Shown here: positions 1 to 64,000 of the stretch, piece by piece | How positions within the stretch are numbered: position 1 is the first letter of the stretch | How the letters are laid out: each line of letters opens with the position of its first letter | NCBI GenBank assembly: GCA_963847655.1 | Contig: CAWKAS010000002.1 | Coordinates: forward strand, 513,729-577,728 | DNA length: 64,000 nt | Direction: 5' to 3' | From: an uncultured Acidobacteriota bacterium | GTDB lineage: Bacteria > Acidobacteriota > Vicinamibacteria > Fen-336 | The notes under the pieces: generated by a model | Database searches by the model: none | What the model was told of the DNA's origin: nothing | What the model saw: only the letters and a program-made list of their open reading frames with translations | Program-made: the position numbers and the translations under genes

Positions 1-1
1 G

Positions 2-262
2 GAGCTGCTCGGGTGCTCCGAGGACGAGTGCGCGGGCCACGCCGTCGCCGAGTTCTTCATCGAGCGGCGCGTCGCCACCGACATCCTCGGCCGCCTCCGC
101 CACCGGGAGGCGGTGAACGGCTACGAGGCGGGCCTGCGGAGGAGGGACGGCGCCGTCCGGCGGGTGCTGATCGGGGCGAACGGCCTCTTCCGGGACGGCC
201 GCTTCGTCCACGGCCGCTGGGTCGTCCGTGACATCACCGCGCTCCTGGAGAGGGAGGCAGGC
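2..262 (+). CDS. PAS/PAC sensory domain, 5'-truncated by the window edge; reads in a different frame from the kinase core downstream
   Basis: Frame-2 translation ELLGCSEDECAGHAVAEFF...NGYEAGLRRRDGAVRRVLIGANGLFRDGRFVHGRWVVRDITA looks like a PAS/PAC fold. This frame has no stop until 1498, so it can only join the HisKA part through a frameshift near 250-290. Confidence 0.5.
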
Positions 263-1436
263 CGTGACGCATCGAGCCGTGGACGCGAGCCGCCTCAAGG
301 ACGAGTTCCTGGCGCTGCTCTCCCACGAGCTGCGGACGCCTCTCGGAGCGATCCTGGTGTGGCTCGGCCTCCTTCGCCAGGGCGGATCCGATCCCGCCGA
401 GACCACCCGCGCCTTCGAGATCATCGAGCGCAGCGCCCGCACCCTGGAGCGCATCATCGAGGACCTGCTCCACGCGTCGCGCATCGCCGCCGGCGGGCTC
501 ATGCTCAGCCCGCAGCTCGTCGATCTTCGAGGTGTGGTCCAGGTGGCGCTCGACACCGCGTCGGGAGACGCCGCGATCAAGGGGTTGGCCCTCACCGCGC
601 CGCGTGCGGAGGTGCCGATCTGGGTGATGGGGGATCCGGGCCGGCTGCAGCAGGCCGTGTCCAACCTGCTGTCGAACGCCATCAAGTTCACTCCGGCCGG
701 TGGCCGTGTCGGGGTGTCCCTGGACACGGCAGACCAGCGGGCCCGACTGTGCGTGACCGACACCGGGGAGGGGATGAGCCCCGCCTTCCTGCCTTTCGCC
801 TTCGAGAGGTTTCGCCAGCAGGACAGCACGAGCACCCGCGCCCACCACGGTCTCGGCCTGGGCCTGTACGTCGTCCGTCACGTGATCGCTCACCACGGCG
901 GCGTGGTGAGCGCGGACAGCCTCGGCCCGGGACGGGGCAGCACGTTCACGGTGCTCTTGCCGTTGGCGGCGGCGCCGGGAGAGACCGCGAGCCCCCTGGG
1001 CGCCGAGCTAGCGGGGGAGGGGGAGGACCACCTTCGAGCGGGCCTCACCGTCCTCATCGTCGACGACGAGGCCGACGCGCGCGAGGCCCTGAGGCTGATC
1101 CTCCAGCAGAACGGCATGCTCGTCACGACGGCCGCCTCGGCGCGCGAGGCTTCCGAGCTGGTCGGGCGCCTGCAGCCCGACATCCTGCTCAGCGACATCG
1201 CCATGCCCGGCGAAGACGGCCTCTCCCTCATCCGCCGCGTGCGGATGCTGCCGCTCGACCGCGGCGGCCAGGTCCCGGCGATCGCGCTGTCGGCGTATGC
1301 CGGGGCGGAAACCCGGCGCCAGGCGCTCCTGGCCGGGTTCCAGCATCACCTGCCCAAGCCGGTGGACCCGGCCCATCTGCTCGCCGTCATTGCCACGATG
1401 ACCCGGACGGCGGGAGGCCGAAACGGGGAGCGATGA
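228..1436 (+). CDS. Hybrid sensor histidine kinase (HisKA + HATPase_c + C-terminal receiver). Plausible own start at GTG 264; otherwise it is the continuation of the PAS part after a frameshift.
   Basis: H-box LSHELRTPL; G-boxes DTGEGM and GLGLGLYVV; receiver LIVDDEADAREAL...LLSDIAMPGEDGLSL with the phospho-acceptor Asp and a downstream Lys. Confidence 0.8.
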   Translation: MTSPRSWRGRQAVTHRAVDASRLKDEFLALLSHELRTPLGAILVWLGLLRQGGSDPAETTRAFEIIERSARTLERIIEDLLHASRIAAGGLMLSPQLVDLRGVVQVALDTASGDAAIKGLALTAPRAEVPIWVMGDPGRLQQAVSNLLSNAIKFTPAGGRVGVSLDTADQRARLCVTDTGEGMSPAFLPFAFERFRQQDSTSTRAHHGLGLGLYVVRHVIAHHGGVVSADSLGPGRGSTFTVLLPLAAAPGETASPLGAELAGEGEDHLRAGLTVLIVDDEADAREALRLILQQNGMLVTTAASAREASELVGRLQPDILLSDIAMPGEDGLSLIRRVRMLPLDRGGQVPAIALSAYAGAETRRQALLAGFQHHLPKPVDPAHLLAVIATMTRTAGGRNGER

Positions 1437-1490
1437 GAGCGCCGCCAGGGCGCGGCCCCGATCGGGCCACGCCCCGCCGCCGCGATGGGA

Positions 1491-1643
1491 TCAGTTGAAG
1501 AGTCGTCGACCCTGGAGCAGGTTGAACACCAGCACGATGACCGCCACAACCAGCAAGAGGTGGATGAGCCCACCCATGGTGTAGGAGCTGACCATCCCCA
1601 GCAGCCACAGCGCGGCCAGGATCACAAAGATCGTCCAGAGCAT
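1491..1643 (-). CDS. Small (50 aa) membrane protein, lmo0937-family-like
   Basis: MLWTIFVILAALWLLGMVSSYTMGGLIHLLLVVAVIVLVFNLLQGRRLFN; strong RBS GAGGAGGAAAC directly before the ATG. The ORF-track protein is a spurious N-terminal extension of this gene. Confidence 0.6.
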   Translation of the reverse strand: MLWTIFVILAALWLLGMVSSYTMGGLIHLLLVVAVIVLVFNLLQGRRLFN

Positions 1644-1696
1644 GTTTCCTCCTCGGCTTCCGCCGGCTGCGCGTGCGGGCCAGCGCTGAAGTGAGC

Positions 1697-1712
1697 TGCA
1701 AGCGCTGTGCCA
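1697..1712 (-). promoter_or_regulatory. Sigma-54 (RpoN) -24/-12 promoter
   Basis: Minus strand reads TGGCAC-AGCGC-TTGCA, an exact match to TGGCAC-N5-TTGCA, about 55 bp upstream of the small membrane-protein start. It points away from the adjacent NtrC-type activator gene. Confidence 0.6.
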
Positions 1713-1819
1713 CGAGGTTTCGGCGACTGAAGGCCACGGCGGGGCGGGTAGGCACACACTTGCGGGCGCCTCAGGGGGCACCGCGCTGCACGCTGTAGAA
1801 TCTACAAGGAACTCGAGCC

Positions 1820-3205
1820 ATGGACGCTCCTGACGTGCCTCCACTCGCTCCGCAAGCGAAGGCGGCGGCCTCGCCCCGCGCGTTGATCGTCGACGACGAC
1901 CCGGGGTTCCTGCTCGGTCTGGCCGAGCTCGTCCGCCGCGAGGGCTTCACGGTGGCGAGCGCCGGCTCCCTGAAGCAAGCCCGAGAGGAGATCGCGGCGA
2001 ACCCGCCCGACATCCTGCTCGTCGACCTTCGCCTGCCCGACGGGAGCGGGCTCGACCTCCTCGCCGGGCTCGAGCCCGCCACGGCCCCCGAGGTCGTCCT
2101 CATCACGGGCGACGCGAGCGTCGAGACCGCGGTGGACGCGCTTCGCCGGGGCGCCATCGACTACCTGACGAAGCCCGTCGACTTTGCGCGCATCAAGATG
2201 GCGCTCGGCAACGTGACGCGCACGCTGGAGATGAAGGGCGAGATCGGAGCGCTGCGGGGCGAGCTGCGCAAGCTGGGCCGCTTCGGGCCGCTGATCGGCA
2301 CGTCGCCGGCGATGCAGGCCGTCTACGACCTGATCGGCCGCGTGGCCCGCACCGACGCCAGCGTCCTCATCAACGGCGAGACCGGCACCGGCAAGGACGT
2401 GGTGGCTCTCACCATCCACTCCCTGAGCGGCCGCAGCAAGGAAGCGTTCCTGCCCGTGAACTGCGGGGCCATCTCCGCGAACCTGATCGAGACCGAGCTG
2501 TTCGGCCACGAGCGGGGCAGCTTCACCGGCGCCGACCGCTCACACAAGGGGTACTTCGAGCGCGCTCACAGGGGGACCCTGTTCCTCGACGAGATCACGG
2601 AGATGCCCCTCGAGCTCCAGGTCAGGCTGCTGCGCGTGCTGGAGTCGGCCACCCTCACCCGCGTGGGAGGAAACGAGCCGATCAGGATCGACGTGCGCGT
2701 CCTCGCCGCCACGAGCCTCCGGGCCGAGGAGGCGGTGGCGGCGGGCAAGCTGCGCGAGGACCTGTTCTACCGCCTGAACGTCTTCCCGATCACGCTCCCT
2801 CCCCTTCGGGAGCGGGGGGAGGACGTCGAGCTGCTGGCCGAGCAACGCCTGAACGAGCTGAACGCGGCTTCGGGGACGGCGAAGCGCTTCACGCGGGCGT
2901 GCCTGGAGAGGCTCCGCCGGCACGGCTGGCCCGGAAACGTGCGCGAGCTGAACAACGTCGTGGAGCGGGCGTTCATCCTCGCCGAGGACGACGTCGGTGT
3001 CGACTCCCTCCCCCTCGGCGTGACCGAGGTCCTGCCCGCCTCGAGCCTCGTCATGCAGGTGGGGACCCCCATCGCCGAGATGGAGCGCCGCCTCATCCTC
3101 GCCACCCTCGATCAGTGCGAAGGCGACAAGAAGAAGGCTGCCGACGTCCTCAAGATCAGCCTGAAGACGCTCTACAACCGCTTGAACGAGTACAAGCCCC
3201 GCTGA
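1820..3205 (+). CDS. Sigma-54-dependent response regulator (NtrC/Fis family: REC + AAA+ sigma-54 activator + HTH)
   Basis: Receiver LIVDDDPGFLLGL...LLVDLRLPDGSGLDLL; Walker A GETGTGKD; GAFTGA-type loop GSFTGA; C-terminal Fis-like HTH KKKAADVLKISLKTLYNRL. Confidence 0.9.
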   Translation: MDAPDVPPLAPQAKAAASPRALIVDDDPGFLLGLAELVRREGFTVASAGSLKQAREEIAANPPDILLVDLRLPDGSGLDLLAGLEPATAPEVVLITGDASVETAVDALRRGAIDYLTKPVDFARIKMALGNVTRTLEMKGEIGALRGELRKLGRFGPLIGTSPAMQAVYDLIGRVARTDASVLINGETGTGKDVVALTIHSLSGRSKEAFLPVNCGAISANLIETELFGHERGSFTGADRSHKGYFERAHRGTLFLDEITEMPLELQVRLLRVLESATLTRVGGNEPIRIDVRVLAATSLRAEEAVAAGKLREDLFYRLNVFPITLPPLRERGEDVELLAEQRLNELNAASGTAKRFTRACLERLRRHGWPGNVRELNNVVERAFILAEDDVGVDSLPLGVTEVLPASSLVMQVGTPIAEMERRLILATLDQCEGDKKKAADVLKISLKTLYNRLNEYKPR

Positions 3206-3330
3206 ATCGTGCGGGCGAGGCTCGCGCGCTCCGCACGCGCAGTGGGGGGGCCATCCTCCTTCCAGCGGTCCTGCGGAGACCCGGCGGAGGAGCGCTCACC
3301 GCGCCGCGGCAATGGCGACCGCGCGTCGTC

Positions 3331-3462
3331 CGTGCCAACACCTACCTTCAAGCCGGCGCGGACGCGATCTTCTTTCTGGGTCTGAACAGCGAGGACCTGC
3401 TCAAGCGCGCCGTCGACGAGGTGAAGGCTACAGCTCGAACTTGGATCCGAGGTCTTCGTTGA
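3331..3462 (+). pseudogene. Short fragment resembling the PEP mutase / isocitrate lyase family (remnant)
   Basis: ANTYLQAGADAIFFLGLNSEDLLKRAVDEVKA resembles the ...EAGAD(A/M)IF... segment of that family. No N-terminal part is present. Weak. Confidence 0.3.
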
Positions 3463-3640
3463 ATTGACGAGCGACGGCTCGGTGATAAAGCCGATGACTC
3501 GCATCTCGGCTCCGCAGCGAACACACGAGCGGCTCCACTTCGTACACCCGCCGGATCAGGTTCGCCCAGCGGCGCCTCAGGGCCGCGCGCTCCGGCGGAG
3601 GCGGGACGGGCTCCTCCGTCTCGCCTGAGCCGTTCCCCTG
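3463..3640 (-). mobile_element. C-terminal remnant of a transposase (IS91/ISCR-like motif), split over two frames
   Basis: RRRWANLIRRVYEVEPLVC followed in another frame by MRVIGFITEPSLV. The pattern WAxLLxRVFxxDxLxC....MRxIAFI is typical of IS91-family TnpA C-termini. The central CxxCG segment is missing or frameshifted. Confidence 0.4.
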
Positions 3641-3729
3641 GAGCTGACCCTGTGCCTTGCGGCGCTGACCCCTCGCCCGGTTCGAGTATGGCGTCTCGGG
3701 TCCGGGATCTGCACCGGGACGTCCCACCG

Positions 3730-5001
3730 TCATCCAGTGGGGGCTGAACCGGCTAATTTGGCCAGCTTTCGCACAATCTCCAAGTCTTCCGGAAGTTCCA
3801 TCACCTTTTCCGCTCTGGCAAGCGCCAGGCGGGCATGACGTTTCGCGGCGTCCCGCAGCTCGGCATGCCCAATCGATGCCAGCGACGCCAGAGCCTTTTG
3901 CAGCCGCATCGCGACTTCAATGGAGCCGGCTCCGTCGCGAGCAATCGGTGTGAAGGCATCATCAAACATGTCGGGCAGGGATAGTTGGGGGACTGCCACG
4001 CGATCACAATCGGAAGTACGCAGGTCGCCTTCATCGACAGGCTCGCTCCACAGCGCAAAAAGCCGCACGAATGTGCCGACAATGTCGATTGCCGTACCGG
4101 GATCATTGACGGCTGGCGACAACGACCGACCTGCGATTTCAGAAAGAACGATGAAACCGAACCGGGGGTCCTGATCGAATTGCCTGTTATCTCCGACCAG
4201 GAATGCCTTTGCTATCTGACTCGTGTCGATATCGGACCAATCGCCCGAGTCCGAGGTCACATAGGCGAGGGCCCGACCCGGCGCCGAAAATGTTCCAGGC
4301 AGGGCCGCCACGGCGATTCGTGTCCGCGATTGTTCCGCATACCTCTGCAGCGCTGTGACATCCACCCGTTGTACATACCCGATCGTTCCACCATAGATGG
4401 CCTGACCCCCATCTTGATGTCGCCCCGCAGGGACTCCGCGCAGGGTGGGTGCGGCTCGTCTTCGCTGTAAAGCAGCAGCAGTCGCCGCCTCAACTTTATC
4501 GATGGTCCCCCCGAGGCGCCCAAGGCGTGCGATGCGATCCACCCAACTCACGAAGGTGACTATGATCATGGCGAGAATCATCAACGTCAGAACAAATAGC
4601 GCGAAACGACCTGCCATACCGTAATAGCCGTTCTTTAGAGCGATAAGCGCAACGATGCTGAAGATGAAGGCCCCGACAAAAGTCGAGAGGGCGTTCTGGG
4701 AAACGTCGTCGGAAATGACCAGCGAGAAGGAGCGCGGCGTTGCGGTATTGCTGGCCGAAGCATAGGCGGAGACCATCGATGCGACGGCAAAGGTGGCGAT
4801 CACCAACATGCTTGCGGACATGATGGCAAGCAGGGTTTCTATTGAGTCCTGGGTAATCGCCGGAACAAGCCTGCCGAGTTCGGGAATGTCCAACGTCTTC
4901 ACCAGGAATACAGTGACAACTGACAGCACACCCATGGCGAGTGGCCTGATCCAAAGCCGCTCGCTGATGCGACTTAGAGAGAACCTCAATCGATCCCCCA
5001 T
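3730..5001 (-). CDS. Membrane protein, DUF2254-like (N-terminal TM helices + soluble domain); lower-GC segment
   Basis: 423 aa; N-terminal TM helices, e.g. MGVLSVVTVFLVKTL and FVGAFIFSIVALIALKNGYYGMAGRFALFVLTLMILAMIIVTFVSW. Local GC is visibly lower than the surroundings. Confidence 0.5.
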   Translation of the reverse strand: MGDRLRFSLSRISERLWIRPLAMGVLSVVTVFLVKTLDIPELGRLVPAITQDSIETLLAIMSASMLVIATFAVASMVSAYASASNTATPRSFSLVISDDVSQNALSTFVGAFIFSIVALIALKNGYYGMAGRFALFVLTLMILAMIIVTFVSWVDRIARLGRLGGTIDKVEAATAAALQRRRAAPTLRGVPAGRHQDGGQAIYGGTIGYVQRVDVTALQRYAEQSRTRIAVAALPGTFSAPGRALAYVTSDSGDWSDIDTSQIAKAFLVGDNRQFDQDPRFGFIVLSEIAGRSLSPAVNDPGTAIDIVGTFVRLFALWSEPVDEGDLRTSDCDRVAVPQLSLPDMFDDAFTPIARDGAGSIEVAMRLQKALASLASIGHAELRDAAKRHARLALARAEKVMELPEDLEIVRKLAKLAGSAPTG

Positions 5002-5409
5002 TTCTTCACCTCATTCCTTCAACTGCGCATCGAGCTCTTCTTCGTACGCCTTTCGCTAGTCAAGCGGTGTCGGTGGTCCAGACCCTTGGCGAGGGGGCGA
5101 AGTTCCACCCCCACCTCCACGCTCTTTGTTCCCGGGGTGGGTGGACAGCCTCCGGGGAGTGGATCCCCTACCCTGTGTGGACGAAGCAGCGGCCGAGAAG
5201 CTCTTCCGACACGACGAGGAGCTGTTCGATGTGATCTCCGGCTACGAGGCACTGGTCGGGACGCGGCAGCAACCACGATGAATCAGCACGTGCCCACGCC
5301 CCGACGACGCATCGAACCATCCCTATGAGACGCTCCTCACGCACGTGTGCGCGAAGGGGAGCTCCGGTACCATGCCGCCGCTGCGTCGTCATGCGGGCGG
5401 AGACTTTCA

Positions 5410-5886
5410 TCAGGGTGTCGGCATGGGGTTCGTTTCCGACTCGACCCCCGGGGAGGCCTCGCCGAGCCCCTCGCGCAGGCGGGTCATCGCGCCGTGCAGC
5501 ATCTCGAGGGCGGCAGTGTCGTTCTGCGTGAGGGCGACCGTCAGGGAGTCCCGCTCTGCGGCGATGTCTTCGAGCATCTGTCGCGCGTCGTCCTGATCGG
5601 GCCGGCCGGCCTCCGCCCGCACCGAGTCGAAGAACGCGCTGGCCTTCCCCTGGGCGTCGCCGAAATTCCTCGCTTCCACCGTGACCAGCAGGTCGATGAG
5701 CTGCGACTGAAGGCCGTACAGCCGATTGCGCGCTTCCGCGCGCTCCAGGTTCGCCCTCATCGCCTGAAGGGCTGCCTCGCAGGCGACCCCCTCCTGGTGT
5801 TGAGGCCAATAGCCCGCGAGATAGGCGGCACCGATGGCCCCCAGGGTGATGATTCCCAACACGAGGACGACCAGCACTCGCTTCAT
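5410..5886 (-). CDS. Hypothetical protein with N-terminal signal-anchor/TM helix
   Basis: MKRVLVVLVLGIITLGAIGAAYLAG...; RBS GGAGAGGGAGACAC before the ATG. Confidence 0.5.
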   Translation of the reverse strand: MKRVLVVLVLGIITLGAIGAAYLAGYWPQHQEGVACEAALQAMRANLERAEARNRLYGLQSQLIDLLVTVEARNFGDAQGKASAFFDSVRAEAGRPDQDDARQMLEDIAAERDSLTVALTQNDTAALEMLHGAMTRLREGLGEASPGVESETNPMPTP

Positions 5887-6024
5887 GTGTCTCCCTCTCC
5901 GGCGCTCCGTGCAGGCTCGGGTCAGTCAGCTGATCAGAGCACGCTGCCGTGTGACGTCACTCCCGATCGCGGGGGCGGGGCGCGCCCGCTTCGAAGCGCG
6001 CGCCCCCGCGAACGAGACGGGCGT

Positions 6025-6306
6025 TCAGTGAACTCGGGCCAACCTGTTGAAGACGCCCAGCGACCGGAGAAGGCCGATCAACAGAGCCGCTCCGAGAACG
6101 GCGACGATCCAGGTCGCGGGCGCCGTGTTGGCGTGCACTCCCAGGGCATTCGCGACGTAGACGCCGAGAAACGACCCGAAGATGCCCACGACGACGTTCG
6201 CGAGAATCCCCATCTGGGCATTGGTCTTCATCACGATGCTGGCCAGCCAGCCGACGACGCCGCCAATGATGAGAGTCACTACCAGGCTTGTCGATGCGAG
6301 GTCCAT
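6025..6306 (-). CDS. GlsB/YeaQ/YmgE-family stress-associated small membrane protein (93 aa)
   Basis: MDLASTSLVVTLIIGGVVGWLASIVMKTNAQMGILANVVVGIFGSFLGVYVANALG...; RBS AAGGAG. The ORF-track version is an N-extended artefact. Confidence 0.7.
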   Translation of the reverse strand: MDLASTSLVVTLIIGGVVGWLASIVMKTNAQMGILANVVVGIFGSFLGVYVANALGVHANTAPATWIVAVLGAALLIGLLRSLGVFNRLARVH

Positions 6307-7066
6307 TCCTTTTAACTCCTTCACGCGCCCGCGTGACCGGGTCGAGGTTAGACCCGGCGGCAGCCGCTGGTCCCTATTACTGCAAGACACGAGCCAGCCG
6401 CCGGCCCTCCACGGACCGGTTCCGGAGGTCGGCTCGAACGGAGGCCAACGGTCCGAGGTGCTTCGGCTCACGGCCGAACGCTGTCTCGGCGAGCCGGGGA
6501 CTCGCGGCCGTCCGGGGGGTCGTCACTTCCCTTTTTCTACAAACCGCGCACATTCCTCTGCCTTCCGCGGGCCAGTCTGACGCGACTTCTTCCTGTGGCA
6601 TTCCGGGCACTTCACGGGCGCCGGACTGCCCTTCTGCCGGTGGCAGTCGATGCACCGTCCTGGTCGCGCCCCTGGTATCGTGGAACGCGCCCTCGAGGCT
6701 TGTCTTCATCGGGGGGACAGCGGCTCCTGCGGCCGTCTTGGATGGCGGCCGGTCGTGCAGGCGATGCCCTGCTTACTTGGATGGTCGAGTCCTACCTCGA
6801 GCTGGTTTGCGTTCCACGGTTGATCGCACTTTCGTTGAAGTTCAGCGTGCGCAGCATGCGCGAGCTCCCACGGTGCTCGGCGACGCGGAGAATCTCGCAG
6901 AAGGGCGGAGGATTGTCCTGCGGCAGCGGGCCGAGGCCGAGGTGGTCGAACGGGCCCGCACACCCGCACACCTGCGACACGTGAGGCGACCCCGGGGCGC
7001 GTGCTATCATGGCGCGACCTGGCCGCGCGGGCCGCTCCGGTCCCTCCACGGGCTTGTGAGGGGCTG

Positions 7067-10000
7067 ATGAAGCGGTGGCAGTGGCGTCGTCGTCCCCACA
7101 CTCCCGAGAAACCCCTGCGGGACGAGCTGCTCAGCATCGAGCGGCTCGAGGAGCGGGCCAAGGCCCTGGCCGCCCGCCTGACCGTCGATCCCGCGCCGCG
7201 ACGGAGCGCGCGGGACCTCTTCCCGCGCTTCGCCGACAACGCGCGCGTCCTGCGCGAGGCCTACCTCACCATGGCCGAGGACGTGCACAGGGGTGAGTTC
7301 GTCACGCCGGCCGTCGGAGTGGCTGCTCGACAACTACCACCTCGTCGCCTCCGAGATCCGCGACGTGCGCCAGAACCTGCCGCGGGGCTACTACCGCGAG
7401 CTGCCCAAGCTCGCCACGCGCGAGCTCGCCGGCGACGCGCGCGTCTACGCCATGGCCGTGGAGCTGATCCGCCACCGCGACAGCCGCCTCGACCGGCAGC
7501 AGCTCCTCCGCTTCGTGAACAGCTACCAGACGGTCGCGCCGCTCACGATCGGCGAGCTGTGGGCGTGGCCGAGCATGCTCAAGCTGGCGCTGATCGAGAA
7601 CCTGCGGCGCCTGGCTGAGGAGGCGACGGGTGCACGCGAGGCGCGCCGGGCCGCCGACCGCTACGTCGCGCGGATCGACGCCGCCGGGCACGGGCGGCCG
7701 CCGCCGCTCCCTCCGGAGATTCACCCCGCGTTCGTGGTGCAGCTGCTCCAGCGTGTGCGCGAGTACGGCCCGCGCCTCTCCGCGGTGCGCGCCGCTGTGG
7801 ACGCCCATCTCGTCACACGGCAGACGTCCGCGGAGGAGGCGATCCGCTCCGAGCATCGGCGCCAGGCGGCGGCACAGGTCTCCGTCGGGAACGTCATCAC
7901 CAGCCTCCGCCTCCTGCTCGACCCTCGACTGGAGCCAGTACTTCGAGTCGGTCAGCCTCGTCGAGGGCGTCCTGCAGCGCGATCCGGCCGCGGTCTACGG
8001 CAGCATGGACTTCCTCAGCCGCGACCGCTACCGCCAGGCGGTGGAGGACCTGTCCGACGGCACCGGAGAGGGGCAGCTCCGGGTGGCCCTGCGCACGGTC
8101 GAGAGCGCGCGCCAGGCCGCGGAGAGCGGGGCCTCGGGGCGCGCCGTCCACGTCGGCCACCATCTCATCGGGAAGGGGCGCGCCGATCTCGAGACCGACG
8201 TCGCGTACCGTCCCCGCCTCGTCCGTCACGCGCGACGCTTCCTCTTCGCCCACGCCACCGCCGTCTACCTCGGGACGATCGCTCTGCTGACCGCCCTTCT
8301 CCTCGGCCTCGGCTTCGTCTACGCACGGCAGCACAGCGGCTCGCCGTGGCCGCTGGCCTGGGTGGCGCTGCTCCTGCTGCTGCCCGCCAGCGACGTGGCC
8401 ACCGCCGTCGTCCAGAGCCTGTCCGTCCGCTTCGCCCCCCCGCGGCGGCTTCCCCGCCTCGACCTCCTGGGCGGGGTGCCGGAGAGCGCGCGGACCATGG
8501 TCGTCGTGCCGACGCTGCTGACGAGCGTCGAGAGGGTCGGGGAGCTGCTCGAGCATCTCGAGGTGCTGGCCCTCGGCAACCTCGACCCGCGTGTCCACTT
8601 CGCCGTCCTCAGCGACTTCACCGACGCCGCCGCGGGCGAGATGCCGACGGACGAAGCGATCCTCGGCGCCGCCCGCTCCGGGATCGAAGCCCTCAACGCC
8701 CGCCACGCCGAGGGGCGGAACGACCGCTTCTACCTCGTCCACCGCGTGCGGCAGTGGAACCCGCGCGAGGGCGTCTTCATGGGCTGGGAGCGCAAGCGCG
8801 GCAAGATCGAGGAGTGGAACCGCCTCCTGCGCGGAGCCACGGACACGAGCTTCCGGGTGGAGGCCGGCGACGTCGGCATCTTCCCCGCGGTCCGCTACTG
8901 CATCACGCTGGACTCCGACACGCGCCTGCCCCGTGACGCCGCGAAGAAGCTGATCGGCATCGCCGCTCACCCCTTGAACCGGCCCCACTTCGACGAGCGT
9001 CTCGGCCGCGTCACCGAGGGCTACGGGATCCTCCAGCCCCGCGTGAGCGTGACCATGGCGAGCGCCGCCGGCTCGCTGTTCGCACGGCTCTACGCCGGGC
9101 ACACCGGCGTCGACCCCTACACGACCGCGGTCTCCGACACGTACCAGGACCTCTTCGCCGAGGGGATCTTCACCGGCAAGGGGCTCTACGACGTGGATGC
9201 GTTCGTCGCCGCCCTCGAGGGGCGCGTGCCCGAGAACGCCCTCCTCTCGCACGACCTCTTCGAGGGACTCTACGCGCGCACCGCCCTCGTCACCGACATC
9301 GAGGTCGTCGACGACTACCCCTCGAGCGTCCTCGCCCACGCGCGCCGCCAGCACCGCTGGGTGCGCGGCGACTGGCAGATCCTGTGGTGGCTGTTCCCGA
9401 TCGTCCCGACGCGCTCCGGGCTGCGCCGCAACCGCCTGCCGCTCATCTCCCGCTGGAAGATCCTCGACAACCTGAGACGGAGCCTGATGGCGCCCGCGAC
9501 CGTGGCCCTGCTGCTGCTCGCCTGGACCACGCTGCCGGGAAGCCCGGCGCTCTGGACGGCCGCGGTCCTGGCCGCGCTCGCCTTCAACCTCTATCCGCTG
9601 GCTCTCAAGACCGTCGGCGGTCCACCACCGCAGCAGCCGTGGCGCGTGTTTCTTCGTGTCGTGAGAGAGGACGCGACCACGGCGTTGGCGCAGGCCGTCC
9701 TGCAGCTGACGTTCCTCGCGAGTCAGGCCTGGGAGAGGGTGCACGCGATCGGCCTGACGCTCGTCCGGCTGGGGGCCACGCAGCGTCGGATGCTGGAGTG
9801 GGAGACGGCCGCGGCGAGCGCCGAGCGGGGACGGCACCGCAACGGCGCCGCGCACCTTCGTGAGGGAGATGATCGCCAGCCCGCTCATCGCCCTGCTCGG
9901 CCTCGTCCTGGTGGCGCTCGCGCGTCCGGCCGCGCTCGCCGCGGCCCTGCCGGTGCTCGCTGCTGTGGGCCGCCGCTCCGCTCGTCGCCCACGCCCTGAG

Positions 10001-13000
10001 CCGGCCCGTGCCGGAGCGGCGGCAGGAGCTCGGCCCCGAGGATCGCGCCTTCTTCGAGCGCGTCGCCCGCGACACCTGGCGCTACTTCGAGGACTTCATG
10101 GGTCCCGAGGACCACGGCCTGCCCGCCGACAACTTCCAGGAGACACCCGCGCCGCGGGTGGCCCATCGGACCTCGCCCACGAACATCGGGATGGGGCTCC
10201 TCGCGACACTGGCCGCTCACGACCTCGGCTTCATCGCCACCGAGGTCCTGGCCGAGAGGATCGACGCGACCCTGACGACGTCGAGGGCCTGGAGCGATAC
10301 GAGGGCCACCTGCTCAACTGGTACGACACGCAGAGCCTGGCCGCGCTGCCCCCCCGCTACGTCTCGACGGTCGACAGCGGGAACCTGGCGGGCGCGCTGA
10401 TGACGCTCGCCGAGGGATTGCGCGAGGCGGGTCTCGGCGGACCTGGCCCGCCGGGCCGCCTCCTTCGCCGAGGGAATGAGCTTCCGCTTCCTCTACGACC
10501 CGCAGCGCCGGATCCTCTCGATCGGCTTTCGCCTGGCGGACGCCGAGGGGCCGGGCCGCCTGGATCCGTCCTACTACGATCTGCTCGCCTCCGAGGCGCG
10601 CCTCGCGAGCTTCATCGCCATCGCCCGCGGCGAGCTGCCCCAGACGCACTGGTTCCACCTGGGCCGGCTGGTCACGAGCGTCCACGGCACGCCGACGCTG
10701 CTGTCGTGGAGCGGCACCGCCTTCGAGTACCTGATGCCGCTCCTGGTGATGAAGGGCTACCCCGAGACGCTGCTCGACCAGACCTGCCGCATGGCGGTAC
10801 GGCGCCAGGTGGAGTACGCCGCCGGGCGCGGGCGTGCCCTGGGGAATCTCGGAGTGCTGCGTACAACGTCACCGATCGCCACGGCAACTACCAGTACAAG
10901 GCCTTCGGCGTCCCCGGCCTCGGCCTGAAGCGGGGCCTCGCCGACGAGCTGGTCGTGGCGCCCTACGCGACGGCGCTCGCCGCGATGGTGGAGCCGCAGC
11001 TCGCGGCGCGCAACCTGCGACGCCTCGTCGGACGAGGGACGCGCGGGCGCCTACGGCTACTACGAGGCGATCGACTACACGCACTCCCCGGTCGGCGAGC
11101 TGGCTGCCGGCGAGAGCGCCGGCCCGTCCGGCGGAACCGTCGTGCGCGCCTTCATGGCCCACCACCAGGGCATGACCCTCGTCTCGCTCGCCAACGTGCT
11201 GCTCGACAACCCGATGGTGAGGCGCTTCCACGCCGACCCGCGCGTGCAGGCCACCGAGCTGCTGCTGCAGGAGCGGGTCCCGCGCGAGGCAGCCATCACC
11301 CAGCCCCGTCCGGTCGAGGAGACGCGCGCGGCGGGCCCGACGCCCGTCCTGGCCTTGCGTCGCTTCCGATCGCCGCACACGCTGTGGCCACACGCCCAGT
11401 TCCTGTCGAACGGCAGCTACACCACGGTCGTGACGAACTCCGGCGGGGGCGCCAGCTTCTGGCGGGACCGCGTGGTCACGCGCTACCGCGAGGACGCCAC
11501 GCGCGACCCGGGAAGCCAGTTCGTCTATCTGCGGGACGTGCGCAGCGGCAGGGTGTGGTCGGCGACCCACCACCCGGTGGGAGGAGAGGCCGAGGACTAC
11601 CTGGTGACGTTCCTCGCCGAGAAGGCGAGCTTCAGCCGCCGCGACGACGGCATCGCGACGCTCCTCGACGTCGCGGTCTCCACCGAGGACGACGTCGAGG
11701 TGCGGCGGCTGGCGGTCACGAACCACAGCGACCGTCCCCGCGAGATCGAGATCACGAGCTACGCGGAGATCGTCCTCGCCCCGGCGGCGGACGACCTGGC
11801 CCATCCCGCCTTCGGGAAGCTCTTCGTCGAGACGGAGTACCTCCCGGAGCGGGCGGCGCTCCTGTGCAGCCGTCGGCCCCGCTCGGCCGAAGAGCCGGCG
11901 CTGTGGGCGGTGCACGTCGCTGAGCCTGGAGGGCCGCACGCAGGGTCCCCTCGAGTGGGAGACGGATCGCGCGCGCTTCCTCGGCCGGGGCGCGCTCGCC
12001 GGAGAATCCCCAGGCCCTCGACGGGCGCTCCCTCTCCGGCACGACCGGCGTCGTGCTCGATCCCGTGGTCAGCCTGCGCCAGCGCATCCGCCTCGCACCC
12101 GGAGGCTTCGTGCGGCTGTCGTTCGCCACGGGCATGGCGTCCTCGCGCGACACGGCCCTGGCGCTCGCCCAGAAGTACCACGAGCCGAGCTCGGCGGCGC
12201 GGACCTTCGCCCTGGCCTTCGCCCACGCGCAGAGCGCGCTGCGGCACCTCGGCATCACGAGCGAGGATGCCCTGCTGTACGAGCGCCTGGCGTCGCGCGT
12301 GCTGTACGCCGACCGCTCGCTGCGCGCGGGCCCGGAGCGTCCTCGCCCGGAGCGAGCTCGGCCAGGAAGGACTGTGGCCGCACGGCATCTCGGGGGATCT
12401 TCCCATCCTGCTCGTGCGCGTGGTGGAGGAGGACGACCTGCCGCTCGTCCGGGAGGTGCTGCAGGCGCAGGAGTACTGGCGGCTCAAGGGGCTGCGGGCC
12501 GACGTCGTGATCCTGAACGAGCACGCCGTCGGCTATCTCGACGAGATGCAGGGGCAGCTCACGGCACTCCTCGACAACGGTCCGTGGAGGGCGTGGAACC
12601 ACCAGCCCGGCGGAGCCTACCTGCTGCGCGGGGACCGCATGGGGGAGGCCGAGCGCGTCCTGCTCGCGGCCGTGGCGCGAGCCGTGCTGAGCGGGGATCG
12701 GGGCGGCTTGTCGGCCCAGCTCGAGCACGCCCACGCCCACTGGCCGGAGCCGAGCCGCCCGATCTCGTGCCCTCGCGGCAGCCGGCCCCCGCGGCGGCCT
12801 CCGACGCGGGTCTCGAGCTGCCGCCCCTCGCGCTGGCCAACGGCCTGGGCGGCTTCGACGACGGCGGGCGGGACTACGTGGTGCGGCTCGACGGAAGAGA
12901 CGGAGACTCCGCTGCCGTGGGCGAACGTGATCGCCAATCCCGGGTTCGGCACTGTCGTCACCGCCGGCGGGTCCGCCTACCACCTGGGCCGGGAACAGCC

Positions 13001-15265
13001 GCGAGAACCGTCTGACGCCGTTCGCGAACGACCCCGTCAGCGACCCGACGGCCGAGGCGCTGTTCGTCCGCGACGACGACACGGGCGAAGCCTGGTCTCC
13101 GACTCCGGGTCCGCTGCGTCGCGCGGCGACGGACCGCTTCCTGATCCGCCACTCGGCCGGCCTCACCCGCTTCTCGCGGATCGCGCACGGCATCCGCCAC
13201 GAGCTCGACGTCTTCGTGGACGCGAGCGATCCCGTGAAGCTCTCGCGGCTGACACTGACGAACGAGGAGCGATCGGCCACGTCGCCTCGAGCGTCTTCGC
13301 CTACAACGAGTGGGTCCTGGGACCGCCGCGCCGGGGCCAGGAGCTCCACGTCGTGACCGAGCTCGACGCCGCGACCGGCGCGATCTTCGCGCGCAATCCC
13401 TACAACACCGAGTACCCCGGACACGTGGCCTTCGCCCACGCGAGCGAGGCCGTCCGCTCCGCGACCGGCGACCGGGCGTCGTTCCTGGGCCGCAACGGGT
13501 CGCTCGCGCAGCCGGCCGCTCTCGCCCGCGAGGCGCTCTCCGGTCGCTTCGGCGCGGGTCTCGACCCCTGCGCCGCGCTGCACCTTTCGGTCGCGCTGGC
13601 CCCCGGCGAGACGCGCGTGCTCGTGTTCCTGCTCGGCCAGGCAAGGGACGCGTCCGCCGCTCGCGAGCTCGTCTCGCGTCACGGCTCGACGGCGGCGGCC
13701 GAGTCCGCGCTCCGCGCCGTGCGTCAGGCGTGGGACCGGACGCTGGACGCGGTGCAGGTCAGCACGCCGGACGATTCCTTCGACCTGCTGATGAACCGCT
13801 GGCTTCTCTACCAGGACCTGAGCTGCCGGCTGTGGGCGCGGTCCGGGTACTACCAGCCGGGCGGAGCCTTCGGCTTCCGCGATCAGCTCCAGGACGTGAT
13901 GGCGCTCGCGCTCGCTCGGCCGGACCTCACCCGCGAGCACCTGCTGCGGGCGGCCGGCCGTCAGTTCGTCGAGGGCGACGTCCAGCACTGGTGGCACGAG
14001 CCGAGCGGCCGGGGCACCCGCACCCGCTGCTCGGACGACCTGCTGTGGCTGCCGTACGCGGCGGCGCACTACGTGCGGACGACCGGAGACACGGCCGTGC
14101 TCGACGAGAGCGTACCGTTCCTGGAGGCCCCACCGCTCGCTCCGGACTCGCAGGAGGCCTACATCCAGCCGCGCGTCTCCGCCGAGAGCGGGCTCGCTCT
14201 TCGAGCACTGCCTGCGCGCGATCGACAAGGGCCTGACCGCCGGCGCGCACGGGCTGCCGCTGTTCGGAAGCGGAGACTGGAACGACGGGATGAACCGCGT
14301 GGGCTGGCGTGGCCGCGGCGAGAGCACCTGGCTGGGCTTCTTCCTCCACGGCGTGCTCACCGAGTTCGCGCCCCTGTGCGACGAGCGGGGCGACGCGGAT
14401 CGAGCGGAGCGCTATCGCCGCGAGGCGGCCCGCCTCGCGGGGATGCTCGAGCGGACGTGGGACGGGGAGTGGTACCGGCGCGGGTACTACGACGACGGCT
14501 CGCCGCTCGGATCGGCCCAGAACGACGAGTGCCGGATCGACTCGATCGCCCAGTCCTGGGCCGTGCTCTCGGGGGCCGTGCCCGAGCGCTTTGCCGACCG
14601 CGCCATGGATGCGGTCCGTGCGCACCTCGTGCGGCGCGGACACCGGCTGGTGGCGCTGCTCACGCCTCCCTTCGACCGCTCGGCTCAGGAGCCCGGCTAC
14701 ATCAAGGGCTACCCGCCCGGGGTTCGCGAGAACGGAGGGCAGTACACCCACGCCGCCGTGTGGACGGTGATGGCCATGGCGCGGCTCGGGTACGGCGACG
14801 AAGCGGCCGAGCTCTTCCACATGCTGAACCCGGTCAATCACACCCGTACCGGCGGCGGACGTCGAGCGCTACAAGGCCGAGCCGTACGTTCTCGCGGGTG
14901 ACGTCTTCGCGCACCCGTCCCACGCCGGTCGGGCGGGCTGGACCTGGTACACCGGCTCGGCGGGCTGGATGTACCGGGCCGGCCTCGAGAGCATCCTCGG
15001 CCTGAAGCGCCGCGGCGCGATCTTCGAGATCGATCCCTGCATCCCGGCGGCCTGGCCCGCGTACTCGATCGACTGGCGCTTCGGGGCGACACGCTACGCA
15101 ATCGAGGTCGTCAATCCCGGAGCGCCGCTCCCGGGGCGTCGCCCGAGCCGTGCTCGACGGCACCGCGGTCGATCCGCGTGCGATTCCACTGTCGGACGAT
15201 GGGGGGCGACACGAGGTGAGGTCGTCCTCGGCGAGCGTGTCACCGCCGCCATGCGGTCAGGCTGA
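7067..15265 (+). pseudogene. Cyclic beta-1,2-glucan synthase (NdvB/ChvB/Cgs-like; GT84 + GH94-type domains), reading frame interrupted by at least 15 frameshifts
   Basis: Pieces spread over all three plus frames. N-terminus: LLSIERLEERAKALA and EWLLDNYHLVASEIR. GT84 region: TMVVVPTLLTSVE...RYCITLDSDTRLPRD...HARRQHRWVRGDWQ. Middle: WRYFEDFMGPEDHGLPADNFQE...VAHRTSPTNIGMGLLATLAAHD and EGHLLNWYDTQSL..YVSTVDSGNLAG. GH94-like C-terminus: [25 protein letters not shown]...DVQHWWHEP...[11 protein letters not shown]...[19 protein letters not shown]. Frame switches near 7305, 7915, 9855, 9995, 10300, 10440, 10860, 11130, 11925, 12330, 12790, 12960, 13290, 14180, 14870 and 15130-15200. Confidence 0.7.
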
Positions 15266-15311
15266 AGAAGACGGGGACCAGGACGGCGCCAGGGCGCCGC
15301 CCGCGCGCGCC

Positions 15312-16322
15312 TCACGGGGTGAGGCTGTTCAGCGCCACGAACGCCCCGCCGTTTCGCTCGCACAGCAGGCGCATGAGCGTGGCGAAACGCACCCCGGTGT
15401 TCTCCCCGTATCGGGCCTGGGAGAAGATCGTCGGGAAGCCGATGGCGTGGATGCGCACCTTGCGCTCCCCGCTCCGGTCGGGGCGGTTGAGGCGGTCGAC
15501 GGTCTCCAGCACCCGGTCGATGGAGTCGCCGGTGAACTCGTCGCCGAAGACGTAGAGGCTGATCCGGCGGTCCTGGCGCCAGTACGTGCGGATGGCGCTC
15601 TCGATCCCCTCCACCGGGCTGGAGTTCGAGAAGGCGTTCCAGCCGCGCAGCCGGTTCATGATGGCCGTCCGCCGGGCCTTCGTGTCGGGGATCCACTTCC
15701 CGGAGTATCCGGAGAACATGTAGACCCCCTCGTCGTTCATGATCTGCAGGCCCTTCACCTTCGGGTAGGCGTCGAGGACCTCCTTCATCTTGCGCTGCAC
15801 CTGGGGCCAGGCGAAGCGCTGCATCGAGCCCGAGGTGTCGATGATGAAGATGATGTACTCGCTGTCGACCGGGATCCCCCCCACCGGGGCCTCCGGGGGA
15901 CGGCGGTAGACCCTCTCCGCCTGGAGTCGCTTCATCTCCTCGCTGAGGGCCTGCTGCGCCGCCACCAGGCGCCCGGCGATCGTGTCCTGGATCTCCGACA
16001 TCTGCCGGCTGGCCTGGTACTGACCCTGGATGTCCGTGAGGTCTCCCCGCAGCCGGGCGACGTTCTTCGTCTCCTCCGAGAGCTGCTCCTCGCGGCTGCG
16101 GAGGGCCCGTTCGAACTGCGTCGTCTCCCCTCGGACCACGTGGAGCTCCTCCTCGAGGCGCGCGATGAGCCCCTGCAGGTCCTGCTGGGCCCGCTCGAGC
16201 ACCAGGGGCTCCCCCATCTTGTTGAGGACGAAGAGGAGGATGATGGCCCCGAAGCCGCAGCACACGGCGTCCAGAAAGGACAGGGAGAAGACCTCGACGT
16301 CCCGCCGCCCCCGCCTCCTCAT
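15312..16322 (-). CDS. ExbD/TolR-like N-terminal membrane anchor + coiled coil + periplasmic vWA (MIDAS) domain, paralog B
   Basis: N-terminus RRDVEVFSLSFLDAVCCGFGAIILLFVL has the ExbD/TolR-type pattern (basic tail, N-V-x-P/S-L-x-x-D, TM helix). Long coiled coil. vWA with DxSxS MIDAS motif IIFIIDTSGSMQ. Start overlaps the upstream stop (ATGA). Confidence 0.7.
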   Translation of the reverse strand: MRRRGRRDVEVFSLSFLDAVCCGFGAIILLFVLNKMGEPLVLERAQQDLQGLIARLEEELHVVRGETTQFERALRSREEQLSEETKNVARLRGDLTDIQGQYQASRQMSEIQDTIAGRLVAAQQALSEEMKRLQAERVYRRPPEAPVGGIPVDSEYIIFIIDTSGSMQRFAWPQVQRKMKEVLDAYPKVKGLQIMNDEGVYMFSGYSGKWIPDTKARRTAIMNRLRGWNAFSNSSPVEGIESAIRTYWRQDRRISLYVFGDEFTGDSIDRVLETVDRLNRPDRSGERKVRIHAIGFPTIFSQARYGENTGVRFATLMRLLCERNGGAFVALNSLTP

Positions 16323-17413
16323 GGCCAGTCGCTCGAGGGGGTCATCATCGAGCCCCGCGTGGCCATCGCCACCTTCCAGAAGGCGGGAGACGCCATCGGG
16401 TCGCCCTCCATCGGGTAGAGAATGACGTTGACCGGCACCCCGCGCGGCAGCGCGTCGAGCGCGCGCTCCAGCAACCGGAGCCGGTCCTTGCTGGAGATCG
16501 TCTTGCGCCCCGGGGCCTTCTCACCCTGGGTGGGAAGTCCGTCGGTGAGGAGCACGATGTTGTCCGGGGGCGGGTTCATGGCCCGGGCGGCGGCGAAGGC
16601 GTGGTGGAGGCTGGTGCCCCCGATGGGCGCGGTCTGGCGGAGCACGGCGATCGCCTCGTCCAGCTTCGCGCCGTCGCCGACCTCGAGCCAGACCCCTTCG
16701 GTGCCCTCGAGCACCGGCCGGGCCCGCGTGTCGAAGGCGTAGATCTGGTACCGCGCCTTCGGAGGCATCTGGGCAGCGAGCCAGTCCACCGCCTTCACCG
16801 CCTGCTGCCACTTGTCGGCGCGCATGCGGATCTCGGGAGCCAGGAAGCGGCGGCGCACCGCGTTGACGATGTCGGCGGCGAGCATGCTCGCGGAGGCATC
16901 GACCAGGACGAAGATGCGCTGCCCGCCGACCTTCAGCCCCGAGAGGTACTGTCGGTCACCGTCCCCCACGAAGCTGCGGATGTTGCGGCCGGGGACCTCC
17001 TCCCGTGGCGGCCCGCCCGAGAGCCGCTTCGCCCCCTCCTCCAGCGACTTCAGGTCCGCCTTGAGCTTGTTGACGTGCTCGCGGGTGGCGACGTTCTGCT
17101 GGTCGTAGGTGGCCAGCTCCTCCTCGATCTCGCGCAGCACGGCGAGCAGGCGGGTGGACAGCCCCTGCGTCACGACCCTCTGCCGCTCGATCTCGCGCAG
17201 GGAGTTCCTCACCTCGACGAGGTTCTCCTGCCCGTCGAGGACCTCCTCCTCCCGCATCGTGACCTCCGCCTGGAGGGCCTCGGTGACGTGGGTGAAGGTC
17301 TCCCCGGCCCGGGCGGCCACGATCATGTGAAACAGGATCAACGCCCCGAAGCCGCAGGTGATGCAGTCGAGCAGCGAAAGGCTGAAGATGTTCGTCTGGC
17401 GCTTGCGGGCCAC
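16319..17413 (-). CDS. ExbD/TolR-like anchor + coiled coil + vWA domain, paralog A (GTG start)
   Basis: VARKRQTNIFSLSLLDCITCGFGALILFHMIV; coiled coil; MIDAS FVLVDASASML. The 948 aa in the ORF track is an upstream open-frame artefact. GTG start with RBS GGAGGAGTGAGG overlapping the upstream stop. Confidence 0.65.
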   Translation of the reverse strand: MARKRQTNIFSLSLLDCITCGFGALILFHMIVAARAGETFTHVTEALQAEVTMREEEVLDGQENLVEVRNSLREIERQRVVTQGLSTRLLAVLREIEEELATYDQQNVATREHVNKLKADLKSLEEGAKRLSGGPPREEVPGRNIRSFVGDGDRQYLSGLKVGGQRIFVLVDASASMLAADIVNAVRRRFLAPEIRMRADKWQQAVKAVDWLAAQMPPKARYQIYAFDTRARPVLEGTEGVWLEVGDGAKLDEAIAVLRQTAPIGGTSLHHAFAAARAMNPPPDNIVLLTDGLPTQGEKAPGRKTISSKDRLRLLERALDALPRGVPVNVILYPMEGDPMASPAFWKVAMATRGSMMTPSSDWP

Positions 17414-17415
17414 CC

Positions 17416-18831
17416 TCACTCCTCCACCGCGATGACGAGCATCTCCTGGCCCGGGCTGCCCACGCGCACCCGGTCGCCGGGGAAGACGACGGCGCGCCCC
17501 ACGATCTGCTCCCCGTTGACGAAGGTCCCGTAGGTGCTCAGGTCCTCCAGCACGACCTCGCCGCCGACCTCGAAGAAGCGGCAGTGGGCCCGGGAGACGC
17601 CGGCGGTCTCGCCGGCGAGGCGGAGGCCCCGGGAGCCCTCCGGGGGGGCGGTGCCCACGACGAGGGGCTCCGCGGTGAGGGGGCGGGCGTGGTGGCCCAG
17701 GAGCAGGTGGGTCGGTCGCGCTCCGCCCCCGAGGGGGAAGGGGGGGGGCGCCTGGGGCACCGGGGCGGACCGGGGCACCGCCGCCGAGTCCGCAGCGCCC
17801 TCGTCGGGCGAGGGGCGCCGACGCTCGAGACGCGTGACGAAGAGCCGGAGGCCTCCCTTCACCGCGCGCAGCCTCTCGTGCGCGCGGAGGGCGCCGGCCG
17901 CCGCCAGCGACCCGGGCACCCGGACCACCCCGCTCCCCCGCATGGTGGCCAGGCGGGCCACCAGTCCCGGGATCCGTGCGGCGTGGGCGGAGACGAGAAG
18001 GGTCGTCGGCTCGCCCGGGTGCTTGAGAAGGCTCATCTTCTGGGCCAGCTCCTCGGCGTACTTCCGGGCCCACTCCTCGACCTCCGACCGCTCCACCTCG
18101 ACCTCGTGATCGCGCCCGCCACCGTCCAGGGAGAGGGCCACGCGGTCCTCCTCCTCGAGGCGCTCGAGCCAGCCGGGGAGTCGGTCGTGCAGGGCCTGCT
18201 CGGTCTCGGCGTCGTGGAAGGGGTCGAAGCGCGTCTTGTGGACGAAGGCCTGGGCGATGCGGCGAGCCAGGGCGTCGTGAACCTCCTCGAGACCCCAGCG
18301 CTCGATCGTGGCCACCCTCTCGCGGACGATCTCGTCTCCCTGCCGCAGCTCGGTCACGGTGGCCCGGTGCAGGTGCACGTCGGCCAGGAGCAGCCGCTCG
18401 CCCGGGAATCCGGTGCTGGCCGCGGCCACCGCGGCGTCGACGAGACCGACCACCGGCATCTCGAGGGCCTGGGTGATCCCCAGGAGACGGCCCAGCGCCT
18501 CCGACCCATGGAAGCCGGGCACGGCCAGGACGACCTCGCTCACCCCCGCCCCGACCTTCGTCCAGAGGCTCCGGAGGTGCGCGTGGACCAGGTCGGCGGA
18601 GGTCAACCCGTCGGGGAACGGCCGACCGAGGGGCGCGGCATCGAGGCGCTCCCAGAAGCGGCTCATCACGAAGCGCGGCCGGAGGCGCGCGCGGCTGAGG
18701 GCCTGCGGGCCCACGAGGACTCGTCCCTCCTCGACGAGGGCATAGCCCGGGCTGGGCCCGACGACCGTCCCTTCCCCGTCGACCCCGAGGACGCCGGCGT
18801 CGGTCACGTCGAAGGCGAGCGCGCGAGCCAC
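17416..18831 (-). CDS. Actin/Hsp70-fold (ASKHA-like) ATPase with C-terminal FHA domain
   Basis: N-terminus MARALAFDVTDAGVLGVDGEGTVVGPSPGYALVEEGRVLVG has a glycine-rich phosphate-loop style. C-terminus CRFFEVGGEVVLEDLSTYGTFVNGEQIVGRAVVFPGDRVRVGS is a typical FHA signature. Confidence 0.65.
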   Translation of the reverse strand: MARALAFDVTDAGVLGVDGEGTVVGPSPGYALVEEGRVLVGPQALSRARLRPRFVMSRFWERLDAAPLGRPFPDGLTSADLVHAHLRSLWTKVGAGVSEVVLAVPGFHGSEALGRLLGITQALEMPVVGLVDAAVAAASTGFPGERLLLADVHLHRATVTELRQGDEIVRERVATIERWGLEEVHDALARRIAQAFVHKTRFDPFHDAETEQALHDRLPGWLERLEEEDRVALSLDGGGRDHEVEVERSEVEEWARKYAEELAQKMSLLKHPGEPTTLLVSAHAARIPGLVARLATMRGSGVVRVPGSLAAAGALRAHERLRAVKGGLRLFVTRLERRRPSPDEGAADSAAVPRSAPVPQAPPPFPLGGGARPTHLLLGHHARPLTAEPLVVGTAPPEGSRGLRLAGETAGVSRAHCRFFEVGGEVVLEDLSTYGTFVNGEQIVGRAVVFPGDRVRVGSPGQEMLVIAVEE

Positions 18832-18846
18832 GAGCCCCTCCCCGCT

Positions 18847-19641
18847 CTAGGCCTGCAGGTGCTGGAGCAGGTGCTCGTCCACGTAGCCCTCGGTGTCGAG
18901 GACGAGGCGCTCCTGGCGGAGCTGGAGCTGGTGCAGGACGAACATGATCCCGAGGCTCAGGAGCAGCGCGATGAAGGTCGAGTTGAAGGCGGTGCCGAGG
19001 CTGGCGGTCACCCCGGAGATGTCGCCCTGCACCGCGCGGTGGGCCTGGGTGAGGGCGTCGCCGATGCCCCGCACCGTGCCGATGAAGCCGATCGACGGAA
19101 TCGCCCACGCGATGTAGCGGATCATCGCCAGCTCGGAGTCGAGACGGTCGGACTCGGCCTCGCACACCTCGCCGGCGATGGCGGAGGCGTCCTGGATGCT
19201 CCGGGTGGCCCGGAAGCGCTGCAGGGCGGCCAGGAGCGTGCGGGGGAGGAGCCGCCGCTTCTCGGTCTCGGGGAGGCCCTGGATCTGCCGGGCGTACTCA
19301 CGGGCGTCCTCGGGGAGGATGCGGGAGCCCGGGGCCACCGGCACCAGCTCCTGCTCGACGAGATTCCGCTCCCGGGCCACCGAGAGCCACTTGGATCCCA
19401 TGATCGCCAGCGCCCACAGCCCCAGGACGAAGCAGGCCTCCTGCTCGAAGTCCTTGATGACCACCCAGACCGAGCGGGCCGGGACGTACTCGGGGTCCTC
19501 CCGCATCAACCGCGCCTGCTCGGCGAGCACGGCCTCCGCGTTCGGGCGGACCACCGTCACGTAGAAGGCGTGCACGAGGACGAAGGCGAGGACGAGCGAC
19601 GAGAGCTGGTAGACAAAGTCGCCGGGCTGGGGCTTCTTCAT
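18847..19641 (-). CDS. MotA/TolQ/ExbB-family proton channel protein
   Basis: TM helices and the family core SIGFIGTVRGIGDALTQA...ASLGTAFNSTFIALLLSLGIMFV. Start taken at MKKPQPGDF; the in-frame extension upstream runs through the tandem repeat and is unlikely to be real. Confidence 0.75.
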   Translation of the reverse strand: MKKPQPGDFVYQLSSLVLAFVLVHAFYVTVVRPNAEAVLAEQARLMREDPEYVPARSVWVVIKDFEQEACFVLGLWALAIMGSKWLSVARERNLVEQELVPVAPGSRILPEDAREYARQIQGLPETEKRRLLPRTLLAALQRFRATRSIQDASAIAGEVCEAESDRLDSELAMIRYIAWAIPSIGFIGTVRGIGDALTQAHRAVQGDISGVTASLGTAFNSTFIALLLSLGIMFVLHQLQLRQERLVLDTEGYVDEHLLQHLQA

Positions 19642-19654
19642 CTCGTCGTCTGCC

Positions 19655-19896
19655 CTATCGTCTGTGGAACGCGTCGTTCTATCGTCTGCGGAACGCATCG
19701 TTTGCCCGTCGTTCCGCAGACCTTCCGTTGCCACGTTCGCCCGTTCATATCAGCGAATCCTGTTTCCTCTCTCCCCTATCGTCTGCGGAACGCGTCGTTC
19801 TATCGTCCGCGGAACGCATCGTTGTCTCATCGTTCCGCAGACCTTCCGTTGCCACGTTTGGCCGTTCATATTGGCTAAGCCTGTTTCCTCTCTCTC
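19655..19896. repeat. Tandem direct repeat, 2 x ~122 bp at ~90% identity. Each unit carries two direct copies and one inverted copy of the 13 bp motif CGTCTGCGGAACG.
   Basis: Unit 1 ctatcgtctgtggaacgcgtcgttctatcgtctgcggaacgcatcgtt...cgttccgcagacc...ttgccacgttcgcccgttcatatcag...cctgtttcctctctcc; unit 2 is nearly identical. Lies immediately 5' of the MotA-like operon and 3' of the small secreted-protein gene. Confidence 0.8.
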
Positions 19897-19913
19897 CGTT
19901 CCCCGACCTTGCT

Positions 19914-20207
19914 CTAGATATCCACCGGAAAGGCCACTCCCTGGTCGGCGGGGACCTTCTCCGTGGGCACGAATTCCTCGAGCTGCTTCTCGGCCTCCGC
20001 CGTCGGTGAGGGCTTCGGTGAGGGTGTCGGTTCGGGCGTCGGTTCGGGCGTCGGTTCGACGGCGGGCGCCTCGGCCTCCTTCTGCACCGGCGCGGGGTCC
20101 GTCGGTGTCGCCGGGTCCGGCCCGGGCGCGGGGGCCTGACCTCCAGCGGCCGCGATCGCCGCCACCGCGAGGAGAGCGAACAGCAGGTTGCGCACGAGAA
20201 CGTTCAT
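19914..20207 (-). CDS. Small secreted Pro/Glu/Thr-rich repeat protein (97 aa; signal peptide + PEPT repeats)
   Basis: MNVLVRNLLFALLAVAAIAAAGG then EPTPEPTPEPTPSPKPSPT, encoded by a ggttcgggcgtc triplet DNA repeat. 22 bp downstream of the DUF3604 gene. Confidence 0.5.
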   Translation of the reverse strand: MNVLVRNLLFALLAVAAIAAAGGQAPAPGPDPATPTDPAPVQKEAEAPAVEPTPEPTPEPTPSPKPSPTAEAEKQLEEFVPTEKVPADQGVAFPVDI

Positions 20208-20229
20208 GGTCTCCGTGTCCTGCCTGGTC

Positions 20230-22152
20230 CTACGGCGTGTACCAGATCGGCGCCGTGTAGGCGCGCTCCTGGTGAGTCGTCTCGGCGCCCTCGGGAATCT
20301 CGACGCCATAGCGAAAGGCGTCGTAGACCACCCAGCGCGGGGTGGGGATCTCGAGCACACGGGCATAGTAGAAGGCGCTCTCTGCCGGATCGAAGTCCGG
20401 ATCGGCCCAGACCGTCCCGAGCTCGGAGGCCCCAATCGTGTTGCTCCAGTTGGCCGCGGCGATGTCCACAGTGTTGCCCACCGGCGGCAGGACGCCCTTG
20501 GCGTCCGGCTTCCGCCCGACGGACCAGGCGACGTCGTAGACCTTCTCGTGTGTCTTGCCGTTGGCGTCCAGCCAGCCCTTGACGATCTGGATGCGGTCCA
20601 GGTTGGCCCCGACCACGTCGCGCAGCGCGTAGACCATGAAGGTGGGTGCGCCGCCGCCATCGTGGGGGCGGAGGTCGCCACCCATCGGCACCCCTTTCTC
20701 GTAGCCGCGGAAGGCGGGCTGGCGGCTGTTCATGTCCTCCGCCGTGTAGTCCCAACCACCGAAGAAGCGCACCGTGATCCGAGGGCCGGTGGTGCCGTAG
20801 ACCTCCTTGCGCTCCATCGCGTCCCAGATCGCCTCGCGGGTGTTCTCCTTCGCCCAGACCGCGGCGTAGCCGGAGGCGACGAGCTCGTAGCCCTCGAAGA
20901 CGCCGTTCTCGGTCTTGGTGAAGGGGTGCATCATGCGCCTCGGTGAGGGCTCGGCGTTGGTTGCCTTGCCGAAGAAGTTGTCTTCCTCGACGGCGGAAAG
21001 AGCCGTGTGGCTGTCGGTCGAGCCGACCAGGCCGAACTTGTAGGGGTTGGTGCCGAGCCGTTCCTCCAGCAGCAGGCCATTCTTCAGGGCCTCGCGGGCG
21101 TACTCGTGCTGCAGCATGTCCCGGGTCTTGGCCTCGGAAAGATCGAGGTTTCCGGCGTCCCAGGTCTCGTAGTCGGCGAAGGCGTCGTCGGGCGACAGGA
21201 AGGGATGCGCCTCGCCATCGCCCTTGATCTGGGTGATCTCGTACATCGGCTCCCATCGCGCCCGCGACTCGACGTACTTCTGGTCGAGCTTGCGGCCCGT
21301 GTACTGGGCGTCGACCGGGAACATGATTCCGTTCGACAGGTTGCCGTTGTGAGCCAGTGCAAGCGCAGAGCCACCGGTCTTGGCCTCGTAGTTCTCGAGA
21401 TATGCGTAGAGATCGAGCGGATCGGTCGAGCCCACCGGAGCCTGGGTGGTGTAGGGCACGACCTGGCCTGCCTTCGCGGCGCCTTCGCGGAAGATCACGT
21501 TGCGGTGCAGGTTGTTGCCCTGGACCAGCGATGTCCACTCGAAGCCGATCAAGGTCGTGAACTTGCCAGGATCGTTGAACCGCTCGGCGGCGTCGATCAC
21601 CTTCTCCCAGATCGAGGCGTAGGTCTTCCCGCCGGGCGAGTACTCCTTCATCATCTCCGGATCGATCTTTCCCTGAGAGAACGTCCCGATCAGATCCAGT
21701 GCGGCTGCCGTCGAAGCCTCCCCACCGACCTGCAGGCCGTCGTACCAGCGCCTGGCCTGGTCGAACTTGATGATCCCGGGCTCACCTGCCTCGAGATCGT
21801 TGAAGAAGCCCATACCATCGGAGTGGTCGGCGATCACCAGCCAGTCGAGCGGGCGGCCAAGCCGGGCCGGCTGGCCGCTCGAGGAGGTCACTTGCTCGCC
21901 GCGGGCGAAGCGGTACGCCTCATCGAGGCCGAGGCGCGCACCGAACAGGCCGGCATCCATCGAGAGGCCAGTGTGCAGGTGGGTGTCGCCCCAGAACACC
22001 TTGTCGGGAAAGCCGCGCTCCGCATAGGGCGAGTAGGCCTTCCCGGGATAGAGGCCGGAAAGGGACTCCTCCGACGGCGTGATCTGCGCCGCCACCGGGC
22101 TGGCGAGGGCGAGAAACACCGCGCCGATCGCCAGGAGTGTGCATCGCTTCAT
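20230..22152 (-). CDS. Secreted DUF3604-family protein
   Basis: 640 aa with signal peptide [23 protein letters not shown]; composition and length fit DUF3604 (family assignment from memory). Confidence 0.55.
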
Positions 22153-22170
22153 TTCGATTCTCCCTCCCTC

Positions 22171-24591
22171 TCACTCCGCGTACCGCGCGATGCGGAAACC
22201 CAGGTCCGGCCGGGGCTCCCTGGCGTAGTCGCGGTAGCTCAGGCGGAGCTCGGTGACGGAGGCGTGCCTCCAGCTCGCCCCCCTGATCACATGGTACTCG
22301 CCCTCGGCGGGACCGGTAGGGTCGCGCACGAGGCTGCCCGACATCGAGGGGGTGATCGTGTACAGGTCGTGCATCCACTCCGCCACGTTGCCGCCGAGGT
22401 GGTAGATCCCCAGCGCGTTGGGCGCGAGGGAGCCCACCGGGGCCGTGGCCGCATACCCATCGGTGTAGTCGGGCAGCGTGCGCCGGAGGAGCTCGCGCGC
22501 GCTCTGGTCGCCGTAGTTCCCGGCCTCCGGGGGAACCGGGAAGGCCTTGCCCCAGGGATAGCGCAGGGGGCCCTGGCCGCCCGGGTAGCGCGCCACCCGC
22601 TCCCACTCGGCCTCGGTGGGGAGACGGTACCCGGTCGTCAGCGGGACCGTCGCCGCGAGCTGGCCCCCGCGCCGCTCGTAGGCCGGGGGCAGGCCGTCCT
22701 TCTGGCTGAGCCAGTTGCAGTAGGCGGCGGCCTCCTCCCAGCCGACGCGCACCACCGGGTAGTTGTCGATGTTCAGGCTCTGGGTCCCGGCACGCCCCGA
22801 GTCGTGGGTGGCGACGAACTCGCGGAACTGGGCGTTGGTGACCTCGGTGGTGGCCATGTAGAACGGCCGGACGAGCTCGACGTCGCGAAGCGGCTCGTTC
22901 GCGCGGCGGCCGGGCTCGCGGCGCGACGCCCCCATCTGGATCCGCATGCCCTTCACCAGGACCAGCTCCTGACCGGAGGCGGCGGTGATCCGAGGCGGCA
23001 GCGACTCCTCCCGGGCCTGCTCCTCGCTCTTGAGGGCGACCTTCACCGCCTGGGGAAAGCCGGGCCGGGGGGTCACCGTCTGCTTGTGGGGGAGGTAGCC
23101 CGGGCGGCGGATCACGATCTCGTGGGGGAGCGCGATGAGGGTCAGCGTCTGGCTCGCCCGGCCCCGGGGCTCTCCGTCCACCAGCAGCTCGGCGTCCGGG
23201 GGGCGCGCGTCGACCTGCACCTCCCCCATGCGGGGAGCGAGGCGCAGCGACTCCTCGCGGCGCTCCCCGGGGGCGATCTCCACCGCCAGCGTCGCGTCCT
23301 CGTAGCCGGCCTTCCCCACCTTCACCGCGAGGGCGCGACGAGGGGCCACGACCAGCTCGACGGGCGTCTCCCCGCGCCACTGGCCGTCCACCGTCACGGC
23401 CGCCCCCGCGGGATCGCTGGCCAGCACGAGCACGGCGTCCGCGGGAACCAGGTCGACTCCGGGCAGGGTGAGGGGCTGGCCGGCCACGACGTCGATCCGC
23501 CGCGTGGCGGGCTTGAAGGCGCCCAGCGAGTAGGTCACCGCCCGACGTCCGGCGCTGACCGCGGCGGTGAGAGGGGTCGTGCCGAGGGACCGCCCGTCCA
23601 CCCGCACCGTCGCCCCCGGCGGGTTGGTGGCGAAGGTCACGGGCGCGCTGTTGGCCAGGAGCTCGACCTCCAGCCTCTGCTCGATGCCCCGGCCCTCGAT
23701 CTCGAGCACGGTGCGGAAGGCGACGTAGCCCTCGGCGCGGACCACGATCTCGCGCTCGCCCGCGGGCACGGAGACCGGCGCGAGCGGCGAGGTCCCCACC
23801 ACCTCGCCGTCGACCAGGACCTCGGCGCCCTCGACGTCCCCGGCGTCGACGAGGAGACGGCCGGGAAGACGCTCGAGGGTGTACTCCAGCGTCTGGCGGG
23901 ACGCGGTGGTCACCTCGACGGACACCTCCAGACGCTGGTACCCCTCCTTCTCCGCGACCAGGGTGTAGGAGCCGGGCCGAGCCAGGTAGCTCGAGCCATA
24001 GGAGACGGCGGGGGGGAAGCCCTCGAGGGCGACGTCGTCGGGTTCGGGCTCGATCGCCACCTCGACCGAGCGCGCGGTGGCGATGAAGGCAACGAGCAGC
24101 GCCGCCGCCGCGACGACGGCGCCGATCAGCAGACGCGAGAGCCGGCGGCGCAGGTCGCTCCTCGGACTCGCCCCCGCCGTCCCCGGGGTGAAGGTGATCG
24201 GGGTGACGGCGCGCCCGGGGGCCGCGTCGTCCGCGCCCGGGGCCGGGTCACGGGGCGGGGGCACCAGGACGACCGGCGGCTCGGTGGGGTTGAGGTCGGC
24301 GAGCTGCTCGACGCGGAGGTGCAGGCCGTCAGAGCGTCGGGCGGCCTCGAGATGGGTGGCCCCGATGCGCAGCACGTCGCCGTCGCGCAGCCAGTGCGAG
24401 GCCGTCAGCCGGGCGCCGTTGCAGAGCACGGGCACCCCGGCCGCCGGCTGGATGAACACCTCGCCCTCCTCGAAGCCGAGCCAGGCGAGGGGAGCCGGCG
24501 TCCCGGGCATGACGACCGGGGAGTCGGGGCCGCCGAGGGCGATCGGGAAGTCCGCCTCCCCCAGACGGGTCGTCCGCCCCCCGTCCTCCAC
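22171..24591 (-). CDS. Multidomain membrane protein: N-terminal FHA-like, TM helix, PEGA repeats, C-terminal FGE-sulfatase (SUMF1-like) domain
   Basis: FHA-like VLCNGARLTASHWLRDGDVLRIG. TM LIGAVVAAAALLVAFIA. Several PEGA-like repeats. C-terminus NAQFREFV...PVVRVGWEEAAAYCNWLS...YRLPTEAEWERVAR...GGNVAEWMHD...HVIRGASW matches FGE/SUMF1. Confidence 0.75.
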   Translation of the reverse strand: MEDGGRTTRLGEADFPIALGGPDSPVVMPGTPAPLAWLGFEEGEVFIQPAAGVPVLCNGARLTASHWLRDGDVLRIGATHLEAARRSDGLHLRVEQLADLNPTEPPVVLVPPPRDPAPGADDAAPGRAVTPITFTPGTAGASPRSDLRRRLSRLLIGAVVAAAALLVAFIATARSVEVAIEPEPDDVALEGFPPAVSYGSSYLARPGSYTLVAEKEGYQRLEVSVEVTTASRQTLEYTLERLPGRLLVDAGDVEGAEVLVDGEVVGTSPLAPVSVPAGEREIVVRAEGYVAFRTVLEIEGRGIEQRLEVELLANSAPVTFATNPPGATVRVDGRSLGTTPLTAAVSAGRRAVTYSLGAFKPATRRIDVVAGQPLTLPGVDLVPADAVLVLASDPAGAAVTVDGQWRGETPVELVVAPRRALAVKVGKAGYEDATLAVEIAPGERREESLRLAPRMGEVQVDARPPDAELLVDGEPRGRASQTLTLIALPHEIVIRRPGYLPHKQTVTPRPGFPQAVKVALKSEEQAREESLPPRITAASGQELVLVKGMRIQMGASRREPGRRANEPLRDVELVRPFYMATTEVTNAQFREFVATHDSGRAGTQSLNIDNYPVVRVGWEEAAAYCNWLSQKDGLPPAYERRGGQLAATVPLTTGYRLPTEAEWERVARYPGGQGPLRYPWGKAFPVPPEAGNYGDQSARELLRRTLPDYTDGYAATAPVGSLAPNALGIYHLGGNVAEWMHDLYTITPSMSGSLVRDPTGPAEGEYHVIRGASWRHASVTELRLSYRDYAREPRPDLGFRIARYAE

Positions 24592-24605
24592 GTGAACGGC
24601 GATGC

Positions 24606-26546
24606 TCAGATGGCCTCCTCGCAGCGCACCACGATCGGTGGCGGCGTGGCCGCGGGCTCCACCACCAGCTGCCGACGCACGTCGCGGTAGCCGCTCCGCG
24701 TCCCGACCACGGTGTAGGTGCCCGGCCGAAGGTCGAGCGTCAGGCGCTCGAACGCGCCGAGGCGCCCCACCTTGTGTACCACGACCTCGGTCTTGCCGTC
24801 GGACTCCAGCACCACTCCCACCGGCGTGCGCATCTCCACGAGGGCGCGCTCGAGGTCCGCCACCTGCTTGCGGTGGCGCGGTCCGGGGGCGTCGATCTCA
24901 CGGGCCTGCTGGAGGAGCACCTCGGCCTCGCCCGCCACCGCGTCCGTGGCCAGCCGCAGCGGGTGGTCGACGTGGTAGGCCAGCTTCTCGGCCAGCTCCG
25001 CGCGCCGCGTCGCCCGCTCGCGACCCTCGAGGGCGAACGCGACCGCGGGGTCGAGTTTGAGCGCCGTCTCGTACTCGGCCAGGGCCCGGCGCCAGTCCTC
25101 TTGCGTCTCGTAGCCGCGGGCCAGGTCGCGCTGCCGGGCGAGGGCGGCCGTCCGCTCCGCCTCCTCGATGCGCCCTCGAGCGTCGGCCACCACGGGAGAG
25201 CCGGGCTGGAGGGCGGCGGCACGCGCCAGCCCCTCCCGCGCCGCGGGCCAGTCGGCCCGCTCGAGGGCCGCCTCCGCGTCCGACATGGCCGCCGCGAACG
25301 CCTCGCTCGCCCCCCCTTCCGGCGGCTCGCGAGAGGGGTTCGTGGATGGGGGTTCCACCGCCTCGGGCGCCGGCTCACGAGGCGCGGGGGGCGGTGTGGG
25401 AGTCGCCTCCGCCGGCATCGCCCGCTCCGCGGCTCGCGCGGGAGGGGACTCGAGCCGAGGCGTCGGGTGGGACTCCGCCTCGGGTGGAGGGGGTGAGGGC
25501 ACGGCTTCGGCGGTGGCGGCGACCGGCGGGGCCGGGCGTTCGGCCAGGCGGGGCAGGACCAGCACCACGAACAGCACGGCGGCGGCGAGGAGTCCGAGCA
25601 GAGCGGCCTGGGCGAGGGGAAAGGAGCGAGGCGACGGGGGCGACGGCGGCGAGAGAGGGGCCTTCGGGGTCGGGACCCCCACCCCGCGTACACGAGGAGG
25701 CGGCTGCAGACGCACCTCCCGCGGACGCGACACCGGGCGGGCCGGGCCCCCGAGCTCCTCTTCGATTCCCCGCAGGGCCTCTTCGACCGCGGCCATGTCG
25801 CGCGGTCTCTCCTCGGGCGCCTTCGCGAGCATCGACGCGACCAGCCCCCGCAGGCTCTCCGGGATGGGGTGGGGCCCGGCCAGGGGCGGCGGCGGCACGG
25901 AGCGGAGCTCGTCCCGGGTGGCCCCCGCGGGGCGGCTCGAGAGGAGCTCGTGGAGCAGCGCGCCCAGGGCGTACACGTCGTCCGCAGGCTGCGCGGGGGC
26001 GCCCGCGCGCTGCTGGGGGCTCATGCTCGCCCGGGAGCCGCCCCCGTGGAGGACCAGGCCCTCGTCGTCGAGGGAGGCGGCGACGGCCGCGATCCCGAAG
26101 TCGGCGAGGTGGGCACGGCCGGATGCGTCGAGCAGGACGTTGGTGGGCTTGACGTCGCGGTGCACCACCCCGAGCCCGTGGAGGTGGCCGAGGGCGTGGG
26201 CCACCTCGCCCGCGAGACGGACGATCGCCCGCGGCTCGCCGCCACGCAGCCGACCGGCGTCGCCCCCCGGCATGTAGCGCGAGACGACGGCCGCGCCGTG
26301 GGGTCCCTGCTCGAAGCCGTACACGGGGACGATCCCCGGGTGCTGCACCTTGCGGACGAGCCGGGCCTCGCGGCGCAGGAGGGCGACGCGGTCCGCGGGG
26401 GCGTCAGCGGGGAGGAGCTTGGCCACGACCTCCTCGCCCCGCGAGGCGTCGCGGGCCAGCCAGGCCTCGCCCATGCCCCCGCGCCCGAGCCGGCGCACGA
26501 GCGTGAGGTGGGGCAGGAACTCGAGCCCGGGCTCCAGCGGGGTCAT
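24606..26546 (-). CDS. Ser/Thr protein kinase with Pro-rich linker, TM, TPR-like region and C-terminal PEGA domain
   Basis: Start at MTPLEPGLEF (ORF-track N-extension is an artefact). GxGxxG LGRGGMGEAWLA; VAKL Lys; HRDVKPTNVLL; DFG; PEGA at the C-terminus. Confidence 0.8.
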   Translation of the reverse strand: MTPLEPGLEFLPHLTLVRRLGRGGMGEAWLARDASRGEEVVAKLLPADAPADRVALLRREARLVRKVQHPGIVPVYGFEQGPHGAAVVSRYMPGGDAGRLRGGEPRAIVRLAGEVAHALGHLHGLGVVHRDVKPTNVLLDASGRAHLADFGIAAVAASLDDEGLVLHGGGSRASMSPQQRAGAPAQPADDVYALGALLHELLSSRPAGATRDELRSVPPPPLAGPHPIPESLRGLVASMLAKAPEERPRDMAAVEEALRGIEEELGGPARPVSRPREVRLQPPPRVRGVGVPTPKAPLSPPSPPSPRSFPLAQAALLGLLAAAVLFVVLVLPRLAERPAPPVAATAEAVPSPPPPEAESHPTPRLESPPARAAERAMPAEATPTPPPAPREPAPEAVEPPSTNPSREPPEGGASEAFAAAMSDAEAALERADWPAAREGLARAAALQPGSPVVADARGRIEEAERTAALARQRDLARGYETQEDWRRALAEYETALKLDPAVAFALEGRERATRRAELAEKLAYHVDHPLRLATDAVAGEAEVLLQQAREIDAPGPRHRKQVADLERALVEMRTPVGVVLESDGKTEVVVHKVGRLGAFERLTLDLRPGTYTVVGTRSGYRDVRRQLVVEPAATPPPIVVRCEEAI

Positions 26547-26568
26547 CAGGGGGCGGGGCGAGCGGCTC

Positions 26569-27915
26569 TCACGACCCCTGGGTCTCGGCCCCGAAGACGC
26601 CCGCATCGAGGGGCGGGGCCGGGGGAGGCTCGACCACCACGGGGGGCGCCATGGCCCCGGTCCCTTCGCCCGCGGGGGCGGCGGTGGCCTCGGCCGGCGC
26701 CGGGGGCGGGGAGCTGACGTTGATGTCCTCGGGCAGCGCGGCGTCGGTCCGGGCGATCTGCCGGAGCAGCGCCCTCCATTGCCCGAACTGCTCCTCTGCC
26801 GACCCCTTGAGCTCGACGATCTTCCCGTCGACGTCCACGATGAGCTCCGACACGTCGGCGCCGAAGGACTCCCCGAGCTCCTCGAGGGCGTCCTTGTGGA
26901 TCTCCGACTCGGCCTTGTCCTGGAAGCCGCTCTGGATGGCGGCGACCCCGCCGATGATCGCGATGTCCCGGATGTCCCCGTCCGCACCCCTGCGGTCGCC
27001 CGGGGCGAACAGGCCCCCGAGGATGGCCAGGCCACCGCCGATCCACTTCGCCCACTTCTTGTTGTTGATCGCGTCGTAGGCCGCCTGCTCGGTGTAGCTG
27101 TTGGCCCGCCAGTCGTCGTAGGGCTTGCCCATCCGCGCGTGGAAGTCGGAGTAGTACGCGTTGAGGGTGTCCACGAACATGTCGTCCCGCTCGCGGATGA
27201 GGCGGAGGCGGAGGAGCATCGGGTCGGACTCGTCCGGCAGCCGCGCCACCTCGTACCGGCCCTTCCCGTCCGTCTCGAGGTAGGGACCGAACGTGTCGGG
27301 GGCGAACTCCGAGGCGAAACGGAGGCGGGCCACCTCGCGGATGTGCACCAGCTCCTCTCTCTTCCGCTTCTCGCGCGCCTTCAACAGGTCGTTGGCGATC
27401 TCGTTGTAGAGGCTCTGGAAGGGATCGAGTCCGTCCACGTTCTCGGCGGCGTAGGACAGCACCCGGGCCTTGTGCTGGTAGTCCTCGTCGAGCCACTTCC
27501 GTCCCGTGGCGTCCCAGGCCACGACCTGCACCTTGAGCTCCTTGCCGTGGGACTTCTCGATCTTGCCGAGGATGGACAGCTCGGCCCAGGGCACGCCCCC
27601 GGGCACCACGCGGACCGCGCCCCACTGCCCGGTGGACTGCAGGGTGTTGCGCAGATGGGTGGGGATGAAGCGCGCCTCGGCCTTGCGCACCGACGGCTGG
27701 ACGCCCTTCTCGGTGAGGGCCTCGCGGTCGTGGTCGTCGATGCTGGGCGAGAACAGGTCGATGGCCACGTCCAGCAGCCGCTCCTCCGGGATCTCGCCGT
27801 CGGGGAGATCCGCCTCGACGTAGTCGTCACCGGCCAGGGCGACGGGGGCCGGCCCCAGTCCGACGAGCACCGCCAGCACCGCCGCGAGCACCTTCCCAGC
27901 ACGACGTCCGTTCAT
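26569..27915 (-). CDS. Secreted/lipoprotein-like hypothetical protein
   Basis: MNGRRAGKVLAAVLAVLVGLGPAPVALAGDD signal; RBS GGGGGAG; no family recognised. Confidence 0.55.
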   Translation of the reverse strand: MNGRRAGKVLAAVLAVLVGLGPAPVALAGDDYVEADLPDGEIPEERLLDVAIDLFSPSIDDHDREALTEKGVQPSVRKAEARFIPTHLRNTLQSTGQWGAVRVVPGGVPWAELSILGKIEKSHGKELKVQVVAWDATGRKWLDEDYQHKARVLSYAAENVDGLDPFQSLYNEIANDLLKAREKRKREELVHIREVARLRFASEFAPDTFGPYLETDGKGRYEVARLPDESDPMLLRLRLIRERDDMFVDTLNAYYSDFHARMGKPYDDWRANSYTEQAAYDAINNKKWAKWIGGGLAILGGLFAPGDRRGADGDIRDIAIIGGVAAIQSGFQDKAESEIHKDALEELGESFGADVSELIVDVDGKIVELKGSAEEQFGQWRALLRQIARTDAALPEDINVSSPPPAPAEATAAPAGEGTGAMAPPVVVEPPPAPPLDAGVFGAETQGS

Positions 27916-27929
27916 GGCCGCTCCCCCGC

Positions 27930-29022
27930 TCACGAGCCCGCGCTCCTCTTGTACTCCCTGTACTCGTCCCACAGCTTCTCGCGCAGCTCCGGGTCCTCTT
28001 CCTCCATGGCCGCCTCGCGCAGCTGGCGCGCGACCACGTCGTCGTCTCTCCCGTCACCGACATCGGGGGGCACCCGCGAATCGGCGCCTCCTCGTCTCCC
28101 CTCGACCTCGGACGTGGACCCGGAACCGCCGCCGGCGTCCCTCGAGCTGCCCGTGGTGTTGTCGCCGCCCTGGCTGCCGCCTTCTGCCCCGGCCTGGTCA
28201 CCCCGCCCCGGCGGTCCGGCGCTCGGGCCCGCGCCGCCACCGGCCGTCGCAGACGCTCCGGAGTCGCCGGCGGCACCCGGGGCCCCGGCATCCGGACGGC
28301 TCGGAATCGGGTCCTCGCGCTGCTTCTCCTCGAGGGCCTGCTGTTGCCTCAGCAGCATCTCGTCGAACTCGCCCAGCGCGGTCCGCAGACGTCCGTCGAG
28401 GGCCGCGCGCTCCTCCTCGGGGGTCATGGCGCCGCCGCCGGGCGGACCGCCACCATCCGAGGGGGAGCCCGCAGAACCGGCGGAGGAGGCCGAGGTGCCC
28501 GCCCCCCGGCTGCCCGTGGAGCCCGCGGACGCGCTCGCTCCCGAAGGGCCCGAGGTCGAGCCCGGCACGCTCGCCGAGCCCGGTGAGCCCTGGCCCCCGC
28601 CCGCGCTGGTCACGGAGGCGTCGGATTCCGCGCCGCTCTGGCCGCCTGCCGAGCCCGACCTTCCGGAGGAGGCCTCCTCGCCCCCGGAGCCCTCACTGCC
28701 CGTGGCGCCGGCGGACACCGTGGCCTCGGCTTCCGCCGTCTTGTCTCCGCCTTCCGAGCCGGACCCACCGGACGCGGACGCTTCGGCTCCGGATTCCGAA
28801 CCGACAGACCCCGTCGGTCCCTCCGACTGACCCTCGGTCCCGGTCGCTTGGACCTCCGGGGCGGGCCCGCTTTCGGACGCCTCCCCCGGCGAGGAGGTCT
28901 GGGCGGTCGGAGGCTGGGGAGGCTGGAGGCGGCCGGGACGACGGCTGCGGGGAGGCACACGCCCCGAGCAGGCCGAGACCGGCCAGGACCGCGATCCACC
29001 GCGAACGACTGCCCCAATTCAT
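27930..29022 (-). CDS. Gly/Ser/Ala-rich acidic lipoprotein with apparent frameshift between signal peptide and body (about 28900-28940)
   Basis: Lipoprotein signal MNWGSRSRWIAVLAGLGLLGAC with RBS GAAGGGAG in one frame. Body (GS-rich, acidic C-terminus ...EEEDPELREKLWDEYREYKRSAGS) in another frame. The switch lies in a ccagcctcc(cc)agcctcc repeat. Confidence 0.45.
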
Positions 29023-29293
29023 GAAGACGGTGCTCCCTTCCGACGCTACCATCTAAGCAACCCCTGTGCCACCGTCGTTCGTCAAGAGGATGTCAACACG
29101 GTGCCAAGAATTTCCAATTCAACAACTTACGGGACTGTTTCGAGCCCACCCCGGGAGGCCCCGCCGGACTCGTCCCCATCGGGTGACGCCTCCGTCCGCC
29201 CTGAGTCACAGACGGGCCGATTCGGTCGTCGTGCGTCTTGCATCGGGGCCACCCGAAGAGCTAGCCTCGCGCCCGACACGGGGGGACCTTGCG

Positions 29294-31957
29294 ATGATCG
29301 GAATCCGACGGCTCACAGCGCTCTTCCTTCTCTCCGTGCTGATGCAGGGGTGCCAGATGAAGCAGGACGTGGCCGACGTGCGCCTGGACCTGCGGGAGGG
29401 CTGGGCCCTCCGCTCCTCCGCCGAGGTGGACCAGGGGGGACAGGCGCTCTCCCGGCCGGGCTTCGACACCACCGGCTGGCACGCGGCCACCGTGCCCACC
29501 ACCGTCGTGGGGGCCCTGGTCGAGGACGGGACCTACCCCGACCCCCACTTCGGGATGAACCTGAGGGAGATCCCGGGGACCGAGTACGAGATCGGAACCA
29601 ACTTCTCCAACGTGGAGATGCCGGAGGACAGCCCCTTCGCGGTGCCGTGGTGGTACCGGACGGAGTTCACGCTCCCCGACGAAGCGGAAGGAAGGACGGT
29701 CTGGCTGGGTTTCGGCGGGATCAACTACAAGGCCAACGTTTGGCTGAACGGGAAGCGGGTGGCCGAGGCCGACGAGATCGCGGGCTCGTGGCGGATCCAC
29801 GAGATGGATGTCACCGGGCTCGCGACCGCCGGCGCGACGAACGCGCTGGCCGTCGAGGTCTTCGCCCCCACGCCCGGCGATCTCGCCCTCACCTTCGTCG
29901 ACTGGAACCCGATGCCCCCGGACAAGGTGATGGGCCTCTACCGCCCGGTCACCGTTCGCACGAGCGGAGCGGTGGCCTTGCGACACCCGGCGGTGGTGGC
30001 GAAGCTCAACCCGCCCGCCCTGGACCGGGCCGAGCTGACGGTGAAGGTCTTCGCCCACAACGCGACCGGCGAGCCGGTGAGAGGGACCCTCGAGGGCACG
30101 CTCGGGGAGGCCACGTTCTCCGACGAGGTGTCGCTAGCCGCAGGAGAGACGCGCGAGATCGTCCTCGAGCCGTCCGAGAACCCGGATCTCGTGCTGAACC
30201 AGCCCAGGCTCTGGTGGCCCTGGCAGTACGGGGAGCCGAACCTCCACGACCTCGAGCTGGTGCTGAAGGTGGACGGCGCCGTCTCCGATCGGGCCACGTC
30301 GCGCTTCGGCATCCGGGAGTTCACCGCCACCATCGACGACCAGGGCCATCTCCTCTACCAGGTCAACGGGAAGCCGATCCTCATCCGCGGCGCGGGGTGG
30401 ACCTCGGAGATGATGCTCCGCTACTCGCCGGAGCGCTTCGAGCAGGAGCTGCGCTACGTCAAGGACCTGGGCCTCAACACCGTCCGTCTCGAGGGCAAGC
30501 TCGAGTGGGACGAGTTCTTCGACATCGCCGACCGCGAGGGCCTCATGGTGATGCCGGGCTGGTGCTGCTGCCACGTCTGGGAGAGGTGGGACGAGTGGGG
30601 GGAGGAGGACCTGCCCATCGCCGTCGCCCAGTTGCGCTCCCAGATACTGCGCCTCCGCGGGCGGGCATCCGTCTTCACCTGGCTGAACGCCAGCGACGGC
30701 CCGCCGCCGCCGGAGATCGAGAGGGCCTACCTGGCCACCCTCGAGGAGCTGGGCTTCCCCCACCCCGTCGTGTCCTCGGCCCACCACGAGCCCTCGAAGC
30801 TCACCGGCCCGAGCGGGGTGAAGATGCGCGGCCCCTACGAGTGGGTGCCGCCCATCTACTGGTACACCGACACGAGGTTCGGCGGTCCCCACGGCCTGGC
30901 CACCGAGATCGGCCCCGGCCCCGCCCCGCCGCCGGTCGAGAGCCTGCAGGGCTTCCTGCCCGAGGACGAGTTGTGGCCCATTGGCGAGGTCTGGAACTAC
31001 CACGCGGGCGGAGGGCCCTTCAAGACGCTGGACGTGTTCAACGCGGCGATGAACGCCCGCTACGGCGAGCCGAAGAGCCTCGAGGAGTATGCGCTCAAGG
31101 CCCAGGTCGCGGCCTACGAGTCGCACCGGGCGATGTTCGAGGCGTTCGGCGAGAGGAAGTACACCGCGACCGGCGTCGTCCAGTGGATGCTCAACAACGC
31201 CTGGCCGGGCCTCATCTGGCACCTCTACGACTACTCCCTGCGCCCCGGCGGCTCCTACTTCGGCGCCAAGAAGGCCCTGGAGCCCCTCCACGTCCAGTAC
31301 GCCTACGACGACCGCTCGGTGGCCGTCGTGAACTCCACGCTCAAGGACTTCCCGGGGATGAGCGTGACCGGGCGGGTCTTCGACCTGAACGGGGTCGAAA
31401 GGCACTCGCAGACGGAGCAGGTGGACGTGGCCCCCGACGGGACCGCCAAGGTGTTCTCGCTTCCCGAGCCCGGGGGCCTGACCCCGGCCTACTTCGTGGT
31501 GCTCACCCTCGACGACGCCACCGGCGGCACCGTCAGCCGCAACGTCTACTGGCTCTCGACGAAGCCCGATGTCCTCGCCTGGGACGACACCGAGTGGTAC
31601 TACACGCCGGTCGAGAGCTACGCGGACATGAGCGCCCTCGACTCACTGCCTCCGGCGGAGGTGAAGGCCACCGCGCGCTTCGCGACGTCGGGGGGCGAGA
31701 GCCGGGCCCACGTCCGCCTCGAGAACGCCTCGGAGGCGATGGCCTTCTTCCTTCACGCGAGCGTCCGCAAGGGCGAGGAGGGAGACGAGGTTCTGCCCGT
31801 CCTCTGGAGCGACAACGACGTCACGCTGGCCCCGGGCGAGACGCTCGAGCTGACGGCCACCTACGCCGCGAGCGACCTGGGGTCGGCCCGGCCGGTCGCG
31901 CGGGTCGAGGGCTGGAACGTCGAGCGACGGGTCGCGGGGTCGGCGGCGACGCCGTGA
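29294..31957 (+). CDS. Glycoside hydrolase family 2 (exo-beta-D-glucosaminidase/beta-mannosidase-like), secreted
   Basis: Signal MIGIRRLTALFLLSVLMQGC. GH2 N-terminal sugar-binding domain motifs WHAATVPTTVVGAL...WWYRTEFTLP...WLGFGGINYKANVWLNGKRV. Confidence 0.75.
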   Translation: MIGIRRLTALFLLSVLMQGCQMKQDVADVRLDLREGWALRSSAEVDQGGQALSRPGFDTTGWHAATVPTTVVGALVEDGTYPDPHFGMNLREIPGTEYEIGTNFSNVEMPEDSPFAVPWWYRTEFTLPDEAEGRTVWLGFGGINYKANVWLNGKRVAEADEIAGSWRIHEMDVTGLATAGATNALAVEVFAPTPGDLALTFVDWNPMPPDKVMGLYRPVTVRTSGAVALRHPAVVAKLNPPALDRAELTVKVFAHNATGEPVRGTLEGTLGEATFSDEVSLAAGETREIVLEPSENPDLVLNQPRLWWPWQYGEPNLHDLELVLKVDGAVSDRATSRFGIREFTATIDDQGHLLYQVNGKPILIRGAGWTSEMMLRYSPERFEQELRYVKDLGLNTVRLEGKLEWDEFFDIADREGLMVMPGWCCCHVWERWDEWGEEDLPIAVAQLRSQILRLRGRASVFTWLNASDGPPPPEIERAYLATLEELGFPHPVVSSAHHEPSKLTGPSGVKMRGPYEWVPPIYWYTDTRFGGPHGLATEIGPGPAPPPVESLQGFLPEDELWPIGEVWNYHAGGGPFKTLDVFNAAMNARYGEPKSLEEYALKAQVAAYESHRAMFEAFGERKYTATGVVQWMLNNAWPGLIWHLYDYSLRPGGSYFGAKKALEPLHVQYAYDDRSVAVVNSTLKDFPGMSVTGRVFDLNGVERHSQTEQVDVAPDGTAKVFSLPEPGGLTPAYFVVLTLDDATGGTVSRNVYWLSTKPDVLAWDDTEWYYTPVESYADMSALDSLPPAEVKATARFATSGGESRAHVRLENASEAMAFFLHASVRKGEEGDEVLPVLWSDNDVTLAPGETLELTATYAASDLGSARPVARVEGWNVERRVAGSAATP

Positions 31958-31960
31958 CGC

Positions 31961-32305
31961 GTGGGTAGGGACACGCGGCCCTCCGGCGGCGGCAACACCC
32001 GCCTCGTCTACTCGACGGGGGGCGACGCGCCCACATCCCGGACCGCGCCGGCCACGCCGGCGAAGCCGGGTCCCGGCATCCGCCTGCGCCTGGAGCGACG
32101 CGCCTCCGGCCGCGTGGTGACCGTGGTCTCCGGATTGCCTGGGGGCCGGGCCGAGGTCGCCACCCTGGCCCGCGAGCTGAAGACCGCCTGTGGGGCCGGC
32201 GGCACGGTCAAGGACGGCGCCCTGGAGCTCCAGGGGGACCACCGTGACCGGATCGCGTCGGTGCTCGCCGCCCGGGACCTGACGTTCAAGCGCTCCGGCG
32301 GCTGA
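31961..32305 (+). CDS. SUI1/eIF1-fold translation initiation factor homolog (YciH-like)
   Basis: RLVYSTGG...IRLRLERRASGRVVTVVSGLPGG...ELKTACGAGGTVKDGALELQGDHRDRI matches the YciH/SUI1 pattern; 3 bp after GH2. Confidence 0.75.
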   Translation: MGRDTRPSGGGNTRLVYSTGGDAPTSRTAPATPAKPGPGIRLRLERRASGRVVTVVSGLPGGRAEVATLARELKTACGAGGTVKDGALELQGDHRDRIASVLAARDLTFKRSGG

Positions 32306-32318
32306 GAGAGGTGGGCGG

Positions 32319-33212
32319 CTACAGCCTGATTCCGTTCACCGCGTCGGTGATGCGGCCGTTCACCTTCAGCATGATGTAGGTCACGTCGTTGGTGACGTCC
32401 TTTCGGAACTTGGTGACGTAGCGGGCGGCGTGGCGGGCCTTGTCGAAGAGAGCCTTCTCCATGTCCTGGAGGAGGGCGTCGGCCTCCAGCAGGCGGTGCT
32501 TGAGCTCCCGGAAGCGCCGGTTCATCTCCAGCAGGACGGGCCAGTCGAGCTCGTCGCCGGGGAAGGCGGGGGGGAACTCCTTCAGGATCTCGTTTGCCTG
32601 GTCCGAGAAGTCCTCGACCAGCTCCTGGAGGTCGCCCAGGTAGTCCGTCTCCAGCTTCTTCCGCATCCTCTCCGGGGCGTGCTCGTCGAGGCGGCGGCGC
32701 AGCTTCACGTTCTGCTCGCGGAGCGCGTTCCGCATCTCGCGCAGGCCGAAGTGATCGCGGTCGAGGCGATCCAGACTCAGCACGTCGCGCCCGAGGTAGA
32801 TCTTGTCCCCGTAGCGGGCGGGCAGGTCCTCGGCCCGCAGCGTGTAGAGCTTGACCTCGAAGGCGTCCTTCAGCCCGACGAAGCGCGCGATGACCAGGTG
32901 ATCGTTGACCGCGATGTCGTAGGAGTTGGCCTCCAGCAGCGCCGAGTACAGGGTGAGCCCGTACATGAGGTAACGCTTGAGCTCCTCGATCAGCTCCTGA
33001 CGCTGGGCGAGGATCCCCTGCAGCTGGGCGATCTCCTGCGCCGTGGCCTTGCCGGTGGTGATGTAGCGGCAGGCGGGGGTGATGATGAAACGGCAGCGCT
33101 CGAAGAAGAACTCGAGGTGCAGCTCCTCCAGCGCGCGGGCCTGGAAATGGTCGAGGTGATAGTCCGGGACGTGGAGTGACTCCTCGCTCACGATGGTGTT
33201 CAGCGACTGCAT
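32319..33212 (-). CDS. Hypothetical protein (no family recognised)
   Basis: 297 aa continuous ORF with plausible composition and slightly lower GC. Confidence 0.5.
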   Translation of the reverse strand: MQSLNTIVSEESLHVPDYHLDHFQARALEELHLEFFFERCRFIITPACRYITTGKATAQEIAQLQGILAQRQELIEELKRYLMYGLTLYSALLEANSYDIAVNDHLVIARFVGLKDAFEVKLYTLRAEDLPARYGDKIYLGRDVLSLDRLDRDHFGLREMRNALREQNVKLRRRLDEHAPERMRKKLETDYLGDLQELVEDFSDQANEILKEFPPAFPGDELDWPVLLEMNRRFRELKHRLLEADALLQDMEKALFDKARHAARYVTKFRKDVTNDVTYIMLKVNGRITDAVNGIRL

Positions 33213-33359
33213 GGCTGCCTCCGGGGCCGCAGCTCGTGGCCCGGCACGATGAGGCTACGCCCGGTCGGGGGTTGGGGTAAAGGGGAAAGGGCGTGACGAC
33301 GGCGGATATAATGCGCGTTTGCCGCCGGCCCTCTCGCCGACGGAACCGGAGGACTCCTC

Positions 33360-35450
33360 ATGCCCAAGACCGACCCGGCGCTCGATCGGCTCTGCGTCAA
33401 CACGCTCCGCGCCCTCTCCATCGACGCCATCCTCGAGGCGAACTCCGGTCACCCGGGGCTGCCCCTCGGGGCGGCCCCCGCGGCCTGGGCGCTGTGGTCA
33501 CGGCACCTCCGGCACAACCCCAAGAACCCGCACTGGCCCGACCGCGACCGCTTCGTACTCTCGGCGGGTCACGGCTCCATGCTCCTCTACAGCCTGCTCC
33601 ACCTCACCGGCTACGACCTCTCCCTCGACGAGATCAAGCGGTTCCGGCAGTGGGGCAGCAGGACCCCGGGCCATCCGGAGCACGGGATGGCCCCCGGGGT
33701 CGAGACCACCACCGGCCCCCTCGGCCAGGGCCTGGCCAACAGCGTGGGGATGGCCATGGCCGAGGCGCACCTGGCCGCACGTTTCAACCGGCCCGGCCAC
33801 ACCGTCGTCGACCACCACACCTTCGCCCTCGCCGGGGACGGCGATCTGATGGAGGGCGTGGCCGCGGAGGCGGCCTCTCTCGCCGGCCACCTCGCCCTGG
33901 GCAAGCTCACCTGCCTCTACGACGCCAACCGCATCTCGCTGGCCGGCGCCACCGACCTGTCCTTCACCCAGGACATGGGACGCACGTTCGAGGCCTGCGG
34001 CTGGCACGTGCAGACGGTCGAGGACGGCAACGACCTCGACGCCATCGACGCCGCGATCACGGCGGCGAAGTCGGTAACGGACCAGCCGTCCTTCATCGTC
34101 GTCCACTCCCACATCGGCTTCGGCAGCCCCAAGCAGGACACCTCCGGGGTCCACGGCTCACCGCTCGAGGCCGACGAGGTGAAGGAGACCAAGAAGAACC
34201 TCGGCTACCCGTCCGAGGAGCCGTTCTTCATTCCCGAAGAAGCGCTGAAGCAGATGCGCTCGGCGGTCGAGGAGGGCGCGCAGCGGGAAGCCGAGTGGCG
34301 CACGCGTTTCGAGGCCTACGCCAGGGCCCATCCCGACCTCGCCGCGGAGCTCGAGCGCGCGCTCGCCGGCGAGCTCCCCACGGGGTGGGACGCGGACATC
34401 CCGAGCTTCGCCGCCTCTGACGGGCCGATGGCGACGCGAAAGGCCGGGGGCAACGTCATCAACGCCATCGCTGCGCGGGTGCCGGAGCTCTTCGGCGGGT
34501 CGGCGGACCTGAACCCCTCGACCAACACCGCGCTCAAGGGCGCTGGCGACTTCCAGAACCCGGCCCTGAAGGGAGACCGGGAGGGCGCGGTTGGCAAAGA
34601 CTGGGGCTACGCCGGACGCAACGTCCACTTCGGGGTGCGCGAGCACGCCATGGGGGCGATCGCCTCCGGGCTGGCCCTGCACGGGGGGATCAGGCCGTTC
34701 ACCGCCACCTTCCTGATGTTCGCCGACTACATGCGCCCAGCGATCCGCCTCGCCTCGCTCATGGAGCTGCCGGTCATCTACGTCTTCACCCACGACAGCA
34801 TTGCCGTCGGCGAGGACGGCCCGACCCACGAGCCGGTGGAGCACGCGGCCGCGCTGCGGGCCATCCCCCATCTGACGGTCATCCGTCCCGCCGACGCCAA
34901 CGAGACGGCGGCAGCCTGGCGCTTCGCCATGACCCACACCGGCGGCCCGGTGGCCCTCCTGCTGACTCGTCAGAATCTGCCGATTCTCGCAGGCCCCGCG
35001 GCCGTCGAGCGCGGCGGCTACGTCCTGGCCGACGCCGAGGGCACGCCGGAGCTGGTGATGATGGCGAGCGGCTCCGAGGTCTCCGTGGCCCTCGAGGCGC
35101 GCGAGATCCTGGGGAAGGACAAGGTCCGGGTGGTCAGCATGCCGAGCCTGGGTCTCTTCCTGGCCCAGGACGAGACCTACCGCGACTCCGTCATTCCCTC
35201 CCGGCTGTGGGCCCGCATGGCGATCGAGGCCGGGGTGCCCCAAGGCTGGCACCGCCTCGTCGGGCCCCTGGGCGAGGTGGTGGCCATCGAGAACCGCTAC
35301 GGCGCGTCCGCACCGGGCAAGGAGGTCATGGAGCACTACGGCTTCACCGGCGCCCAGGTGGCGGAGCGGGCCCGAAAGCTGCTCGCGTCCTACCCGGCGC
35401 GGGCGAAGGCGCTGGCGGGGACGCTGACGGCGTCGCACCGCGGGAGTTGA
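33360..35450 (+). CDS. tkt: Transketolase
   Basis: [14 protein letters not shown]..., [38 protein letters not shown], ThDP-binding GDGDLMEGV; 696 aa. Confidence 0.9.
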
Positions 35451-35471
35451 CGCGGTGACGCGCGGCCCCGA

Positions 35472-37643
35472 TCAGGGCCGCGCGCACCGTGGCGGCAGCT
35501 CGAACGACTCGGTCACGACGACCGCGGTCTGGCCGTGGACGCGGCCGCGGGCGCCCGACCCCACGCCCTGGGCGGCGAACGCCTCCCAGACCAGGCACTC
35601 GTGGCCCGAGCCCGAGCGGATCACGGACTCCAGGATGCCGTGGCGCATGTCCTCGAATGCGGGGCGAGCCGGCGTGTAGTACATGCCGTCGACCGTGTAG
35701 TCGAGCAGCAGGCCCCTGCCCAGCCCTTCGCGCCGGAAGATCTCCCACAGACGCCAGCCGATCGCCGCGTAGACCTCGCCGTCATCGTGCACCTCGGCGC
35801 CGGTCACGTCGCCGTAGGTGAGCGGGTAGCCGGCGTAGGGGAAGCGCCGGATGCCGCGGGGGTCGTCGTATGAGTACTCACCCACCACGTCGTCCTCGTT
35901 GATCAGGATCGCCAGCCAGTCGCTCACGCCCTCGCCGACGGCCCCGGCCAGCGGGCCGCTCATGCTGCCGATCATGCGCCAGGTGAGCCCGTGGCCGTAC
36001 TCGTGCCAGACGATGTCCGAGTCGAAGTCGCCGTCGCGCTGCAGCGGCGGCGGATCGGTGAGCCGCACCGTGGCCCCCACGCCGGGGAGGCCCGAGGCGA
36101 TGGTGGCGCCGTCGCCCTGGCCGACAAAGACCGACGGGATCATCACCGCGGGGTCGTCGCCGCCCATCGTGAGGATCGAGTCGCCGGCGTTGTTCGCCAC
36201 GATGACGGCGACAGCCCCGGCCTCCTGGGCGTTCAGCACCTTGAGCACGAAGGTACAGGTGCCGCGGTCCACGAGCGCGATGTTGCCGGAGACATCGGCC
36301 GCGTTCACCAGCGGCTCGCAGGCGTCGCTCACGACGCCCGATGCGTCGTCCGCTCGCACCACGGCGCCGCCGAGGCCGACGGCATCGAGCGGGGGCCCGA
36401 ACTCGGCGCCCTGGGCGAGGTAGGTGCCGGCGATGAACTCGGGGCTGTGGACCACCACCTGGTGGGTGCCCTTGCCCGTCCACAGGAACATCTGCATCCG
36501 CGGGCTCTGCCCGTCGGTCGGCGTCGCGAAGTTCGCGTTGTCGGTCCCGCTGCCGTCCTGGGCCTCCGCCTGGACCGGGTCGCCGTCGTGGCCGCCGAGG
36601 CCGAAGTTGTCCTCCTGGAAGTTCCCGGCCGCCTCGGTGAAGCCGTGACGGTGGAGCTCGTCGTGGATCACGTTGTTCAGGTAGAAGAGATTCTGGACCG
36701 CCACCGCGCGGTTCACGTCGACGGACGGCGAGACGGCCAGATCGGCGACGGTCACGAAGCTGCCGTCCACCACCGGCTCGCCCCCGGCATCCGGCTCGTT
36801 GTCCGCGTCGGTGTCGAGGTAGGCGCGCGCGTTGTTGCCGGCGATGTCGACGCTCAGCTGGGCCTCGGGGAAGAGCCAGCCGATCGGCGACTGCTCGTTG
36901 CCGGGCCCGGGCCCGGGCACGATCCGCTGGGGCGTCGTCACCGGATCGACCGGGAAGACGTTGTACTGGTCGTCGTTCGTGCGCGACACGATCGAGATCA
37001 CCCGGCCATCGCCCCCGACCAGCGTCTCGTGCAGCTGGTTGCGCGCGCGGCTCCAGGTCTCCACCACGAAGCCGGCCTGGAGGACACCCCCGCCGACGGG
37101 CACGGCCACCGGCGTTACTCGCGGCTCGACGTGAAACACCTGGCCCCGCTCGAAGAGGACCAGGGCGCCCTCGCGCCCCGCCTCGGCGGGCGGCCGGAGG
37201 CCTGGGTAGAGACGCGCGAGGGTGGCCCGCAGCGCGTCGCGCGCGCTTATCCGCGCGGGACGTACGCCCGCAGCGGGCACCGGGACCAGGTCCTCGATCA
37301 GGTGGACCAGCTCGCCCCGCTCGGTCAGTGCCGCCTTCGCGTAGGCGTCGTGGACCCTCAGGCCGGCGACCTCCTGCTCGAGCCGGACGTGCGTGATGCC
37401 GGTCCGTTCCACGCGGTGCTCGCTGACTGCGCGCAGAGAGCCGAGCGTTCCCGCTCCGACACCATGCCCCCGCAGAAACCCGCTCACGACGGCGAGGGAG
37501 GTGTCCGCCGACGGCGGCGTGAGCGCCTGGGCCGCCTCGGCACGGAAGACGCGGGCACGGGCCGCCGACGAGTCGTCCGCGGGAGCGGCGAGCCCCGAGC
37601 CGGCGCACAGGGAGAGCACGACGAGCGTCGTCTTCAGCTTCAT
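35472..37643 (-). CDS. Secreted M36 (fungalysin)-family zinc metalloprotease with PA domain
   Basis: Signal MKLKTTLVVLSLCAGSGLAA (RBS GAGGTG). FTGP-like N-terminus, PA insert, HEYGHGLTWRM HExxH motif. The 1306 aa in the ORF track is an open-frame artefact. Confidence 0.75.
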   Translation of the reverse strand: MKLKTTLVVLSLCAGSGLAAPADDSSAARARVFRAEAAQALTPPSADTSLAVVSGFLRGHGVGAGTLGSLRAVSEHRVERTGITHVRLEQEVAGLRVHDAYAKAALTERGELVHLIEDLVPVPAAGVRPARISARDALRATLARLYPGLRPPAEAGREGALVLFERGQVFHVEPRVTPVAVPVGGGVLQAGFVVETWSRARNQLHETLVGGDGRVISIVSRTNDDQYNVFPVDPVTTPQRIVPGPGPGNEQSPIGWLFPEAQLSVDIAGNNARAYLDTDADNEPDAGGEPVVDGSFVTVADLAVSPSVDVNRAVAVQNLFYLNNVIHDELHRHGFTEAAGNFQEDNFGLGGHDGDPVQAEAQDGSGTDNANFATPTDGQSPRMQMFLWTGKGTHQVVVHSPEFIAGTYLAQGAEFGPPLDAVGLGGAVVRADDASGVVSDACEPLVNAADVSGNIALVDRGTCTFVLKVLNAQEAGAVAVIVANNAGDSILTMGGDDPAVMIPSVFVGQGDGATIASGLPGVGATVRLTDPPPLQRDGDFDSDIVWHEYGHGLTWRMIGSMSGPLAGAVGEGVSDWLAILINEDDVVGEYSYDDPRGIRRFPYAGYPLTYGDVTGAEVHDDGEVYAAIGWRLWEIFRREGLGRGLLLDYTVDGMYYTPARPAFEDMRHGILESVIRSGSGHECLVWEAFAAQGVGSGARGRVHGQTAVVVTESFELPPRCARP

Positions 37644-37791
37644 GGGCGTCACCTCGATCTGCCTCCAAGCTGCGCCGGTGCCCGCGCGGTGTCCATCGGG
37701 CGAACGTTCGAAGGCGTCGATTGGACGGCCGAAATGGAGGGTGCGGGCGATCTGGAGCTCGTTCCGGAGAGGGACCCGCGTCAGGTCCGGC

Positions 37792-38836
37792 TCACTCGTA
37801 GTGCTTCCAGTCGGGCCAGACGTCGGCGATGCGGACGCGCGCGTGGCGAACGATCCAGATGGGCATCTGGTCACGCCAGGGCATGCAGCCCTCGCAGTCG
37901 TGGATGTCGGCCAGCTCCACCTCCTCGAAGAGCCGGGAGAGGCTCTCGGGGTCGTTGCCGAGGACGATGGCGACATCGACCGGGTCCCGGGGAGGGCCCC
38001 ACAGGAACCAGGCGTTGTGGCTGCTGTAGACGGGGAGCAGACCACGGTCGCGGCCCAGCCATTCGAGAGCGCCCGCCTGGCCGTAGCTGGGGGCGAAGTA
38101 GACGACGTGCGCGCGCTCCTCGGGAGTGAGGCGCTCCCGAGCGGCGGCGACCTCGTCGACGAGCTGCTCCCAACCCAGGCGGTCGGCGAGCCACTGGGGC
38201 AGCTCGGTGCGCTTGCCCGGGCCGCGCTCGACCTGGGGCACGACGCCGAGGGTGCTGGCCCAGCGCGCGGTCGGCTCGGGGGCCAGGACGGGCAGGCCCA
38301 GCGGGGCGAAGACGAGTCCCCCGGGCGAGGGTCTGCTTGTAGAGGCTGGCGTTGCGGTAGAACTCGAGCGACGGCCAGTCGTGGTTCACCTGCCAGAGCA
38401 GGTTCGGGGCCAGGATCAGGCCGGCGAGGGCGGCACCGAGCCACAACCAGGGGCCCTTGAGGTGGCGGCGCGCGGGGGTGAGAACCAGGCCTGCGGCAAG
38501 GCCGGCGGCGAGCAGGATCACGGTGTGCTTGTTCAGCAGGGCCAGGGCGGGAGGGAGGCGCAGGGCGAGCATCCCGTCGCCGAGGAGGACGCGGGAGAGG
38601 CGCAGCAGGGCCGGGGCCAGGGGCGGGTGGTCCACATAGCCCCAGGCCAGGCGCTCGGAGCAGGACATGTAGTAGTGCTCGTCGATGAAGCGGCCGTAGG
38701 GGCCCACGAGCGCGGGGATCAGGATGAGGAGCAGGCCGACCGCTCCGAAGGCCAGGGGGACGATGAGGCGCGAGGGCTGGGGACTGGGGGTCACGGGGCC
38801 TCCGTCCTGACGGTGGCGGCGTCGTGGGGTTGGCAC
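37792..38836 (-). CDS. Membrane glycosyltransferase, GT39/ArnT-like, single frameshift at a C/G homopolymer (about 38325)
   Basis: N-part GPYGRFIDEHYYMSCSERLAWGYVDHPPLAPALLRLS and TM helices in one frame. C-part ...FAPLGLPVLAPEP...VVYFAPSYGQAGALEWLG in another. Join at cagaccctcgcccggggga. Confidence 0.55.
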
Positions 38837-39400
38837 AGGGCGCTCGAGAAGAACGGGAGCATCTGCTGCTCGATGCGAGAGCCGAGGCGGTCGACGTGAC
38901 CGCCGTCGTGCTCGGTGAGGCGGTGGTCGATGCCGGCGTCGGCGAGGAGGCGGGAGAGGTGGCGGGCGCCACGCGGGATCCAGGGGAGGCCGTCGTTGCG
39001 GCCGATGTCGATGTGGAGGCCGCGCAGGGAGGCGAGGGCGTGGTGGTGGTCGGCCACCTTCCGCTCGAGATCGCCGAAGCCGGCGCGCAGGCGCTCGGGC
39101 TCCCAGGAGACGAAGGGCGGGCCCGCGGCGGGAGCCGGGGCGAAGGCCGCGGCGTAGGCCAGGGCGAAGCCCGAGCGGTAGGCGAAGCGGTTGCTCGCGG
39201 CGAGGAGCTCGTGCGAGAAGCCCACCAGGCGGGCCGGAGCCTCCGCTGTGGGCCAGGCGCGCATGCGCCGGGTCTGGATGCGCCAGCCTTCGACGTAGGG
39301 GGCGGAGAGCATGCCCTGGTCCTCGAGGCCGCGCTCGTCGAAGAGGCCCGGGCTGGCGGCGAAGACGGCGCCAAAGACGTCGGGGTCGGCATGGGACGAA
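38791..39400 (-). CDS. Esterase-family (PF00756-like alpha/beta hydrolase) protein; N-terminus unclear, possibly frameshifted
   Basis: C-terminal DPDVFGAVFAASPGLFDERG...LHIDIGRNDGL...EHDGGHVDRLG...LPFF fits the putative-esterase family. Upstream in-frame sequence is low complexity. Confidence 0.5.
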
Positions 39401-39524
39401 GATGGGGTCGGGATCGGCCCTCGTCCAGGGAAATGGGACGGGCGGGACGAGGGTGGGGCGAGCGGAGGAGTCGCGCGCCTCTCGGTGGGCCCTCGAGGGG
39501 CGAGCGCGGTCCCTGCCGGGCAGA

Positions 39525-41444
39525 TCAGGCCGGGGTGAGCCAGAGGACGCCGTAGGGGCGGAGGTCGACGTCGAGGCCCCCGTCGGGTGACGCGTCGACG
39601 GTCCGGCCGGAGATCAGGTCGCGCCAGCCGCGGACGCGGCCTCCGAGGTCCCCGGCGTCGAAACGGACGGTCCGCTCCTCGGCGGTCACGTTGGTGAGCG
39701 CCAGGACCGTCTGGCGTCCGTCGCGGGCCGTGCGGAGGACGGCGAAGACCGCGCGCCCGGCCTCGAGGATCTCCTGGTCGGCGTTGGGGTGGAAGGCCGG
39801 GGCCTCGATGCGACGCTGGATCACCCGGCGGAACCGGACCGCCACCTGGTGGACCCACGATTCCCGGTCGCCCAGGAGCGCGAACAGGGCCTCCTCGTCG
39901 ATGGTCTTGCGGTTGATGGAGCGGGCTTCGTCCCCGGCGAGGACGGCGGCGGTGTCGTTCCTGGCCCCGAAGAGGCTGGGAAGATAGATCCCCGGGACTC
40001 CTCGCAGGACCAGGGCGATGGAGCGGGCGGCGATGAAGCGGTCCACCTGGAGCGACATTGGCTCGCCGTTTCCGTCCCGGTTGAGGGCGCTGTACCAGGT
40101 GGCGTTCATCTCGTAGGGGCTCTTGGTTCCGTCGCCGTTGTCGCGGAAGGAGACGAGTCCCCCGTGGCGGTAGCAGCAGGCCACCAGGGCGTCGATCTCC
40201 TCGGGGGACAGGATCCCCTGGGCCCCCATGAGCCCGATCCCGTCGTGGGAGTCGAGGAAGTTGAAGTAGGTCGCGCTGTCCGAGACGTGGTCGAGGGTCC
40301 GCGCCCAGCCCACCAGGCGGTCCGTGTTGGCGGTATGGAAGGTGTGGAGGACGAGGGGCGGCAGGGCGAAGTTGTAGACCATCTGCGCCTCGTTGGTGCC
40401 GTCTCCGAAGTAGCTGACGTTGTCCTCGTGAGGGACGTTCGTCTCGGTGATGAGGGCCACCTGGGGCGCCACCACGTCGAGGATGGCGCGGAAGAGCTGG
40501 ACGAGGGCGTGGGTCTCGTCGAGGTGGGCGCAGCGCGTGCCCAGCTCGCGCCAGACGTAGGTCACGGCGTCGAGGCGGATGATGTCGGCCCCCCGGCGCA
40601 CGTAGAGCAGCAGGATGGAGACGACAGCCACTAGCACGTGGGGGTTGCGGTAGTCGAGGTCCACCTGGTCCTTGCTGAAGGTCGTCCACACGAAGCGGGG
40701 GCCGTTGATGGTCTGGAACGGGCTCAGCAGGTCCGAGGCACGCGGGCGAAGGATCAGCCGCAGGTGGTCCGGGTCGATGGCGTCCCGGGTGCCGAAGGCG
40801 ATGAAGTAGTCCTGGAACTCGGGGTCGCCGTTGATGAACCCCTGGAACCACCTGCTCTTCGACGAGACATGGTTGAAGACCCCGTCGAACATGAGGCGCA
40901 CGCGTCGGCCCAGCTCCTCGATGTCCTTCCACTTCCCGAGGCGCGGGTCCACCTCCTCGAAGTCGATGACGGAGAATCCCCGGTCGGAGGAATAGGGGAA
41001 GAAGGGGAGGATGTGGACGGTGTTGATGGCCCCCCGCATGAAGACCCGCACGAAGTCGCGCAGCGCCCCGAGGGGAGGGCGGTCTCCGCTGGTGAGGAGG
41101 TCCCCGTAGGTGATGAGGACCACGTCCTGCTCCGTGAAGCGCTCCGCGGGGTCGAAGGGCGCGTCGTCCTCGAGCATCTCCGGGGTCTTGTGCGCGTGGT
41201 AGATGCGCATCATCCGCTCGAACTCCGGCCACCAGACCTCGGCCCGCTCCCGGCCGTAGAGCACGGCCAGCTTCTCGAGGATCCTCTCCCGCTGCTCCGG
41301 CCGGACCTCGAGGAGCGGCCGGGTGTAGTCGGGCTCGGGGAGGTGGGCGCGAAGGTAGATCGGGGCGAGGGACCCGTCGCGGGCCTGCTCCAGCCGCGCC
41401 GCGCGGGCGGGGTGGGCGGCGGAGGCGTCGCGCAGAACCGCCAT
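39525..41444 (-). CDS. GH13 sucrose-phosphorylase-like sugar phosphorylase
   Basis: Start MAVLRDASAAHP (RBS GGAAGG). ILPFFPYSSDRGFSVIDFEEVDPRLG, RLDAVTYVW (catalytic Asp context), FLDSHDGIG. Confidence 0.75.
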   Translation of the reverse strand: MAVLRDASAAHPARAARLEQARDGSLAPIYLRAHLPEPDYTRPLLEVRPEQRERILEKLAVLYGRERAEVWWPEFERMMRIYHAHKTPEMLEDDAPFDPAERFTEQDVVLITYGDLLTSGDRPPLGALRDFVRVFMRGAINTVHILPFFPYSSDRGFSVIDFEEVDPRLGKWKDIEELGRRVRLMFDGVFNHVSSKSRWFQGFINGDPEFQDYFIAFGTRDAIDPDHLRLILRPRASDLLSPFQTINGPRFVWTTFSKDQVDLDYRNPHVLVAVVSILLLYVRRGADIIRLDAVTYVWRELGTRCAHLDETHALVQLFRAILDVVAPQVALITETNVPHEDNVSYFGDGTNEAQMVYNFALPPLVLHTFHTANTDRLVGWARTLDHVSDSATYFNFLDSHDGIGLMGAQGILSPEEIDALVACCYRHGGLVSFRDNGDGTKSPYEMNATWYSALNRDGNGEPMSLQVDRFIAARSIALVLRGVPGIYLPSLFGARNDTAAVLAGDEARSINRKTIDEEALFALLGDRESWVHQVAVRFRRVIQRRIEAPAFHPNADQEILEAGRAVFAVLRTARDGRQTVLALTNVTAEERTVRFDAGDLGGRVRGWRDLISGRTVDASPDGGLDVDLRPYGVLWLTPA

Positions 41445-41454
41445 CGGGCCGAGC

Positions 41455-42729
41455 CTACACCTTCCGGAGCGCCGGGCGCGACTGAAGCCGCGCGGCGAGG
41501 AGCAGGGGGACGAGGGCCAGGGCACCGACCCCCAGCGCGGCGAGCAGGCCGGCGGTCAGGCTCGCACGGTCACCGATGAGGCCGGCCACCCAGGGGCCGG
41601 TGGCCACCCCGAGCAGGTTCATGGCGAGCAGGCCGAAGCCGAGGACGGTGGCGCGCCGGCCCGCCGGGGCCAGCTCGTCGAGCGCGGCCAGCACCGGGCC
41701 GAACCAGCCCAGCATCCAGGCCTGGGTCAGGAACCACGTCGGCAGGAAGAGTGGCGACGACGGCGGCAGCAGGTAGAAGGCCGCGGCCACGGGGAGGGCC
41801 AGGGCGGCCAGCACCGCGACACCCACGAGACGGCCCGCGGGGTGTCGCCGACGGCTCCAGTCGGTGAGCATCCCGACCGCGAGGTTCCCGAGGAGGCCGC
41901 CCACCGCCACCATGCCCGCCGAGAGGAAGGCGGCTCGCGAGTACTCGATCCCCCGCTCCTGCACGAGCCAGGTGATGGTGTGCTGGGAGGCGCTGCTCGC
42001 GAAGGCGAGGAGCGCCCCGGCGAGGCTGACCAGCCCGATCGCCGGCCGCGCGGCCAGGACGCGCCGGAGCGCGCCCACCAGCTCGCCCACCGTCGCCCGG
42101 GGCGCGTCCGTCGCCACACCGCGCCGCGCCGGGTCCTTCATGAACGCGACCGCGGCGACGGCCAGGACGCCGGCCACCCCGAGGATCACGAAGCACGCGC
42201 GCCAGCCGAGCCAGGGTCCGATCGAGCCCGCGAGGAGGAAGCTGAGGGCGAAACCCAGGGGGATGCCGGCGTAGAAGATGGAGTTGGCGAGCCCCCGGCG
42301 GTGGGCCGGAAAGCGGTCGCCCAGCATCGAGAGGGCGGCGGGCGAGAGCGTGGCCTCCCCCACCCCCACCGCCACGCGCATGAGGGCCAGCGGGGCGAAG
42401 CCCCGCGTCGCCCCGGTCAGCGCGGTGGCCGCGCTCCACACCGCCAGCCCGGCGCCAATGAGGCGGGGCCGCGAGAAGCGGTCGGCGGCGGCACCGAGGA
42501 CGAGGTTGAGCCCCGCGAAGACCACGATGAAGGAGGCGCCCACGAGCAGACCGATCTGCGCTCGGCTCAGCCCGAGGTCTTCCATCAGCAGCGGGGCCAG
42601 GGTGACGATGAGCTGGCGATCGACGTAGGCCAGGACGTTCAGGGCGGTCAGTCCCGCGAGCAGGCGCCAGGCCGCGCGGGGCGGCTCCGTCGCGACGGTC
42701 GGGGCGGCAGGCGCATGGTTCTCGCTCAT
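41455..42729 (-). CDS. MFS transporter
   Basis: 12-TM pattern with MFS motif DRFSRPRLI; stop 11 bp before the phosphorylase start. Confidence 0.8.
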   Translation of the reverse strand: MSENHAPAAPTVATEPPRAAWRLLAGLTALNVLAYVDRQLIVTLAPLLMEDLGLSRAQIGLLVGASFIVVFAGLNLVLGAAADRFSRPRLIGAGLAVWSAATALTGATRGFAPLALMRVAVGVGEATLSPAALSMLGDRFPAHRRGLANSIFYAGIPLGFALSFLLAGSIGPWLGWRACFVILGVAGVLAVAAVAFMKDPARRGVATDAPRATVGELVGALRRVLAARPAIGLVSLAGALLAFASSASQHTITWLVQERGIEYSRAAFLSAGMVAVGGLLGNLAVGMLTDWSRRRHPAGRLVGVAVLAALALPVAAAFYLLPPSSPLFLPTWFLTQAWMLGWFGPVLAALDELAPAGRRATVLGFGLLAMNLLGVATGPWVAGLIGDRASLTAGLLAALGVGALALVPLLLAARLQSRPALRKV

Positions 42730-42897
42730 CCTGTTCGGGGTCCGCGACGTGCATCATACACACCGTTGACGCGGTCGCCGGGCTGGCCCTACGCTTCGGG
42801 ACCGAGAGGTGTTGCCATGCTCCCCGACCCCGCGGTCTCTTCGGGGCTCCTGCCCGTGCTCGCCGTGGCCACTCTCGTCGCACCAGGAGGAGTGATC

Positions 42898-43200
42898 ATG
42901 GACCTCGACGACCTCTTCGACGGAATCGGATTCGACATCAGCAGGTCGAAGCGGGCGCAGTGGCTGATCCGCGTCCTCTTCGGTCTCCTCGGAACCGCGC
43001 TCTCGGCGGCCGGGGCCTGGCACATGCGGGACTACGACGCCAGCCTCCACTTCCGTCTCGCCGCGGTCGCGCTGTTCGTGTTCCTGGGGGCGTTCTTCCT
43101 GGTCAACGTGACGCTTCTGCGGAAGGCGTCCTGGCCCTGGAAAGGCCTCGTGGCGGCTTTCGTGATGCTGTTCGTCGTCCGGATCGTCTTCGGGCCCTAG
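42898..43200 (+). CDS. Small membrane protein (100 aa, 3 TM)
   Basis: Strong RBS GGAGGAGTG then ATG; MDLDDLFDGIGFD...LIRVLFGLLGTALSAAGAWH.... Confidence 0.5.
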   Translation: MDLDDLFDGIGFDISRSKRAQWLIRVLFGLLGTALSAAGAWHMRDYDASLHFRLAAVALFVFLGAFFLVNVTLLRKASWPWKGLVAAFVMLFVVRIVFGP

Positions 43201-43215
43201 CCGCGCCCGCCGTGC

Positions 43216-43707
43216 TCAGGGAAGATCGGTCCAGATGGGCACGCCCTCCGCGTCGCGCAGCTGCAGCTCGGCCGAGCCCTTCTTGATCACGCGCGCGATG
43301 AGCACGTCCCCGGTCCGCGACCCGGTCACGGTGATCTCGTCGCCCTTGTCGATCGGAAACTCGAGCTGACTCAAGAGCTTGACGGGACAGGCGTGAACCT
43401 CCACGGTCTCGGCGGGCGCCGGGGCCGGGGCCTCTTCGCCCGGACCTTCCGGGGCGGCCGCCTCCGGCGCCAGGACGGCCGGTCCGGGCTCGGGCGACGC
43501 CGGCTCGGGCGGGGCAGAGGGCGCACCGGGGATCTCCAGCATGAAGTGCAGGCCGGGGTGGTCGTTCTTCGCCTTCGACTCGTGGTAGTCGACGACCACG
43601 CCGGTGATCGTGACCTCAGCCTGTGGATCGTACTTGTGGGCTTTCTGGGCCAGGGCCGGCGTCGCCGCGACGGTCAGGACCAGCAGGGCCACGGAGTGCG
43701 TTCTCAT
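43216..43707 (-). CDS. Small secreted protein (163 aa) with Pro/Ala/Glu-rich linker
   Basis: MRTHSVALLVLTVAATPALA signal; RBS GGAGGTG. Confidence 0.5.
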   Translation of the reverse strand: MRTHSVALLVLTVAATPALAQKAHKYDPQAEVTITGVVVDYHESKAKNDHPGLHFMLEIPGAPSAPPEPASPEPGPAVLAPEAAAPEGPGEEAPAPAPAETVEVHACPVKLLSQLEFPIDKGDEITVTGSRTGDVLIARVIKKGSAELQLRDAEGVPIWTDLP

Positions 43708-43769
43708 ACCGCACCTCCTCTGTGGGAGCGTGGCTCCCCCCGTCCCTCGAAGGCAATGGATCGAGTGAT

Positions 43770-44966
43770 TCAGGCCTCCTCGACCCGCTGGACGACCTCC
43801 CCGCTCGACCGGTCCTTGAGGATGAGCTTCACCCGGCCGTCGGGCATGCGCTCGCGCTTGATGAGGTCGTAGCGGTCGTCGAACCGTGCCGCCTCCGCCT
43901 TCTCCTCGCCCCCCTCGGCGCCGCGCCAGATGTCGAGCTCCACCGGCTCCCAGCGCTTCGTCTCCATCGAGCGGTAGGCGGCGTCCATGATCGCGTTCAC
44001 GACGTAGCCGTCGTAGAAGGTCTCGATCGGCGGCCGCCCCGCCTCGAGGGAGTCGAGCATGTCGGAGAACATCGCGCCGTAGCCGAGGGCGGCCGTCTCG
44101 TCCCCCACCGGGAACATCCACCCCGTCTCGCTCTCCGCCTTCTCCGCGACGTACCCCCCTGGCCCGCCGGACGAGAACACCTCGAAGCCGGTGCGCAGCC
44201 AGTGGTTCAGCCAGATCGAGCCCTCGGTGCCCGAGACCTCGTCGCGCAGGTCCATGCCCCCCCGGAACGTCCAGGCCGCCTCGAACTGGGTCACCGCACC
44301 CGTGGCGTAGCGGACCAGCCCCACCACGTGGTCCTCGGCCTCGATGGGGTGGACCTGGGTGTCGCCCCAGCAGACGACCTCGAGCGGGCGCACGTCCTTG
44401 CCCACGAAGGAGCGGCCGATCTCGATGCAGTGGCAGCCCATGTCGATCAGGGCCCCGCCGCCGGAGAGCTCCTTGCTCCAGAACCAGTCGCTGTGCGGAC
44501 CGGGGTGGGCCTCGCGGGAGCGCGTCCAGAGGACCCTGCCCACCGCGCCCTGCCGCACCGAGGCGATGGCCTTCAGGGTCTTGGGAGTGTAGACGAGGTC
44601 TTCCAGGTAGCCGTGGAAGATCCCGGCCTTCTCGACCGTCTCGAGGATCTCCCGCGCCTCGGCGGCGTTGCGGGCCAGGGGCTTGGTGCAGAGAACGGGC
44701 TTGCCCGCCTCCGCGGCCAGGGCCACCGCGTCCTTGTGCAGGTGGTTGGGCAGGCCGATCACGACCGCGTCCGTCTCCGGATCGCGGATGGCCTCGGCCA
44801 TGTCCGTCGTCCACCGGGGGATCTGGTGCTTCTCGGCGAAGGTCTTCGTGCGGTCCGGGTCGCGCCCGTAGGCCACCGTCACCTCGTCGCGGCCACGCTT
44901 CGCGTGCAGCGCGACGGTGTAGAACATCCCGATCAGCCCCGTCCCCAGCATTGCGATCCGCGCCAT
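43770..44966 (-). CDS. Gfo/Idh/MocA-family NAD(P)-dependent oxidoreductase
   Basis: Rossmann start [16 protein letters not shown]; EKP-type motif CTKPLA; RBS GGAGGGAG. Confidence 0.8.
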
Positions 44967-45093
44967 CTCTCCCTCCGTCTGCCGCCGCATTGTGGAGTCT
45001 CGGGAACACCAGACACAACTGCCCTGGAGCCAGGGACAGGAGGGGCGTTGCCGGGACGCCGATCTCGGGCCTGGATGCTGGGGGCCCGGAAGC

Positions 45094-45513
45094 TCAGTCG
45101 GCGCGGATGCGGTCCTGGCCGGCGTGGCAGCTGTTGCAGGCCCCGACGGTGACCGACGCCCCCATCGAGCGACGCGCGCCGGTGCCCTGGACGTCGGTGT
45201 AGAGACCGCCACCCCAGCTCACGGGCTCGTTCGTGTAGAAGTTGCCCGACGCGTCGGCGGTGACGCTGAGCAGGACCTGTCCAACCCCCGAGGGCTGAGC
45301 GGTGAGGCGCACCACGGCCTCGGGGTAGACGGACCCGTCGGCACGATACACGGTCCCCGCCACGGAGAAGCCGTGGCACTGAAGGCAGTCACGTCCGGCG
45401 TTGTGACTGGTGCGGACCGGGGCGCTGGTCGGGGTGCCGGGGCTGTCCCCGCTGCCGCCGCACGCACCGAGAGCAAGGAGGAGAGCCGGGGCGAAGATCC
45501 TGAGGAATCGCAT
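45094..45513 (-). CDS. Di-haem c-type cytochrome lipoprotein
   Basis: Lipobox LALGAC; two CxxCH motifs (CLQCH and CNSCH). Confidence 0.6.
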
Positions 45514-45645
45514 GCCACCAGTCTAAGCAGCGATCACCGGCCGACCGGTGCCCCGGATGCAAAAAGGTGCGTCGGCATGAGACAGCGGTTCTATTGAGGC
45601 GGCACGCCGATCTGGTCATGATCTGCGGCAGCGAGCGAGGGACAC

Positions 45646-46530
45646 ATGGAGATCAAGAGGGTCGGTGTCGCAGGCTGCGGGCAGATGGGAGCGGGCATCG
45701 CGCAGGTGTGCGCGGAGGCGGGCTACGCCGTGCTCGTCCGCGAGGTCTCGGACGACCTGCTGAAGAAGGGCCTCGGCCGCATCGAGTCGTTCCTGACCCG
45801 GGCCGTCGAGAAAGGCAAGCTCACGGGCGAGGGCAAAGCGGAGATCCTGGGACGGATCGAGGGCACGATCGACACCGCCGCCTTCCGAAGCTGCGAGATC
45901 GTCATCGAGGCGGTGGTCGAGAGCCTGGCCGAGAAGACGAAGCTCTTCGGGGCGCTGGATTCCGCGTGTCCCGAAAGCACGCTGTTCGCCTCCAACACGT
46001 CGTCGCTGTCCATCACGGAGATGGCCGCGGGCAGCGGACGGCCCGACCGCTTCGTCGGGCTGCACTTCTTCAATCCCGTGCCCCTCATGAAGCTGGTGGA
46101 GGTGGTGAGGTCTCCCCTGACCTCGCCCGAGGCCTACGAGGCGGCCTTCTCCTTCGCCGGCAGCCTGGGCAAGACCCCGATCCGCGCGGGTGACAAGTCG
46201 GGGTTCGTGGTGAACCGGCTGCTGGTGCCCTACCTGCTCGACGCGATCCGGGCCCTCGAGGAGGGCGTGGCCTCGGTGCCGGACATCGACGAGGGCATGC
46301 GCCTGGGTTGCGGCCATCCGATGGGGCCCTTCACCCTTCTCGACTTCATCGGCCTGGACACCACCTGCTCCATCGCCAACATCATGTTCGACGAGTTCCG
46401 GGAGCGCCGCTTCGCGCCCCCGCCCCTGCTCAAGCGCATGGTGCAGGCCGGGCTGCTCGGGAAGAAGGCGGGGCGGGGCTTCTACGACTACTCGGAGAAA
46501 CCGCCTACGCCCGTGGCCGGCCTCGTCTGA
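45646..46530 (+). CDS. hbd: 3-hydroxyacyl/3-hydroxybutyryl-CoA dehydrogenase
   Basis: VGVAGCGQMGAGIAQV Rossmann; NTSSLSITEMA; HFFNPVPLMKLVEV. Confidence 0.85.
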   Translation: MEIKRVGVAGCGQMGAGIAQVCAEAGYAVLVREVSDDLLKKGLGRIESFLTRAVEKGKLTGEGKAEILGRIEGTIDTAAFRSCEIVIEAVVESLAEKTKLFGALDSACPESTLFASNTSSLSITEMAAGSGRPDRFVGLHFFNPVPLMKLVEVVRSPLTSPEAYEAAFSFAGSLGKTPIRAGDKSGFVVNRLLVPYLLDAIRALEEGVASVPDIDEGMRLGCGHPMGPFTLLDFIGLDTTCSIANIMFDEFRERRFAPPPLLKRMVQAGLLGKKAGRGFYDYSEKPPTPVAGLV

Positions 46531-46625
46531 CGAGAGCGCCCCCCGGGCCCAGAGAGCGAGCGCTCGCCGGTCGACGCTCGTTCCGGCGTCCGGTTTGACC
46601 GGGAGCCACTGGGCCCGGTCGAGCT

Positions 46626-47111
46626 TCAGCGACGGAATGAAACGCGACCGCCAGGCCCCTCGATCTGGAGGGTCTCATCGGTCACCACCCAGGTTGTCGC
46701 CTCCTGGACCATGGCCGTGAACCGTGTGTCGACAGGAGCGCTGAGGCAGTAGGCGCGCGTGCAGGCCATGAGGGGACTCACCTGGAGGGTCCCCGCCCCG
46801 GCCGTGTACTCGCCGCGGCAGGAGTTGCAGTCGGCCATGATGTGAAGCCCACCGTCCGCTCGGAAGTCCGCGCTGAACTGCCCCGAAGCCGGGACGGGGA
46901 TCGCGGGGGCATCCCCGGGAAGGAGGGAGACGAGTCGCCACTCACCGCGCAGCGCGCTGGCTGCGTCTTCGAGCTTCGCGGCGCTCGTGCCCCCGGGCAC
47001 CTCACCCGGCCCCGCGATATTCGCTGCTCCCTGGCAGCCTGCCAGCCCCAGGGCGACCGACAGCGCGATGGCCTGCGCAACGGTACGTGCACGTCCGGCG
47101 AGCCGAGTCAT
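46626..47111 (-). CDS. META/HslJ-like (DUF306) lipoprotein
   Basis: Lipobox LGLAGC; LRGEWRLVSL...; heat-shock HslJ-like domain pattern. Confidence 0.55.
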   Translation of the reverse strand: MTRLAGRARTVAQAIALSVALGLAGCQGAANIAGPGEVPGGTSAAKLEDAASALRGEWRLVSLLPGDAPAIPVPASGQFSADFRADGGLHIMADCNSCRGEYTAGAGTLQVSPLMACTRAYCLSAPVDTRFTAMVQEATTWVVTDETLQIEGPGGRVSFRR

Positions 47112-47296
47112 GCCTCATCTCCTCTCGAGGAACGCGATGGCGTCCCTCCTGAAGACAGGATGGGCTCGGACACGGCCAGAGTCGCGAAGGACCGTGCAAT
47201 GAAGATCCAAAGGATTTCGAAAAGGGCGAGGCGAGCCTGAGTCTCCGGAGCGACACCTGAAGGCGCGTCTAGGCCGAGTCCACAGGTGACCGGGAG

Positions 47297-47328
47297 CCGA
47301 TGGGACGGTCGAAGGAGTGTCCCATCGG
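47297..47328 (+). promoter_or_regulatory. Perfect 10 bp inverted repeat with 12 nt loop (CCGATGGGAC-N12-GTCCCATCGG) in the 5' leader/promoter region of the lipid operon
   Basis: Read directly from sequence; lies about 120 bp upstream of the BtaA-like start. Confidence 0.3.
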
Positions 47329-47446
47329 CCCGCGCACGGTCTCCCCGCGTGCGTAGTCTCGAAGCGCGGCCGCCGCGACCCACGACCGACGGGGTAACGG
47401 GGTGGCCCCGTTCCTTCTCCGCAGGGTGAAGGGAAGGAGAAGCGAG

Positions 47447-48550
47447 ATGCCCGCGCACGGTCCCATTCAGAGCCGAGCGAGCTTCCAGAAGCTGCGCTAC
47501 GCCAGCTGCTGGGAAGACGCGGCGGTCGTGGCCCAGGCCCTCGACCCGCTGGACGGCGCCCGGTGCCTGTCCATCGCCTCGGCCGGCGACAACACCCTGT
47601 CGCTCCTCGCCCGGGGGGCCAGCGACGTCTGGGCGGTCGACGTGAGCCCGGCCCAGCTTGCCCTGGTCGAGCTGAAGATGGTGGCCTTCCGCCGGCTGGA
47701 GCACCCGGAGCTGCTCGGGTTCCTCGGCGTGCGCGCGTGCGCGGACCGCCGGGTCGTGTACGAGTCGCTGCGCGGCGGGCTCAGCGCCGAGGCACGGGCC
47801 TTCTGGGATGGGAACGCACCGCTCGTGCGTGAGGGCGTCATCCACGCCGGCCGGCTGGAGCGCTACTTCCGCATCTTCCGCCGCCTGGTGCTTCCCCTCG
47901 TCCATTCCCACCACACGGTGGCCGCTCTCCTCACCGCGCGGTCCCCGGAGGAGCGCGAGCGCTTCTACGCGACGGTGTGGGACCGCTGGCGGTGGCGGCT
48001 GCTGTTCCGCGTCTTCTTCAGTCGCATCGTCATGGGCCGCCTCGGGCGCGACCCGGAGTTCTTCCGCGAGGTCCACGGGGCGGTGGCCGCGCCCATCCTC
48101 GAGCGGACCCGCCGCGGCTTCACGGAGATCCCGACCACGGACAACCCGTATCTTCACTACGTCCTCACCGGGCACTTCGGGGCGACGCTTCCCGACTACC
48201 TGCGTCCCGAGCATCACGAGGCCATCCGCCGCGGGCTCGGCCGCATGCGCCTCGTCTCGGCCCCGGTCGAGGAGGCGCTCCTGGGCGTGGCCCCGCGCAG
48301 CATCGACGCCTTCAACCTCTCGAACGTGGCGGAGTACATGTCGCTGCGGGGCTACCACCGCCTCCTCGGGGGAGTGCGCCGGGCCGCGGCCCCCGGGGCC
48401 CGGGTCGCGTACTGGAACCTCCTCGCACCGCGACACCGGCCCGCCCGCATGGAGGGCTGGCTCGAGGAGCGCGCCCAGGTCGCCCGCCGACTCCACGCGG
48501 CCGCCCGCACCTTCTTCTACGACGCGCTCGTGGTCGAGGTGGTGCGGTGA
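47447..48550 (+). CDS. DUF3419 / BtaA-like protein (homolog of S-adenosylmethionine:diacylglycerol 3-amino-3-carboxypropyl transferase)
   Basis: LRYASCWEDAAVVAQAL...LSIASAGDNTLSLLARGASDVWAVDVSPAQLALVELKMVAFRRL matches the BtaA N-terminal signature (WED, SAGxN, AVDxNPAQ, ELK). RBS GGGAAGGAGAAG. Confidence 0.75.
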   Translation: MPAHGPIQSRASFQKLRYASCWEDAAVVAQALDPLDGARCLSIASAGDNTLSLLARGASDVWAVDVSPAQLALVELKMVAFRRLEHPELLGFLGVRACADRRVVYESLRGGLSAEARAFWDGNAPLVREGVIHAGRLERYFRIFRRLVLPLVHSHHTVAALLTARSPEERERFYATVWDRWRWRLLFRVFFSRIVMGRLGRDPEFFREVHGAVAAPILERTRRGFTEIPTTDNPYLHYVLTGHFGATLPDYLRPEHHEAIRRGLGRMRLVSAPVEEALLGVAPRSIDAFNLSNVAEYMSLRGYHRLLGGVRRAAAPGARVAYWNLLAPRHRPARMEGWLEERAQVARRLHAAARTFFYDALVVEVVR

Positions 48551-49320
48551 GCGCCCGAGAGCCCACCAACGTCGCCGTGGCCGCGGGGCTGCTCCTGGTC
48601 ATCCTGGCCGTCGCCGAGGTCCTTCTCCGGCGAGGACGGGCGGGGCCCGAGGCCACCCGCAAGCTCGTGCACGCCCTCTCGGGCCTGGAGGCCGCCGCCT
48701 TCCCGTGGCTGTTCTCGACCGCCTGGAGCGTCCTCGCCCTCGCCGGGTGCTACGCGCTCCTGATGGCTCTCACCATGAAGGTCGGCGCGCTGCCCTCGGT
48801 ACACGGGGTGCGGCGGCCCACCGCCGGTGGACTCTACTACCCGGTGGCGGTCGGGGCGCTCTTCACCTTCGTGGGCCACCGGCCCGAGGTCTACGTCCCC
48901 GCGATCCTGGTCCTGGCCCTGGCCGACCCCGCGGCGGCGCTGGTCGGTCGCTCCCGGGGCCTGAACCGCTACCGGCTGTTCGGTGGAGACAAGAGCGTGG
49001 AGGGCTCGCTCGCCTTCGGAATCTGCGCCCTGGCCTGCCTCCACCTGTCTCTGGACCTGCTGACCTCGCTGGACGCGCTCTCGCTGCTGCTCTGGAGCCT
49101 GCACCTGGCGGTCCTGGCCACCGGCCTCGAGGCCCTCTCCCCGCGAGGCAGCGACAACCTCTCCGTCCCCCTCGGCTGCGGCCTGGCGCTGCTGCCGGTC
49201 GGCGCCGGGTCGCCGCCGCTGGCCGGGCTCTTCTTCGTGCCCCTCGCCTGCATCGGGACGGTGCTGGTCTGCGCCCGCCGGGCCGCGCCGGGCCCGCTCT
49301 TCCCCACGAGGCGACGATGA
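48547..49320 (+). CDS. CTP-dependent polyprenol/dolichol/phytol-kinase-like membrane protein (CTP_transf_1 superfamily)
   Basis: Multi-TM. LADPAAALVGRSRGLNRYRLFGGDKSVEGSLAFGICAL matches the VTE5/Sec59-type KS/TxEGS signature. GTG start overlaps the upstream stop (GTGA). Confidence 0.6.
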   Translation: MSAREPTNVAVAAGLLLVILAVAEVLLRRGRAGPEATRKLVHALSGLEAAAFPWLFSTAWSVLALAGCYALLMALTMKVGALPSVHGVRRPTAGGLYYPVAVGALFTFVGHRPEVYVPAILVLALADPAAALVGRSRGLNRYRLFGGDKSVEGSLAFGICALACLHLSLDLLTSLDALSLLLWSLHLAVLATGLEALSPRGSDNLSVPLGCGLALLPVGAGSPPLAGLFFVPLACIGTVLVCARRAAPGPLFPTRRR

Positions 49321-50213
49321 GCGCGTTCGTCCGACTTCGTCTCTACCTGGGCGAGATGTACCCGGTGCCGCAGCGTCTGCTCGCAGCGGCGGTCGTCTCG
49401 GTGGGCCTGGCCACGCTCCTCGCCCGCCTCCACGGCCTCGAGGTGCAGCGGCTCTCGATCGGGACCGTGCGCGGCACCGGGGCCGTCTTCGCGTTCCTCC
49501 TCGTCCTCCGGCTGATGGACGAGCTGAAGGACGTCGAGGTCGACCGCGCCCTGTTCCCCGAGCGGCCCTTGCCCTCCGGCCGCGTGCGCGAATCGGATCT
49601 CACCGGCGCCCTCGTGTTCGCGGCCGCGCTCTTCGTCGTCGCCCACGCCGGGACCGGCCCGGCCCTGGGCACGGCCGCCCTCACCCTGGGCTACGCGGGC
49701 TTGATGTTCCGCTGGTTCTTCGCCCCCGGGGCGATGCGGCCCCATCTCCCGCTCACCCTCGCCACCCACACGCCGGTGATCCCGCTGCTGCTGCTGCACC
49801 TCGTCACGCTGTTCGCCACCACCAGCGGCCTGTCCATCCTCGACGTGCGCTGGCCGCCGGTGCTGGCCGTCGTCGGCAGCTGCTGGGCCGGCTTCTTCGC
49901 CTGGGAGATCGCTCGCAAGATCCGGGCGCCGGGAGAAGAGACCGCGTACGTGACCTACTCCCGTCTGCTCGGGCCGAGAGGCGCGGTGGCGCTGGCCGCC
50001 TCGGCCCAGACCCTCTCGCTCGGATTGGGGCTCTGGCTCTGGGCCCGTCACGGTCTGTCCCCCGCCTTCCTCGTCCTCGCGGTGGGCGGGTCCCTGGTCG
50101 CGCTCTTCGGGCACCTGCGCTTCCTCCGCGCGCCCGGTCGCGCGACGTCGCGCCTGCGGCCCTTCGCCGAGGCCCAGGTCTTCGGCCTGCTCCTGGGGGG
50201 AGTGCTGGCGTGA
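49317..50213 (+). CDS. UbiA-superfamily prenyltransferase
   Basis: MDELKDVEVDRALFPERPLPSGRV (Asp-rich motif followed by RPLxSG) and about 8 TM helices; ATGA overlap with the upstream gene. Confidence 0.65.
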   Translation: MSAFVRLRLYLGEMYPVPQRLLAAAVVSVGLATLLARLHGLEVQRLSIGTVRGTGAVFAFLLVLRLMDELKDVEVDRALFPERPLPSGRVRESDLTGALVFAAALFVVAHAGTGPALGTAALTLGYAGLMFRWFFAPGAMRPHLPLTLATHTPVIPLLLLHLVTLFATTSGLSILDVRWPPVLAVVGSCWAGFFAWEIARKIRAPGEETAYVTYSRLLGPRGAVALAASAQTLSLGLGLWLWARHGLSPAFLVLAVGGSLVALFGHLRFLRAPGRATSRLRPFAEAQVFGLLLGGVLA

Positions 50214-52885
50214 GCGGCTCCCCTCTCGTGGTGACCGACGCCCTTCCCCCGGAAGACGCGAGCGAAGGCCTGCTGGGGGGCAAGGGCCTCCACCTGCTGC
50301 GATTGCGCGCGCGGGGCTTCCCCGTGCCCCCCTTCGTGGTCGTCACGAGCCGGGCTTTCGAGCAGACGGTGGGACGATCGGCCCGGGTGCGGACCGCCAA
50401 CCCCGGGCTCGAGAACGCCGGCGCCGCGGACCTCACCGGCGTCTCGCGCCGCGTCATCCAGCACATCCGCGCCATCGGGTGCCCCTCCGCACTCGCGGAG
50501 GAGGTGCGGGCGGCGCTGGCGGAGAGTGGACTCCTCGAGAGGCGCCTGGCCGTGCGCTCGTCCGCGATCGGCGAGGACTCCGACCGGCACTCCTTCGCGG
50601 GGCTCATGGAGACCCGTCTCAACGTGGCGGCGGAGGACGTGCCGGACGCCCTCGTCGCGGTGTGGGCCTCGGCGTTCTCGGCGGGGGCCCTGGCCTACCG
50701 GCGGCGGAAGGGGCTGGAGCTCGGCCGGATCCAGATGGCGGTGGTCGTCCAGGAGATGGTGCCGGCCGCATCGGCAGGGGTTCTGTTCACCCGCGACCCC
50801 GAGGCCCCCGCTCGCGACGAGGGTGAGACCAGGTGCCCGCGCCCGGTCATCGTCGCGGCCAGGGGTCTCGGCGAGGGTGTCGTGCGGGGCACGGTGGAGA
50901 CGGACACCTACCGTCTCGGTCCCGAGGGTGAGGTGGAGTGCCGCCCGGGGGGCCAGACGTCTCGGGTCGTTCCCGCGCCCACGGGGGGGACGAGGAGCGA
51001 GGCGGTGCCCGGATCCCTGCGGCGCCGGGCGGTGCTCCGCGAGGATCAGGTGCACCGCCTCGTCGAGACCGGCGTGGCGATCGAGCGTGTGACGGGCTCC
51101 CCGCAGGACGTGGAGTGGGCCTTCGACGAGGAGGGCCGGCTGCTCGTCCTCCAGGCACGACCGATCGTCGCCCCGAAGCCCGGGGACCCCGACGTCCACG
51201 GCGAGCGGCGCCTCTGGGACAACTCGAACATCGTGGAGAGCTACCCCGGCCTCACCCTGCCGCTCACCTTCAGCTTCATCCGGGACGCGTACGCTCGGGC
51301 GTTCCGCGGGGCCTGCGCGACGTTCTTCCCCGTCGCGAACCCGCTCGAGTCCCGTCCCCACCTCTTCGAGACGCTGCTGGGCCTGCTCGACGGACGCGTC
51401 TACTACAACCTGCTCACCTGGTACGAGATGTTCTCGTTCCTCGCCCGTCCCGAGCACCACCGGAAGACCTGGGACCGGATGGTGGGCGTGAGCCGGGCCA
51501 CGGAACCCGCGAGCGCCACCGAGAGCGTTCGACCGTGGTGGGTGCGCGCGACGGCCGCCCTCGGCGCCGGGCGCGTTCTGCTCGGGATCCACCGCAACGG
51601 CCGCCGGTTCGCGCGACGCTTCGACGCCTTCTACCGACGTCACCGCGACGCCGCCCGGGCCTCCGGCCCCGCCGAGCTGGCGGCCCGCTACCGTCGGGTC
51701 GAGGAGGCGGCGGCGCGCTTCTGGCACCTGACGCTCTTCAACGACCTGTGCGCGATGCGCTACCACGAGTGGCTGGCCGGGCTCGCCGCGCGCTGGATCC
51801 CGGAGCACGAGGACCTCGCGAACCGGCTCCTCTCCGCGGGCGAGGAGTTGGAGAGCGTGGGACCCGCCTGGTCGCTGGCCCGCATCGTCTCGCGCGTCCG
51901 CCACGATGCGGGCTGGCGCGAGCGGTTCGCCCAGCCGGACGACGCGACGCTCTGGCGGTCGATCCGCACCGAGCCTTCCCTGGGTCCGCTCCGCGAGGCG
52001 CTCGAGGCCCACGTCGAGACCTTCGGCGACCGCGGCGTCGAGGAGCTGAAGCTCGAGACCGTGACCTTCCGCGAGGAGCCCGAGCGTCTCCTCGCCCTCG
52101 TCCGCCGCTCGCTCGGTGCCGACCCGTCGGTCGCGGTCCGGCAGGCGGACCAGAGAAGGAGATGCCACGAGGCCGAGGCGATCGTCGCCCGGCGCCTCCG
52201 CGGGCCGCGGCGGCTGCTCTTCGGGCTGGTCGTGCGACGGGCGCGCGCGGCGATCCGTCAGCGCGAGAGCATGCGCTTCGCCCGCGGTCGCCTCTACGGC
52301 ATCGTGCGCGCGCTGTTCCGCCGGTTGGGCGACCATCTCGCCACGGCAAAGGTCCTGGGGAAGGCCGAAGACGTCTTCTACCTGACCACGGACGAGGTCC
52401 TGGGCTGCGCCGACGGGACGGGCGTCACCCGCGACCTGGGCGCGCTCGTCGCGCTGCGCCGCGAGGAGTACGCGGGCTTCGCGACGAGACGCCCGGCCGA
52501 CCGCTTCGAGACGGCGGGGCTCCCCGGCCAGGGCCCCCTCGACGAGGCCGGGATCGCGCACACGGGGGCACGCCGCCTCACCGGCACGGGCTGCTCCGCC
52601 GGCGTCGCGACCGGCGCCGCCCACGTGGTGCGGGACCCGAGCACCGACACGGTCCGGAGCGACCAGGTGCTGGTGGCGCGCTCCACGGACCCGGGCTGGG
52701 TCTTCCTGATGATGTCGGCGGCAGGGCTGGTGACGGAGCGGGGCAGCCCCCTCTCGCACACCGCGATCATCGGGCGCGAGCTGGGCATCCCGACCGTCGT
52801 GGGGGCCGCGGGGGCCACCGAGCGGATCCCCGACGGCGCGCGCCTCACCATCGACGGGGCCAGCGGAGACGTGCGATGGGCCTGA
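50210..52885 (+). CDS. PEP-utilising enzyme, PpsA / rifampin-phosphotransferase-like (PPDK_N ATP-grasp + C-terminal mobile phosphohistidine domain)
   Basis: N-terminus LGGKGLHLLRL...; C-terminus VLVARSTDPGWVFLMMSAAGLVTERGSPLSHTAIIGRELGIPTVVG; 891 aa; GTG start overlapping the UbiA stop. Confidence 0.8.
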   Translation: MSGSPLVVTDALPPEDASEGLLGGKGLHLLRLRARGFPVPPFVVVTSRAFEQTVGRSARVRTANPGLENAGAADLTGVSRRVIQHIRAIGCPSALAEEVRAALAESGLLERRLAVRSSAIGEDSDRHSFAGLMETRLNVAAEDVPDALVAVWASAFSAGALAYRRRKGLELGRIQMAVVVQEMVPAASAGVLFTRDPEAPARDEGETRCPRPVIVAARGLGEGVVRGTVETDTYRLGPEGEVECRPGGQTSRVVPAPTGGTRSEAVPGSLRRRAVLREDQVHRLVETGVAIERVTGSPQDVEWAFDEEGRLLVLQARPIVAPKPGDPDVHGERRLWDNSNIVESYPGLTLPLTFSFIRDAYARAFRGACATFFPVANPLESRPHLFETLLGLLDGRVYYNLLTWYEMFSFLARPEHHRKTWDRMVGVSRATEPASATESVRPWWVRATAALGAGRVLLGIHRNGRRFARRFDAFYRRHRDAARASGPAELAARYRRVEEAAARFWHLTLFNDLCAMRYHEWLAGLAARWIPEHEDLANRLLSAGEELESVGPAWSLARIVSRVRHDAGWRERFAQPDDATLWRSIRTEPSLGPLREALEAHVETFGDRGVEELKLETVTFREEPERLLALVRRSLGADPSVAVRQADQRRRCHEAEAIVARRLRGPRRLLFGLVVRRARAAIRQRESMRFARGRLYGIVRALFRRLGDHLATAKVLGKAEDVFYLTTDEVLGCADGTGVTRDLGALVALRREEYAGFATRRPADRFETAGLPGQGPLDEAGIAHTGARRLTGTGCSAGVATGAAHVVRDPSTDTVRSDQVLVARSTDPGWVFLMMSAAGLVTERGSPLSHTAIIGRELGIPTVVGAAGATERIPDGARLTIDGASGDVRWA

Positions 52886-54003
52886 AGGAGTTCACCTTCG
52901 ATCCCTCGCTGACCAGCGCCTTCGTGGCGCTTGGAGAGGAGCTGTGCCGGGGCGACGCCACCCGGGTGCCCCCGCTCACGGCCGAGGTGCGGCGGCAGCT
53001 CGCCCCGTCGTTTCCCTTCTACGGGCAGGCCGGTCACGACCACCGCCGCTTCCTGGCGTACGCGAACGGCCGTCCCGTGGCCCGGGTGCTGGCCTCGATC
53101 CACCCCGGGCTCCGCGACGACGACGGGACCCCGGTGGGCGCGGTGGGCTTCTTCGAGTCGACGCCGGACGACCACGCCGCCGGGGAGGTGCTCGGGGCGG
53201 CGGTGGCCTGGCTCGAGGGCCGGGGTCTCCGCCGGATCTGGGGGCCGCTCCAGTTCGACATCTGGCACGGGTACCGGTTCCGGACGCGCGGCTTCGACGA
53301 GGAGCGCCTGCTCGGCGAGCCCGACAACCCGCCGTACTACCCGGAGCAGCTCGCGCGCTGCGGCTTCAGCGAGCGCCGCCGCTGGAACTCCTTCTCGCTC
53401 GGTGGGCCGGAGGGCCTCGAGGAGCTGGCCGCCACCGGGGGGGAGGACGGCCGGCGGTTGTGGGCCCGGGGCTACCGCCTCGAGCCCTTCGACACCGACC
53501 GCTTCGACGAGTCGGTGGCCGCCCTCCACCGGGTCCTCAGCGACTCCTTCTCGCGCTTCCCGGGCTTCACCCCCCTCGATCTCGCCGAGTTTCGCGAGGT
53601 GCTGGGAGTGGCCCGGCACGCCATCGAGCCCCGCTGCTCGCACTTCTTCCACGACGAGGCCGGGGCGCTGGCCGGCTTCGGCGTGGCCCTGCGCGACCTC
53701 GCCCCCGCCGTCCGGGCGATGCGGGGACGCTCGGGTCCCCTGGCCCGCCTGGCCTTCCTCCGCCGGCGAGGGCGCGCGCGGCGGCTCCTGCTCCACCTCG
53801 GCGGCATCACCCGGGCCGAGTCGGAGAAGCACAGCGGCCTGGCCCGGGTTGCCGTCCACCACACCCTGTGCCGCGTGCGACAGGCGGGCTACGTCGACGT
53901 GCACGCCACGCTCGTGGCCGCGGGCAGCCCCATGCGACGGCACTACGGCCGCTTCGCCGCGGACCGGCGCCGCGAGTACACCCTCTTCGAGCGGAGACGA
54001 TGA
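52876..54003 (+). CDS. Hypothetical protein, possibly GNAT-fold acyl/aminoacyl-transferase-like (tandem halves)
   Basis: 375 aa; ...VGAVGFFESTPDD..AWLEGRGLRRIWGPL... is reminiscent of GNAT/FemAB/MprF-C-like folds. Weak assignment. Overlaps both neighbours. Confidence 0.35.
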   Translation: MGLKEFTFDPSLTSAFVALGEELCRGDATRVPPLTAEVRRQLAPSFPFYGQAGHDHRRFLAYANGRPVARVLASIHPGLRDDDGTPVGAVGFFESTPDDHAAGEVLGAAVAWLEGRGLRRIWGPLQFDIWHGYRFRTRGFDEERLLGEPDNPPYYPEQLARCGFSERRRWNSFSLGGPEGLEELAATGGEDGRRLWARGYRLEPFDTDRFDESVAALHRVLSDSFSRFPGFTPLDLAEFREVLGVARHAIEPRCSHFFHDEAGALAGFGVALRDLAPAVRAMRGRSGPLARLAFLRRRGRARRLLLHLGGITRAESEKHSGLARVAVHHTLCRVRQAGYVDVHATLVAAGSPMRRHYGRFAADRRREYTLFERRR

Positions 54004-54905
54004 CCCCGCTGGGCTACGTGGACCGGGCCAGCGGGGAGTGGCGCCACGAGCGCGTCCACGCCCACCGCTTCCTGAGCTGGCTCTACAACGCGCGCCCCGG
54101 GCGCCTCGCCGAGGCGGTCCTGGCCGGGAGCCCCCACTTCTCCCGTCTCTACGGCTGGCTGCAGCAGCGGCGGTGGAGCCGCCGGCGCATCCGACCCTTC
54201 GTCGAGCACATGGGCGTGGACCTGACGGGCTCGGTCCGGGGCCTCGACGAGTTCGAGACCTTCGCGGACTTCTTCACGCGACGGCTCCACCCCTGGGCGC
54301 GACCGGTGGTCGACGACGAGCGGGTGTGCGTCTGTCCTGCCGACGGCCGGGTGCTGGTCTACCCGCGGCTGGACGGGCGGGCGCGCTTCCGCATCAAGCG
54401 GGCCACCTTCGAGCTCGAAGGCCTGCTCCGCGACGAGGTCCTCGCGGGGTCGTTCCACGGGGGATCGATGGCCGTCGTGCGTCTCGGTCTGGCCGACTAC
54501 CACCACGTGCACTTCCCCGACTCGGGCGTGCCGTCTCCCGCCCGGGCGATCCCCGGGTCCTATCACGCGGGCGGGCCCTACGCCCTCCGGCGACTGGTGC
54601 CCTTCTACACGGGGAACCACCGGATGGTGACCCCCTTCGTCTCGGACCACTTCGGACTCATGGCCATCGTCGAGGTGGGCGCGCTCACCGTCGGCTCGAT
54701 CCGCCAGGCCTTCGCGCCCGGAACGCGCGTGGGACGGGGCGAGCACAAGGCGGGTTTCGAGCCGGGGGGCTCCACCGTCGTGCTCCTGTTCCGGCCCGGC
54801 GCCATCGAGATGGACGCCGATCTCCTGGCCCGGAGCCGCCAGGAGCTCGAGGTCCACGTGCGCGTGGGGGAGTCGCTGGGGCGGACCCCGGAGGGGAGGG
54901 CGTGA
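54000..54905 (+). CDS. psd: Phosphatidylserine decarboxylase-family proenzyme
   Basis: GFEPGGSTVVLLF carries the G-S-T self-cleavage site; LRRLVPFYTGNHRMVT; FGLMAIVEVGALTVGSI; ATGA overlaps at both ends. Confidence 0.8.
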   Translation: MTPLGYVDRASGEWRHERVHAHRFLSWLYNARPGRLAEAVLAGSPHFSRLYGWLQQRRWSRRRIRPFVEHMGVDLTGSVRGLDEFETFADFFTRRLHPWARPVVDDERVCVCPADGRVLVYPRLDGRARFRIKRATFELEGLLRDEVLAGSFHGGSMAVVRLGLADYHHVHFPDSGVPSPARAIPGSYHAGGPYALRRLVPFYTGNHRMVTPFVSDHFGLMAIVEVGALTVGSIRQAFAPGTRVGRGEHKAGFEPGGSTVVLLFRPGAIEMDADLLARSRQELEVHVRVGESLGRTPEGRA

Positions 54906-57379
54906 TGGGCAGGAGCTTCGCCGAGACCATCGTGAGGCGGCGCCTCGGGGTCGTCTTCCTGCTGGCCGCGGCCGGGGCGGCGCTGCTGCCCCTGGCCCCC
55001 CGGGCCGAGGACGCGCTCGACGTCTCGGGACGCATCCGCGGCAGCGAGTCCGCGGCGGTGGAGGAGATCCTCGCCACGCGCTTCGAGTCGCCCTTCGCGC
55101 GCAGCGCGGTCGCGGTGCTGAGCGGCGTGCCCTCCCCTGCAACCCCGCGGGGGCGCGAGGCGCTCACGGAGCTCGTGGCCGCCCTCGGCGCACTCGAAGG
55201 GGTGACCCGCACCTGGTCCCACCTGGACCAGGCCGATCCTTTCTTCGTCGGCGCGGGCGGGGGCACCTTCGTCATCGTCGGTCTCGACCCGGAGGCGCCG
55301 GTGGACGCGCTCGTCGCCTCTCTGCGCAAGGAGGGGCGGGCCGTCGCCGCCCGGCTGGGCGAGCGGTTCCCCGGCGCGGCCCTGCGCTGGACGGGAGAGC
55401 CCGTCCTCAACATCGACTTCCGCCGCGCCAGCACGGAGGAGGTCCGGGCGGCGGAGGCCCGCGCCCTGCCCCTCACCGCGCTCCTGCTCCTGGTGGCCTT
55501 CGGCACGCTAGCGGCGACGGTCCTGCCCCTCGTGGCCGGGGGCCTGGCCGTGGGTCTCACCCTGGGCGCCGCCGTTCTGCTCACCCGCTGGTGGCCGCTG
55601 GCCACCACGCTGCAGGTCGTGGCGTCGATGCTGGGCCTGGGCCTCGGCATCGACTACGCGCTCCTGACCGTGAGCCGCTTCCGCGAGTCGCTCGGCCGCG
55701 GACGGGGGGCCGAGCGCGCGGCCGCGGACGCCTGCCGCCACGCCGGGGGGACGGTCGCCCTCTCCGGGGCGGCGGTGGCCATCGGCTTCGCCGGCCTGCT
55801 GCTCGTCCCGGTGAGCGAGCTGCGCTCGCTCGCCCTGGGGGGACTCCTCGTGGTGGGGGCCTCGGTCGCGATCGCGATCACTCTCCTTCCAGCGCTCCTC
55901 GCCTGGCTCGGCCCGGGCGTCGACCGGGGCCGGCTCCCCTGGCGACGCTCGGGGGACCCGTCGGAGAGGGCTGCGGAGGCCTGGCGTCGCTGGGGGCGCT
56001 GGGTGTGGCGTCACCCGGTCCTCGTGCTGCTGGCGGCGGGCACGCCCCTTCTCTTCCTCTGCGCCCACGCGCCCCGCATGCGGACGGGGCTGCCCGACGG
56101 GGACTGGCTGCCCGCGAGCATGGAGTCCACGGCCGCGGTGAAGGAGCTGAGGGCGATGGGACGGAGCGGGCTCGTCCAGGAGGTCCGGGTCGTCGTCCAC
56201 CTGCCCGAGGAGGCCTTCGCCCTGGGGGCCGAGGGCTGGGAGGCCCTGCGCCTGGTCGAGGAGGGCCTGGCCGACGACCCGCGCGTCGCGCGGGTGCAGT
56301 CCCTCCGCCGGGTCGCGGGCGACCGCGCCAACGACCTGGCCTACGTCAGCTTCCTCCCCGGCTTCCTCAAGCACTGCTTCATCAGCGGCGAGGGCGACGC
56401 CGGGCTGCTCAGCCTCATCCCGCGGGAGGGGACGACGCCGGCGGAGATGGCCGATCTGGTGCGCGACCTGCGTCGCACCGACCCCACCCTCCTCACCGGT
56501 CTGGAGGGCGCCCGCCTGCAGGTGGGGGGCCTGCCCGCCTTCAACGTCGACTACGACGACGCGGTGGCGGGTCGCTTCGGACGCGTGGTGGCGCTGGTGA
56601 TCGGGGCCACGCTTCTCGCTCTCTTCCTGGCCTTCCGCTCCGTGCTGGTCCCGCTCAAGGCCGTCGCGCTGAACCTGCTCTCGGTCGGGGCCGCGTTCGG
56701 CGCCGTCGTCCTGGTCTTCCAGGACGGCCACGGCGCCTCCTGGGTGGGGCTGGGCGGCGCCACCGGCAGCGTCTTCCCGGCGGTCCCGATCCTCGCCTTC
56801 GCCATCGTGTTCGGGCTCAGCATGGACTACGAGGTCTTCCTGATGGCGCGGGTGGCAGAGGCGCGCCGCTCCGGCCAGGACGAGGGGGAGGCCGTGGCCG
56901 AAGGCCTCGCCCGCACCGGGCGCGTCATCACCAGCGCCGCCACGGTCATGGTGGCGGTCTTCGGGGCGTTCGCCGCGGGCGACTTCCTGCTCGTCAAGAT
57001 GCTCGGCTTCGCCCTGGGGGTGGCGGTCCTGCTCGATGCCACGCTGATCCGCGTGGCCGTGGGCCCGGCCCTGCTGCGGCTGGGAGGACGCTGGAACTGG
57101 TGGCCGGGCCGGTCTGTGCCACGCGCTGGCATCCGCCAGGGGGCCGGGGTACGCCCGGGGTCTCGGCGGGCACCCCGCCCGCCGAGACCCTGGTCCACGC
57201 CGAATGCCCGGTGCGCTCCATTCCGCTCGGACGACAGTCGCTGGGGATCAGGAGGACGCCATGCCGTTTCCGAGAACGATCGCGAACGACGTGCTGGAGG
57301 ACATCCGCCACAAGACGAGAGGCGTGGGCTTCGGCACGCGCCTCGCCCCGCGCTCCCCCGCCGAGGACCCGCTGCCTGA
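54905..57379 (+). CDS. MMPL-family RND-type exporter (3' end uncertain; the open frame overruns the next gene by about 118 bp)
   Basis: Two 6-TM bundles (LGLGLGIDYALL and FGLSMDYEVFLM) and two periplasmic loops; C-terminal tail low complexity, RPGSRRAPRPPRP. Confidence 0.75.
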   Translation: MGRSFAETIVRRRLGVVFLLAAAGAALLPLAPRAEDALDVSGRIRGSESAAVEEILATRFESPFARSAVAVLSGVPSPATPRGREALTELVAALGALEGVTRTWSHLDQADPFFVGAGGGTFVIVGLDPEAPVDALVASLRKEGRAVAARLGERFPGAALRWTGEPVLNIDFRRASTEEVRAAEARALPLTALLLLVAFGTLAATVLPLVAGGLAVGLTLGAAVLLTRWWPLATTLQVVASMLGLGLGIDYALLTVSRFRESLGRGRGAERAAADACRHAGGTVALSGAAVAIGFAGLLLVPVSELRSLALGGLLVVGASVAIAITLLPALLAWLGPGVDRGRLPWRRSGDPSERAAEAWRRWGRWVWRHPVLVLLAAGTPLLFLCAHAPRMRTGLPDGDWLPASMESTAAVKELRAMGRSGLVQEVRVVVHLPEEAFALGAEGWEALRLVEEGLADDPRVARVQSLRRVAGDRANDLAYVSFLPGFLKHCFISGEGDAGLLSLIPREGTTPAEMADLVRDLRRTDPTLLTGLEGARLQVGGLPAFNVDYDDAVAGRFGRVVALVIGATLLALFLAFRSVLVPLKAVALNLLSVGAAFGAVVLVFQDGHGASWVGLGGATGSVFPAVPILAFAIVFGLSMDYEVFLMARVAEARRSGQDEGEAVAEGLARTGRVITSAATVMVAVFGAFAAGDFLLVKMLGFALGVAVLLDATLIRVAVGPALLRLGGRWNWWPGRSVPRAGIRQGAGVRPGSRRAPRPPRPWSTPNARCAPFRSDDSRWGSGGRHAVSENDRERRAGGHPPQDERRGLRHAPRPALPRRGPAA

Positions 57380-58643
57380 CCCGGTGCCGCGGGACGCCGG
57401 GGGCCGGAGCCGTCTGCTCGACCGGCGCGCGCTCGTCGCCGACCTCGGCACGCCGCTCCCGGTGGTGACGGGCGAGCACACCGTGGTGCCCGAGCACGAG
57501 TTCCGCGGGAACGTCGAGAACTTCTTGGGCCTGGCCCAGGTGCCGATCGGCCTGATCGGTCCCTTGCGGCTGTGCGGCCTCCACGCCCAGGGCGACTTCT
57601 ACGTGCCCCTGGCCACGACCGAAGGGGCGCTGGTGGCCTCCTACGGCCGGGGGGCCTCGGTGGTCAGCCGCGCCGGCGGCGCGCGCGTCGTCTGCGCGCT
57701 ACGGAGGACCACGCGCGCCCCGTTCTTCCGCTTCCGCAGCCTGGTCGACGCCGGGCTGTTCCTCGAGTTCGCCCTGGAGTCCTTCTCGTGTCTCCAGGAG
57801 CTGGTGGGCGAGGCCACCCGCCACGGCCGACTCGAGGACCTCCGCGTCCACTGGGAGGGCAACTTCGTCTACCTCCTCTTCGACTACACCACCGGGGACG
57901 CCGCCGGCCAGAACATGGTGACCGTGGCCACGCGTCGCCTCGCGGCGTGGCTGGCCGAACGCTCGCCGGTCGCGCCCTGCTCGTGGACGGTCGAGAGCAA
58001 CCTGTCGGGGGACAAGAAGGCCTCGCTGGTCAACCACCAGTACGTTCGGGGTAGCCGGGTGATGGCCGAGGCCGAGCTGCCGCGGGCCCTGGTCGAGGAG
58101 AGCCTGCACGCCACCCCCGAGGCGATCGAGTCCTACTGGAAGGCGGCCTTCGTCGCCTCCTCCCAGGCCGGCAGCATCGGCGTGCAGGGGCAGTTCGCCA
58201 ACGGCCTGGCCGCGCTCTTCCTGGCCTGCGGGCAGGACGTGGCCTGTGTGGCCGAGGCCGCGATGGGCACCCTGCGCCTGGAGCGGACGGACGCCGGCGA
58301 CCTCTACGCCTCGGTGTGCCTCCCCAACCTCATCGTCGGCACGGTGGGCGGGGGTACCGCGACTCCCACCGCCCGCGAGTGTCTCGGTCTCCTCGGCTGC
58401 GTGGGCGAGGGTTCGGCGGCCAGGCTCGCGGAGATCGCCGGGGGCCTGGTGCTGGCCGGGGAGATCTCCCTCGCCGCCGCGCTCGTCGCCGGGGAGTTCA
58501 CGCGGGCGCACGCGACCCTGGGGCGCAGCGCCGTTCCGTCACCGGACGGGACCGCGACCGACCCGCAGCCCGGTAACGGAGTCCCGTCGTTCCTTCTCCA
58601 GCCAGGTGAACCCGCACCCACGGATGCAAGGAGGAGACGATGA
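57261..58643 (+). CDS. Class I HMG-CoA reductase
   Basis: ENFLGLAQVPIGLIGPL; DAAGQNMV; GTVGGGT; RBS GGAGGA. Confidence 0.85.
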   Translation: MPFPRTIANDVLEDIRHKTRGVGFGTRLAPRSPAEDPLPDPVPRDAGGRSRLLDRRALVADLGTPLPVVTGEHTVVPEHEFRGNVENFLGLAQVPIGLIGPLRLCGLHAQGDFYVPLATTEGALVASYGRGASVVSRAGGARVVCALRRTTRAPFFRFRSLVDAGLFLEFALESFSCLQELVGEATRHGRLEDLRVHWEGNFVYLLFDYTTGDAAGQNMVTVATRRLAAWLAERSPVAPCSWTVESNLSGDKKASLVNHQYVRGSRVMAEAELPRALVEESLHATPEAIESYWKAAFVASSQAGSIGVQGQFANGLAALFLACGQDVACVAEAAMGTLRLERTDAGDLYASVCLPNLIVGTVGGGTATPTARECLGLLGCVGEGSAARLAEIAGGLVLAGEISLAAALVAGEFTRAHATLGRSAVPSPDGTATDPQPGNGVPSFLLQPGEPAPTDARRRR

Positions 58644-59761
58644 AGAAGGTGATGCTGACGGTAGCGATCCTGCTCGCCCTGCCCGGCCTGGCCACGGCCT
58701 GGCACGAGCCCCCGCCCCCGACCGACCTGGTGTCGGTGCCGGAGGCCGGGGTGTTCTGGCCGTACACCGGCCGCGATTACTCGGGTACGCCCACGGACCC
58801 GATCAACATGGTGTTCCTCGGGGACGCCGATCCCCGACTGATCCGGCAGGCCCTCCTGGCCCTCGACGGCGACCGGACGGCCGAGCCCGCGCTGGCCGCG
58901 TTCGACTGCACCTGGAAGGACGCAATCGGACGCCCGCAGACCAGCTACTCCGACGAGGCGGGCTGGCAGGGCAGCGCCATCCAGCTGGACTGCGGCGAGT
59001 ACTCGACGCTGCGCGCCCACATCCGGCTCTTCCGACAGGATGGGTACACCCTCGGTGGGGCACACCTCGAGGTCCAGATTCCCGGGACCAGCGAGCACGA
59101 GGTCCTCTCCTGGATCGCCCCGCGAGAGCTCGTGACCTTCGATCTGGCGCGGAGCGGTCTGCTCGCGGCCCCGCCGGACTGGGCGCCGGGTCTCACCGAG
59201 GCCCCGACCTACCGCGTCATCCGCTACCAGGTCCTGAACGGCGTCCCGGACGCCCTGCGCGCGGCGATCGGCCTGCCGACGGGCGTGCTGACGAGCGACG
59301 TGCCCATCCCGAACGATGGCGGGGCGGCGGTGCTGACGCTCGCCGGGAAGTTCGTCCCGTCGGCGTCGGAGGCGACCGTCGAGTTCGATCACCCCTTCGG
59401 CCAGGCCATTCCCAAGCCGTTCTGCTCCACTGGGCCGCTGGACTGGCTCTACGTCTCGGGCACGGTCCACATGGTGCATCGCGTGCGGACGGACAGGTAC
59501 GGGCGCCACTTGTCCGGCTTCCTCGCTGCGGGCACGCTCCAGGTCGTCCCGTTCGACCCCCTGACGGGGCAACCCACGGGCGACCCGCCGTACGAGGCTT
59601 CGGTGTCGGAGGCCTACGGCTCCCTGCTCACCAGCCACAGCCAGGCCGCCGCCATGGTCGCGGTGCAGTCCCTGCTCACCGACCCGTCGCAGTCGCTGGT
59701 CGAGAAGCTGTGGGCGGGATACCTGAAGCGCTCCGTCCGTCGGGAGTCCTGCGGCTTCTGA
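58640..59761 (+). CDS. Secreted hypothetical protein co-transcribed with HMGR
   Basis: Signal MKKVMLTVAILLALPGLATA; ATGA overlap with the HMGR stop. Confidence 0.5.
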   Translation: MKKVMLTVAILLALPGLATAWHEPPPPTDLVSVPEAGVFWPYTGRDYSGTPTDPINMVFLGDADPRLIRQALLALDGDRTAEPALAAFDCTWKDAIGRPQTSYSDEAGWQGSAIQLDCGEYSTLRAHIRLFRQDGYTLGGAHLEVQIPGTSEHEVLSWIAPRELVTFDLARSGLLAAPPDWAPGLTEAPTYRVIRYQVLNGVPDALRAAIGLPTGVLTSDVPIPNDGGAAVLTLAGKFVPSASEATVEFDHPFGQAIPKPFCSTGPLDWLYVSGTVHMVHRVRTDRYGRHLSGFLAAGTLQVVPFDPLTGQPTGDPPYEASVSEAYGSLLTSHSQAAAMVAVQSLLTDPSQSLVEKLWAGYLKRSVRRESCGF

Positions 59762-59808
59762 CTCCGCGGGGGCGGGTCGGTCGTTCGGCCGGCCCGCCCC
59801 GGTGCCCG

Positions 59809-60966
59809 CTACCGGCGGAGCGCCCGCCGGAGGAGGCTGCGCGCGGTGGACCACAGCCCCGGCGCCACCGGCTCGCCGTCCAGGAGCCGTTGGAGGTCGT
59901 GCCCCAGCCCGCCCGCCGAGGCGTAACGACGCGTCGGCTCCTTCTCCAGGGCCTTGAGGGTGATCCAGTCGAGATCGCCGCGCAGCTCCCGCACCAGGCG
60001 ACGCGGCTCGGTCCCTCGCTGCGCGGCCGCATCCGAGTAGCCCGTGCCCAAGAGGCGGGTGGCCCTCCGGCTGGGGGGCTCGGGTGTCTCCTGTCCGATG
60101 ATGCGGGTGGTCTCGGCCCAGCCCGCCCTCAGGAGCCGCCCTGGCTCGAACGGCGCCACCCCGACGAGCAGCTCGTACAGGAGGGCCCCCAGCGCGTAGA
60201 CGTCGGTCCGGGCGTCCGGGGCGGGGCCCGCCGGGTCCAGCTGCTCCGGGCTGAGAAGACCGAGGGTCCCGTCCATGAGCCCCCTCCTGGAGTACAGCAG
60301 CTGCCCCGTCGGCCGCTGGTCGAGGGGGCGGGTCTCGCCGAAGCCGAGCACTCGGAGGCGAGGGCGCTCGCCATCCTTCGCCACCAGCAGCTTCGACGGC
60401 TCGAGGTGCAGGTGCAGGAGGCCCCGGGTGTGCGCGCTGTCGATCGCCTCGCACGCCTCGACCAGCAGCTCCAGGCGCTGGCGCACGGGGAGGCGCTCCC
60501 GGTCGCAGTACTCGATGATCGGGACACCGGGGACCCACTCGGCGGCGAACCAGAGACGTCCGTCCTCGGACTCCCCGGCGTCGACCCGGCTCACGATGCC
60601 GGGGTGGTGGATGCGGGCCAGCAGGTCACGCTCCGCCTCGAACCGGGCCAGGACCTGCCGCGCGTCCGCCTTTCGGTCCATGACCCGCACGATGACCCGC
60701 CGCCCGGCCGGCTCGTCCTCCTCGCACAGGTAGGTGGCACCCGTTTCCCCCTCGCCGAGGACATCGAGGATACGAAACGGCCCGACGCGGTCGGGCGTTC
60801 CGGGCGGCGACTCCCCGGACGGAGACGGGACCGGGCCGCTGTCCGCCGAGGCACCCGCCGTCTCGAGCCCGAGGGCCAGGAGGCAGCGGCGGCACGCGTC
60901 TCCCGCCGCGAGAAGGGCGGCGCCGCACCGCGGACAGCGTATCTCGTCCACCATGCCCTGACCCAC
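59809..60966 (-). CDS. Zinc-ribbon + Ser/Thr-kinase-like domain lacking catalytic residues (predicted pseudokinase; likely ECF anti-sigma/partner)
   Basis: N-terminus CPRCGAAL...CRRC. Kinase fold with GxGxxG LGEGETG, but beta-3 Lys replaced (VIVRVMD), HRD replaced by HLHLEPSK, DFG replaced by GFG. Confidence 0.7.
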   Translation of the reverse strand: MGQGMVDEIRCPRCGAALLAAGDACRRCLLALGLETAGASADSGPVPSPSGESPPGTPDRVGPFRILDVLGEGETGATYLCEEDEPAGRRVIVRVMDRKADARQVLARFEAERDLLARIHHPGIVSRVDAGESEDGRLWFAAEWVPGVPIIEYCDRERLPVRQRLELLVEACEAIDSAHTRGLLHLHLEPSKLLVAKDGERPRLRVLGFGETRPLDQRPTGQLLYSRRGLMDGTLGLLSPEQLDPAGPAPDARTDVYALGALLYELLVGVAPFEPGRLLRAGWAETTRIIGQETPEPPSRRATRLLGTGYSDAAAQRGTEPRRLVRELRGDLDWITLKALEKEPTRRYASAGGLGHDLQRLLDGEPVAPGLWSTARSLLRRALRR

Positions 60967-60994
60967 TCAGGAGTGAAGCAGCGGCCCGTCTCTG

Positions 60995-61759
60995 TTACTC
61001 GCTCGGGCCGACACGCTCCCGGTTCCGCCCCTTTCCTCCGGGGCGGTCCGACCGGCCCACCACCGTCAGGAGGTGGCGCAGCTCCTCCCCCACCTCAATG
61101 GGTTCGGCCACCGTGGCGGCGATCTCGTCACGAAGCAGGTGCCCGAATCGCTTCCGCAGGCGGTGGACCGCCACCCGCACCGCCGAGGCCCCGACGCCCC
61201 AGGCCTCCGCCAGCGAGCCGTAGGACTCGGCCGCCTCGTCTCCGGTGAGGTGGCCCTTCAGCATCTCGAACCTCTCCGCACCTTCCTTCTCGGCCGTCTC
61301 GACCCTGAGGCGCTCGAGGGCCCGGGCCAGGACGCGCTCGGCCCACGCCCGTTCGAACAATGTCTCGGGGGTGGACGACTCGACCGGCTCCAGCGAGTAC
61401 CGTCGCTCGGCGCTCACCCCGTCCAGCTCGATCAGCCGGCGCCCGCCCCCGCGCTTGACCGCGCGCTCGCGGTCACGCTCGTTGTTGAGGAAGTTGCGGA
61501 CGGAGACGAGCAGGAACGAGCGGAACCGTCCGTGCTCGGGCCGCAGCTCCTTCACCCACTCCTTCTCCAGGAAGCGCGCGAAGTAGGCCTGGGTCAGGTC
61601 CTCGGCGTCGGTCGGGTCGTGTCCGTAGCGCCGCACCAGGGCGTAGACCGGGTACCAGTAGGCCTCGCAGAGCCCGGAGAGGGCCTCGCGGGCGGTCGCC
61701 GAATCGTCGGCCCCGGCTGCGAAGACCAGGCTCCAGTTGGTCGTGCCCATCCGTCCCAT
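60995..61759 (-). CDS. ECF-type RNA polymerase sigma factor (STK-associated, ECF43-like)
   Basis: Region 2 ...YWYPVYALVRR...DLTQAYFARFLEK; region 4 ...GSLAEAWGVGASAVRVAVHRLRKRF. Confidence 0.8.
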   Translation of the reverse strand: MGRMGTTNWSLVFAAGADDSATAREALSGLCEAYWYPVYALVRRYGHDPTDAEDLTQAYFARFLEKEWVKELRPEHGRFRSFLLVSVRNFLNNERDRERAVKRGGGRRLIELDGVSAERRYSLEPVESSTPETLFERAWAERVLARALERLRVETAEKEGAERFEMLKGHLTGDEAAESYGSLAEAWGVGASAVRVAVHRLRKRFGHLLRDEIAATVAEPIEVGEELRHLLTVVGRSDRPGGKGRNRERVGPSE

Positions 61760-62107
61760 CAGCGACCTCCGCGTCCCACTCGCGCGCTGGTCGGTGCCTG
61801 AAGTGCTTTCGGAATGAGACGGTTGCGGCGATTGTCGGCGCGGGAGACGACCGAGTCAAGGAGGGGCCGAGCGACTGGCGCCGGTCAGGGCGCGCGCGAG
61901 GTGAGCCGCCCGCGAAATCATTGACTTCCGTGGATCCGGCCCCTATCTTCGAGTCCTCACGTCAGAAGACTCACCGTTGCGGCGGCTTGAGCCGGGAGGC
62001 GCGGTGTCGAGAATCGCTCGGGGACGGCGGCCGAGACGAGCGGGCCCCTCCGGCAGGGGGCGCGGGTCGGAGAAACCTCGTCCGGCTCGCGACGGAGGCG
62101 GACGGGC

Positions 62108-64000
62108 GTGACCCCCGATCCCGACGACGACGTCACGACCACCGGCCCCGGCTGGCGGGGCCTCTGGCAGACGCTCTTCGGCAACGGGGAGCCGCCGGAG
62201 AGCGCCTCCCCGAGCGGATCGGACGCTACCGAATCATCTCCCTGCTGGGCGAGGGCGGCATGGGCCGGGTCTACGTCGCCGAGGACAAGACCCTCCGGCG
62301 TCGGGTGGCGGTCAAGGTCTTGAAGGAATCGAACGCGACCTCGGAGAAGCGGTTCCTGCGCGAGGCCCGCGCCGCCGCCAGCATCAGCCACCCCAACGTC
62401 TGCAAGATCTTCGAGGTCGGCGAGGACCAAGGGCGTCTCTTCCTCGCGATGGAGCTGCTCGAGGGCGAGACCCTGGCCCGACGACTGGAGCGCGGCCCGC
62501 TGCCGGTGGCGGAGACGCTCACCATGGCCAGGGAGATGCTCGCGGCCCTCGAGGCCCTCCGCGAGGCCGGGATCGTCCACCGCGACCTCAAGCCCTCCAA
62601 CGTCTTCCTCACCGTGCACGGCGCACGGCTCCTCGACTTCGGCCTCGCCCGCGAGCTTCCGAAGGAGGTCGACCCGCGACCTCGTGAGCGGGGGAGCCGC
62701 TCACGCGGCCAGGGATCCTCCTGGGGACGGTCGGCTACATGGCGCCGGAGCAGGTCCTCGGAGGAGCGGTGGACACGCGCACCGACCTGTTCGCGGTCGG
62801 CATCGTCCTCTACGAAGCCCTCACCGGACGCCAGCCGTTCCCGGGCGAGAAGGCGGTCCAGGTCCTCGCCGCCGTTCTGCACGAGGAGCCGCCTCCCGCT
62901 CGGCGACTCGCGCGAAGCTCGACCGCCCTCGAGCCGGCCGCATTCGCCGAGCCCTGGCCAAGCCGCCCGACAAGCGCTTCGACTCCGCTCGGGAGATGGC
63001 GGACGCACTCGCGCACGCGGTGGAGAACGCGAACGCAGGCCGAGTGCCCACGATGGGCGAGGCCTTCGTGGGCCGGCAGGCCGAGCTGGCCGAGCTGGAG
63101 GAGCGCCTGGCCGCGGCCAAGGCGGGGACGGGAAGCGTGGTCTTCGTGACCGGCGAGCGCGGGGTCGGGAAGAGCATGCTGGTCAGCGAGTTCCTGCGGC
63201 GGGTCCGCTCGAGACCGACTCCCCGGTGACGGTCGTCGTCGGGCGCTGCGCCGAGCCCCGGGGGCCGGCCGAGGCCTTCCTGCCGTTCTTCGACGCCCTC
63301 GGACGTCTCCTCCTGAGCCCGGGCCGCGACCGCACCACGGAGCTGCTGCGCGACTGGGCCCCGACGATCTGCGTGCAGTTCCGGGCGGGGCTCCTGCCCG
63401 ATCCCGACGGGTCGCTGCACCGTCAGGCGGTGGGCGCGACCAAGGACCGACTGGCGAGAGAAGGCCGGCGACTTTCTGGAGGCCGCCTCCCGCGACTTCC
63501 CCATCGTCTTCCATCTCGAGGATCTCCACTGGATCGACGCGGCGAGCGTGGACGTCCTGCACCACATGGGCTGCCGCGTGGCCCGGCAACGGGTGCTGTT
63601 CCTCGCCACGTACCGGCCCGCCGACATGGACGCCGTCAACGCCCCAATGAAGCGCTGCGTCCTGGACCTGGTGGCGCGGGGCGTGGGACGGGAGATGACT
63701 CTCGGGGCGTTCTCGCCGGAGGACGTCCAGGCCTACCTCGACGCTCGCTTTTCGCCAAACCGGTTCCCCCCTTCACTCGCCGGTGCATTGCACGCTCGCA
63801 CCGAGGGGCTGCCGCTGTTCGTCCGGAGCCTCGTCGACCTGCTGCGAGACCGTGGCGAGATCGTTCGGGAGGAGGGTGTGGGGATTCTGACCCGGCCCGT
63901 CGGGGAGCTGGATCTCGAGCCCACGAAGGGACTGCTGGAGCTCGTGCGACACCACATCGAGCTGCTGCCGGAGGAGAACCGGGAGATCCTCCGGCACGCG
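62108..64000 (+). CDS. Ser/Thr protein kinase fused to an AAA/ATPase (STAND-like) domain, 3'-truncated by the window end; at least 5 single-base frameshifts
   Basis: Kinase: [46 protein letters not shown], then in other frames [10 protein letters not shown]...[19 protein letters not shown]. ATPase: [13 protein letters not shown]...[15 protein letters not shown] (Walker A), then [21 protein letters not shown] and following. Indels at cccc, ggggg, gg/aa. Confidence 0.7.

What the first reader, a model, noticed from the sequence alone, without database searches (positions are those of the whole stretch)
15312..19641. MotA/TolQ/ExbB-like channel + FHA-bearing actin/Hsp70-fold ATPase + two ExbD/TolR-like anchors fused to coiled-coil vWA domains: candidate undescribed PMF-driven motor module
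Four tightly coupled minus-strand genes (gap 15 bp, GTG overlap, ATGA overlap). The two paralogous membrane proteins start with an ExbD/TolR-type N-terminus (basic tail, N-I-F-S-L-x-x-L-D, single TM). Instead of a TonB-box or peptidoglycan-binding periplasmic domain they carry a long coiled coil and a vWA domain with an intact DxSxS MIDAS motif. This suggests a 5:2-type stator (MotA5 with a heterodimer of the two ExbD-like proteins) whose periplasmic ends bind a ligand or protein through MIDAS. The cytoplasmic partner is an ASKHA-fold ATPase ending in a canonical FHA domain, implying phosphothreonine-dependent control. Ser/Thr kinases sit a few kb upstream. The arrangement recalls Agl/Tol/Exb/Zorya stators but matches none of them.
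Basis: partly seen in the sequence, partly recalled or inferred. Interest (0 to 1): 0.8.

Follow-up and report, generated by a model that had tools for sequence, protein, structure and literature searches.

The report
MotA-like motor with vWA partners
These four genes are real and widely conserved, and look like a proton-driven membrane motor whose two central subunits end in vWA binding domains; they sit in a nine-gene cell-envelope system with kinase/FHA control, and while the motor core was predicted on paper in 2025, nothing about it has been tested.

Summary
Four tightly coupled minus-strand genes encode a MotA/TolQ/ExbB-family protein, a cytoplasmic Hsp70-fold protein ending in a canonical FHA domain, and two paralogous bitopic proteins. 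Each paralogue has a basic tail, one TM helix with an invariant Asp, a coiled coil and a vWA domain with a MIDAS motif.

- The core idea, a TolQ-like pentamer plus a heterologous pair of "transpore-helix" vWA proteins with no TolR/ExbD, was already proposed from comparative genomics and AF3 models (PMC12204202, 2025). It is therefore not undescribed.
- Homology of the N-termini to ExbD/TolR/MotB is not statistically detectable. The resemblance lies in shared features only.
- The Hsp70-like protein has lost the glycine phosphate- and adenosine-binding loops, so "ATPase" is unproven. It is missing from 6 of 79 related loci.

New here: the four genes are the 3' half of a nine-gene cluster conserved in at least 80 genomes of Acidobacteriota, Gammaproteobacteria, Desulfobacterota, Myxococcota and the PVC group. 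The cluster order is:
- lipoprotein X1
- CsgG/TolB-N-like lipoprotein X2
- Ser/Thr kinase–TM–TPR protein
- FHA-like–TM–PEGA×4–FGE-like protein
- small secreted peptide
- MotA-like protein, Hsp70/FHA protein, vWA, vWA

The kinase domain co-varies with the FHA domains. The function is unknown.

The parts
18847..19641 (-). Gene A: MotA/TolQ/ExbB-family inner-membrane channel protein, 264 aa
   Evidence: Pfam PF01618, 4.5e-13. The closest solved relative is TolQ, which aligns to A residues 151-258. P182, T189 and T222, equivalent to TolQ P138, T145 and T178, are invariant in 74 orthologues. The score is far below the equivalog cut-offs for TolQ, ExbB, MotA and ZorA.
17416..18831 (-). Gene B: cytoplasmic protein with an Hsp70-NBD-like (ASKHA) domain at residues 1-340, a disordered linker, and a canonical FHA domain at residues 375-468; 471 aa
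16319..17419 (-). Gene C: bitopic protein with a basic tail, a TM helix carrying invariant Asp18, a coiled coil of about 120 residues, and a periplasmic vWA domain with a full MIDAS motif; 366 aa
   Evidence: Pfam VWA_2 and VWA_3. D18, G25, L29 and S176 are invariant in 45 diverse family members. D174, S176, S178, T269 and D293 are at least 95% conserved in 85 orthologues. One TM segment at residues 16-34.
15312..16322 (-). Gene D: paralogue of C with the same architecture (TM helix with Asp18, coiled coil, vWA domain with DTSGS); 336 aa
   Evidence: Full-length alignment with the C family. The motif FSLSFLD-x3-CGFGA is conserved in 78 of 79 orthologues. D162, S164 and S166 are conserved. It is always present together with C.
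19914..20207 (-). Small secreted peptide, 97 aa: signal peptide, a variable Pro-rich linker, and a conserved C-terminal motif F-x-P-[ST]-E-x4-[DE]-x2-[VI]-x-F-P-x-D-I
   Evidence: Found immediately upstream of the MotA-like gene in 74 of about 79 loci. Alignment A5 shows P94 invariant and F79, P81, E83, F93, D96 and I97 at least 90% conserved. No family match.
22171..24591 (-). FHA-like domain, TM helix, four PEGA domains and an FGE-sulfatase-like domain; 806 aa
   Evidence: Pfam PEGA at 2.6e-46 (four copies) and FGE-sulfatase at 8.6e-44. TM segment at residues 154-172. A profile of the N-terminal domain hits PDB FHA domains, including Ki-67 at E 0.0015, EssC, Rv1747 and GarA. Conserved directly upstream of the small-peptide gene in 78 loci.
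24606..26546 (-). Ser/Thr protein kinase, TM helix, then a periplasmic TPR region and a beta-sandwich region; 646 aa from the ATG at 26546
   Evidence: Pfam Pkinase at 7.3e-30. TM segment at residues 314-332. Weak TPR and CarboxypepD_reg hits in the C-terminal part. The C-terminal part is conserved in 72 loci. The kinase domain is present in 32 loci, always together with B carrying FHA and with the FHA-like N-terminus of the PEGA protein.
26569..27915 (-). X2: secreted protein, a lipoprotein in most orthologues, with an alpha/beta domain like CsgG, PelC and the TolB N-terminal domain, plus a long helical hairpin; 448 aa
27930..28958 (-). X1: low-complexity Gly/Ser-rich protein with two conserved helical motifs (LDxxLxxSLGEFD, and DDDVVARQLREAAMxExDPELREKLWDEYR). 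It is a lipoprotein in orthologues; the start in this window is uncertain.
   Evidence: tblastn match to L003 X1. Present in 46 loci. Alignment A7. No Pfam match.
19649..19894 (.). Tandem repeat of two 121-bp units carrying four copies of an 18-nt motif, lying between the small-peptide gene and gene A. Possibly regulatory; whether it belongs to the system is unproven.
   Evidence: TRF reports 2.0 copies at 89% identity. The motif CTATCGTCYGCGGAACGC occurs four times here and nowhere else in the window, against 0.02 expected. No Rfam match.

Best explanation
Genes A, C and D most likely encode an inner-membrane ion-driven motor of the MotA/ExbB/TolQ type. In this model a pentamer of A surrounds the two N-terminal helices of a C-D heterodimer.

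Proposed mechanism (inferred):
- The invariant Asp18 of C and D takes the role of MotB D32, ExbD D25 and TolR D23.
- That Asp faces the invariant Thr189/Thr222 ring of A.
- Proton flow drives relative rotation of the pentamer and the dimer.
- The C-D dimer projects a coiled coil of about 120 residues into the periplasm and ends in two MIDAS-containing vWA heads. These heads bind an acidic ligand or protein partner.

What is shown: the motor genes are the 3' half of a nine-gene cluster that predicts an envelope-spanning machine. Candidate periplasmic and outer-membrane partners are the small secreted peptide with its conserved acidic C-terminus, the TM-PEGA-FGE-like protein, the kinase-TM-TPR protein, and the CsgG/TolB-N-like lipoprotein X2 together with lipoprotein X1.

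Gene B, an Hsp70-fold domain plus an FHA domain, is most likely a cytoplasmic accessory or regulatory subunit. I infer that it docks through pThr-FHA binding under control of the cluster's Ser/Thr kinase. It is probably not a canonical ATPase.

The biological output is unknown. Candidates are envelope maintenance, export, adhesion or surface motility.
For: Cluster conservation:
- The four genes are translationally coupled.
- The order MotA-B-C-D recurs in 80 genome loci from at least five phyla. At least 587 genome stretches encode a relative of C.

Gene A:
- It belongs to PF01618 and aligns with TolQ TM2-TM3.
- P182, T189 and T222, equivalent to TolQ P138, T145 and T178, are invariant in 74 orthologues.

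No alternative partner:
- No ExbD/TolR gene occurs in any locus (gene tables).

Genes C and D:
- They always occur as a pair.
- Both have basic residues followed by a single TM helix, which predicts an N-in topology.
- The Asp is invariant in 45 diverse family members down to 21-31% identity, and in 163 of 164 orthologues.
- MIDAS residues are at least 95% conserved.

Published support:
- An independent published analysis reached the same model for TolQ-like plus TPH-vWA pairs. Its AF3 complexes place the Asp pair inside the Thr ring (PMC12204202).

Gene B and regulation:
- B has the Hsp70-NBD fold at high confidence.
- Its FHA domain has invariant R, S, R, H and N pThr-binding residues.
- The kinase domain is present in 32 loci, always with B carrying FHA and with the FHA-like N-terminus of the PEGA protein. 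Every locus where B is missing or lacks FHA, and where the kinase gene is fully covered by the contig, also lacks the kinase domain.

Envelope partners:
- Signal peptides, lipoboxes or TM segments are present in the small peptide, X1, X2, the kinase protein and the PEGA protein.
- X2 resembles ring-forming outer-membrane lipoproteins: CsgG, PelC and a flagellar LPHT-ring protein.
- The same layout persists in very distant members at 31-33% identity, including Puniceicoccaceae.
Against: - No assembly, stoichiometry or ion flux was tested here. No multimer modelling tool was available, so 5:2 rests on analogy and on AF3 models published for a related, possibly identical, family.
- The transpore helix has no statistically detectable homology to ExbD, TolR or MotB: no PDB HMM hit, no Pfam hit, and hhalign scores within the range of shuffled controls.
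- The helix also carries a CGFGA motif that is absent from the E. coli ExbD, TolR and MotB N-terminal sequences I compared.
- The positions equivalent to TolQ E173 and P187 are not conserved in A.
- B lacks the Hsp70 glycine loops. It is absent from 6 loci and lacks FHA in 4, so it is not core.
- The co-variation of kinase and FHA domains is not corrected for phylogeny.
- The ligand of the vWA domains is entirely conjectural.
- I could not obtain the Idiomarina sequences used in PMC12204202. Identity of the two families is therefore inferred from shared features and taxon range, not from an alignment.
Confidence: 0.55

Rival explanations
1. A transmembrane sensing and signalling device rather than a force-generating motor. 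In this reading the periplasmic vWA heads, the PEGA-FGE-like domain and the TPR domains sense an envelope ligand or envelope damage. The MotA-like/TPH complex then acts as a gated ion channel or conformational relay. The output is phospho-signalling through the Ser/Thr kinase, the two FHA domains and the Hsp70-like scaffold.
For: - The kinase and two FHA-type domains are built into the cluster and co-vary.
- B lacks canonical ATPase loops and looks like a scaffold.
- FGE-like, PEGA and TPR domains are typical ligand- or protein-binding modules.
- No obvious secreted substrate or effector gene is conserved in the cluster.
Against: - About a third of the loci that are fully covered lack the kinase domain altogether, and some lack B, yet they keep MotA, C, D, the small peptide, PEGA-FGE and X2. 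Phospho-signalling therefore cannot be the core function.
- Strict invariance of the Asp and of the Thr/Pro ring residues is the signature of ion-coupled 5:2 machines.
Confidence: 0.2
2. A surface-motility or adhesion machine analogous to the Myxococcus Agl-Glt system. A TolQR-like motor would move or expose a vWA adhesin, and FHA- and TPR-containing partners would link it to cytoplasmic and outer-membrane parts.
For: - The domain repertoire overlaps with Agl-Glt: motor, FHA, TPR, vWA and outer-membrane lipoproteins. The literature includes PMC9946355 and PMC11761067 (listed).
- PMC12204202 itself suggests a gliding role for vWA transducers.
- There is a weak NCBIfam hit of B's FHA domain to GltG, E 0.078.
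Against: - No Glt or Agl equivalog scores are met.
- The vWA domains here are tethered to the inner membrane by the transpore helix. They are not outer-membrane lipoproteins like CglB.
- The cluster is found mostly in Woeseiaceae, Steroidobacteraceae, Desulfobacterales and Vicinamibacteria, which as far as I know are not noted gliders.
- This rival concerns the output rather than the mechanism, so it can coexist with the best explanation.
Confidence: 0.1
3. A Zorya-like anti-phage defence system, in which a MotA-like/TPH complex senses envelope perturbation by phage.
For: Zorya also uses a MotAB-like 5:2 complex with a long coiled coil. There are weak PADLOC and NCBIfam ZorA hits at E 0.01-0.07.
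Against: - No ZorC, ZorD or ZorE, nuclease or other effector gene is present.
- The PADLOC hits are far from significant.
- The cluster keeps the same nine-gene order across phyla, next to housekeeping genes such as lepA. That is unlike variable defence islands.
- The coiled coil is periplasmic, not cytoplasmic.
Confidence: 0.04
4. C and D are merely membrane-anchored vWA proteins of the BatA/BatB or TerY type. On this view they happen to lie next to an orphan TolQ paralogue, and the TM Asp has no ion-coupling role.
For: The N-terminus shows no detectable sequence homology to ExbD, TolR or MotB. vWA proteins with N-terminal TM anchors are common.
Against: - Adjacency to the MotA-like gene is conserved in 79 of about 85 loci across phyla. 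No MoxR, DUF58 or PP2C partners are present.
- A charged residue in a TM helix would not be expected to stay invariant down to 21% identity without a function.
- No TolR/ExbD partner is available for A.
Confidence: 0.04

Closest known systems
TolQ-like + 'TPH-vWA' pairs predicted in Origin and Evolution of Bacterial Periplasmic Force Transducers (Mol Biol Evol 2025, PMC12204202, section 8, Fig. 4c-d)
   Same: - A TolQ-like gene is tightly linked to a heterologous pair of vWA proteins, with no tolR/exbD.
- The N-terminal helix carries a conserved Asp and lacks the SHLS/His motif.
- The Thr ring is conserved in the pentamer protein.
- The taxon range includes Proteobacteria and the PVC group.
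   Different: - The paper mentions only the motor and vWA genes. It does not describe the Hsp70-fold/FHA gene that lies between them, the kinase, the PEGA-FGE protein, the small peptide or the X1 and X2 lipoproteins.
- It does not list Acidobacteriota.
- I could not align the window's proteins with the paper's Idiomarina reference, because no sequence is given in the text or in the supplements held here. Family identity is therefore inferred.
TolQ-TolR (Tol-Pal) and ExbB-ExbD (Ton) 5:2 motors
   Same: - A is a PF01618 member, and its nearest solved relative is TolQ.
- The residues equivalent to TolQ P138, T145 and T178 are invariant.
- The partner has a basic tail and a single TM helix with an Asp near the cytoplasmic end.
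   Different: - Equivalog scores are far below the cut-offs.
- The partner has no ExbD/TolR periplasmic domain and no detectable sequence homology. Instead it carries a coiled coil plus a vWA domain.
- The partner is a heterodimer of paralogues.
- No TolA/TonB-type third subunit is evident.
MotA-MotB / PomA-PomB flagellar stator
   Same: Channel protein plus a bitopic partner with an essential TM Asp. The periplasmic end of the partner anchors the unit to an envelope structure.
   Different: No OmpA-like peptidoglycan-binding domain, no MotB plug match, no flagellar context, and a MotA equivalog score of 12.8 against a cut-off of 303.8.
Zorya ZorA-ZorB
   Same: A MotAB-like complex that bears a very long coiled coil and is not flagellar.
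   Different: - The coiled coil here is on the bitopic subunits and is periplasmic.
- There are no ZorC, ZorD or ZorE genes.
- The ZorA HMM E-values are only 0.01-0.07.
- The chromosomal synteny is conserved and not island-like.
T9SS/gliding GldK-GldL-GldM-GldN (PorKLMN)
   Same: An operon that combines an FGE-sulfatase-like envelope protein, a pentameric motor protein, a bitopic dimer reaching across the periplasm, and outer-membrane-associated ring components. This comparison is an analogy from general knowledge. The FGE-like domain and the ring-lipoprotein-like X2 are shown.
   Different: - No family match to a T9SS/gliding (Gld/Por) component other than the FGE-sulfatase-like domain appeared in the Pfam or NCBIfam scans.
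- The FGE-like protein here is anchored in the inner membrane by a TM helix and has PEGA repeats.
- vWA heads and kinase/FHA control are absent from the T9SS.
PilM-PilN-PilO (type IV pilus alignment complex)

Membership tests
MotA/TolQ/ExbB proton channel family (PF01618) | Match to the family HMM above the gathering score | tested here: met
   49.5 bits against a cut-off of 22.9, residues 132-250
MotA/TolQ/ExbB proton channel family (PF01618) | Conserved pore-lining Thr residues and TM2 Pro (TolQ T145, T178, P138) | tested here: met
   An ungapped alignment to TolQ maps these to T189, T222 and P182, each invariant in 74 of 74 orthologues
Canonical TolQ / ExbB / MotA / ZorA (NCBIfam equivalogs) | Score above the curated equivalog cut-off | tested here: not met
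   tolQ 27.4 against 221; exbB2 19.5 against 135; MotA1 12.8 against 303.8; ZorA_4 12.1 against 500
ExbD/TolR (PF02472) and the MotB N-terminal TM/plug region | Detectable sequence homology of the N-terminal TM region or of the periplasmic domain | tested here: not met
   No Pfam hit for the full proteins or for 40 N-terminal segments at E up to 10. A profile search of the PDB finds no ExbD, TolR or MotB. hhalign scores are not above shuffled controls: 2, 13 and 3 of 60 shuffles reach the real score.
ExbD/TolR/MotB-like function (transpore helix) | Basic cytoplasmic tail, a single TM helix, and an invariant acidic residue near the cytoplasmic end of the helix | tested here: met
   D18 is invariant in 45 diverse members and present in 163 of 164 orthologues. 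There is one TM segment at residues 14-34.
5:2 motor complex | Assembly of five A subunits around two B-type helices | not testable with these tools
   No multimer prediction tool was available. AF3 models exist only for the family described in PMC12204202.
TPH-vWA / TolQ-like family of PMC12204202 | vWA proteins in heterologous pairs next to a tolQ-like gene, with no syntenic tolR/exbD | tested here: met
   C, D and MotA occur together in 79 of about 85 loci. No ExbD/TolR is found.
TPH-vWA / TolQ-like family of PMC12204202 | Sequence relationship to the paper's Idiomarina loihiensis reference proteins | not testable with these tools
von Willebrand factor A domain | HMM match and the MIDAS motif DxSxS...T...D | tested here: met
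   C: VWA_2 at 29.6 bits against a cut-off of 27, with D174, S176, S178, T269 and D293 at least 95% conserved. D: VWA_2 at 24.8 bits, just below the cut-off, with DTSGS and the D of GDxF conserved; the Thr position in D is uncertain.
FHA domain (PF00498) | HMM match and the pThr-binding residues Arg, Ser, His and Asn | tested here: met
   40.9 bits against a cut-off of 20.7. R401, S413, R414, H416 and N439 are invariant in 29 homologues.
Hsp70 / ASKHA ATPases | ASKHA two-lobe fold | tested here: met
Hsp70 / ASKHA ATPases | Phosphate-1, phosphate-2 and adenosine glycine-rich nucleotide-binding loops | tested here: not met
   hhalign register against DnaK: DLGGGTFD aligns with DVHLHRATV, and GGQTRMP with SAHAARIPG. 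The N-terminus reads FDVTDAG instead of IDLGTTN. There is no Hsp70 Pfam hit.
Zorya defence system | ZorA and ZorB together with ZorC/ZorD or ZorE effector genes | tested here: not met
   PADLOC returns only ZorA at E 0.011-0.013. No other component is found.

The most novel reading that the evidence does not exclude
The nine-gene cluster encodes a previously unrecognised envelope-spanning, PMF-driven machine, a sibling of Ton, Tol-Pal, Agl-Glt and the T9SS motor.

In this reading:
- A MotA-like pentamer turns around a heterodimeric vWA-tipped coiled-coil shaft.
- The shaft grips, through its MIDAS sites, a dedicated secreted peptide or a ring of CsgG/PelC-like lipoprotein at the outer membrane.
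- On the cytoplasmic face, a degenerate Hsp70-fold protein is recruited by Ser/Thr phosphorylation through its FHA domain and acts as a clutch or brake.

That would be the first phospho-regulated 5:2 motor, and the first in which the central dimer is a heterodimer carrying integrin-like heads.
Probability: 0.3. Interest if true: 0.85.

Novelty: new variant of a known kind. Interest (0 to 1): 0.66.

Why it matters
Ion-driven 5:2 motors power flagella, TonB-dependent uptake, Tol-Pal, gliding, the T9SS and Zorya defence. Each new family has revealed a new way of turning proton flow into work.

This family is abundant. At least 587 species genomes carry it, and there are 1277 sequence clusters at 50% identity. 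It spans several phyla of environmental Gram-negative bacteria, and nothing about it has been tested experimentally.

Three of its features have no counterpart in the characterised motors: a heterodimeric central pair tipped with MIDAS/vWA heads, a conserved Hsp70-fold/FHA cytoplasmic partner, and a built-in Ser/Thr kinase.

The conserved nine-gene parts list defined here, and its presence in cultured strains, make the 2025 in-silico hypothesis directly testable. The cultured strains are Steroidobacter agaridevorans, Peristeroidobacter agariperforans and Kineobactrum sediminis.

Tried and rejected
- **PADLOC scan of the four proteins.** Only insignificant ZorA and coiled-coil hits. The defence reading is rejected.
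- **jackhmmer from E. coli ExbD and TolR against all ORFs of 85 loci.** ExbD found nothing. TolR found the small-peptide family. This traces to a single borderline first-round hit (E 4e-4 in a database of 16.8k sequences). That alignment covered TolR residues 25-97 and did not include the Asp, and the search then drifted onto that family. I treat it as an artefact.
- **Transpore-helix profile against PDB and Pfam.** The profile found no ExbD, TolR or MotB in the PDB; the only hits were NDUFB4 at E 0.4. Pfam scans of 40 N-termini found nothing relevant. hhalign against ExbD, TolR and MotB was not significant.
- **Sequence-level comparison of B with DnaK.** Not significant, E 0.22. Only the fold-level comparison worked.
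- **X2.** No Pfam or PDB sequence relatives.
- **Unavailable or failed look-ups.** The afdb50 fold library was not available. The look-up of P0001's own contig failed.
- **Literature.** Searches for the nine-gene combination, and for MotA + vWA + Hsp70/FHA, found only PMC12204202. A Ferrigenium preprint that matched the search terms is unrelated.
- **Other scans.** Rfam on the upstream repeat found nothing. The promoter and terminator scan was uninformative.
- **BatA/BatB and TerY-P readings.** Rejected because there are no MoxR, DUF58 or PP2C partners.

Full report
**1. The observation**

- Gene A is 18847-19641 (264 aa).
- Gene B is 17416-18831 (471 aa) and starts 15 bp after A's stop.
- Gene C is 16319-17419. 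Its GTG start overlaps B's TGA stop. A second GTG at 17413 gives the 364-aa database form, P0001.
- Gene D is 15312-16322 and joins C through an ATGA overlap.

Pfam gives the following:
- A: MotA_ExbB, 49.5 bits.
- B: an FHA domain at residues 410-458, 40.9 bits. Nothing matches B's first 400 residues.
- C: VWA_2, 29.6 bits.
- D: VWA_2, 24.8 bits, just under the cut-off.

Both C and D begin with basic residues followed by FSLS[FL]LD and a single hydrophobic segment.

**2. What each protein is**

*Gene A.* Its nearest solved relative is TolQ. The ungapped alignment maps TolQ P138, T145 and T178 onto A's P182, T189 and T222. Each is invariant in 74 orthologues. A is nevertheless far below the curated cut-offs for TolQ, ExbB, MotA and ZorA. 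It is a distinct branch of the family, not a stray TolQ.

*Gene B.* With a 29-sequence alignment it folds at pLDDT 88.6.
- A disordered linker leads to an FHA domain whose pThr-binding Arg, Ser, His and Asn residues are invariant.
- The fold claim is therefore right, but "ATPase" is unproven.

*Genes C and D.* They belong to one large family. It has 1277 clusters at 50% identity with E no greater than 1e-3, and 292 with E no greater than 1e-30.
- In 45 diverse members, down to 21-31% identity and including both window paralogues, the TM Asp (D18) is invariant. So are G25 and L29, and the first MIDAS Ser.
- Across 85 C and 79 D orthologues, the Asp is present in 163 of 164.
- The MIDAS residues are at least 95% conserved.
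- The basic-tail-then-TM arrangement predicts periplasmic vWA domains. B has no TM segment and should be cytoplasmic.

**3. Is the N-terminus "ExbD/TolR-type"?**

As a matter of sequence homology, this cannot be shown.
- A 40-position profile of the segment finds no ExbD, TolR or MotB in the PDB.
- Pfam scans of 40 N-termini find no ExbD or MotB plug.
- hhalign against E. coli ExbD, TolR and MotB puts the Asp residues in register. However, 2, 13 and 3 of 60 shuffled controls reach the real score.

As a matter of features and context, the resemblance is strong.
- There is a basic tail, a single TM helix and an invariant Asp near the cytoplasmic end.
- The proteins are always linked to a MotA/TolQ-like gene.
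- No exbD/tolR gene appears in any of about 85 loci.

I therefore say that C and D work like ExbD, TolR or MotB. I do not say they are members of those families.

**4. Context: a nine-gene system**

Relatives at 47-63% identity showed the same four genes preceded by further conserved genes.

A genome scan with the family alignment returned at least 587 genome stretches encoding a relative, and I analysed 80 loci. Iterative searches across them give one order:
- X1
- X2
- kinase-TM-TPR protein
- FHA-like-TM-PEGA×4-FGE-like protein
- small secreted peptide
- MotA-like protein
- B
- C
- D

The taxa are:
- Acidobacteriota (Vicinamibacteria).
- Many Gammaproteobacteria (Woeseiaceae, Steroidobacteraceae, Halieaceae, Lysobacterales).
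- Desulfobacterales, Myxococcales, Kiritimatiellia and Isosphaeraceae.

Three loci come from cultured strains: Peristeroidobacter agariperforans, Steroidobacter agaridevorans and Kineobactrum sediminis. Very distant members at 31-33% identity, including a Puniceicoccaceae genome, keep the PEGA-FGE, small gene, MotA, a B-sized gene of 475-499 aa, and two vWA genes. One of those B-sized proteins is clearly homologous to B (hhalign E 1e-19). The other is not detectably so.

In the window the parts are:
- X1 at 27930-28958.
- X2 at 26569-27915.
- The kinase at 24606-26546.
- The PEGA-FGE protein at 22171-24591.
- The small peptide at 19914-20207.

Two insertions are peculiar to this genome: a DUF3604 gene (20230-22152) and a 2 × 121-bp repeat (19649-19894).

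**5. The accessory parts**

- *Small peptide.* It has a signal peptide, a variable Pro-rich linker and a conserved C-terminus, F-x-P-[ST]-E-x4-[DE]-x2-[VI]-x-F-P-x-D-I.
- *X1.* It is a low-complexity lipoprotein with two conserved helical motifs.
- *PEGA-FGE protein.* Its N-terminal domain is FHA-like. A profile of it hits Ki-67, EssC, Rv1747 and GarA FHA domains, with a best E of 0.0015.
- *Kinase gene.* Its conserved part is the periplasmic TPR and beta-sandwich region. The kinase domain itself is optional.

**6. Co-variation**

Among the loci, the kinase domain is present in 32. In all 32, B carries its FHA domain and the PEGA protein carries its FHA-like N-terminus.

Ten loci have B missing (6) or lacking FHA (4). 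In the seven of these where the kinase gene is fully covered by the contig, the kinase domain is absent. In the other three the kinase gene is cut off or lies off the contig.

This supports a kinase-FHA regulatory layer placed on top of a core made of MotA, C, D, the small peptide, PEGA-FGE and X2. The counts are not corrected for phylogeny.

**7. What is already known**

A literature search found one directly relevant source: Mol Biol Evol 2025, PMC12204202, section 8 and Fig. 4c-d.

It reports TMH-tethered vWA proteins that:
- co-occur tightly with tolQ homologues and with no tolR/exbD;
- are mostly found in heterologous pairs;
- place that Asp, in AF3 models, inside the Thr ring of the pentamer;
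- are found mainly in Proteobacteria and Verrucomicrobia.

The paper does not mention the Hsp70/FHA gene, the kinase, the PEGA-FGE protein, the small peptide or the lipoproteins. It gives no experiments. Its reference sequences are not in the text or the supplements held here.

Reviews and surveys of 5:2 motors from 2023-2026 do not mention the system. Other searches found nothing.

**8. Mechanism**

*Shown:*
- the conserved nine-gene cluster;
- the family and fold assignments;
- the invariant Asp, Thr and Pro residues and the MIDAS residues;
- the predicted topology;
- the absence of ExbD/TolR;
- the kinase-FHA co-variation.

*Inferred:*
- A5:(C·D) assembles as a 5:2-type proton-driven motor.
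- The C-D coiled coil carries the vWA heads towards the outer part of the periplasm. If fully helical, about 120 residues span roughly 17-19 nm. There the heads bind a partner through their MIDAS sites.
- B docks on the cytoplasmic face in a phosphorylation-dependent way.

*Speculative:*
- The MIDAS ligand is the acidic C-terminus of the small peptide.
- X2 forms an outer-membrane ring.

I put 0.55 on the motor model as stated.

The main rival is a sensing and signalling device without mechanical work (0.2). It is weakened because many loci lack the kinase domain yet keep the core. An Agl-Glt-like motility role (0.1) concerns the output rather than the mechanism. Zorya-like defence (0.04) and coincidental adjacency (0.04) are poorly supported.

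**9. Verdict**

Three corrections apply:
- It is not undescribed at its core.
- It over-reaches on "ExbD/TolR-type" homology and on "ATPase".
- It is incomplete on extent.

I rate it a new variant of a known kind. It is a MotA/ExbB-type motor with a heterodimeric, vWA-tipped central pair, an Hsp70-fold/FHA partner and kinase control, inside a nine-gene envelope system that has not been described as such. Interest is 0.66.

Noticed in passing
window 20230-22152 (-): A DUF3604 gene (Pfam E 6e-243) sits inside the conserved cluster, between the PEGA-FGE gene and the small-peptide gene. In the roughly 73 other loci that cover both of those genes they are adjacent or nearly so, so this looks like a lineage-specific insertion.
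   Followed up: partly
window 19649-19894: A tandem repeat of two 121-bp units at 89% identity. Each unit holds two copies of the 18-nt motif CTATCGTCYGCGGAACGC spaced 24 bp apart. That gives four copies here, none elsewhere in the window, against 0.02 expected by chance. The repeat fills the otherwise short gap between the small-peptide gene and the MotA-like gene. There is no Rfam match. It may be a binding-site array or a small repeat element.
   Followed up: partly
window 27930-28958 (-) and 26569-27915 (-): The window's X1 has no signal peptide or lipobox, although its orthologues have L-x-G-C; the true start may be wrong or lost. The window's X2 has an ordinary signal peptide but lacks the lipobox Cys that is at least 90% conserved in orthologues.
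   Followed up: partly
window 22171-24591 (-), C-terminal FGE-sulfatase domain: The FGE-like domain ends ...RGASWRHASVTELRLSYRDY... with no Cys where, as I recall, catalytic FGEs have their Cys pair. That suggests a non-enzymatic binding or structural FGE-like domain, as in GldK/PorK. I did not check this against a reference alignment.
   Followed up: no
L002 13627-20642 and L003 13608-20564: In two Acidobacteriota-like relatives, the cluster is flanked on one side by lepA. On the other side are two MtrB/PioB porin plus multihaem cytochrome pairs, which are extracellular electron-transfer genes. This flank is not conserved in other loci.
   Followed up: no
L085 12982-13944 (-): In the very distant Puniceicoccaceae version of the cluster, a CsgG-family gene lies about 0.75 kb downstream of the second vWA gene, separated from it by a 229-aa gene. 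This echoes the CsgG/PelC-like fold predicted for X2.
   Followed up: no
L054 6501-6791 and the small-peptide family: E. coli TolR gives one borderline phmmer hit (E 4e-4 in a database of 16.8k ORFs) to a small-peptide orthologue. The hit covers TolR residues 25-97 and does not include the Asp. I judged it compositional, but I did not exclude that the small peptide is a decayed TolR/ExbD remnant.
   Followed up: partly
window 59809-60966 (-), 61489-64000 (+): Further protein-kinase-like ORFs lie near the 3' end of the window. They were picked up by the kinase profile and are unrelated in position to the cluster.
   Followed up: no
window 11142-15005 (+): In this large GH94-family ORF, only residues 83-260 and 864-994 match Pfam GH94 domains. 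The translation in between looks low-complexity and out of frame. A frameshift, or an ORF over-extended in GC-rich sequence, is possible.
   Followed up: no

What the first reader, a model, noticed from the sequence alone, without database searches (positions are those of the whole stretch)
19655..19896. Two ~122 bp tandem repeat units with an internal 13 bp palindromic motif directly upstream of the MotA-like operon
Each unit carries two direct copies (25 bp spacing) of TATCGTCTG(C/T)GGAACGC(A/G)TCGTT and an inverted copy CGTTCCGCAGACC. This gives six related sites across 240 bp, ending at the proposed start codon of the MotA-like gene. It looks like an array of binding sites for a dimeric regulator, or a duplicated promoter/operator. 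It could also be a small repeat element. The in-frame upstream ORF extension of the MotA-like gene runs through the repeat and is probably not translated.
Basis: seen in the sequence. Interest (0 to 1): 0.6.

Follow-up and report, generated by a model that had tools for sequence, protein, structure and literature searches.

The report
Duplicated hairpin leader cassette in Acidobacteria
The repeat is real: it is two tandem copies of a small cassette, found only in a narrow group of uncultured Acidobacteria, whose core is a very stable hairpin of nearly invariant sequence; it sits where the ribosome-binding spacer of a MotA/ExbB-like gene used to be and also precedes two unrelated genes in relatives, so it is probably a copied-around gene-expression control element rather than an operator belonging to this operon.

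Summary
Observation confirmed. Window 19649-19894 holds two 121-nt tandem units (89% identical) carrying six related 13-mers.

Read on the minus (gene) strand, each unit has:
- about 45 nt of conserved 5' sequence ending in a purine hexamer GGAAGG;
- a 12-bp hairpin (GUCUGCGGAACG, 14-nt loop, CGUUCCGCAGAC; -22 to -25 kcal/mol);
- a 24-nt duplication that adds a second 3' arm.

The cassette is not specific to this operon. It also precedes a 2Fe-2S/molybdoenzyme operon and a DedA-like gene in a related MAG. It is absent from six of the orthologous MotA-like loci examined, where stop and start codons are 1-12 nt apart or separated by an unrelated 100-nt spacer. Related loci carry a bare hairpin, one unit or two units. 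No other copy lies in the 64-kb window, and Rfam has no match.

The arms are 97-100% conserved, against 63% for the loop and 80% for synonymous sites, so they are under selection. There is no covariation. G.U wobbles occur only on the gene strand.

Best reading (about 0.4): a propagated, transcribed hairpin cassette acting on translation initiation of the downstream gene. I rate it a new member of a known kind, of moderate interest.

The parts
19896..19913 (-). Possible decayed remnant of a further 5' arm (AGCAAGGTCGGGGAACGG) directly after the stop codon TAG (19916-19914) of the small secreted-protein gene
   Evidence: Read from the sequence. L009 has a clear 14-nt truncated copy GGAAGGTCTGCGGA at the same place. 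The covariance model did not detect the window remnant, so this is tentative.
19776..19895 (-). Unit A (distal copy of the cassette)
   Evidence: TRF period 121. Covariance model R1 hit at 19796-19895, 112 bits, E 6e-32.
19655..19775 (-). Unit B (proximal copy of the cassette)
   Evidence: TRF. R1 hit at 19675-19774, 119 bits, E 6e-34.
19831..19842 (-). Unit A 5' arm GTCTGCGGAACG, preceded by the purine hexamer GGAAGG
   Evidence: This arm is invariant in 13 of 13 aligned units.
19805..19816 (-). Unit A first 3' arm CGTTCCGCGGAC (one U.G wobble with the 5' arm); the 14-nt loop is 19817-19830
   Evidence: Hairpin MFE -21.7 kcal/mol, z = -5.2. Pair counts.
19781..19792 (-). Unit A second 3' arm CGTTCCGCAGAC (perfect complement), created by a 24-nt internal duplication
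   Evidence: TRF 24-nt repeat at 19776-19823.
19710..19721 (-). Unit B 5' arm GTCTGCGGAACG
19684..19695 (-). Unit B first 3' arm CGTTCCGCAGAC; the loop is 19696-19709
   Evidence: Hairpin MFE -24.6 kcal/mol, z = -6.5.
19660..19671 (-). Unit B second 3' arm CGTTCCACAGAC (one C.A mismatch)
   Evidence: TRF 24-nt repeat at 19655-19702.
19642..19653 (-). Junction GCAGAC + 6 nt (GACGAG) + ATG. The GCAGAC-N6-start arrangement is kept at all six MotA-locus proximal copies.
   Evidence: No GGAGG-type Shine-Dalgarno here, unlike the neighbouring genes.
19750..19869 (-). Small ORF A (39 aa, MNGQTWQRKVCGT...). Its stop TGA lies 1 nt before the ATG of small ORF B.
   Evidence: Not conserved as a coding feature: the ATG is ACG, ACA, ATA or GCG in 6 of 13 units, and there is an in-frame TGA in L005 and L009a.
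19638..19748 (-). Small ORF B (36 aa). Its stop TGA overlaps the ATG of the MotA-like gene (ATGA).
   Evidence: The same overlap occurs in L006, L012 and L013.
18847..19641 (-). MotA/ExbB-like gene (264 aa), the first gene downstream of the cassette
   Evidence: Pfam PF01618, E 4.5e-13. Orthologues of 264 aa.
19914..20207 (-). Small secreted Pro/Thr/Glu-rich protein gene, the upstream neighbour. In six related loci its stop codon lies 1-12 nt (five loci) or an unrelated 100 nt (L022) before the MotA-like start.

Best explanation
The repeat is two tandem copies, plus a possible decayed third remnant, of a roughly 95-120-nt cassette confined to a narrow lineage and read on the minus strand. Its functional core is a 12-bp hairpin with a 14-nt loop and nearly invariant arm sequences. 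A purine, Shine-Dalgarno-like hexamer (GGARRG) flanks it on the 5' side, and at the MotA locus the start codon lies 6 nt beyond a GCAGAC arm end.

Shown:
- The cassette was inserted into a conserved operon exactly at the stop/start junction between the small secreted-protein gene and the MotA-like gene. It replaces a spacer that is 1-12 nt long in five of the six cassette-free loci, four of which have a G-rich Shine-Dalgarno-like run.
- The same cassette sits in the leader of two unrelated operons in a related MAG.
- Copy number at the MotA locus varies from a bare hairpin to two units among close relatives.
- The arms are under purifying selection.

Inferred: the cassette is transcribed as part of the mRNA and acts in cis at the RNA level on the translation-initiation region of the downstream gene. 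The hairpin would do one or both of two things. It could bridge an upstream SD-like hexamer to the start codon, as in the split ribosome-binding sites of phage T4 genes 25 and 38, and enforce coupling to upstream translation. Or it could serve as a sequence-specific 'translational operator' for an unknown factor. In the window, further 24-nt and 12-nt duplications moved the hairpin away from the ATG. They created two small ORFs whose stop codons abut the next start codon, which may relay ribosomes to the MotA-like gene. The tandem state arose by local duplication between the repeated arms.
For: - Family and orientation: strict hairpin and 5'-block patterns and model R1 find the cassette upstream of three gene types, always in the orientation of the downstream gene.
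- Insertion: cassette-free orthologues have conserved flanks. Five of six MotA-type loci have a 1-12 nt gap and the sixth has an unrelated 100-nt spacer. In the 2Fe-2S context the cassette lies between a conserved GATAAT-like box and the SD GGGGAGG, so it is inside transcribed RNA.
- Selection: arm identity is 100% and 97%, against 63% for the loop and 80% for the 5' flank. Third codon positions of the adjacent gene are 80% identical.
- Stability: -21.7 to -24.6 kcal/mol, z = -5 to -6.5. The whole leader has z = -4.1.
- Strand: 8 alignment cells are G.U on the gene strand and would be C.A on the other strand; none go the other way.
- Translation-initiation context: the MotA-like gene lacks the GGAGG-type SD that four neighbouring genes have. 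GCAGAC-N6-start is kept in 6 of 6 loci, and GGARRG abuts the 5' foot.
- The small-ORF stops abut the next start.
- Precedent for hairpin-bridged ribosome-binding sites at an intercistronic junction: PMC3014915.
- No Rfam family matches.
Against: - No covariation: 10 of 14 pairs never vary, and 183 of 500 shuffles reach the observed score. RNA pairing is therefore not proven.
- Complete sequence invariance of both arms is more typical of protein-DNA recognition than of a purely structural RNA stem.
- In the window itself the hairpin foot is 42 nt (arm 1) or 18 nt (arm 2) from the ATG, so the split-RBS geometry holds only in relatives (L002, L006, L009, L013, and L012 through its second arm).
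- In the 2Fe-2S context the gene has its own SD after the cassette, and in the DedA context the start codon is 25 nt away.
- Distribution is patchy: the CAVOYO MAG has only the MotA copy and the JAJDNS MAG only the other two by the strict pattern. That is not what a stable regulon predicts.
- There are no transcript data, and the trans-acting factor is unknown.
Confidence: 0.4

Rival explanations
1. DNA-level control cassette. The 12-N14-12 inverted repeat is an operator for a dimeric or tetrameric regulator, comparable in logic to CIRCE/HrcA. It may travel with a promoter in the conserved 5' part. The tandem units and extra 3' arms would then be extra operators or half-sites, or a duplicated promoter.
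For: Both arms are sequence-invariant, while the spacer varies in sequence but keeps its length: 14 nt, or 13 nt in the 2Fe-2S context. The position between the upstream region and the start codon is classical for repressor operators. The cassette meets the published criteria for 'putative mobile promoters': at least 80% identity over at least 50 nt before unrelated genes (PMC3575422). GGAAC...CGTT within the arms resembles ECF-type -35/-10 elements (from memory).
Against: No sigma-70-like promoter was found in the window cassette or in the regions spanning the L007 and L008 (DedA) cassettes; the cassette-free L027 upstream region also has none. The GGAAC-to-CGTT spacing is 14-15 nt, against the 16-17 nt usual for ECF promoters. 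A 12-bp arm is longer than a usual half-site, and the centre-to-centre distance of 26 bp puts the arms on opposite faces of the helix. At the MotA locus the cassette lies inside an operon, and in the 2Fe-2S context it lies downstream of a conserved -10-like box. The wobble asymmetry favours RNA. No regulator gene is linked to any of the three contexts.
Confidence: 0.22
2. A selfish or neutral small repeat (MITE/REP/BOX-like) that landed in intergenic DNA and expanded by slippage, with no regulatory role.
For: Presence or absence differs between close relatives at two loci. Partial, single, double and differently bounded copies exist: a bare hairpin in L002, a duplication in L010 that carries 33 nt of the upstream gene, and an 11-nt remnant in L025. 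Submodules are variably repeated, as in BOX elements. Distribution among MAGs is patchy.
Against: Copy number is very low: no other copy in 64 kb plus roughly 160 kb of related loci, and at most 2 per genome. There are no terminal inverted repeats or target-site duplications. Orientation and position relative to start codons are the same in all three contexts. The arms stay intact at orthologous loci that are about 20% diverged at synonymous sites, while the loop decays. Inserted selfish DNA would decay uniformly. No hits in viral contigs or plasmids.
Confidence: 0.15
3. The units encode small proteins (39 and 36 aa), or their translation as a relay of coupled small ORFs is the primary function.
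For: An SD-like AGGA lies 9-10 nt before the ATG. The stop of ORF A lies 1 nt before the ATG of ORF B, and the stop of ORF B overlaps the MotA ATG. The same relay is seen in L006 and L012, and in single form in L013. Indels of 24 and 12 nt keep the reading frame.
Against: The ATG is replaced by ACG, ACA, ATA or GCG in 6 of 13 units. There are in-frame stops in L005 and L009a. Substitutions are not biased towards synonymous positions. L002 has no such ORF. Open frames of about 37 codons are expected by chance about 25% of the time at this GC content (my own arithmetic). Frame-keeping by two indels has a chance of about 1 in 9.
Confidence: 0.08
4. Tandem sibling small-RNA genes. Each unit would be a roughly 100-nt sRNA with a single-stranded conserved 5' 'seed' and a 3' hairpin.
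For: The architecture (conserved unpaired 5' region plus a stable terminal hairpin) and the tandem arrangement resemble sibling sRNAs such as PrrF1/2 or OmrA/B (from memory). A conserved block AACGTGGCAACGGAAGG is present.
Against: No promoter was detected before the units, and no U-tract follows the hairpin. Units abut start codons and always point the same way as the gene. The 5' block was partly imposed by the search pattern, and it differs in L013.
Confidence: 0.06

Closest known systems
Putative mobile promoters / propagated upstream regions (Matus-Garcia, Nijveen and van Passel 2012; PMC3575422)
   Same: Highly similar non-coding sequence lies in front of non-homologous genes: 83-91% identity over about 90 nt, and L001 and L005 come from the same MAG. 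There is no associated transposase and no match to Rfam or to known mobile elements. The authors explicitly allow that such elements may be post-transcriptional regulators rather than promoters.
   Different: No promoter is detectable here. The cassette reaches to within 6-25 nt of the start codon, whereas their screen covered -150 to -50. It is tandemly duplicated at one locus and lies inside an operon.
Split ('accommodated') ribosome-binding sites of phage T4 genes 25 and 38 (reviewed in PMC3014915)
   Same: A stable hairpin sits between an SD-like element and the start codon at an intercistronic junction. It arose only in a sub-lineage. The folded structure would shorten SD-to-AUG spacing to about 6 nt (L002, L006, L009, L013).
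   Different: The hairpin here is larger (38 nt, against about 16-17 nt removed in T4). The same hairpin also occurs before genes that have their own SD or a distant start. In the window the geometry is broken by extra duplications. Nothing has been tested experimentally.
CIRCE/HrcA-type inverted-repeat control elements (PMC4152365 for the definition; details from memory)
   Same: A perfect inverted repeat has conserved arms and a spacer of constant length but free sequence. It lies between the upstream region and the start codon of several unlinked operons.
   Different: The arm and spacer lengths are 12-N14-12 rather than 9-N9-9. The sequence is unrelated and no cognate repressor is known. 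There is an extra conserved asymmetric 5' region and tandem copies. The downstream genes are not chaperones.
REP/REPIN, BOX, ERIC and Correia-type small intergenic repeats
   Same: A short palindromic intergenic element, with presence or absence differing between close relatives. It has a modular build with variably repeated submodules, like BOX.
   Different: Copy number is one or two per genome instead of tens to hundreds. There are no terminal inverted repeats, target duplications or inverted doublets. Position and orientation relative to start codons are fixed.
Riboswitches and other cis-regulatory leader RNAs (Rfam)
   Same: A conserved leader element lies upstream of unrelated genes, and tandem copies occur in some riboswitch classes.
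   Different: No Rfam hit even at E = 10. There is only one simple hairpin, no multi-helix ligand pocket and no covariation. It is restricted to a very narrow clade.

Membership tests
Putative mobile promoter (PMP) | [quoted passage not shown] | tested here: met
   L001 against L005 (both from MAG JAJDNS01): 91% over 89 nt. Window unit B against L005: 89%; against L001: 83%.
Putative mobile promoter (PMP) | Downstream coding sequences are not homologous | tested here: met
   MotA_ExbB, Fer2/Fer2_2 plus MoCoBD, VTT/DedA domain.
Putative mobile promoter (PMP) | Actually contains a promoter | tested here: inconclusive
   The sigma-70 consensus scan found none in the window leader or in the L007, L008 and L027 upstream regions. 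Alternative sigma factors are not covered by that scan.
Split RBS (T4 gene 25/38 type) | SD element separated from the start codon by a stable hairpin that restores a functional spacing | tested here: inconclusive
   GGARRG abuts the 5' foot, and GCAGAC-N6-ATG/GTG is present in L002, L006b, L009b and L013 (and L012b through its second arm). In the window the foot is 18 or 42 nt from the ATG. Function is not testable here.
CIRCE-like operator | Inverted repeat with conserved arms and a fixed-length spacer upstream of several operons | tested here: met
   Arm identity 97-100%; spacer 14 nt (13 nt in L001 and L007) with 63% identity.
CIRCE-like operator | Bound by a cognate repressor as double-stranded DNA | not testable with these tools
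   No regulator gene is linked to any of the three contexts.
REP/REPIN | Tens to hundreds of copies per genome, often as inverted doublets | tested here: not met
   No further copy in 64 kb or in roughly 160 kb of related loci. The strict pattern gives at most 2 hits per species genome across 185,579 genomes. Copies are in direct tandem, not inverted.
MITE (Correia/ERIC type) | Terminal inverted repeats and target-site duplication | tested here: not met
   The inverted repeat is internal. Alignments of filled and empty sites show no duplicated flank.
Rfam cis-regulatory RNA families | Match to a curated covariance model | tested here: not met
   No match at gathering score in the window. No match at E <= 10 in 19400-20100.
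Structured regulatory RNA (generic) | Base pairs supported by compensatory changes | tested here: inconclusive
   98% of cells are paired, but only 1 double change; 183 of 500 shuffles do as well. A tentative second helix in the 5' part is only 68% paired. Eight G.U cells are compatible only with the gene strand.
Intrinsic terminator | GC-rich hairpin followed by a U-tract | tested here: not met
   The scan found none on the minus strand. The sequence after the hairpin is GACGAUAG.
RNA thermometer (ROSE/fourU) | Weak hairpin that itself sequesters the SD or AUG and melts at physiological temperature | tested here: not met
   The hairpin is -22 to -25 kcal/mol with 12 perfect pairs. The start codon is outside the helix.
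ECF-sigma promoter | GGAAC -35 element and CGT -10 element separated by 16-17 nt (consensus from memory) | tested here: not met
   GGAAC and CGTT lie in the two arms but are 14-15 nt apart.
Conserved small protein / leader peptide | Start codon and open frame conserved, with substitutions biased towards synonymous sites | tested here: not met
   ATG present in only 7 of 13 units; in-frame TGA in L005 and L009a; changes fall at codon positions 1 and 2.

The most novel reading that the evidence does not exclude
The invariant hairpin is a new sequence-specific translational operator, or a hairpin-bridged ribosome-binding site, carried on a leader cassette that can be copied to new genes. In one clade of uncultured Acidobacteria it has replaced the Shine-Dalgarno spacer of an operon-internal gene and wired three unrelated operons (MotA/ExbB-FHA-vWA, a 2Fe-2S/molybdoenzyme, DedA) to one unknown RNA-binding factor. 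Unit and arm copy number would tune the response.
Probability: 0.2. Interest if true: 0.6.

Novelty: new member of a known kind. Interest (0 to 1): 0.4.

Why it matters
The locus shows, over a short evolutionary distance, how a piece of non-coding DNA can be copied in front of unrelated genes. In one operon it took over a translation-initiation junction that was previously only 1-12 nt long in most related loci.

If the hairpin is a translational operator or a bridged ribosome-binding site, two things follow. It would be a rare bacterial, non-phage example of that mechanism. It would also point to an unknown regulator in a phylum with almost no experimentally defined regulation.

It also affects annotation. 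The hairpin region spawns spurious ORFs on both strands and a false N-terminal extension of the MotA-like gene.

If the element is inert, it is still a clean example of tandem expansion driven by repeated hairpin arms.

Tried and rejected
- Rfam at gathering and at permissive thresholds: nothing.
- Sigma-70 promoter and intrinsic-terminator scans of the window leader and of the L007, L027 and L008 upstream regions: no promoter. The only terminator-like site is on the plus strand of unit A and is not conserved in unit B.
- Sigma-54 reading of TGGCAAC-GGAAGG-TCTGC: the GG-to-GC spacing is wrong by 3 nt (by inspection).
- ECF-type promoter readings at several GGAAC/GAAAC/GCAAC positions: spacings are 1-3 nt too short (by inspection).
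- A second helix in the 5' region (columns 22-29 with 40-47): 7-8 bp in L001, L005 and L007 with one compensatory pair, but only 68% paired overall and not above the controls.
- Conserved small protein: rejected.
- Phage or plasmid origin: 0 hits in viral contigs and no plasmid match.
- Literature search for the arm sequences: only unrelated primers.
- The two hairpin-pattern hits in Mediterraneibacter and Streptomyces (L003, L004) lack the 5' region. About one chance hit was expected from my arithmetic, so I treated them as chance.
- L011 is a chance match inside a low-GC coding region.
- The exact MotA-like protein of the window is not on record, so the source contig could not be identified.
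- P0005 and P0141 returned no DNA.

Full report
OBSERVATION. Tandem Repeats Finder reports a 121-nt period, 2.0 copies, 89% matches and a score of 401 at 19649-19894. It also finds nested 24-nt repeats at 19655-19702 and 19776-19823. The 13-mer CGTCTGCGGAACG has six sites with at most one mismatch, all between 19659 and 19843: four direct and two inverted. The other six matches in the 64-kb window are scattered, and five of them carry two mismatches. The description is therefore correct apart from small details. The period is 121, and the direct copies are 24 nt apart. The region is 55-59% GC in a roughly 70% GC background.

ANATOMY. All genes here are on the minus strand, in this order:
- protein kinase (24606-27035);
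- PEGA/FGE-sulfatase (22171-24591);
- DUF3604 (20230-22152);
- a small secreted Pro-rich protein (19914-20207);
- the repeat;
- MotA/ExbB-like (ATG at 19641, ends 18847);
- an FHA-domain protein (17416-18831);
- two vWA proteins.

Read in the gene sense, each unit consists of:
- a purine run and GGAAACAGG;
- about 35 nt containing AACG motifs and AACGTGGCAACGGAAGG;
- the 5' arm GTCTGCGGAACG;
- a 14-nt loop;
- the 3' arm CGTTCCGCAGAC;
- GATAGAACGACG followed by a second 3' arm, which is the 24-nt duplication.

After unit B come GATAGG, a partial arm GCAGAC, GACGAG, and then the ATG.

The hairpins fold at -21.7 and -24.6 kcal/mol (z = -5.2 and -6.5). The whole 284-nt leader has z = -4.1.

THE SAME CASSETTE ELSEWHERE. 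A scan of 185,579 species genomes for both arms found three relevant loci. Two are in the Acidobacteria MAG JAJDNS01, and there the complete cassette is present. One (L001) lies upstream of a 2Fe-2S subunit gene followed by a molybdopterin subunit, with a divergently transcribed gene on the other side. The other (L005) lies between a penicillin-binding-protein gene and a DedA/VTT gene. The third is in the Acidobacteriota MAG CAVOYO01 (L002). It is the orthologous small-gene/MotA-like junction and carries only the bare hairpin. Two further hits, in Mediterraneibacter and Streptomyces, lack everything but the arms and are taken as chance.

A metagenome scan anchored only on the 5' blocks, leaving the hairpin free, found four more MotA-type loci. 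L006, L009 and L012 each carry two units before the MotA-like start; L010, whose contig ends inside its second unit, also carries two. It also found an orthologue of L001 (L007) and a copy identical to L005 (L008).

A covariance model built from 12 units finds no other copy in the 64-kb window. It also finds none in roughly 160 kb of related loci.

So the family is real but low in copy number. Three gene contexts are known, and the cassette always points the same way as the gene it precedes. Identity between contexts is 83-91% over about 90 nt.

IT IS A DERIVED INSERTION. The MotA-like protein has many orthologues at 68-96% identity.
- In L014, L015/L016, L017/L018, L019 and L020 (84-91% identity) the small gene's stop codon is 1-12 nt from the MotA-like start. 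Most have a G-rich SD-like run in that gap.
- L022 has an unrelated 100-nt spacer.
- L013 (96% identity) has one unit and a GTG start.
- All seven cassette-bearing loci also carry the DUF3604 gene, and all six cassette-free loci lack it. The cassette therefore marks one subclade.
- In the 2Fe-2S context, orthologues at 89-91% identity lack the cassette while the flanks align. A GATAAT-like box lies upstream and the SD GGGGAGG lies downstream of the insertion point. L025 keeps an 11-nt piece, GGCTTCATCGA.
- In L010 the duplicated segment includes 33 nt of the small gene's 3' end. Tandem copies therefore arise by local duplication, not by repeated insertion.

SELECTION. Across 13 units the 5' arm is 100% identical and the 3' arm 97%. 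The loop is 63% identical and the 5' flank 80%. Third codon positions of the first 80 MotA-like codons are 80% identical among the same loci. Search-pattern bias cannot explain this. The loci, L013 and the window were not selected on their arms. The hairpin is thus maintained at each locus, which argues against inert inserted DNA.

RNA OR DNA? There is no covariation. Ten of 14 pairs never vary, and 183 of 500 shuffles reach the observed score. Invariant arms with a spacer of fixed length but free sequence resemble a protein-recognised palindrome. On the other hand, eight alignment cells are G.U on the gene strand and would be C.A on the opposite strand, and none go the other way. The cassette also lies inside transcribed RNA in at least two contexts: operon-internal at the MotA locus, and between the -10-like box and the SD in the 2Fe-2S context. 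No sigma-70-type promoter or terminator is detected. Sigma-54 and ECF readings fail on spacing (by inspection). I favour an RNA-level role, but not strongly.

LINK TO TRANSLATION INITIATION. The FHA, small, DUF3604 and first vWA genes have GGAGG-type SDs. The MotA-like gene does not. In L002, L006, L009 and L013 a purine hexamer (GGAGGG, GGAAGG or GGAGAG) abuts the 5' foot of the hairpin, and the start codon lies exactly 6 nt after the 3' foot. In L012 this holds for the second 3' arm. This is the geometry of the split ribosome-binding sites of phage T4 genes 25 and 38. There, a hairpin between the SD and the AUG restores a functional spacing at an intercistronic junction, and it evolved only in a sub-lineage (PMC3014915).

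In the window the extra 24-nt and 12-nt duplications put the foot 42 or 18 nt from the ATG. Each unit also carries a small ORF, of 39 and 36 aa. The first stops 1 nt before the second ATG, and the second stops on the MotA-like ATG (ATGA). The same relay exists in L006 and L012, and in single form in L013. The small ORFs are not conserved as proteins. Their ATG is missing in six of 13 units, L005 and L009a have in-frame stops, and substitutions are not biased towards synonymous positions. They may still pass ribosomes on to the next start. These steps are inference.

COMPARISON WITH KNOWN KINDS.
- The cassette fits the published operational definition of a putative mobile promoter or propagated upstream region. 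The authors of that definition note that such elements may be post-transcriptional regulators (PMC3575422).
- It works most like a hairpin embedded in a translation-initiation region (T4 split RBS, translational operator), or alternatively like a CIRCE-type inverted-repeat operator.
- It fails the tests for REP/REPIN and MITE families (copy number, termini), for all Rfam families, for intrinsic terminators, for RNA thermometers, and for conserved small proteins.

VERDICT. The operon-specific operator reading is weakened, and the 'small repeat element' reading is right as a description. The most likely function is a cis-acting, transcribed hairpin cassette at the translation start (about 0.4). 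A DNA operator/promoter cassette comes second (about 0.22), followed by an inert repeat (about 0.15). I rate it a new member of a known kind, with interest 0.4.

Noticed in passing
window 20001-20058: A 12-nt tandem repeat (CGTCGGTTCGGG x 4.8) lies inside the small secreted-protein gene and encodes a (PEPT)n-like linker. The gene's length varies from 58 to 97 aa among orthologues.
   Followed up: partly
window 15312-27035 (minus strand); L014, L015, L017, L020, L022: A conserved cluster is syntenic in more than 10 metagenomic loci of Acidobacteria: Ser/Thr kinase, PEGA/FGE-sulfatase, small secreted protein, MotA/ExbB-like, FHA-domain protein, TM/coiled-coil/vWA, vWA-like. Its function is unknown.
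   Followed up: partly
window 20230-22152: A DUF3604 gene is inserted into that cluster only in the subclade that also carries the hairpin cassette (7 of 7 loci against 0 of 6).
   Followed up: yes
L010 1-190: The tandem duplication of the unit carries along the last 33 nt of the small gene, including its stop codon. This indicates an independent local duplication with different breakpoints.
   Followed up: partly
L009 400-420; window 19896-19913: A truncated copy of the 5' arm (GGAAGGTCTGCGGA) lies directly after the small gene's stop codon, ahead of the two full units. The window has a degenerate version at the same place.
   Followed up: partly
L025 4275-4300: A cassette-free orthologue of the 2Fe-2S leader keeps 11 nt (GGCTTCATCGA) identical to the 5' part of the cassette. 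This is either a deletion remnant or the source of that part.
   Followed up: partly
window 18847-19734 and 19664-20260: The repeat generates spurious long ORFs: a GTG-started extension of the MotA-like gene, and a 198-aa plus-strand ORF running through both units. Both are likely annotation traps.
   Followed up: yes
L014 14473-15275; L015 14519-15248; L022 14510-15461: Directly downstream of the conserved cluster, relatives carry different mobile or defence-type genes: Y2 transposase fragments, a HEPN plus nucleotidyltransferase pair, and AbiEii. This suggests a variable region at the cluster's end.
   Followed up: no
window 19564-19603: An 18-nt imperfect repeat (2.1 copies) lies within the first transmembrane segment of the MotA-like gene. 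It is probably just repetitive Leu/Val/Ala codons.
   Followed up: no
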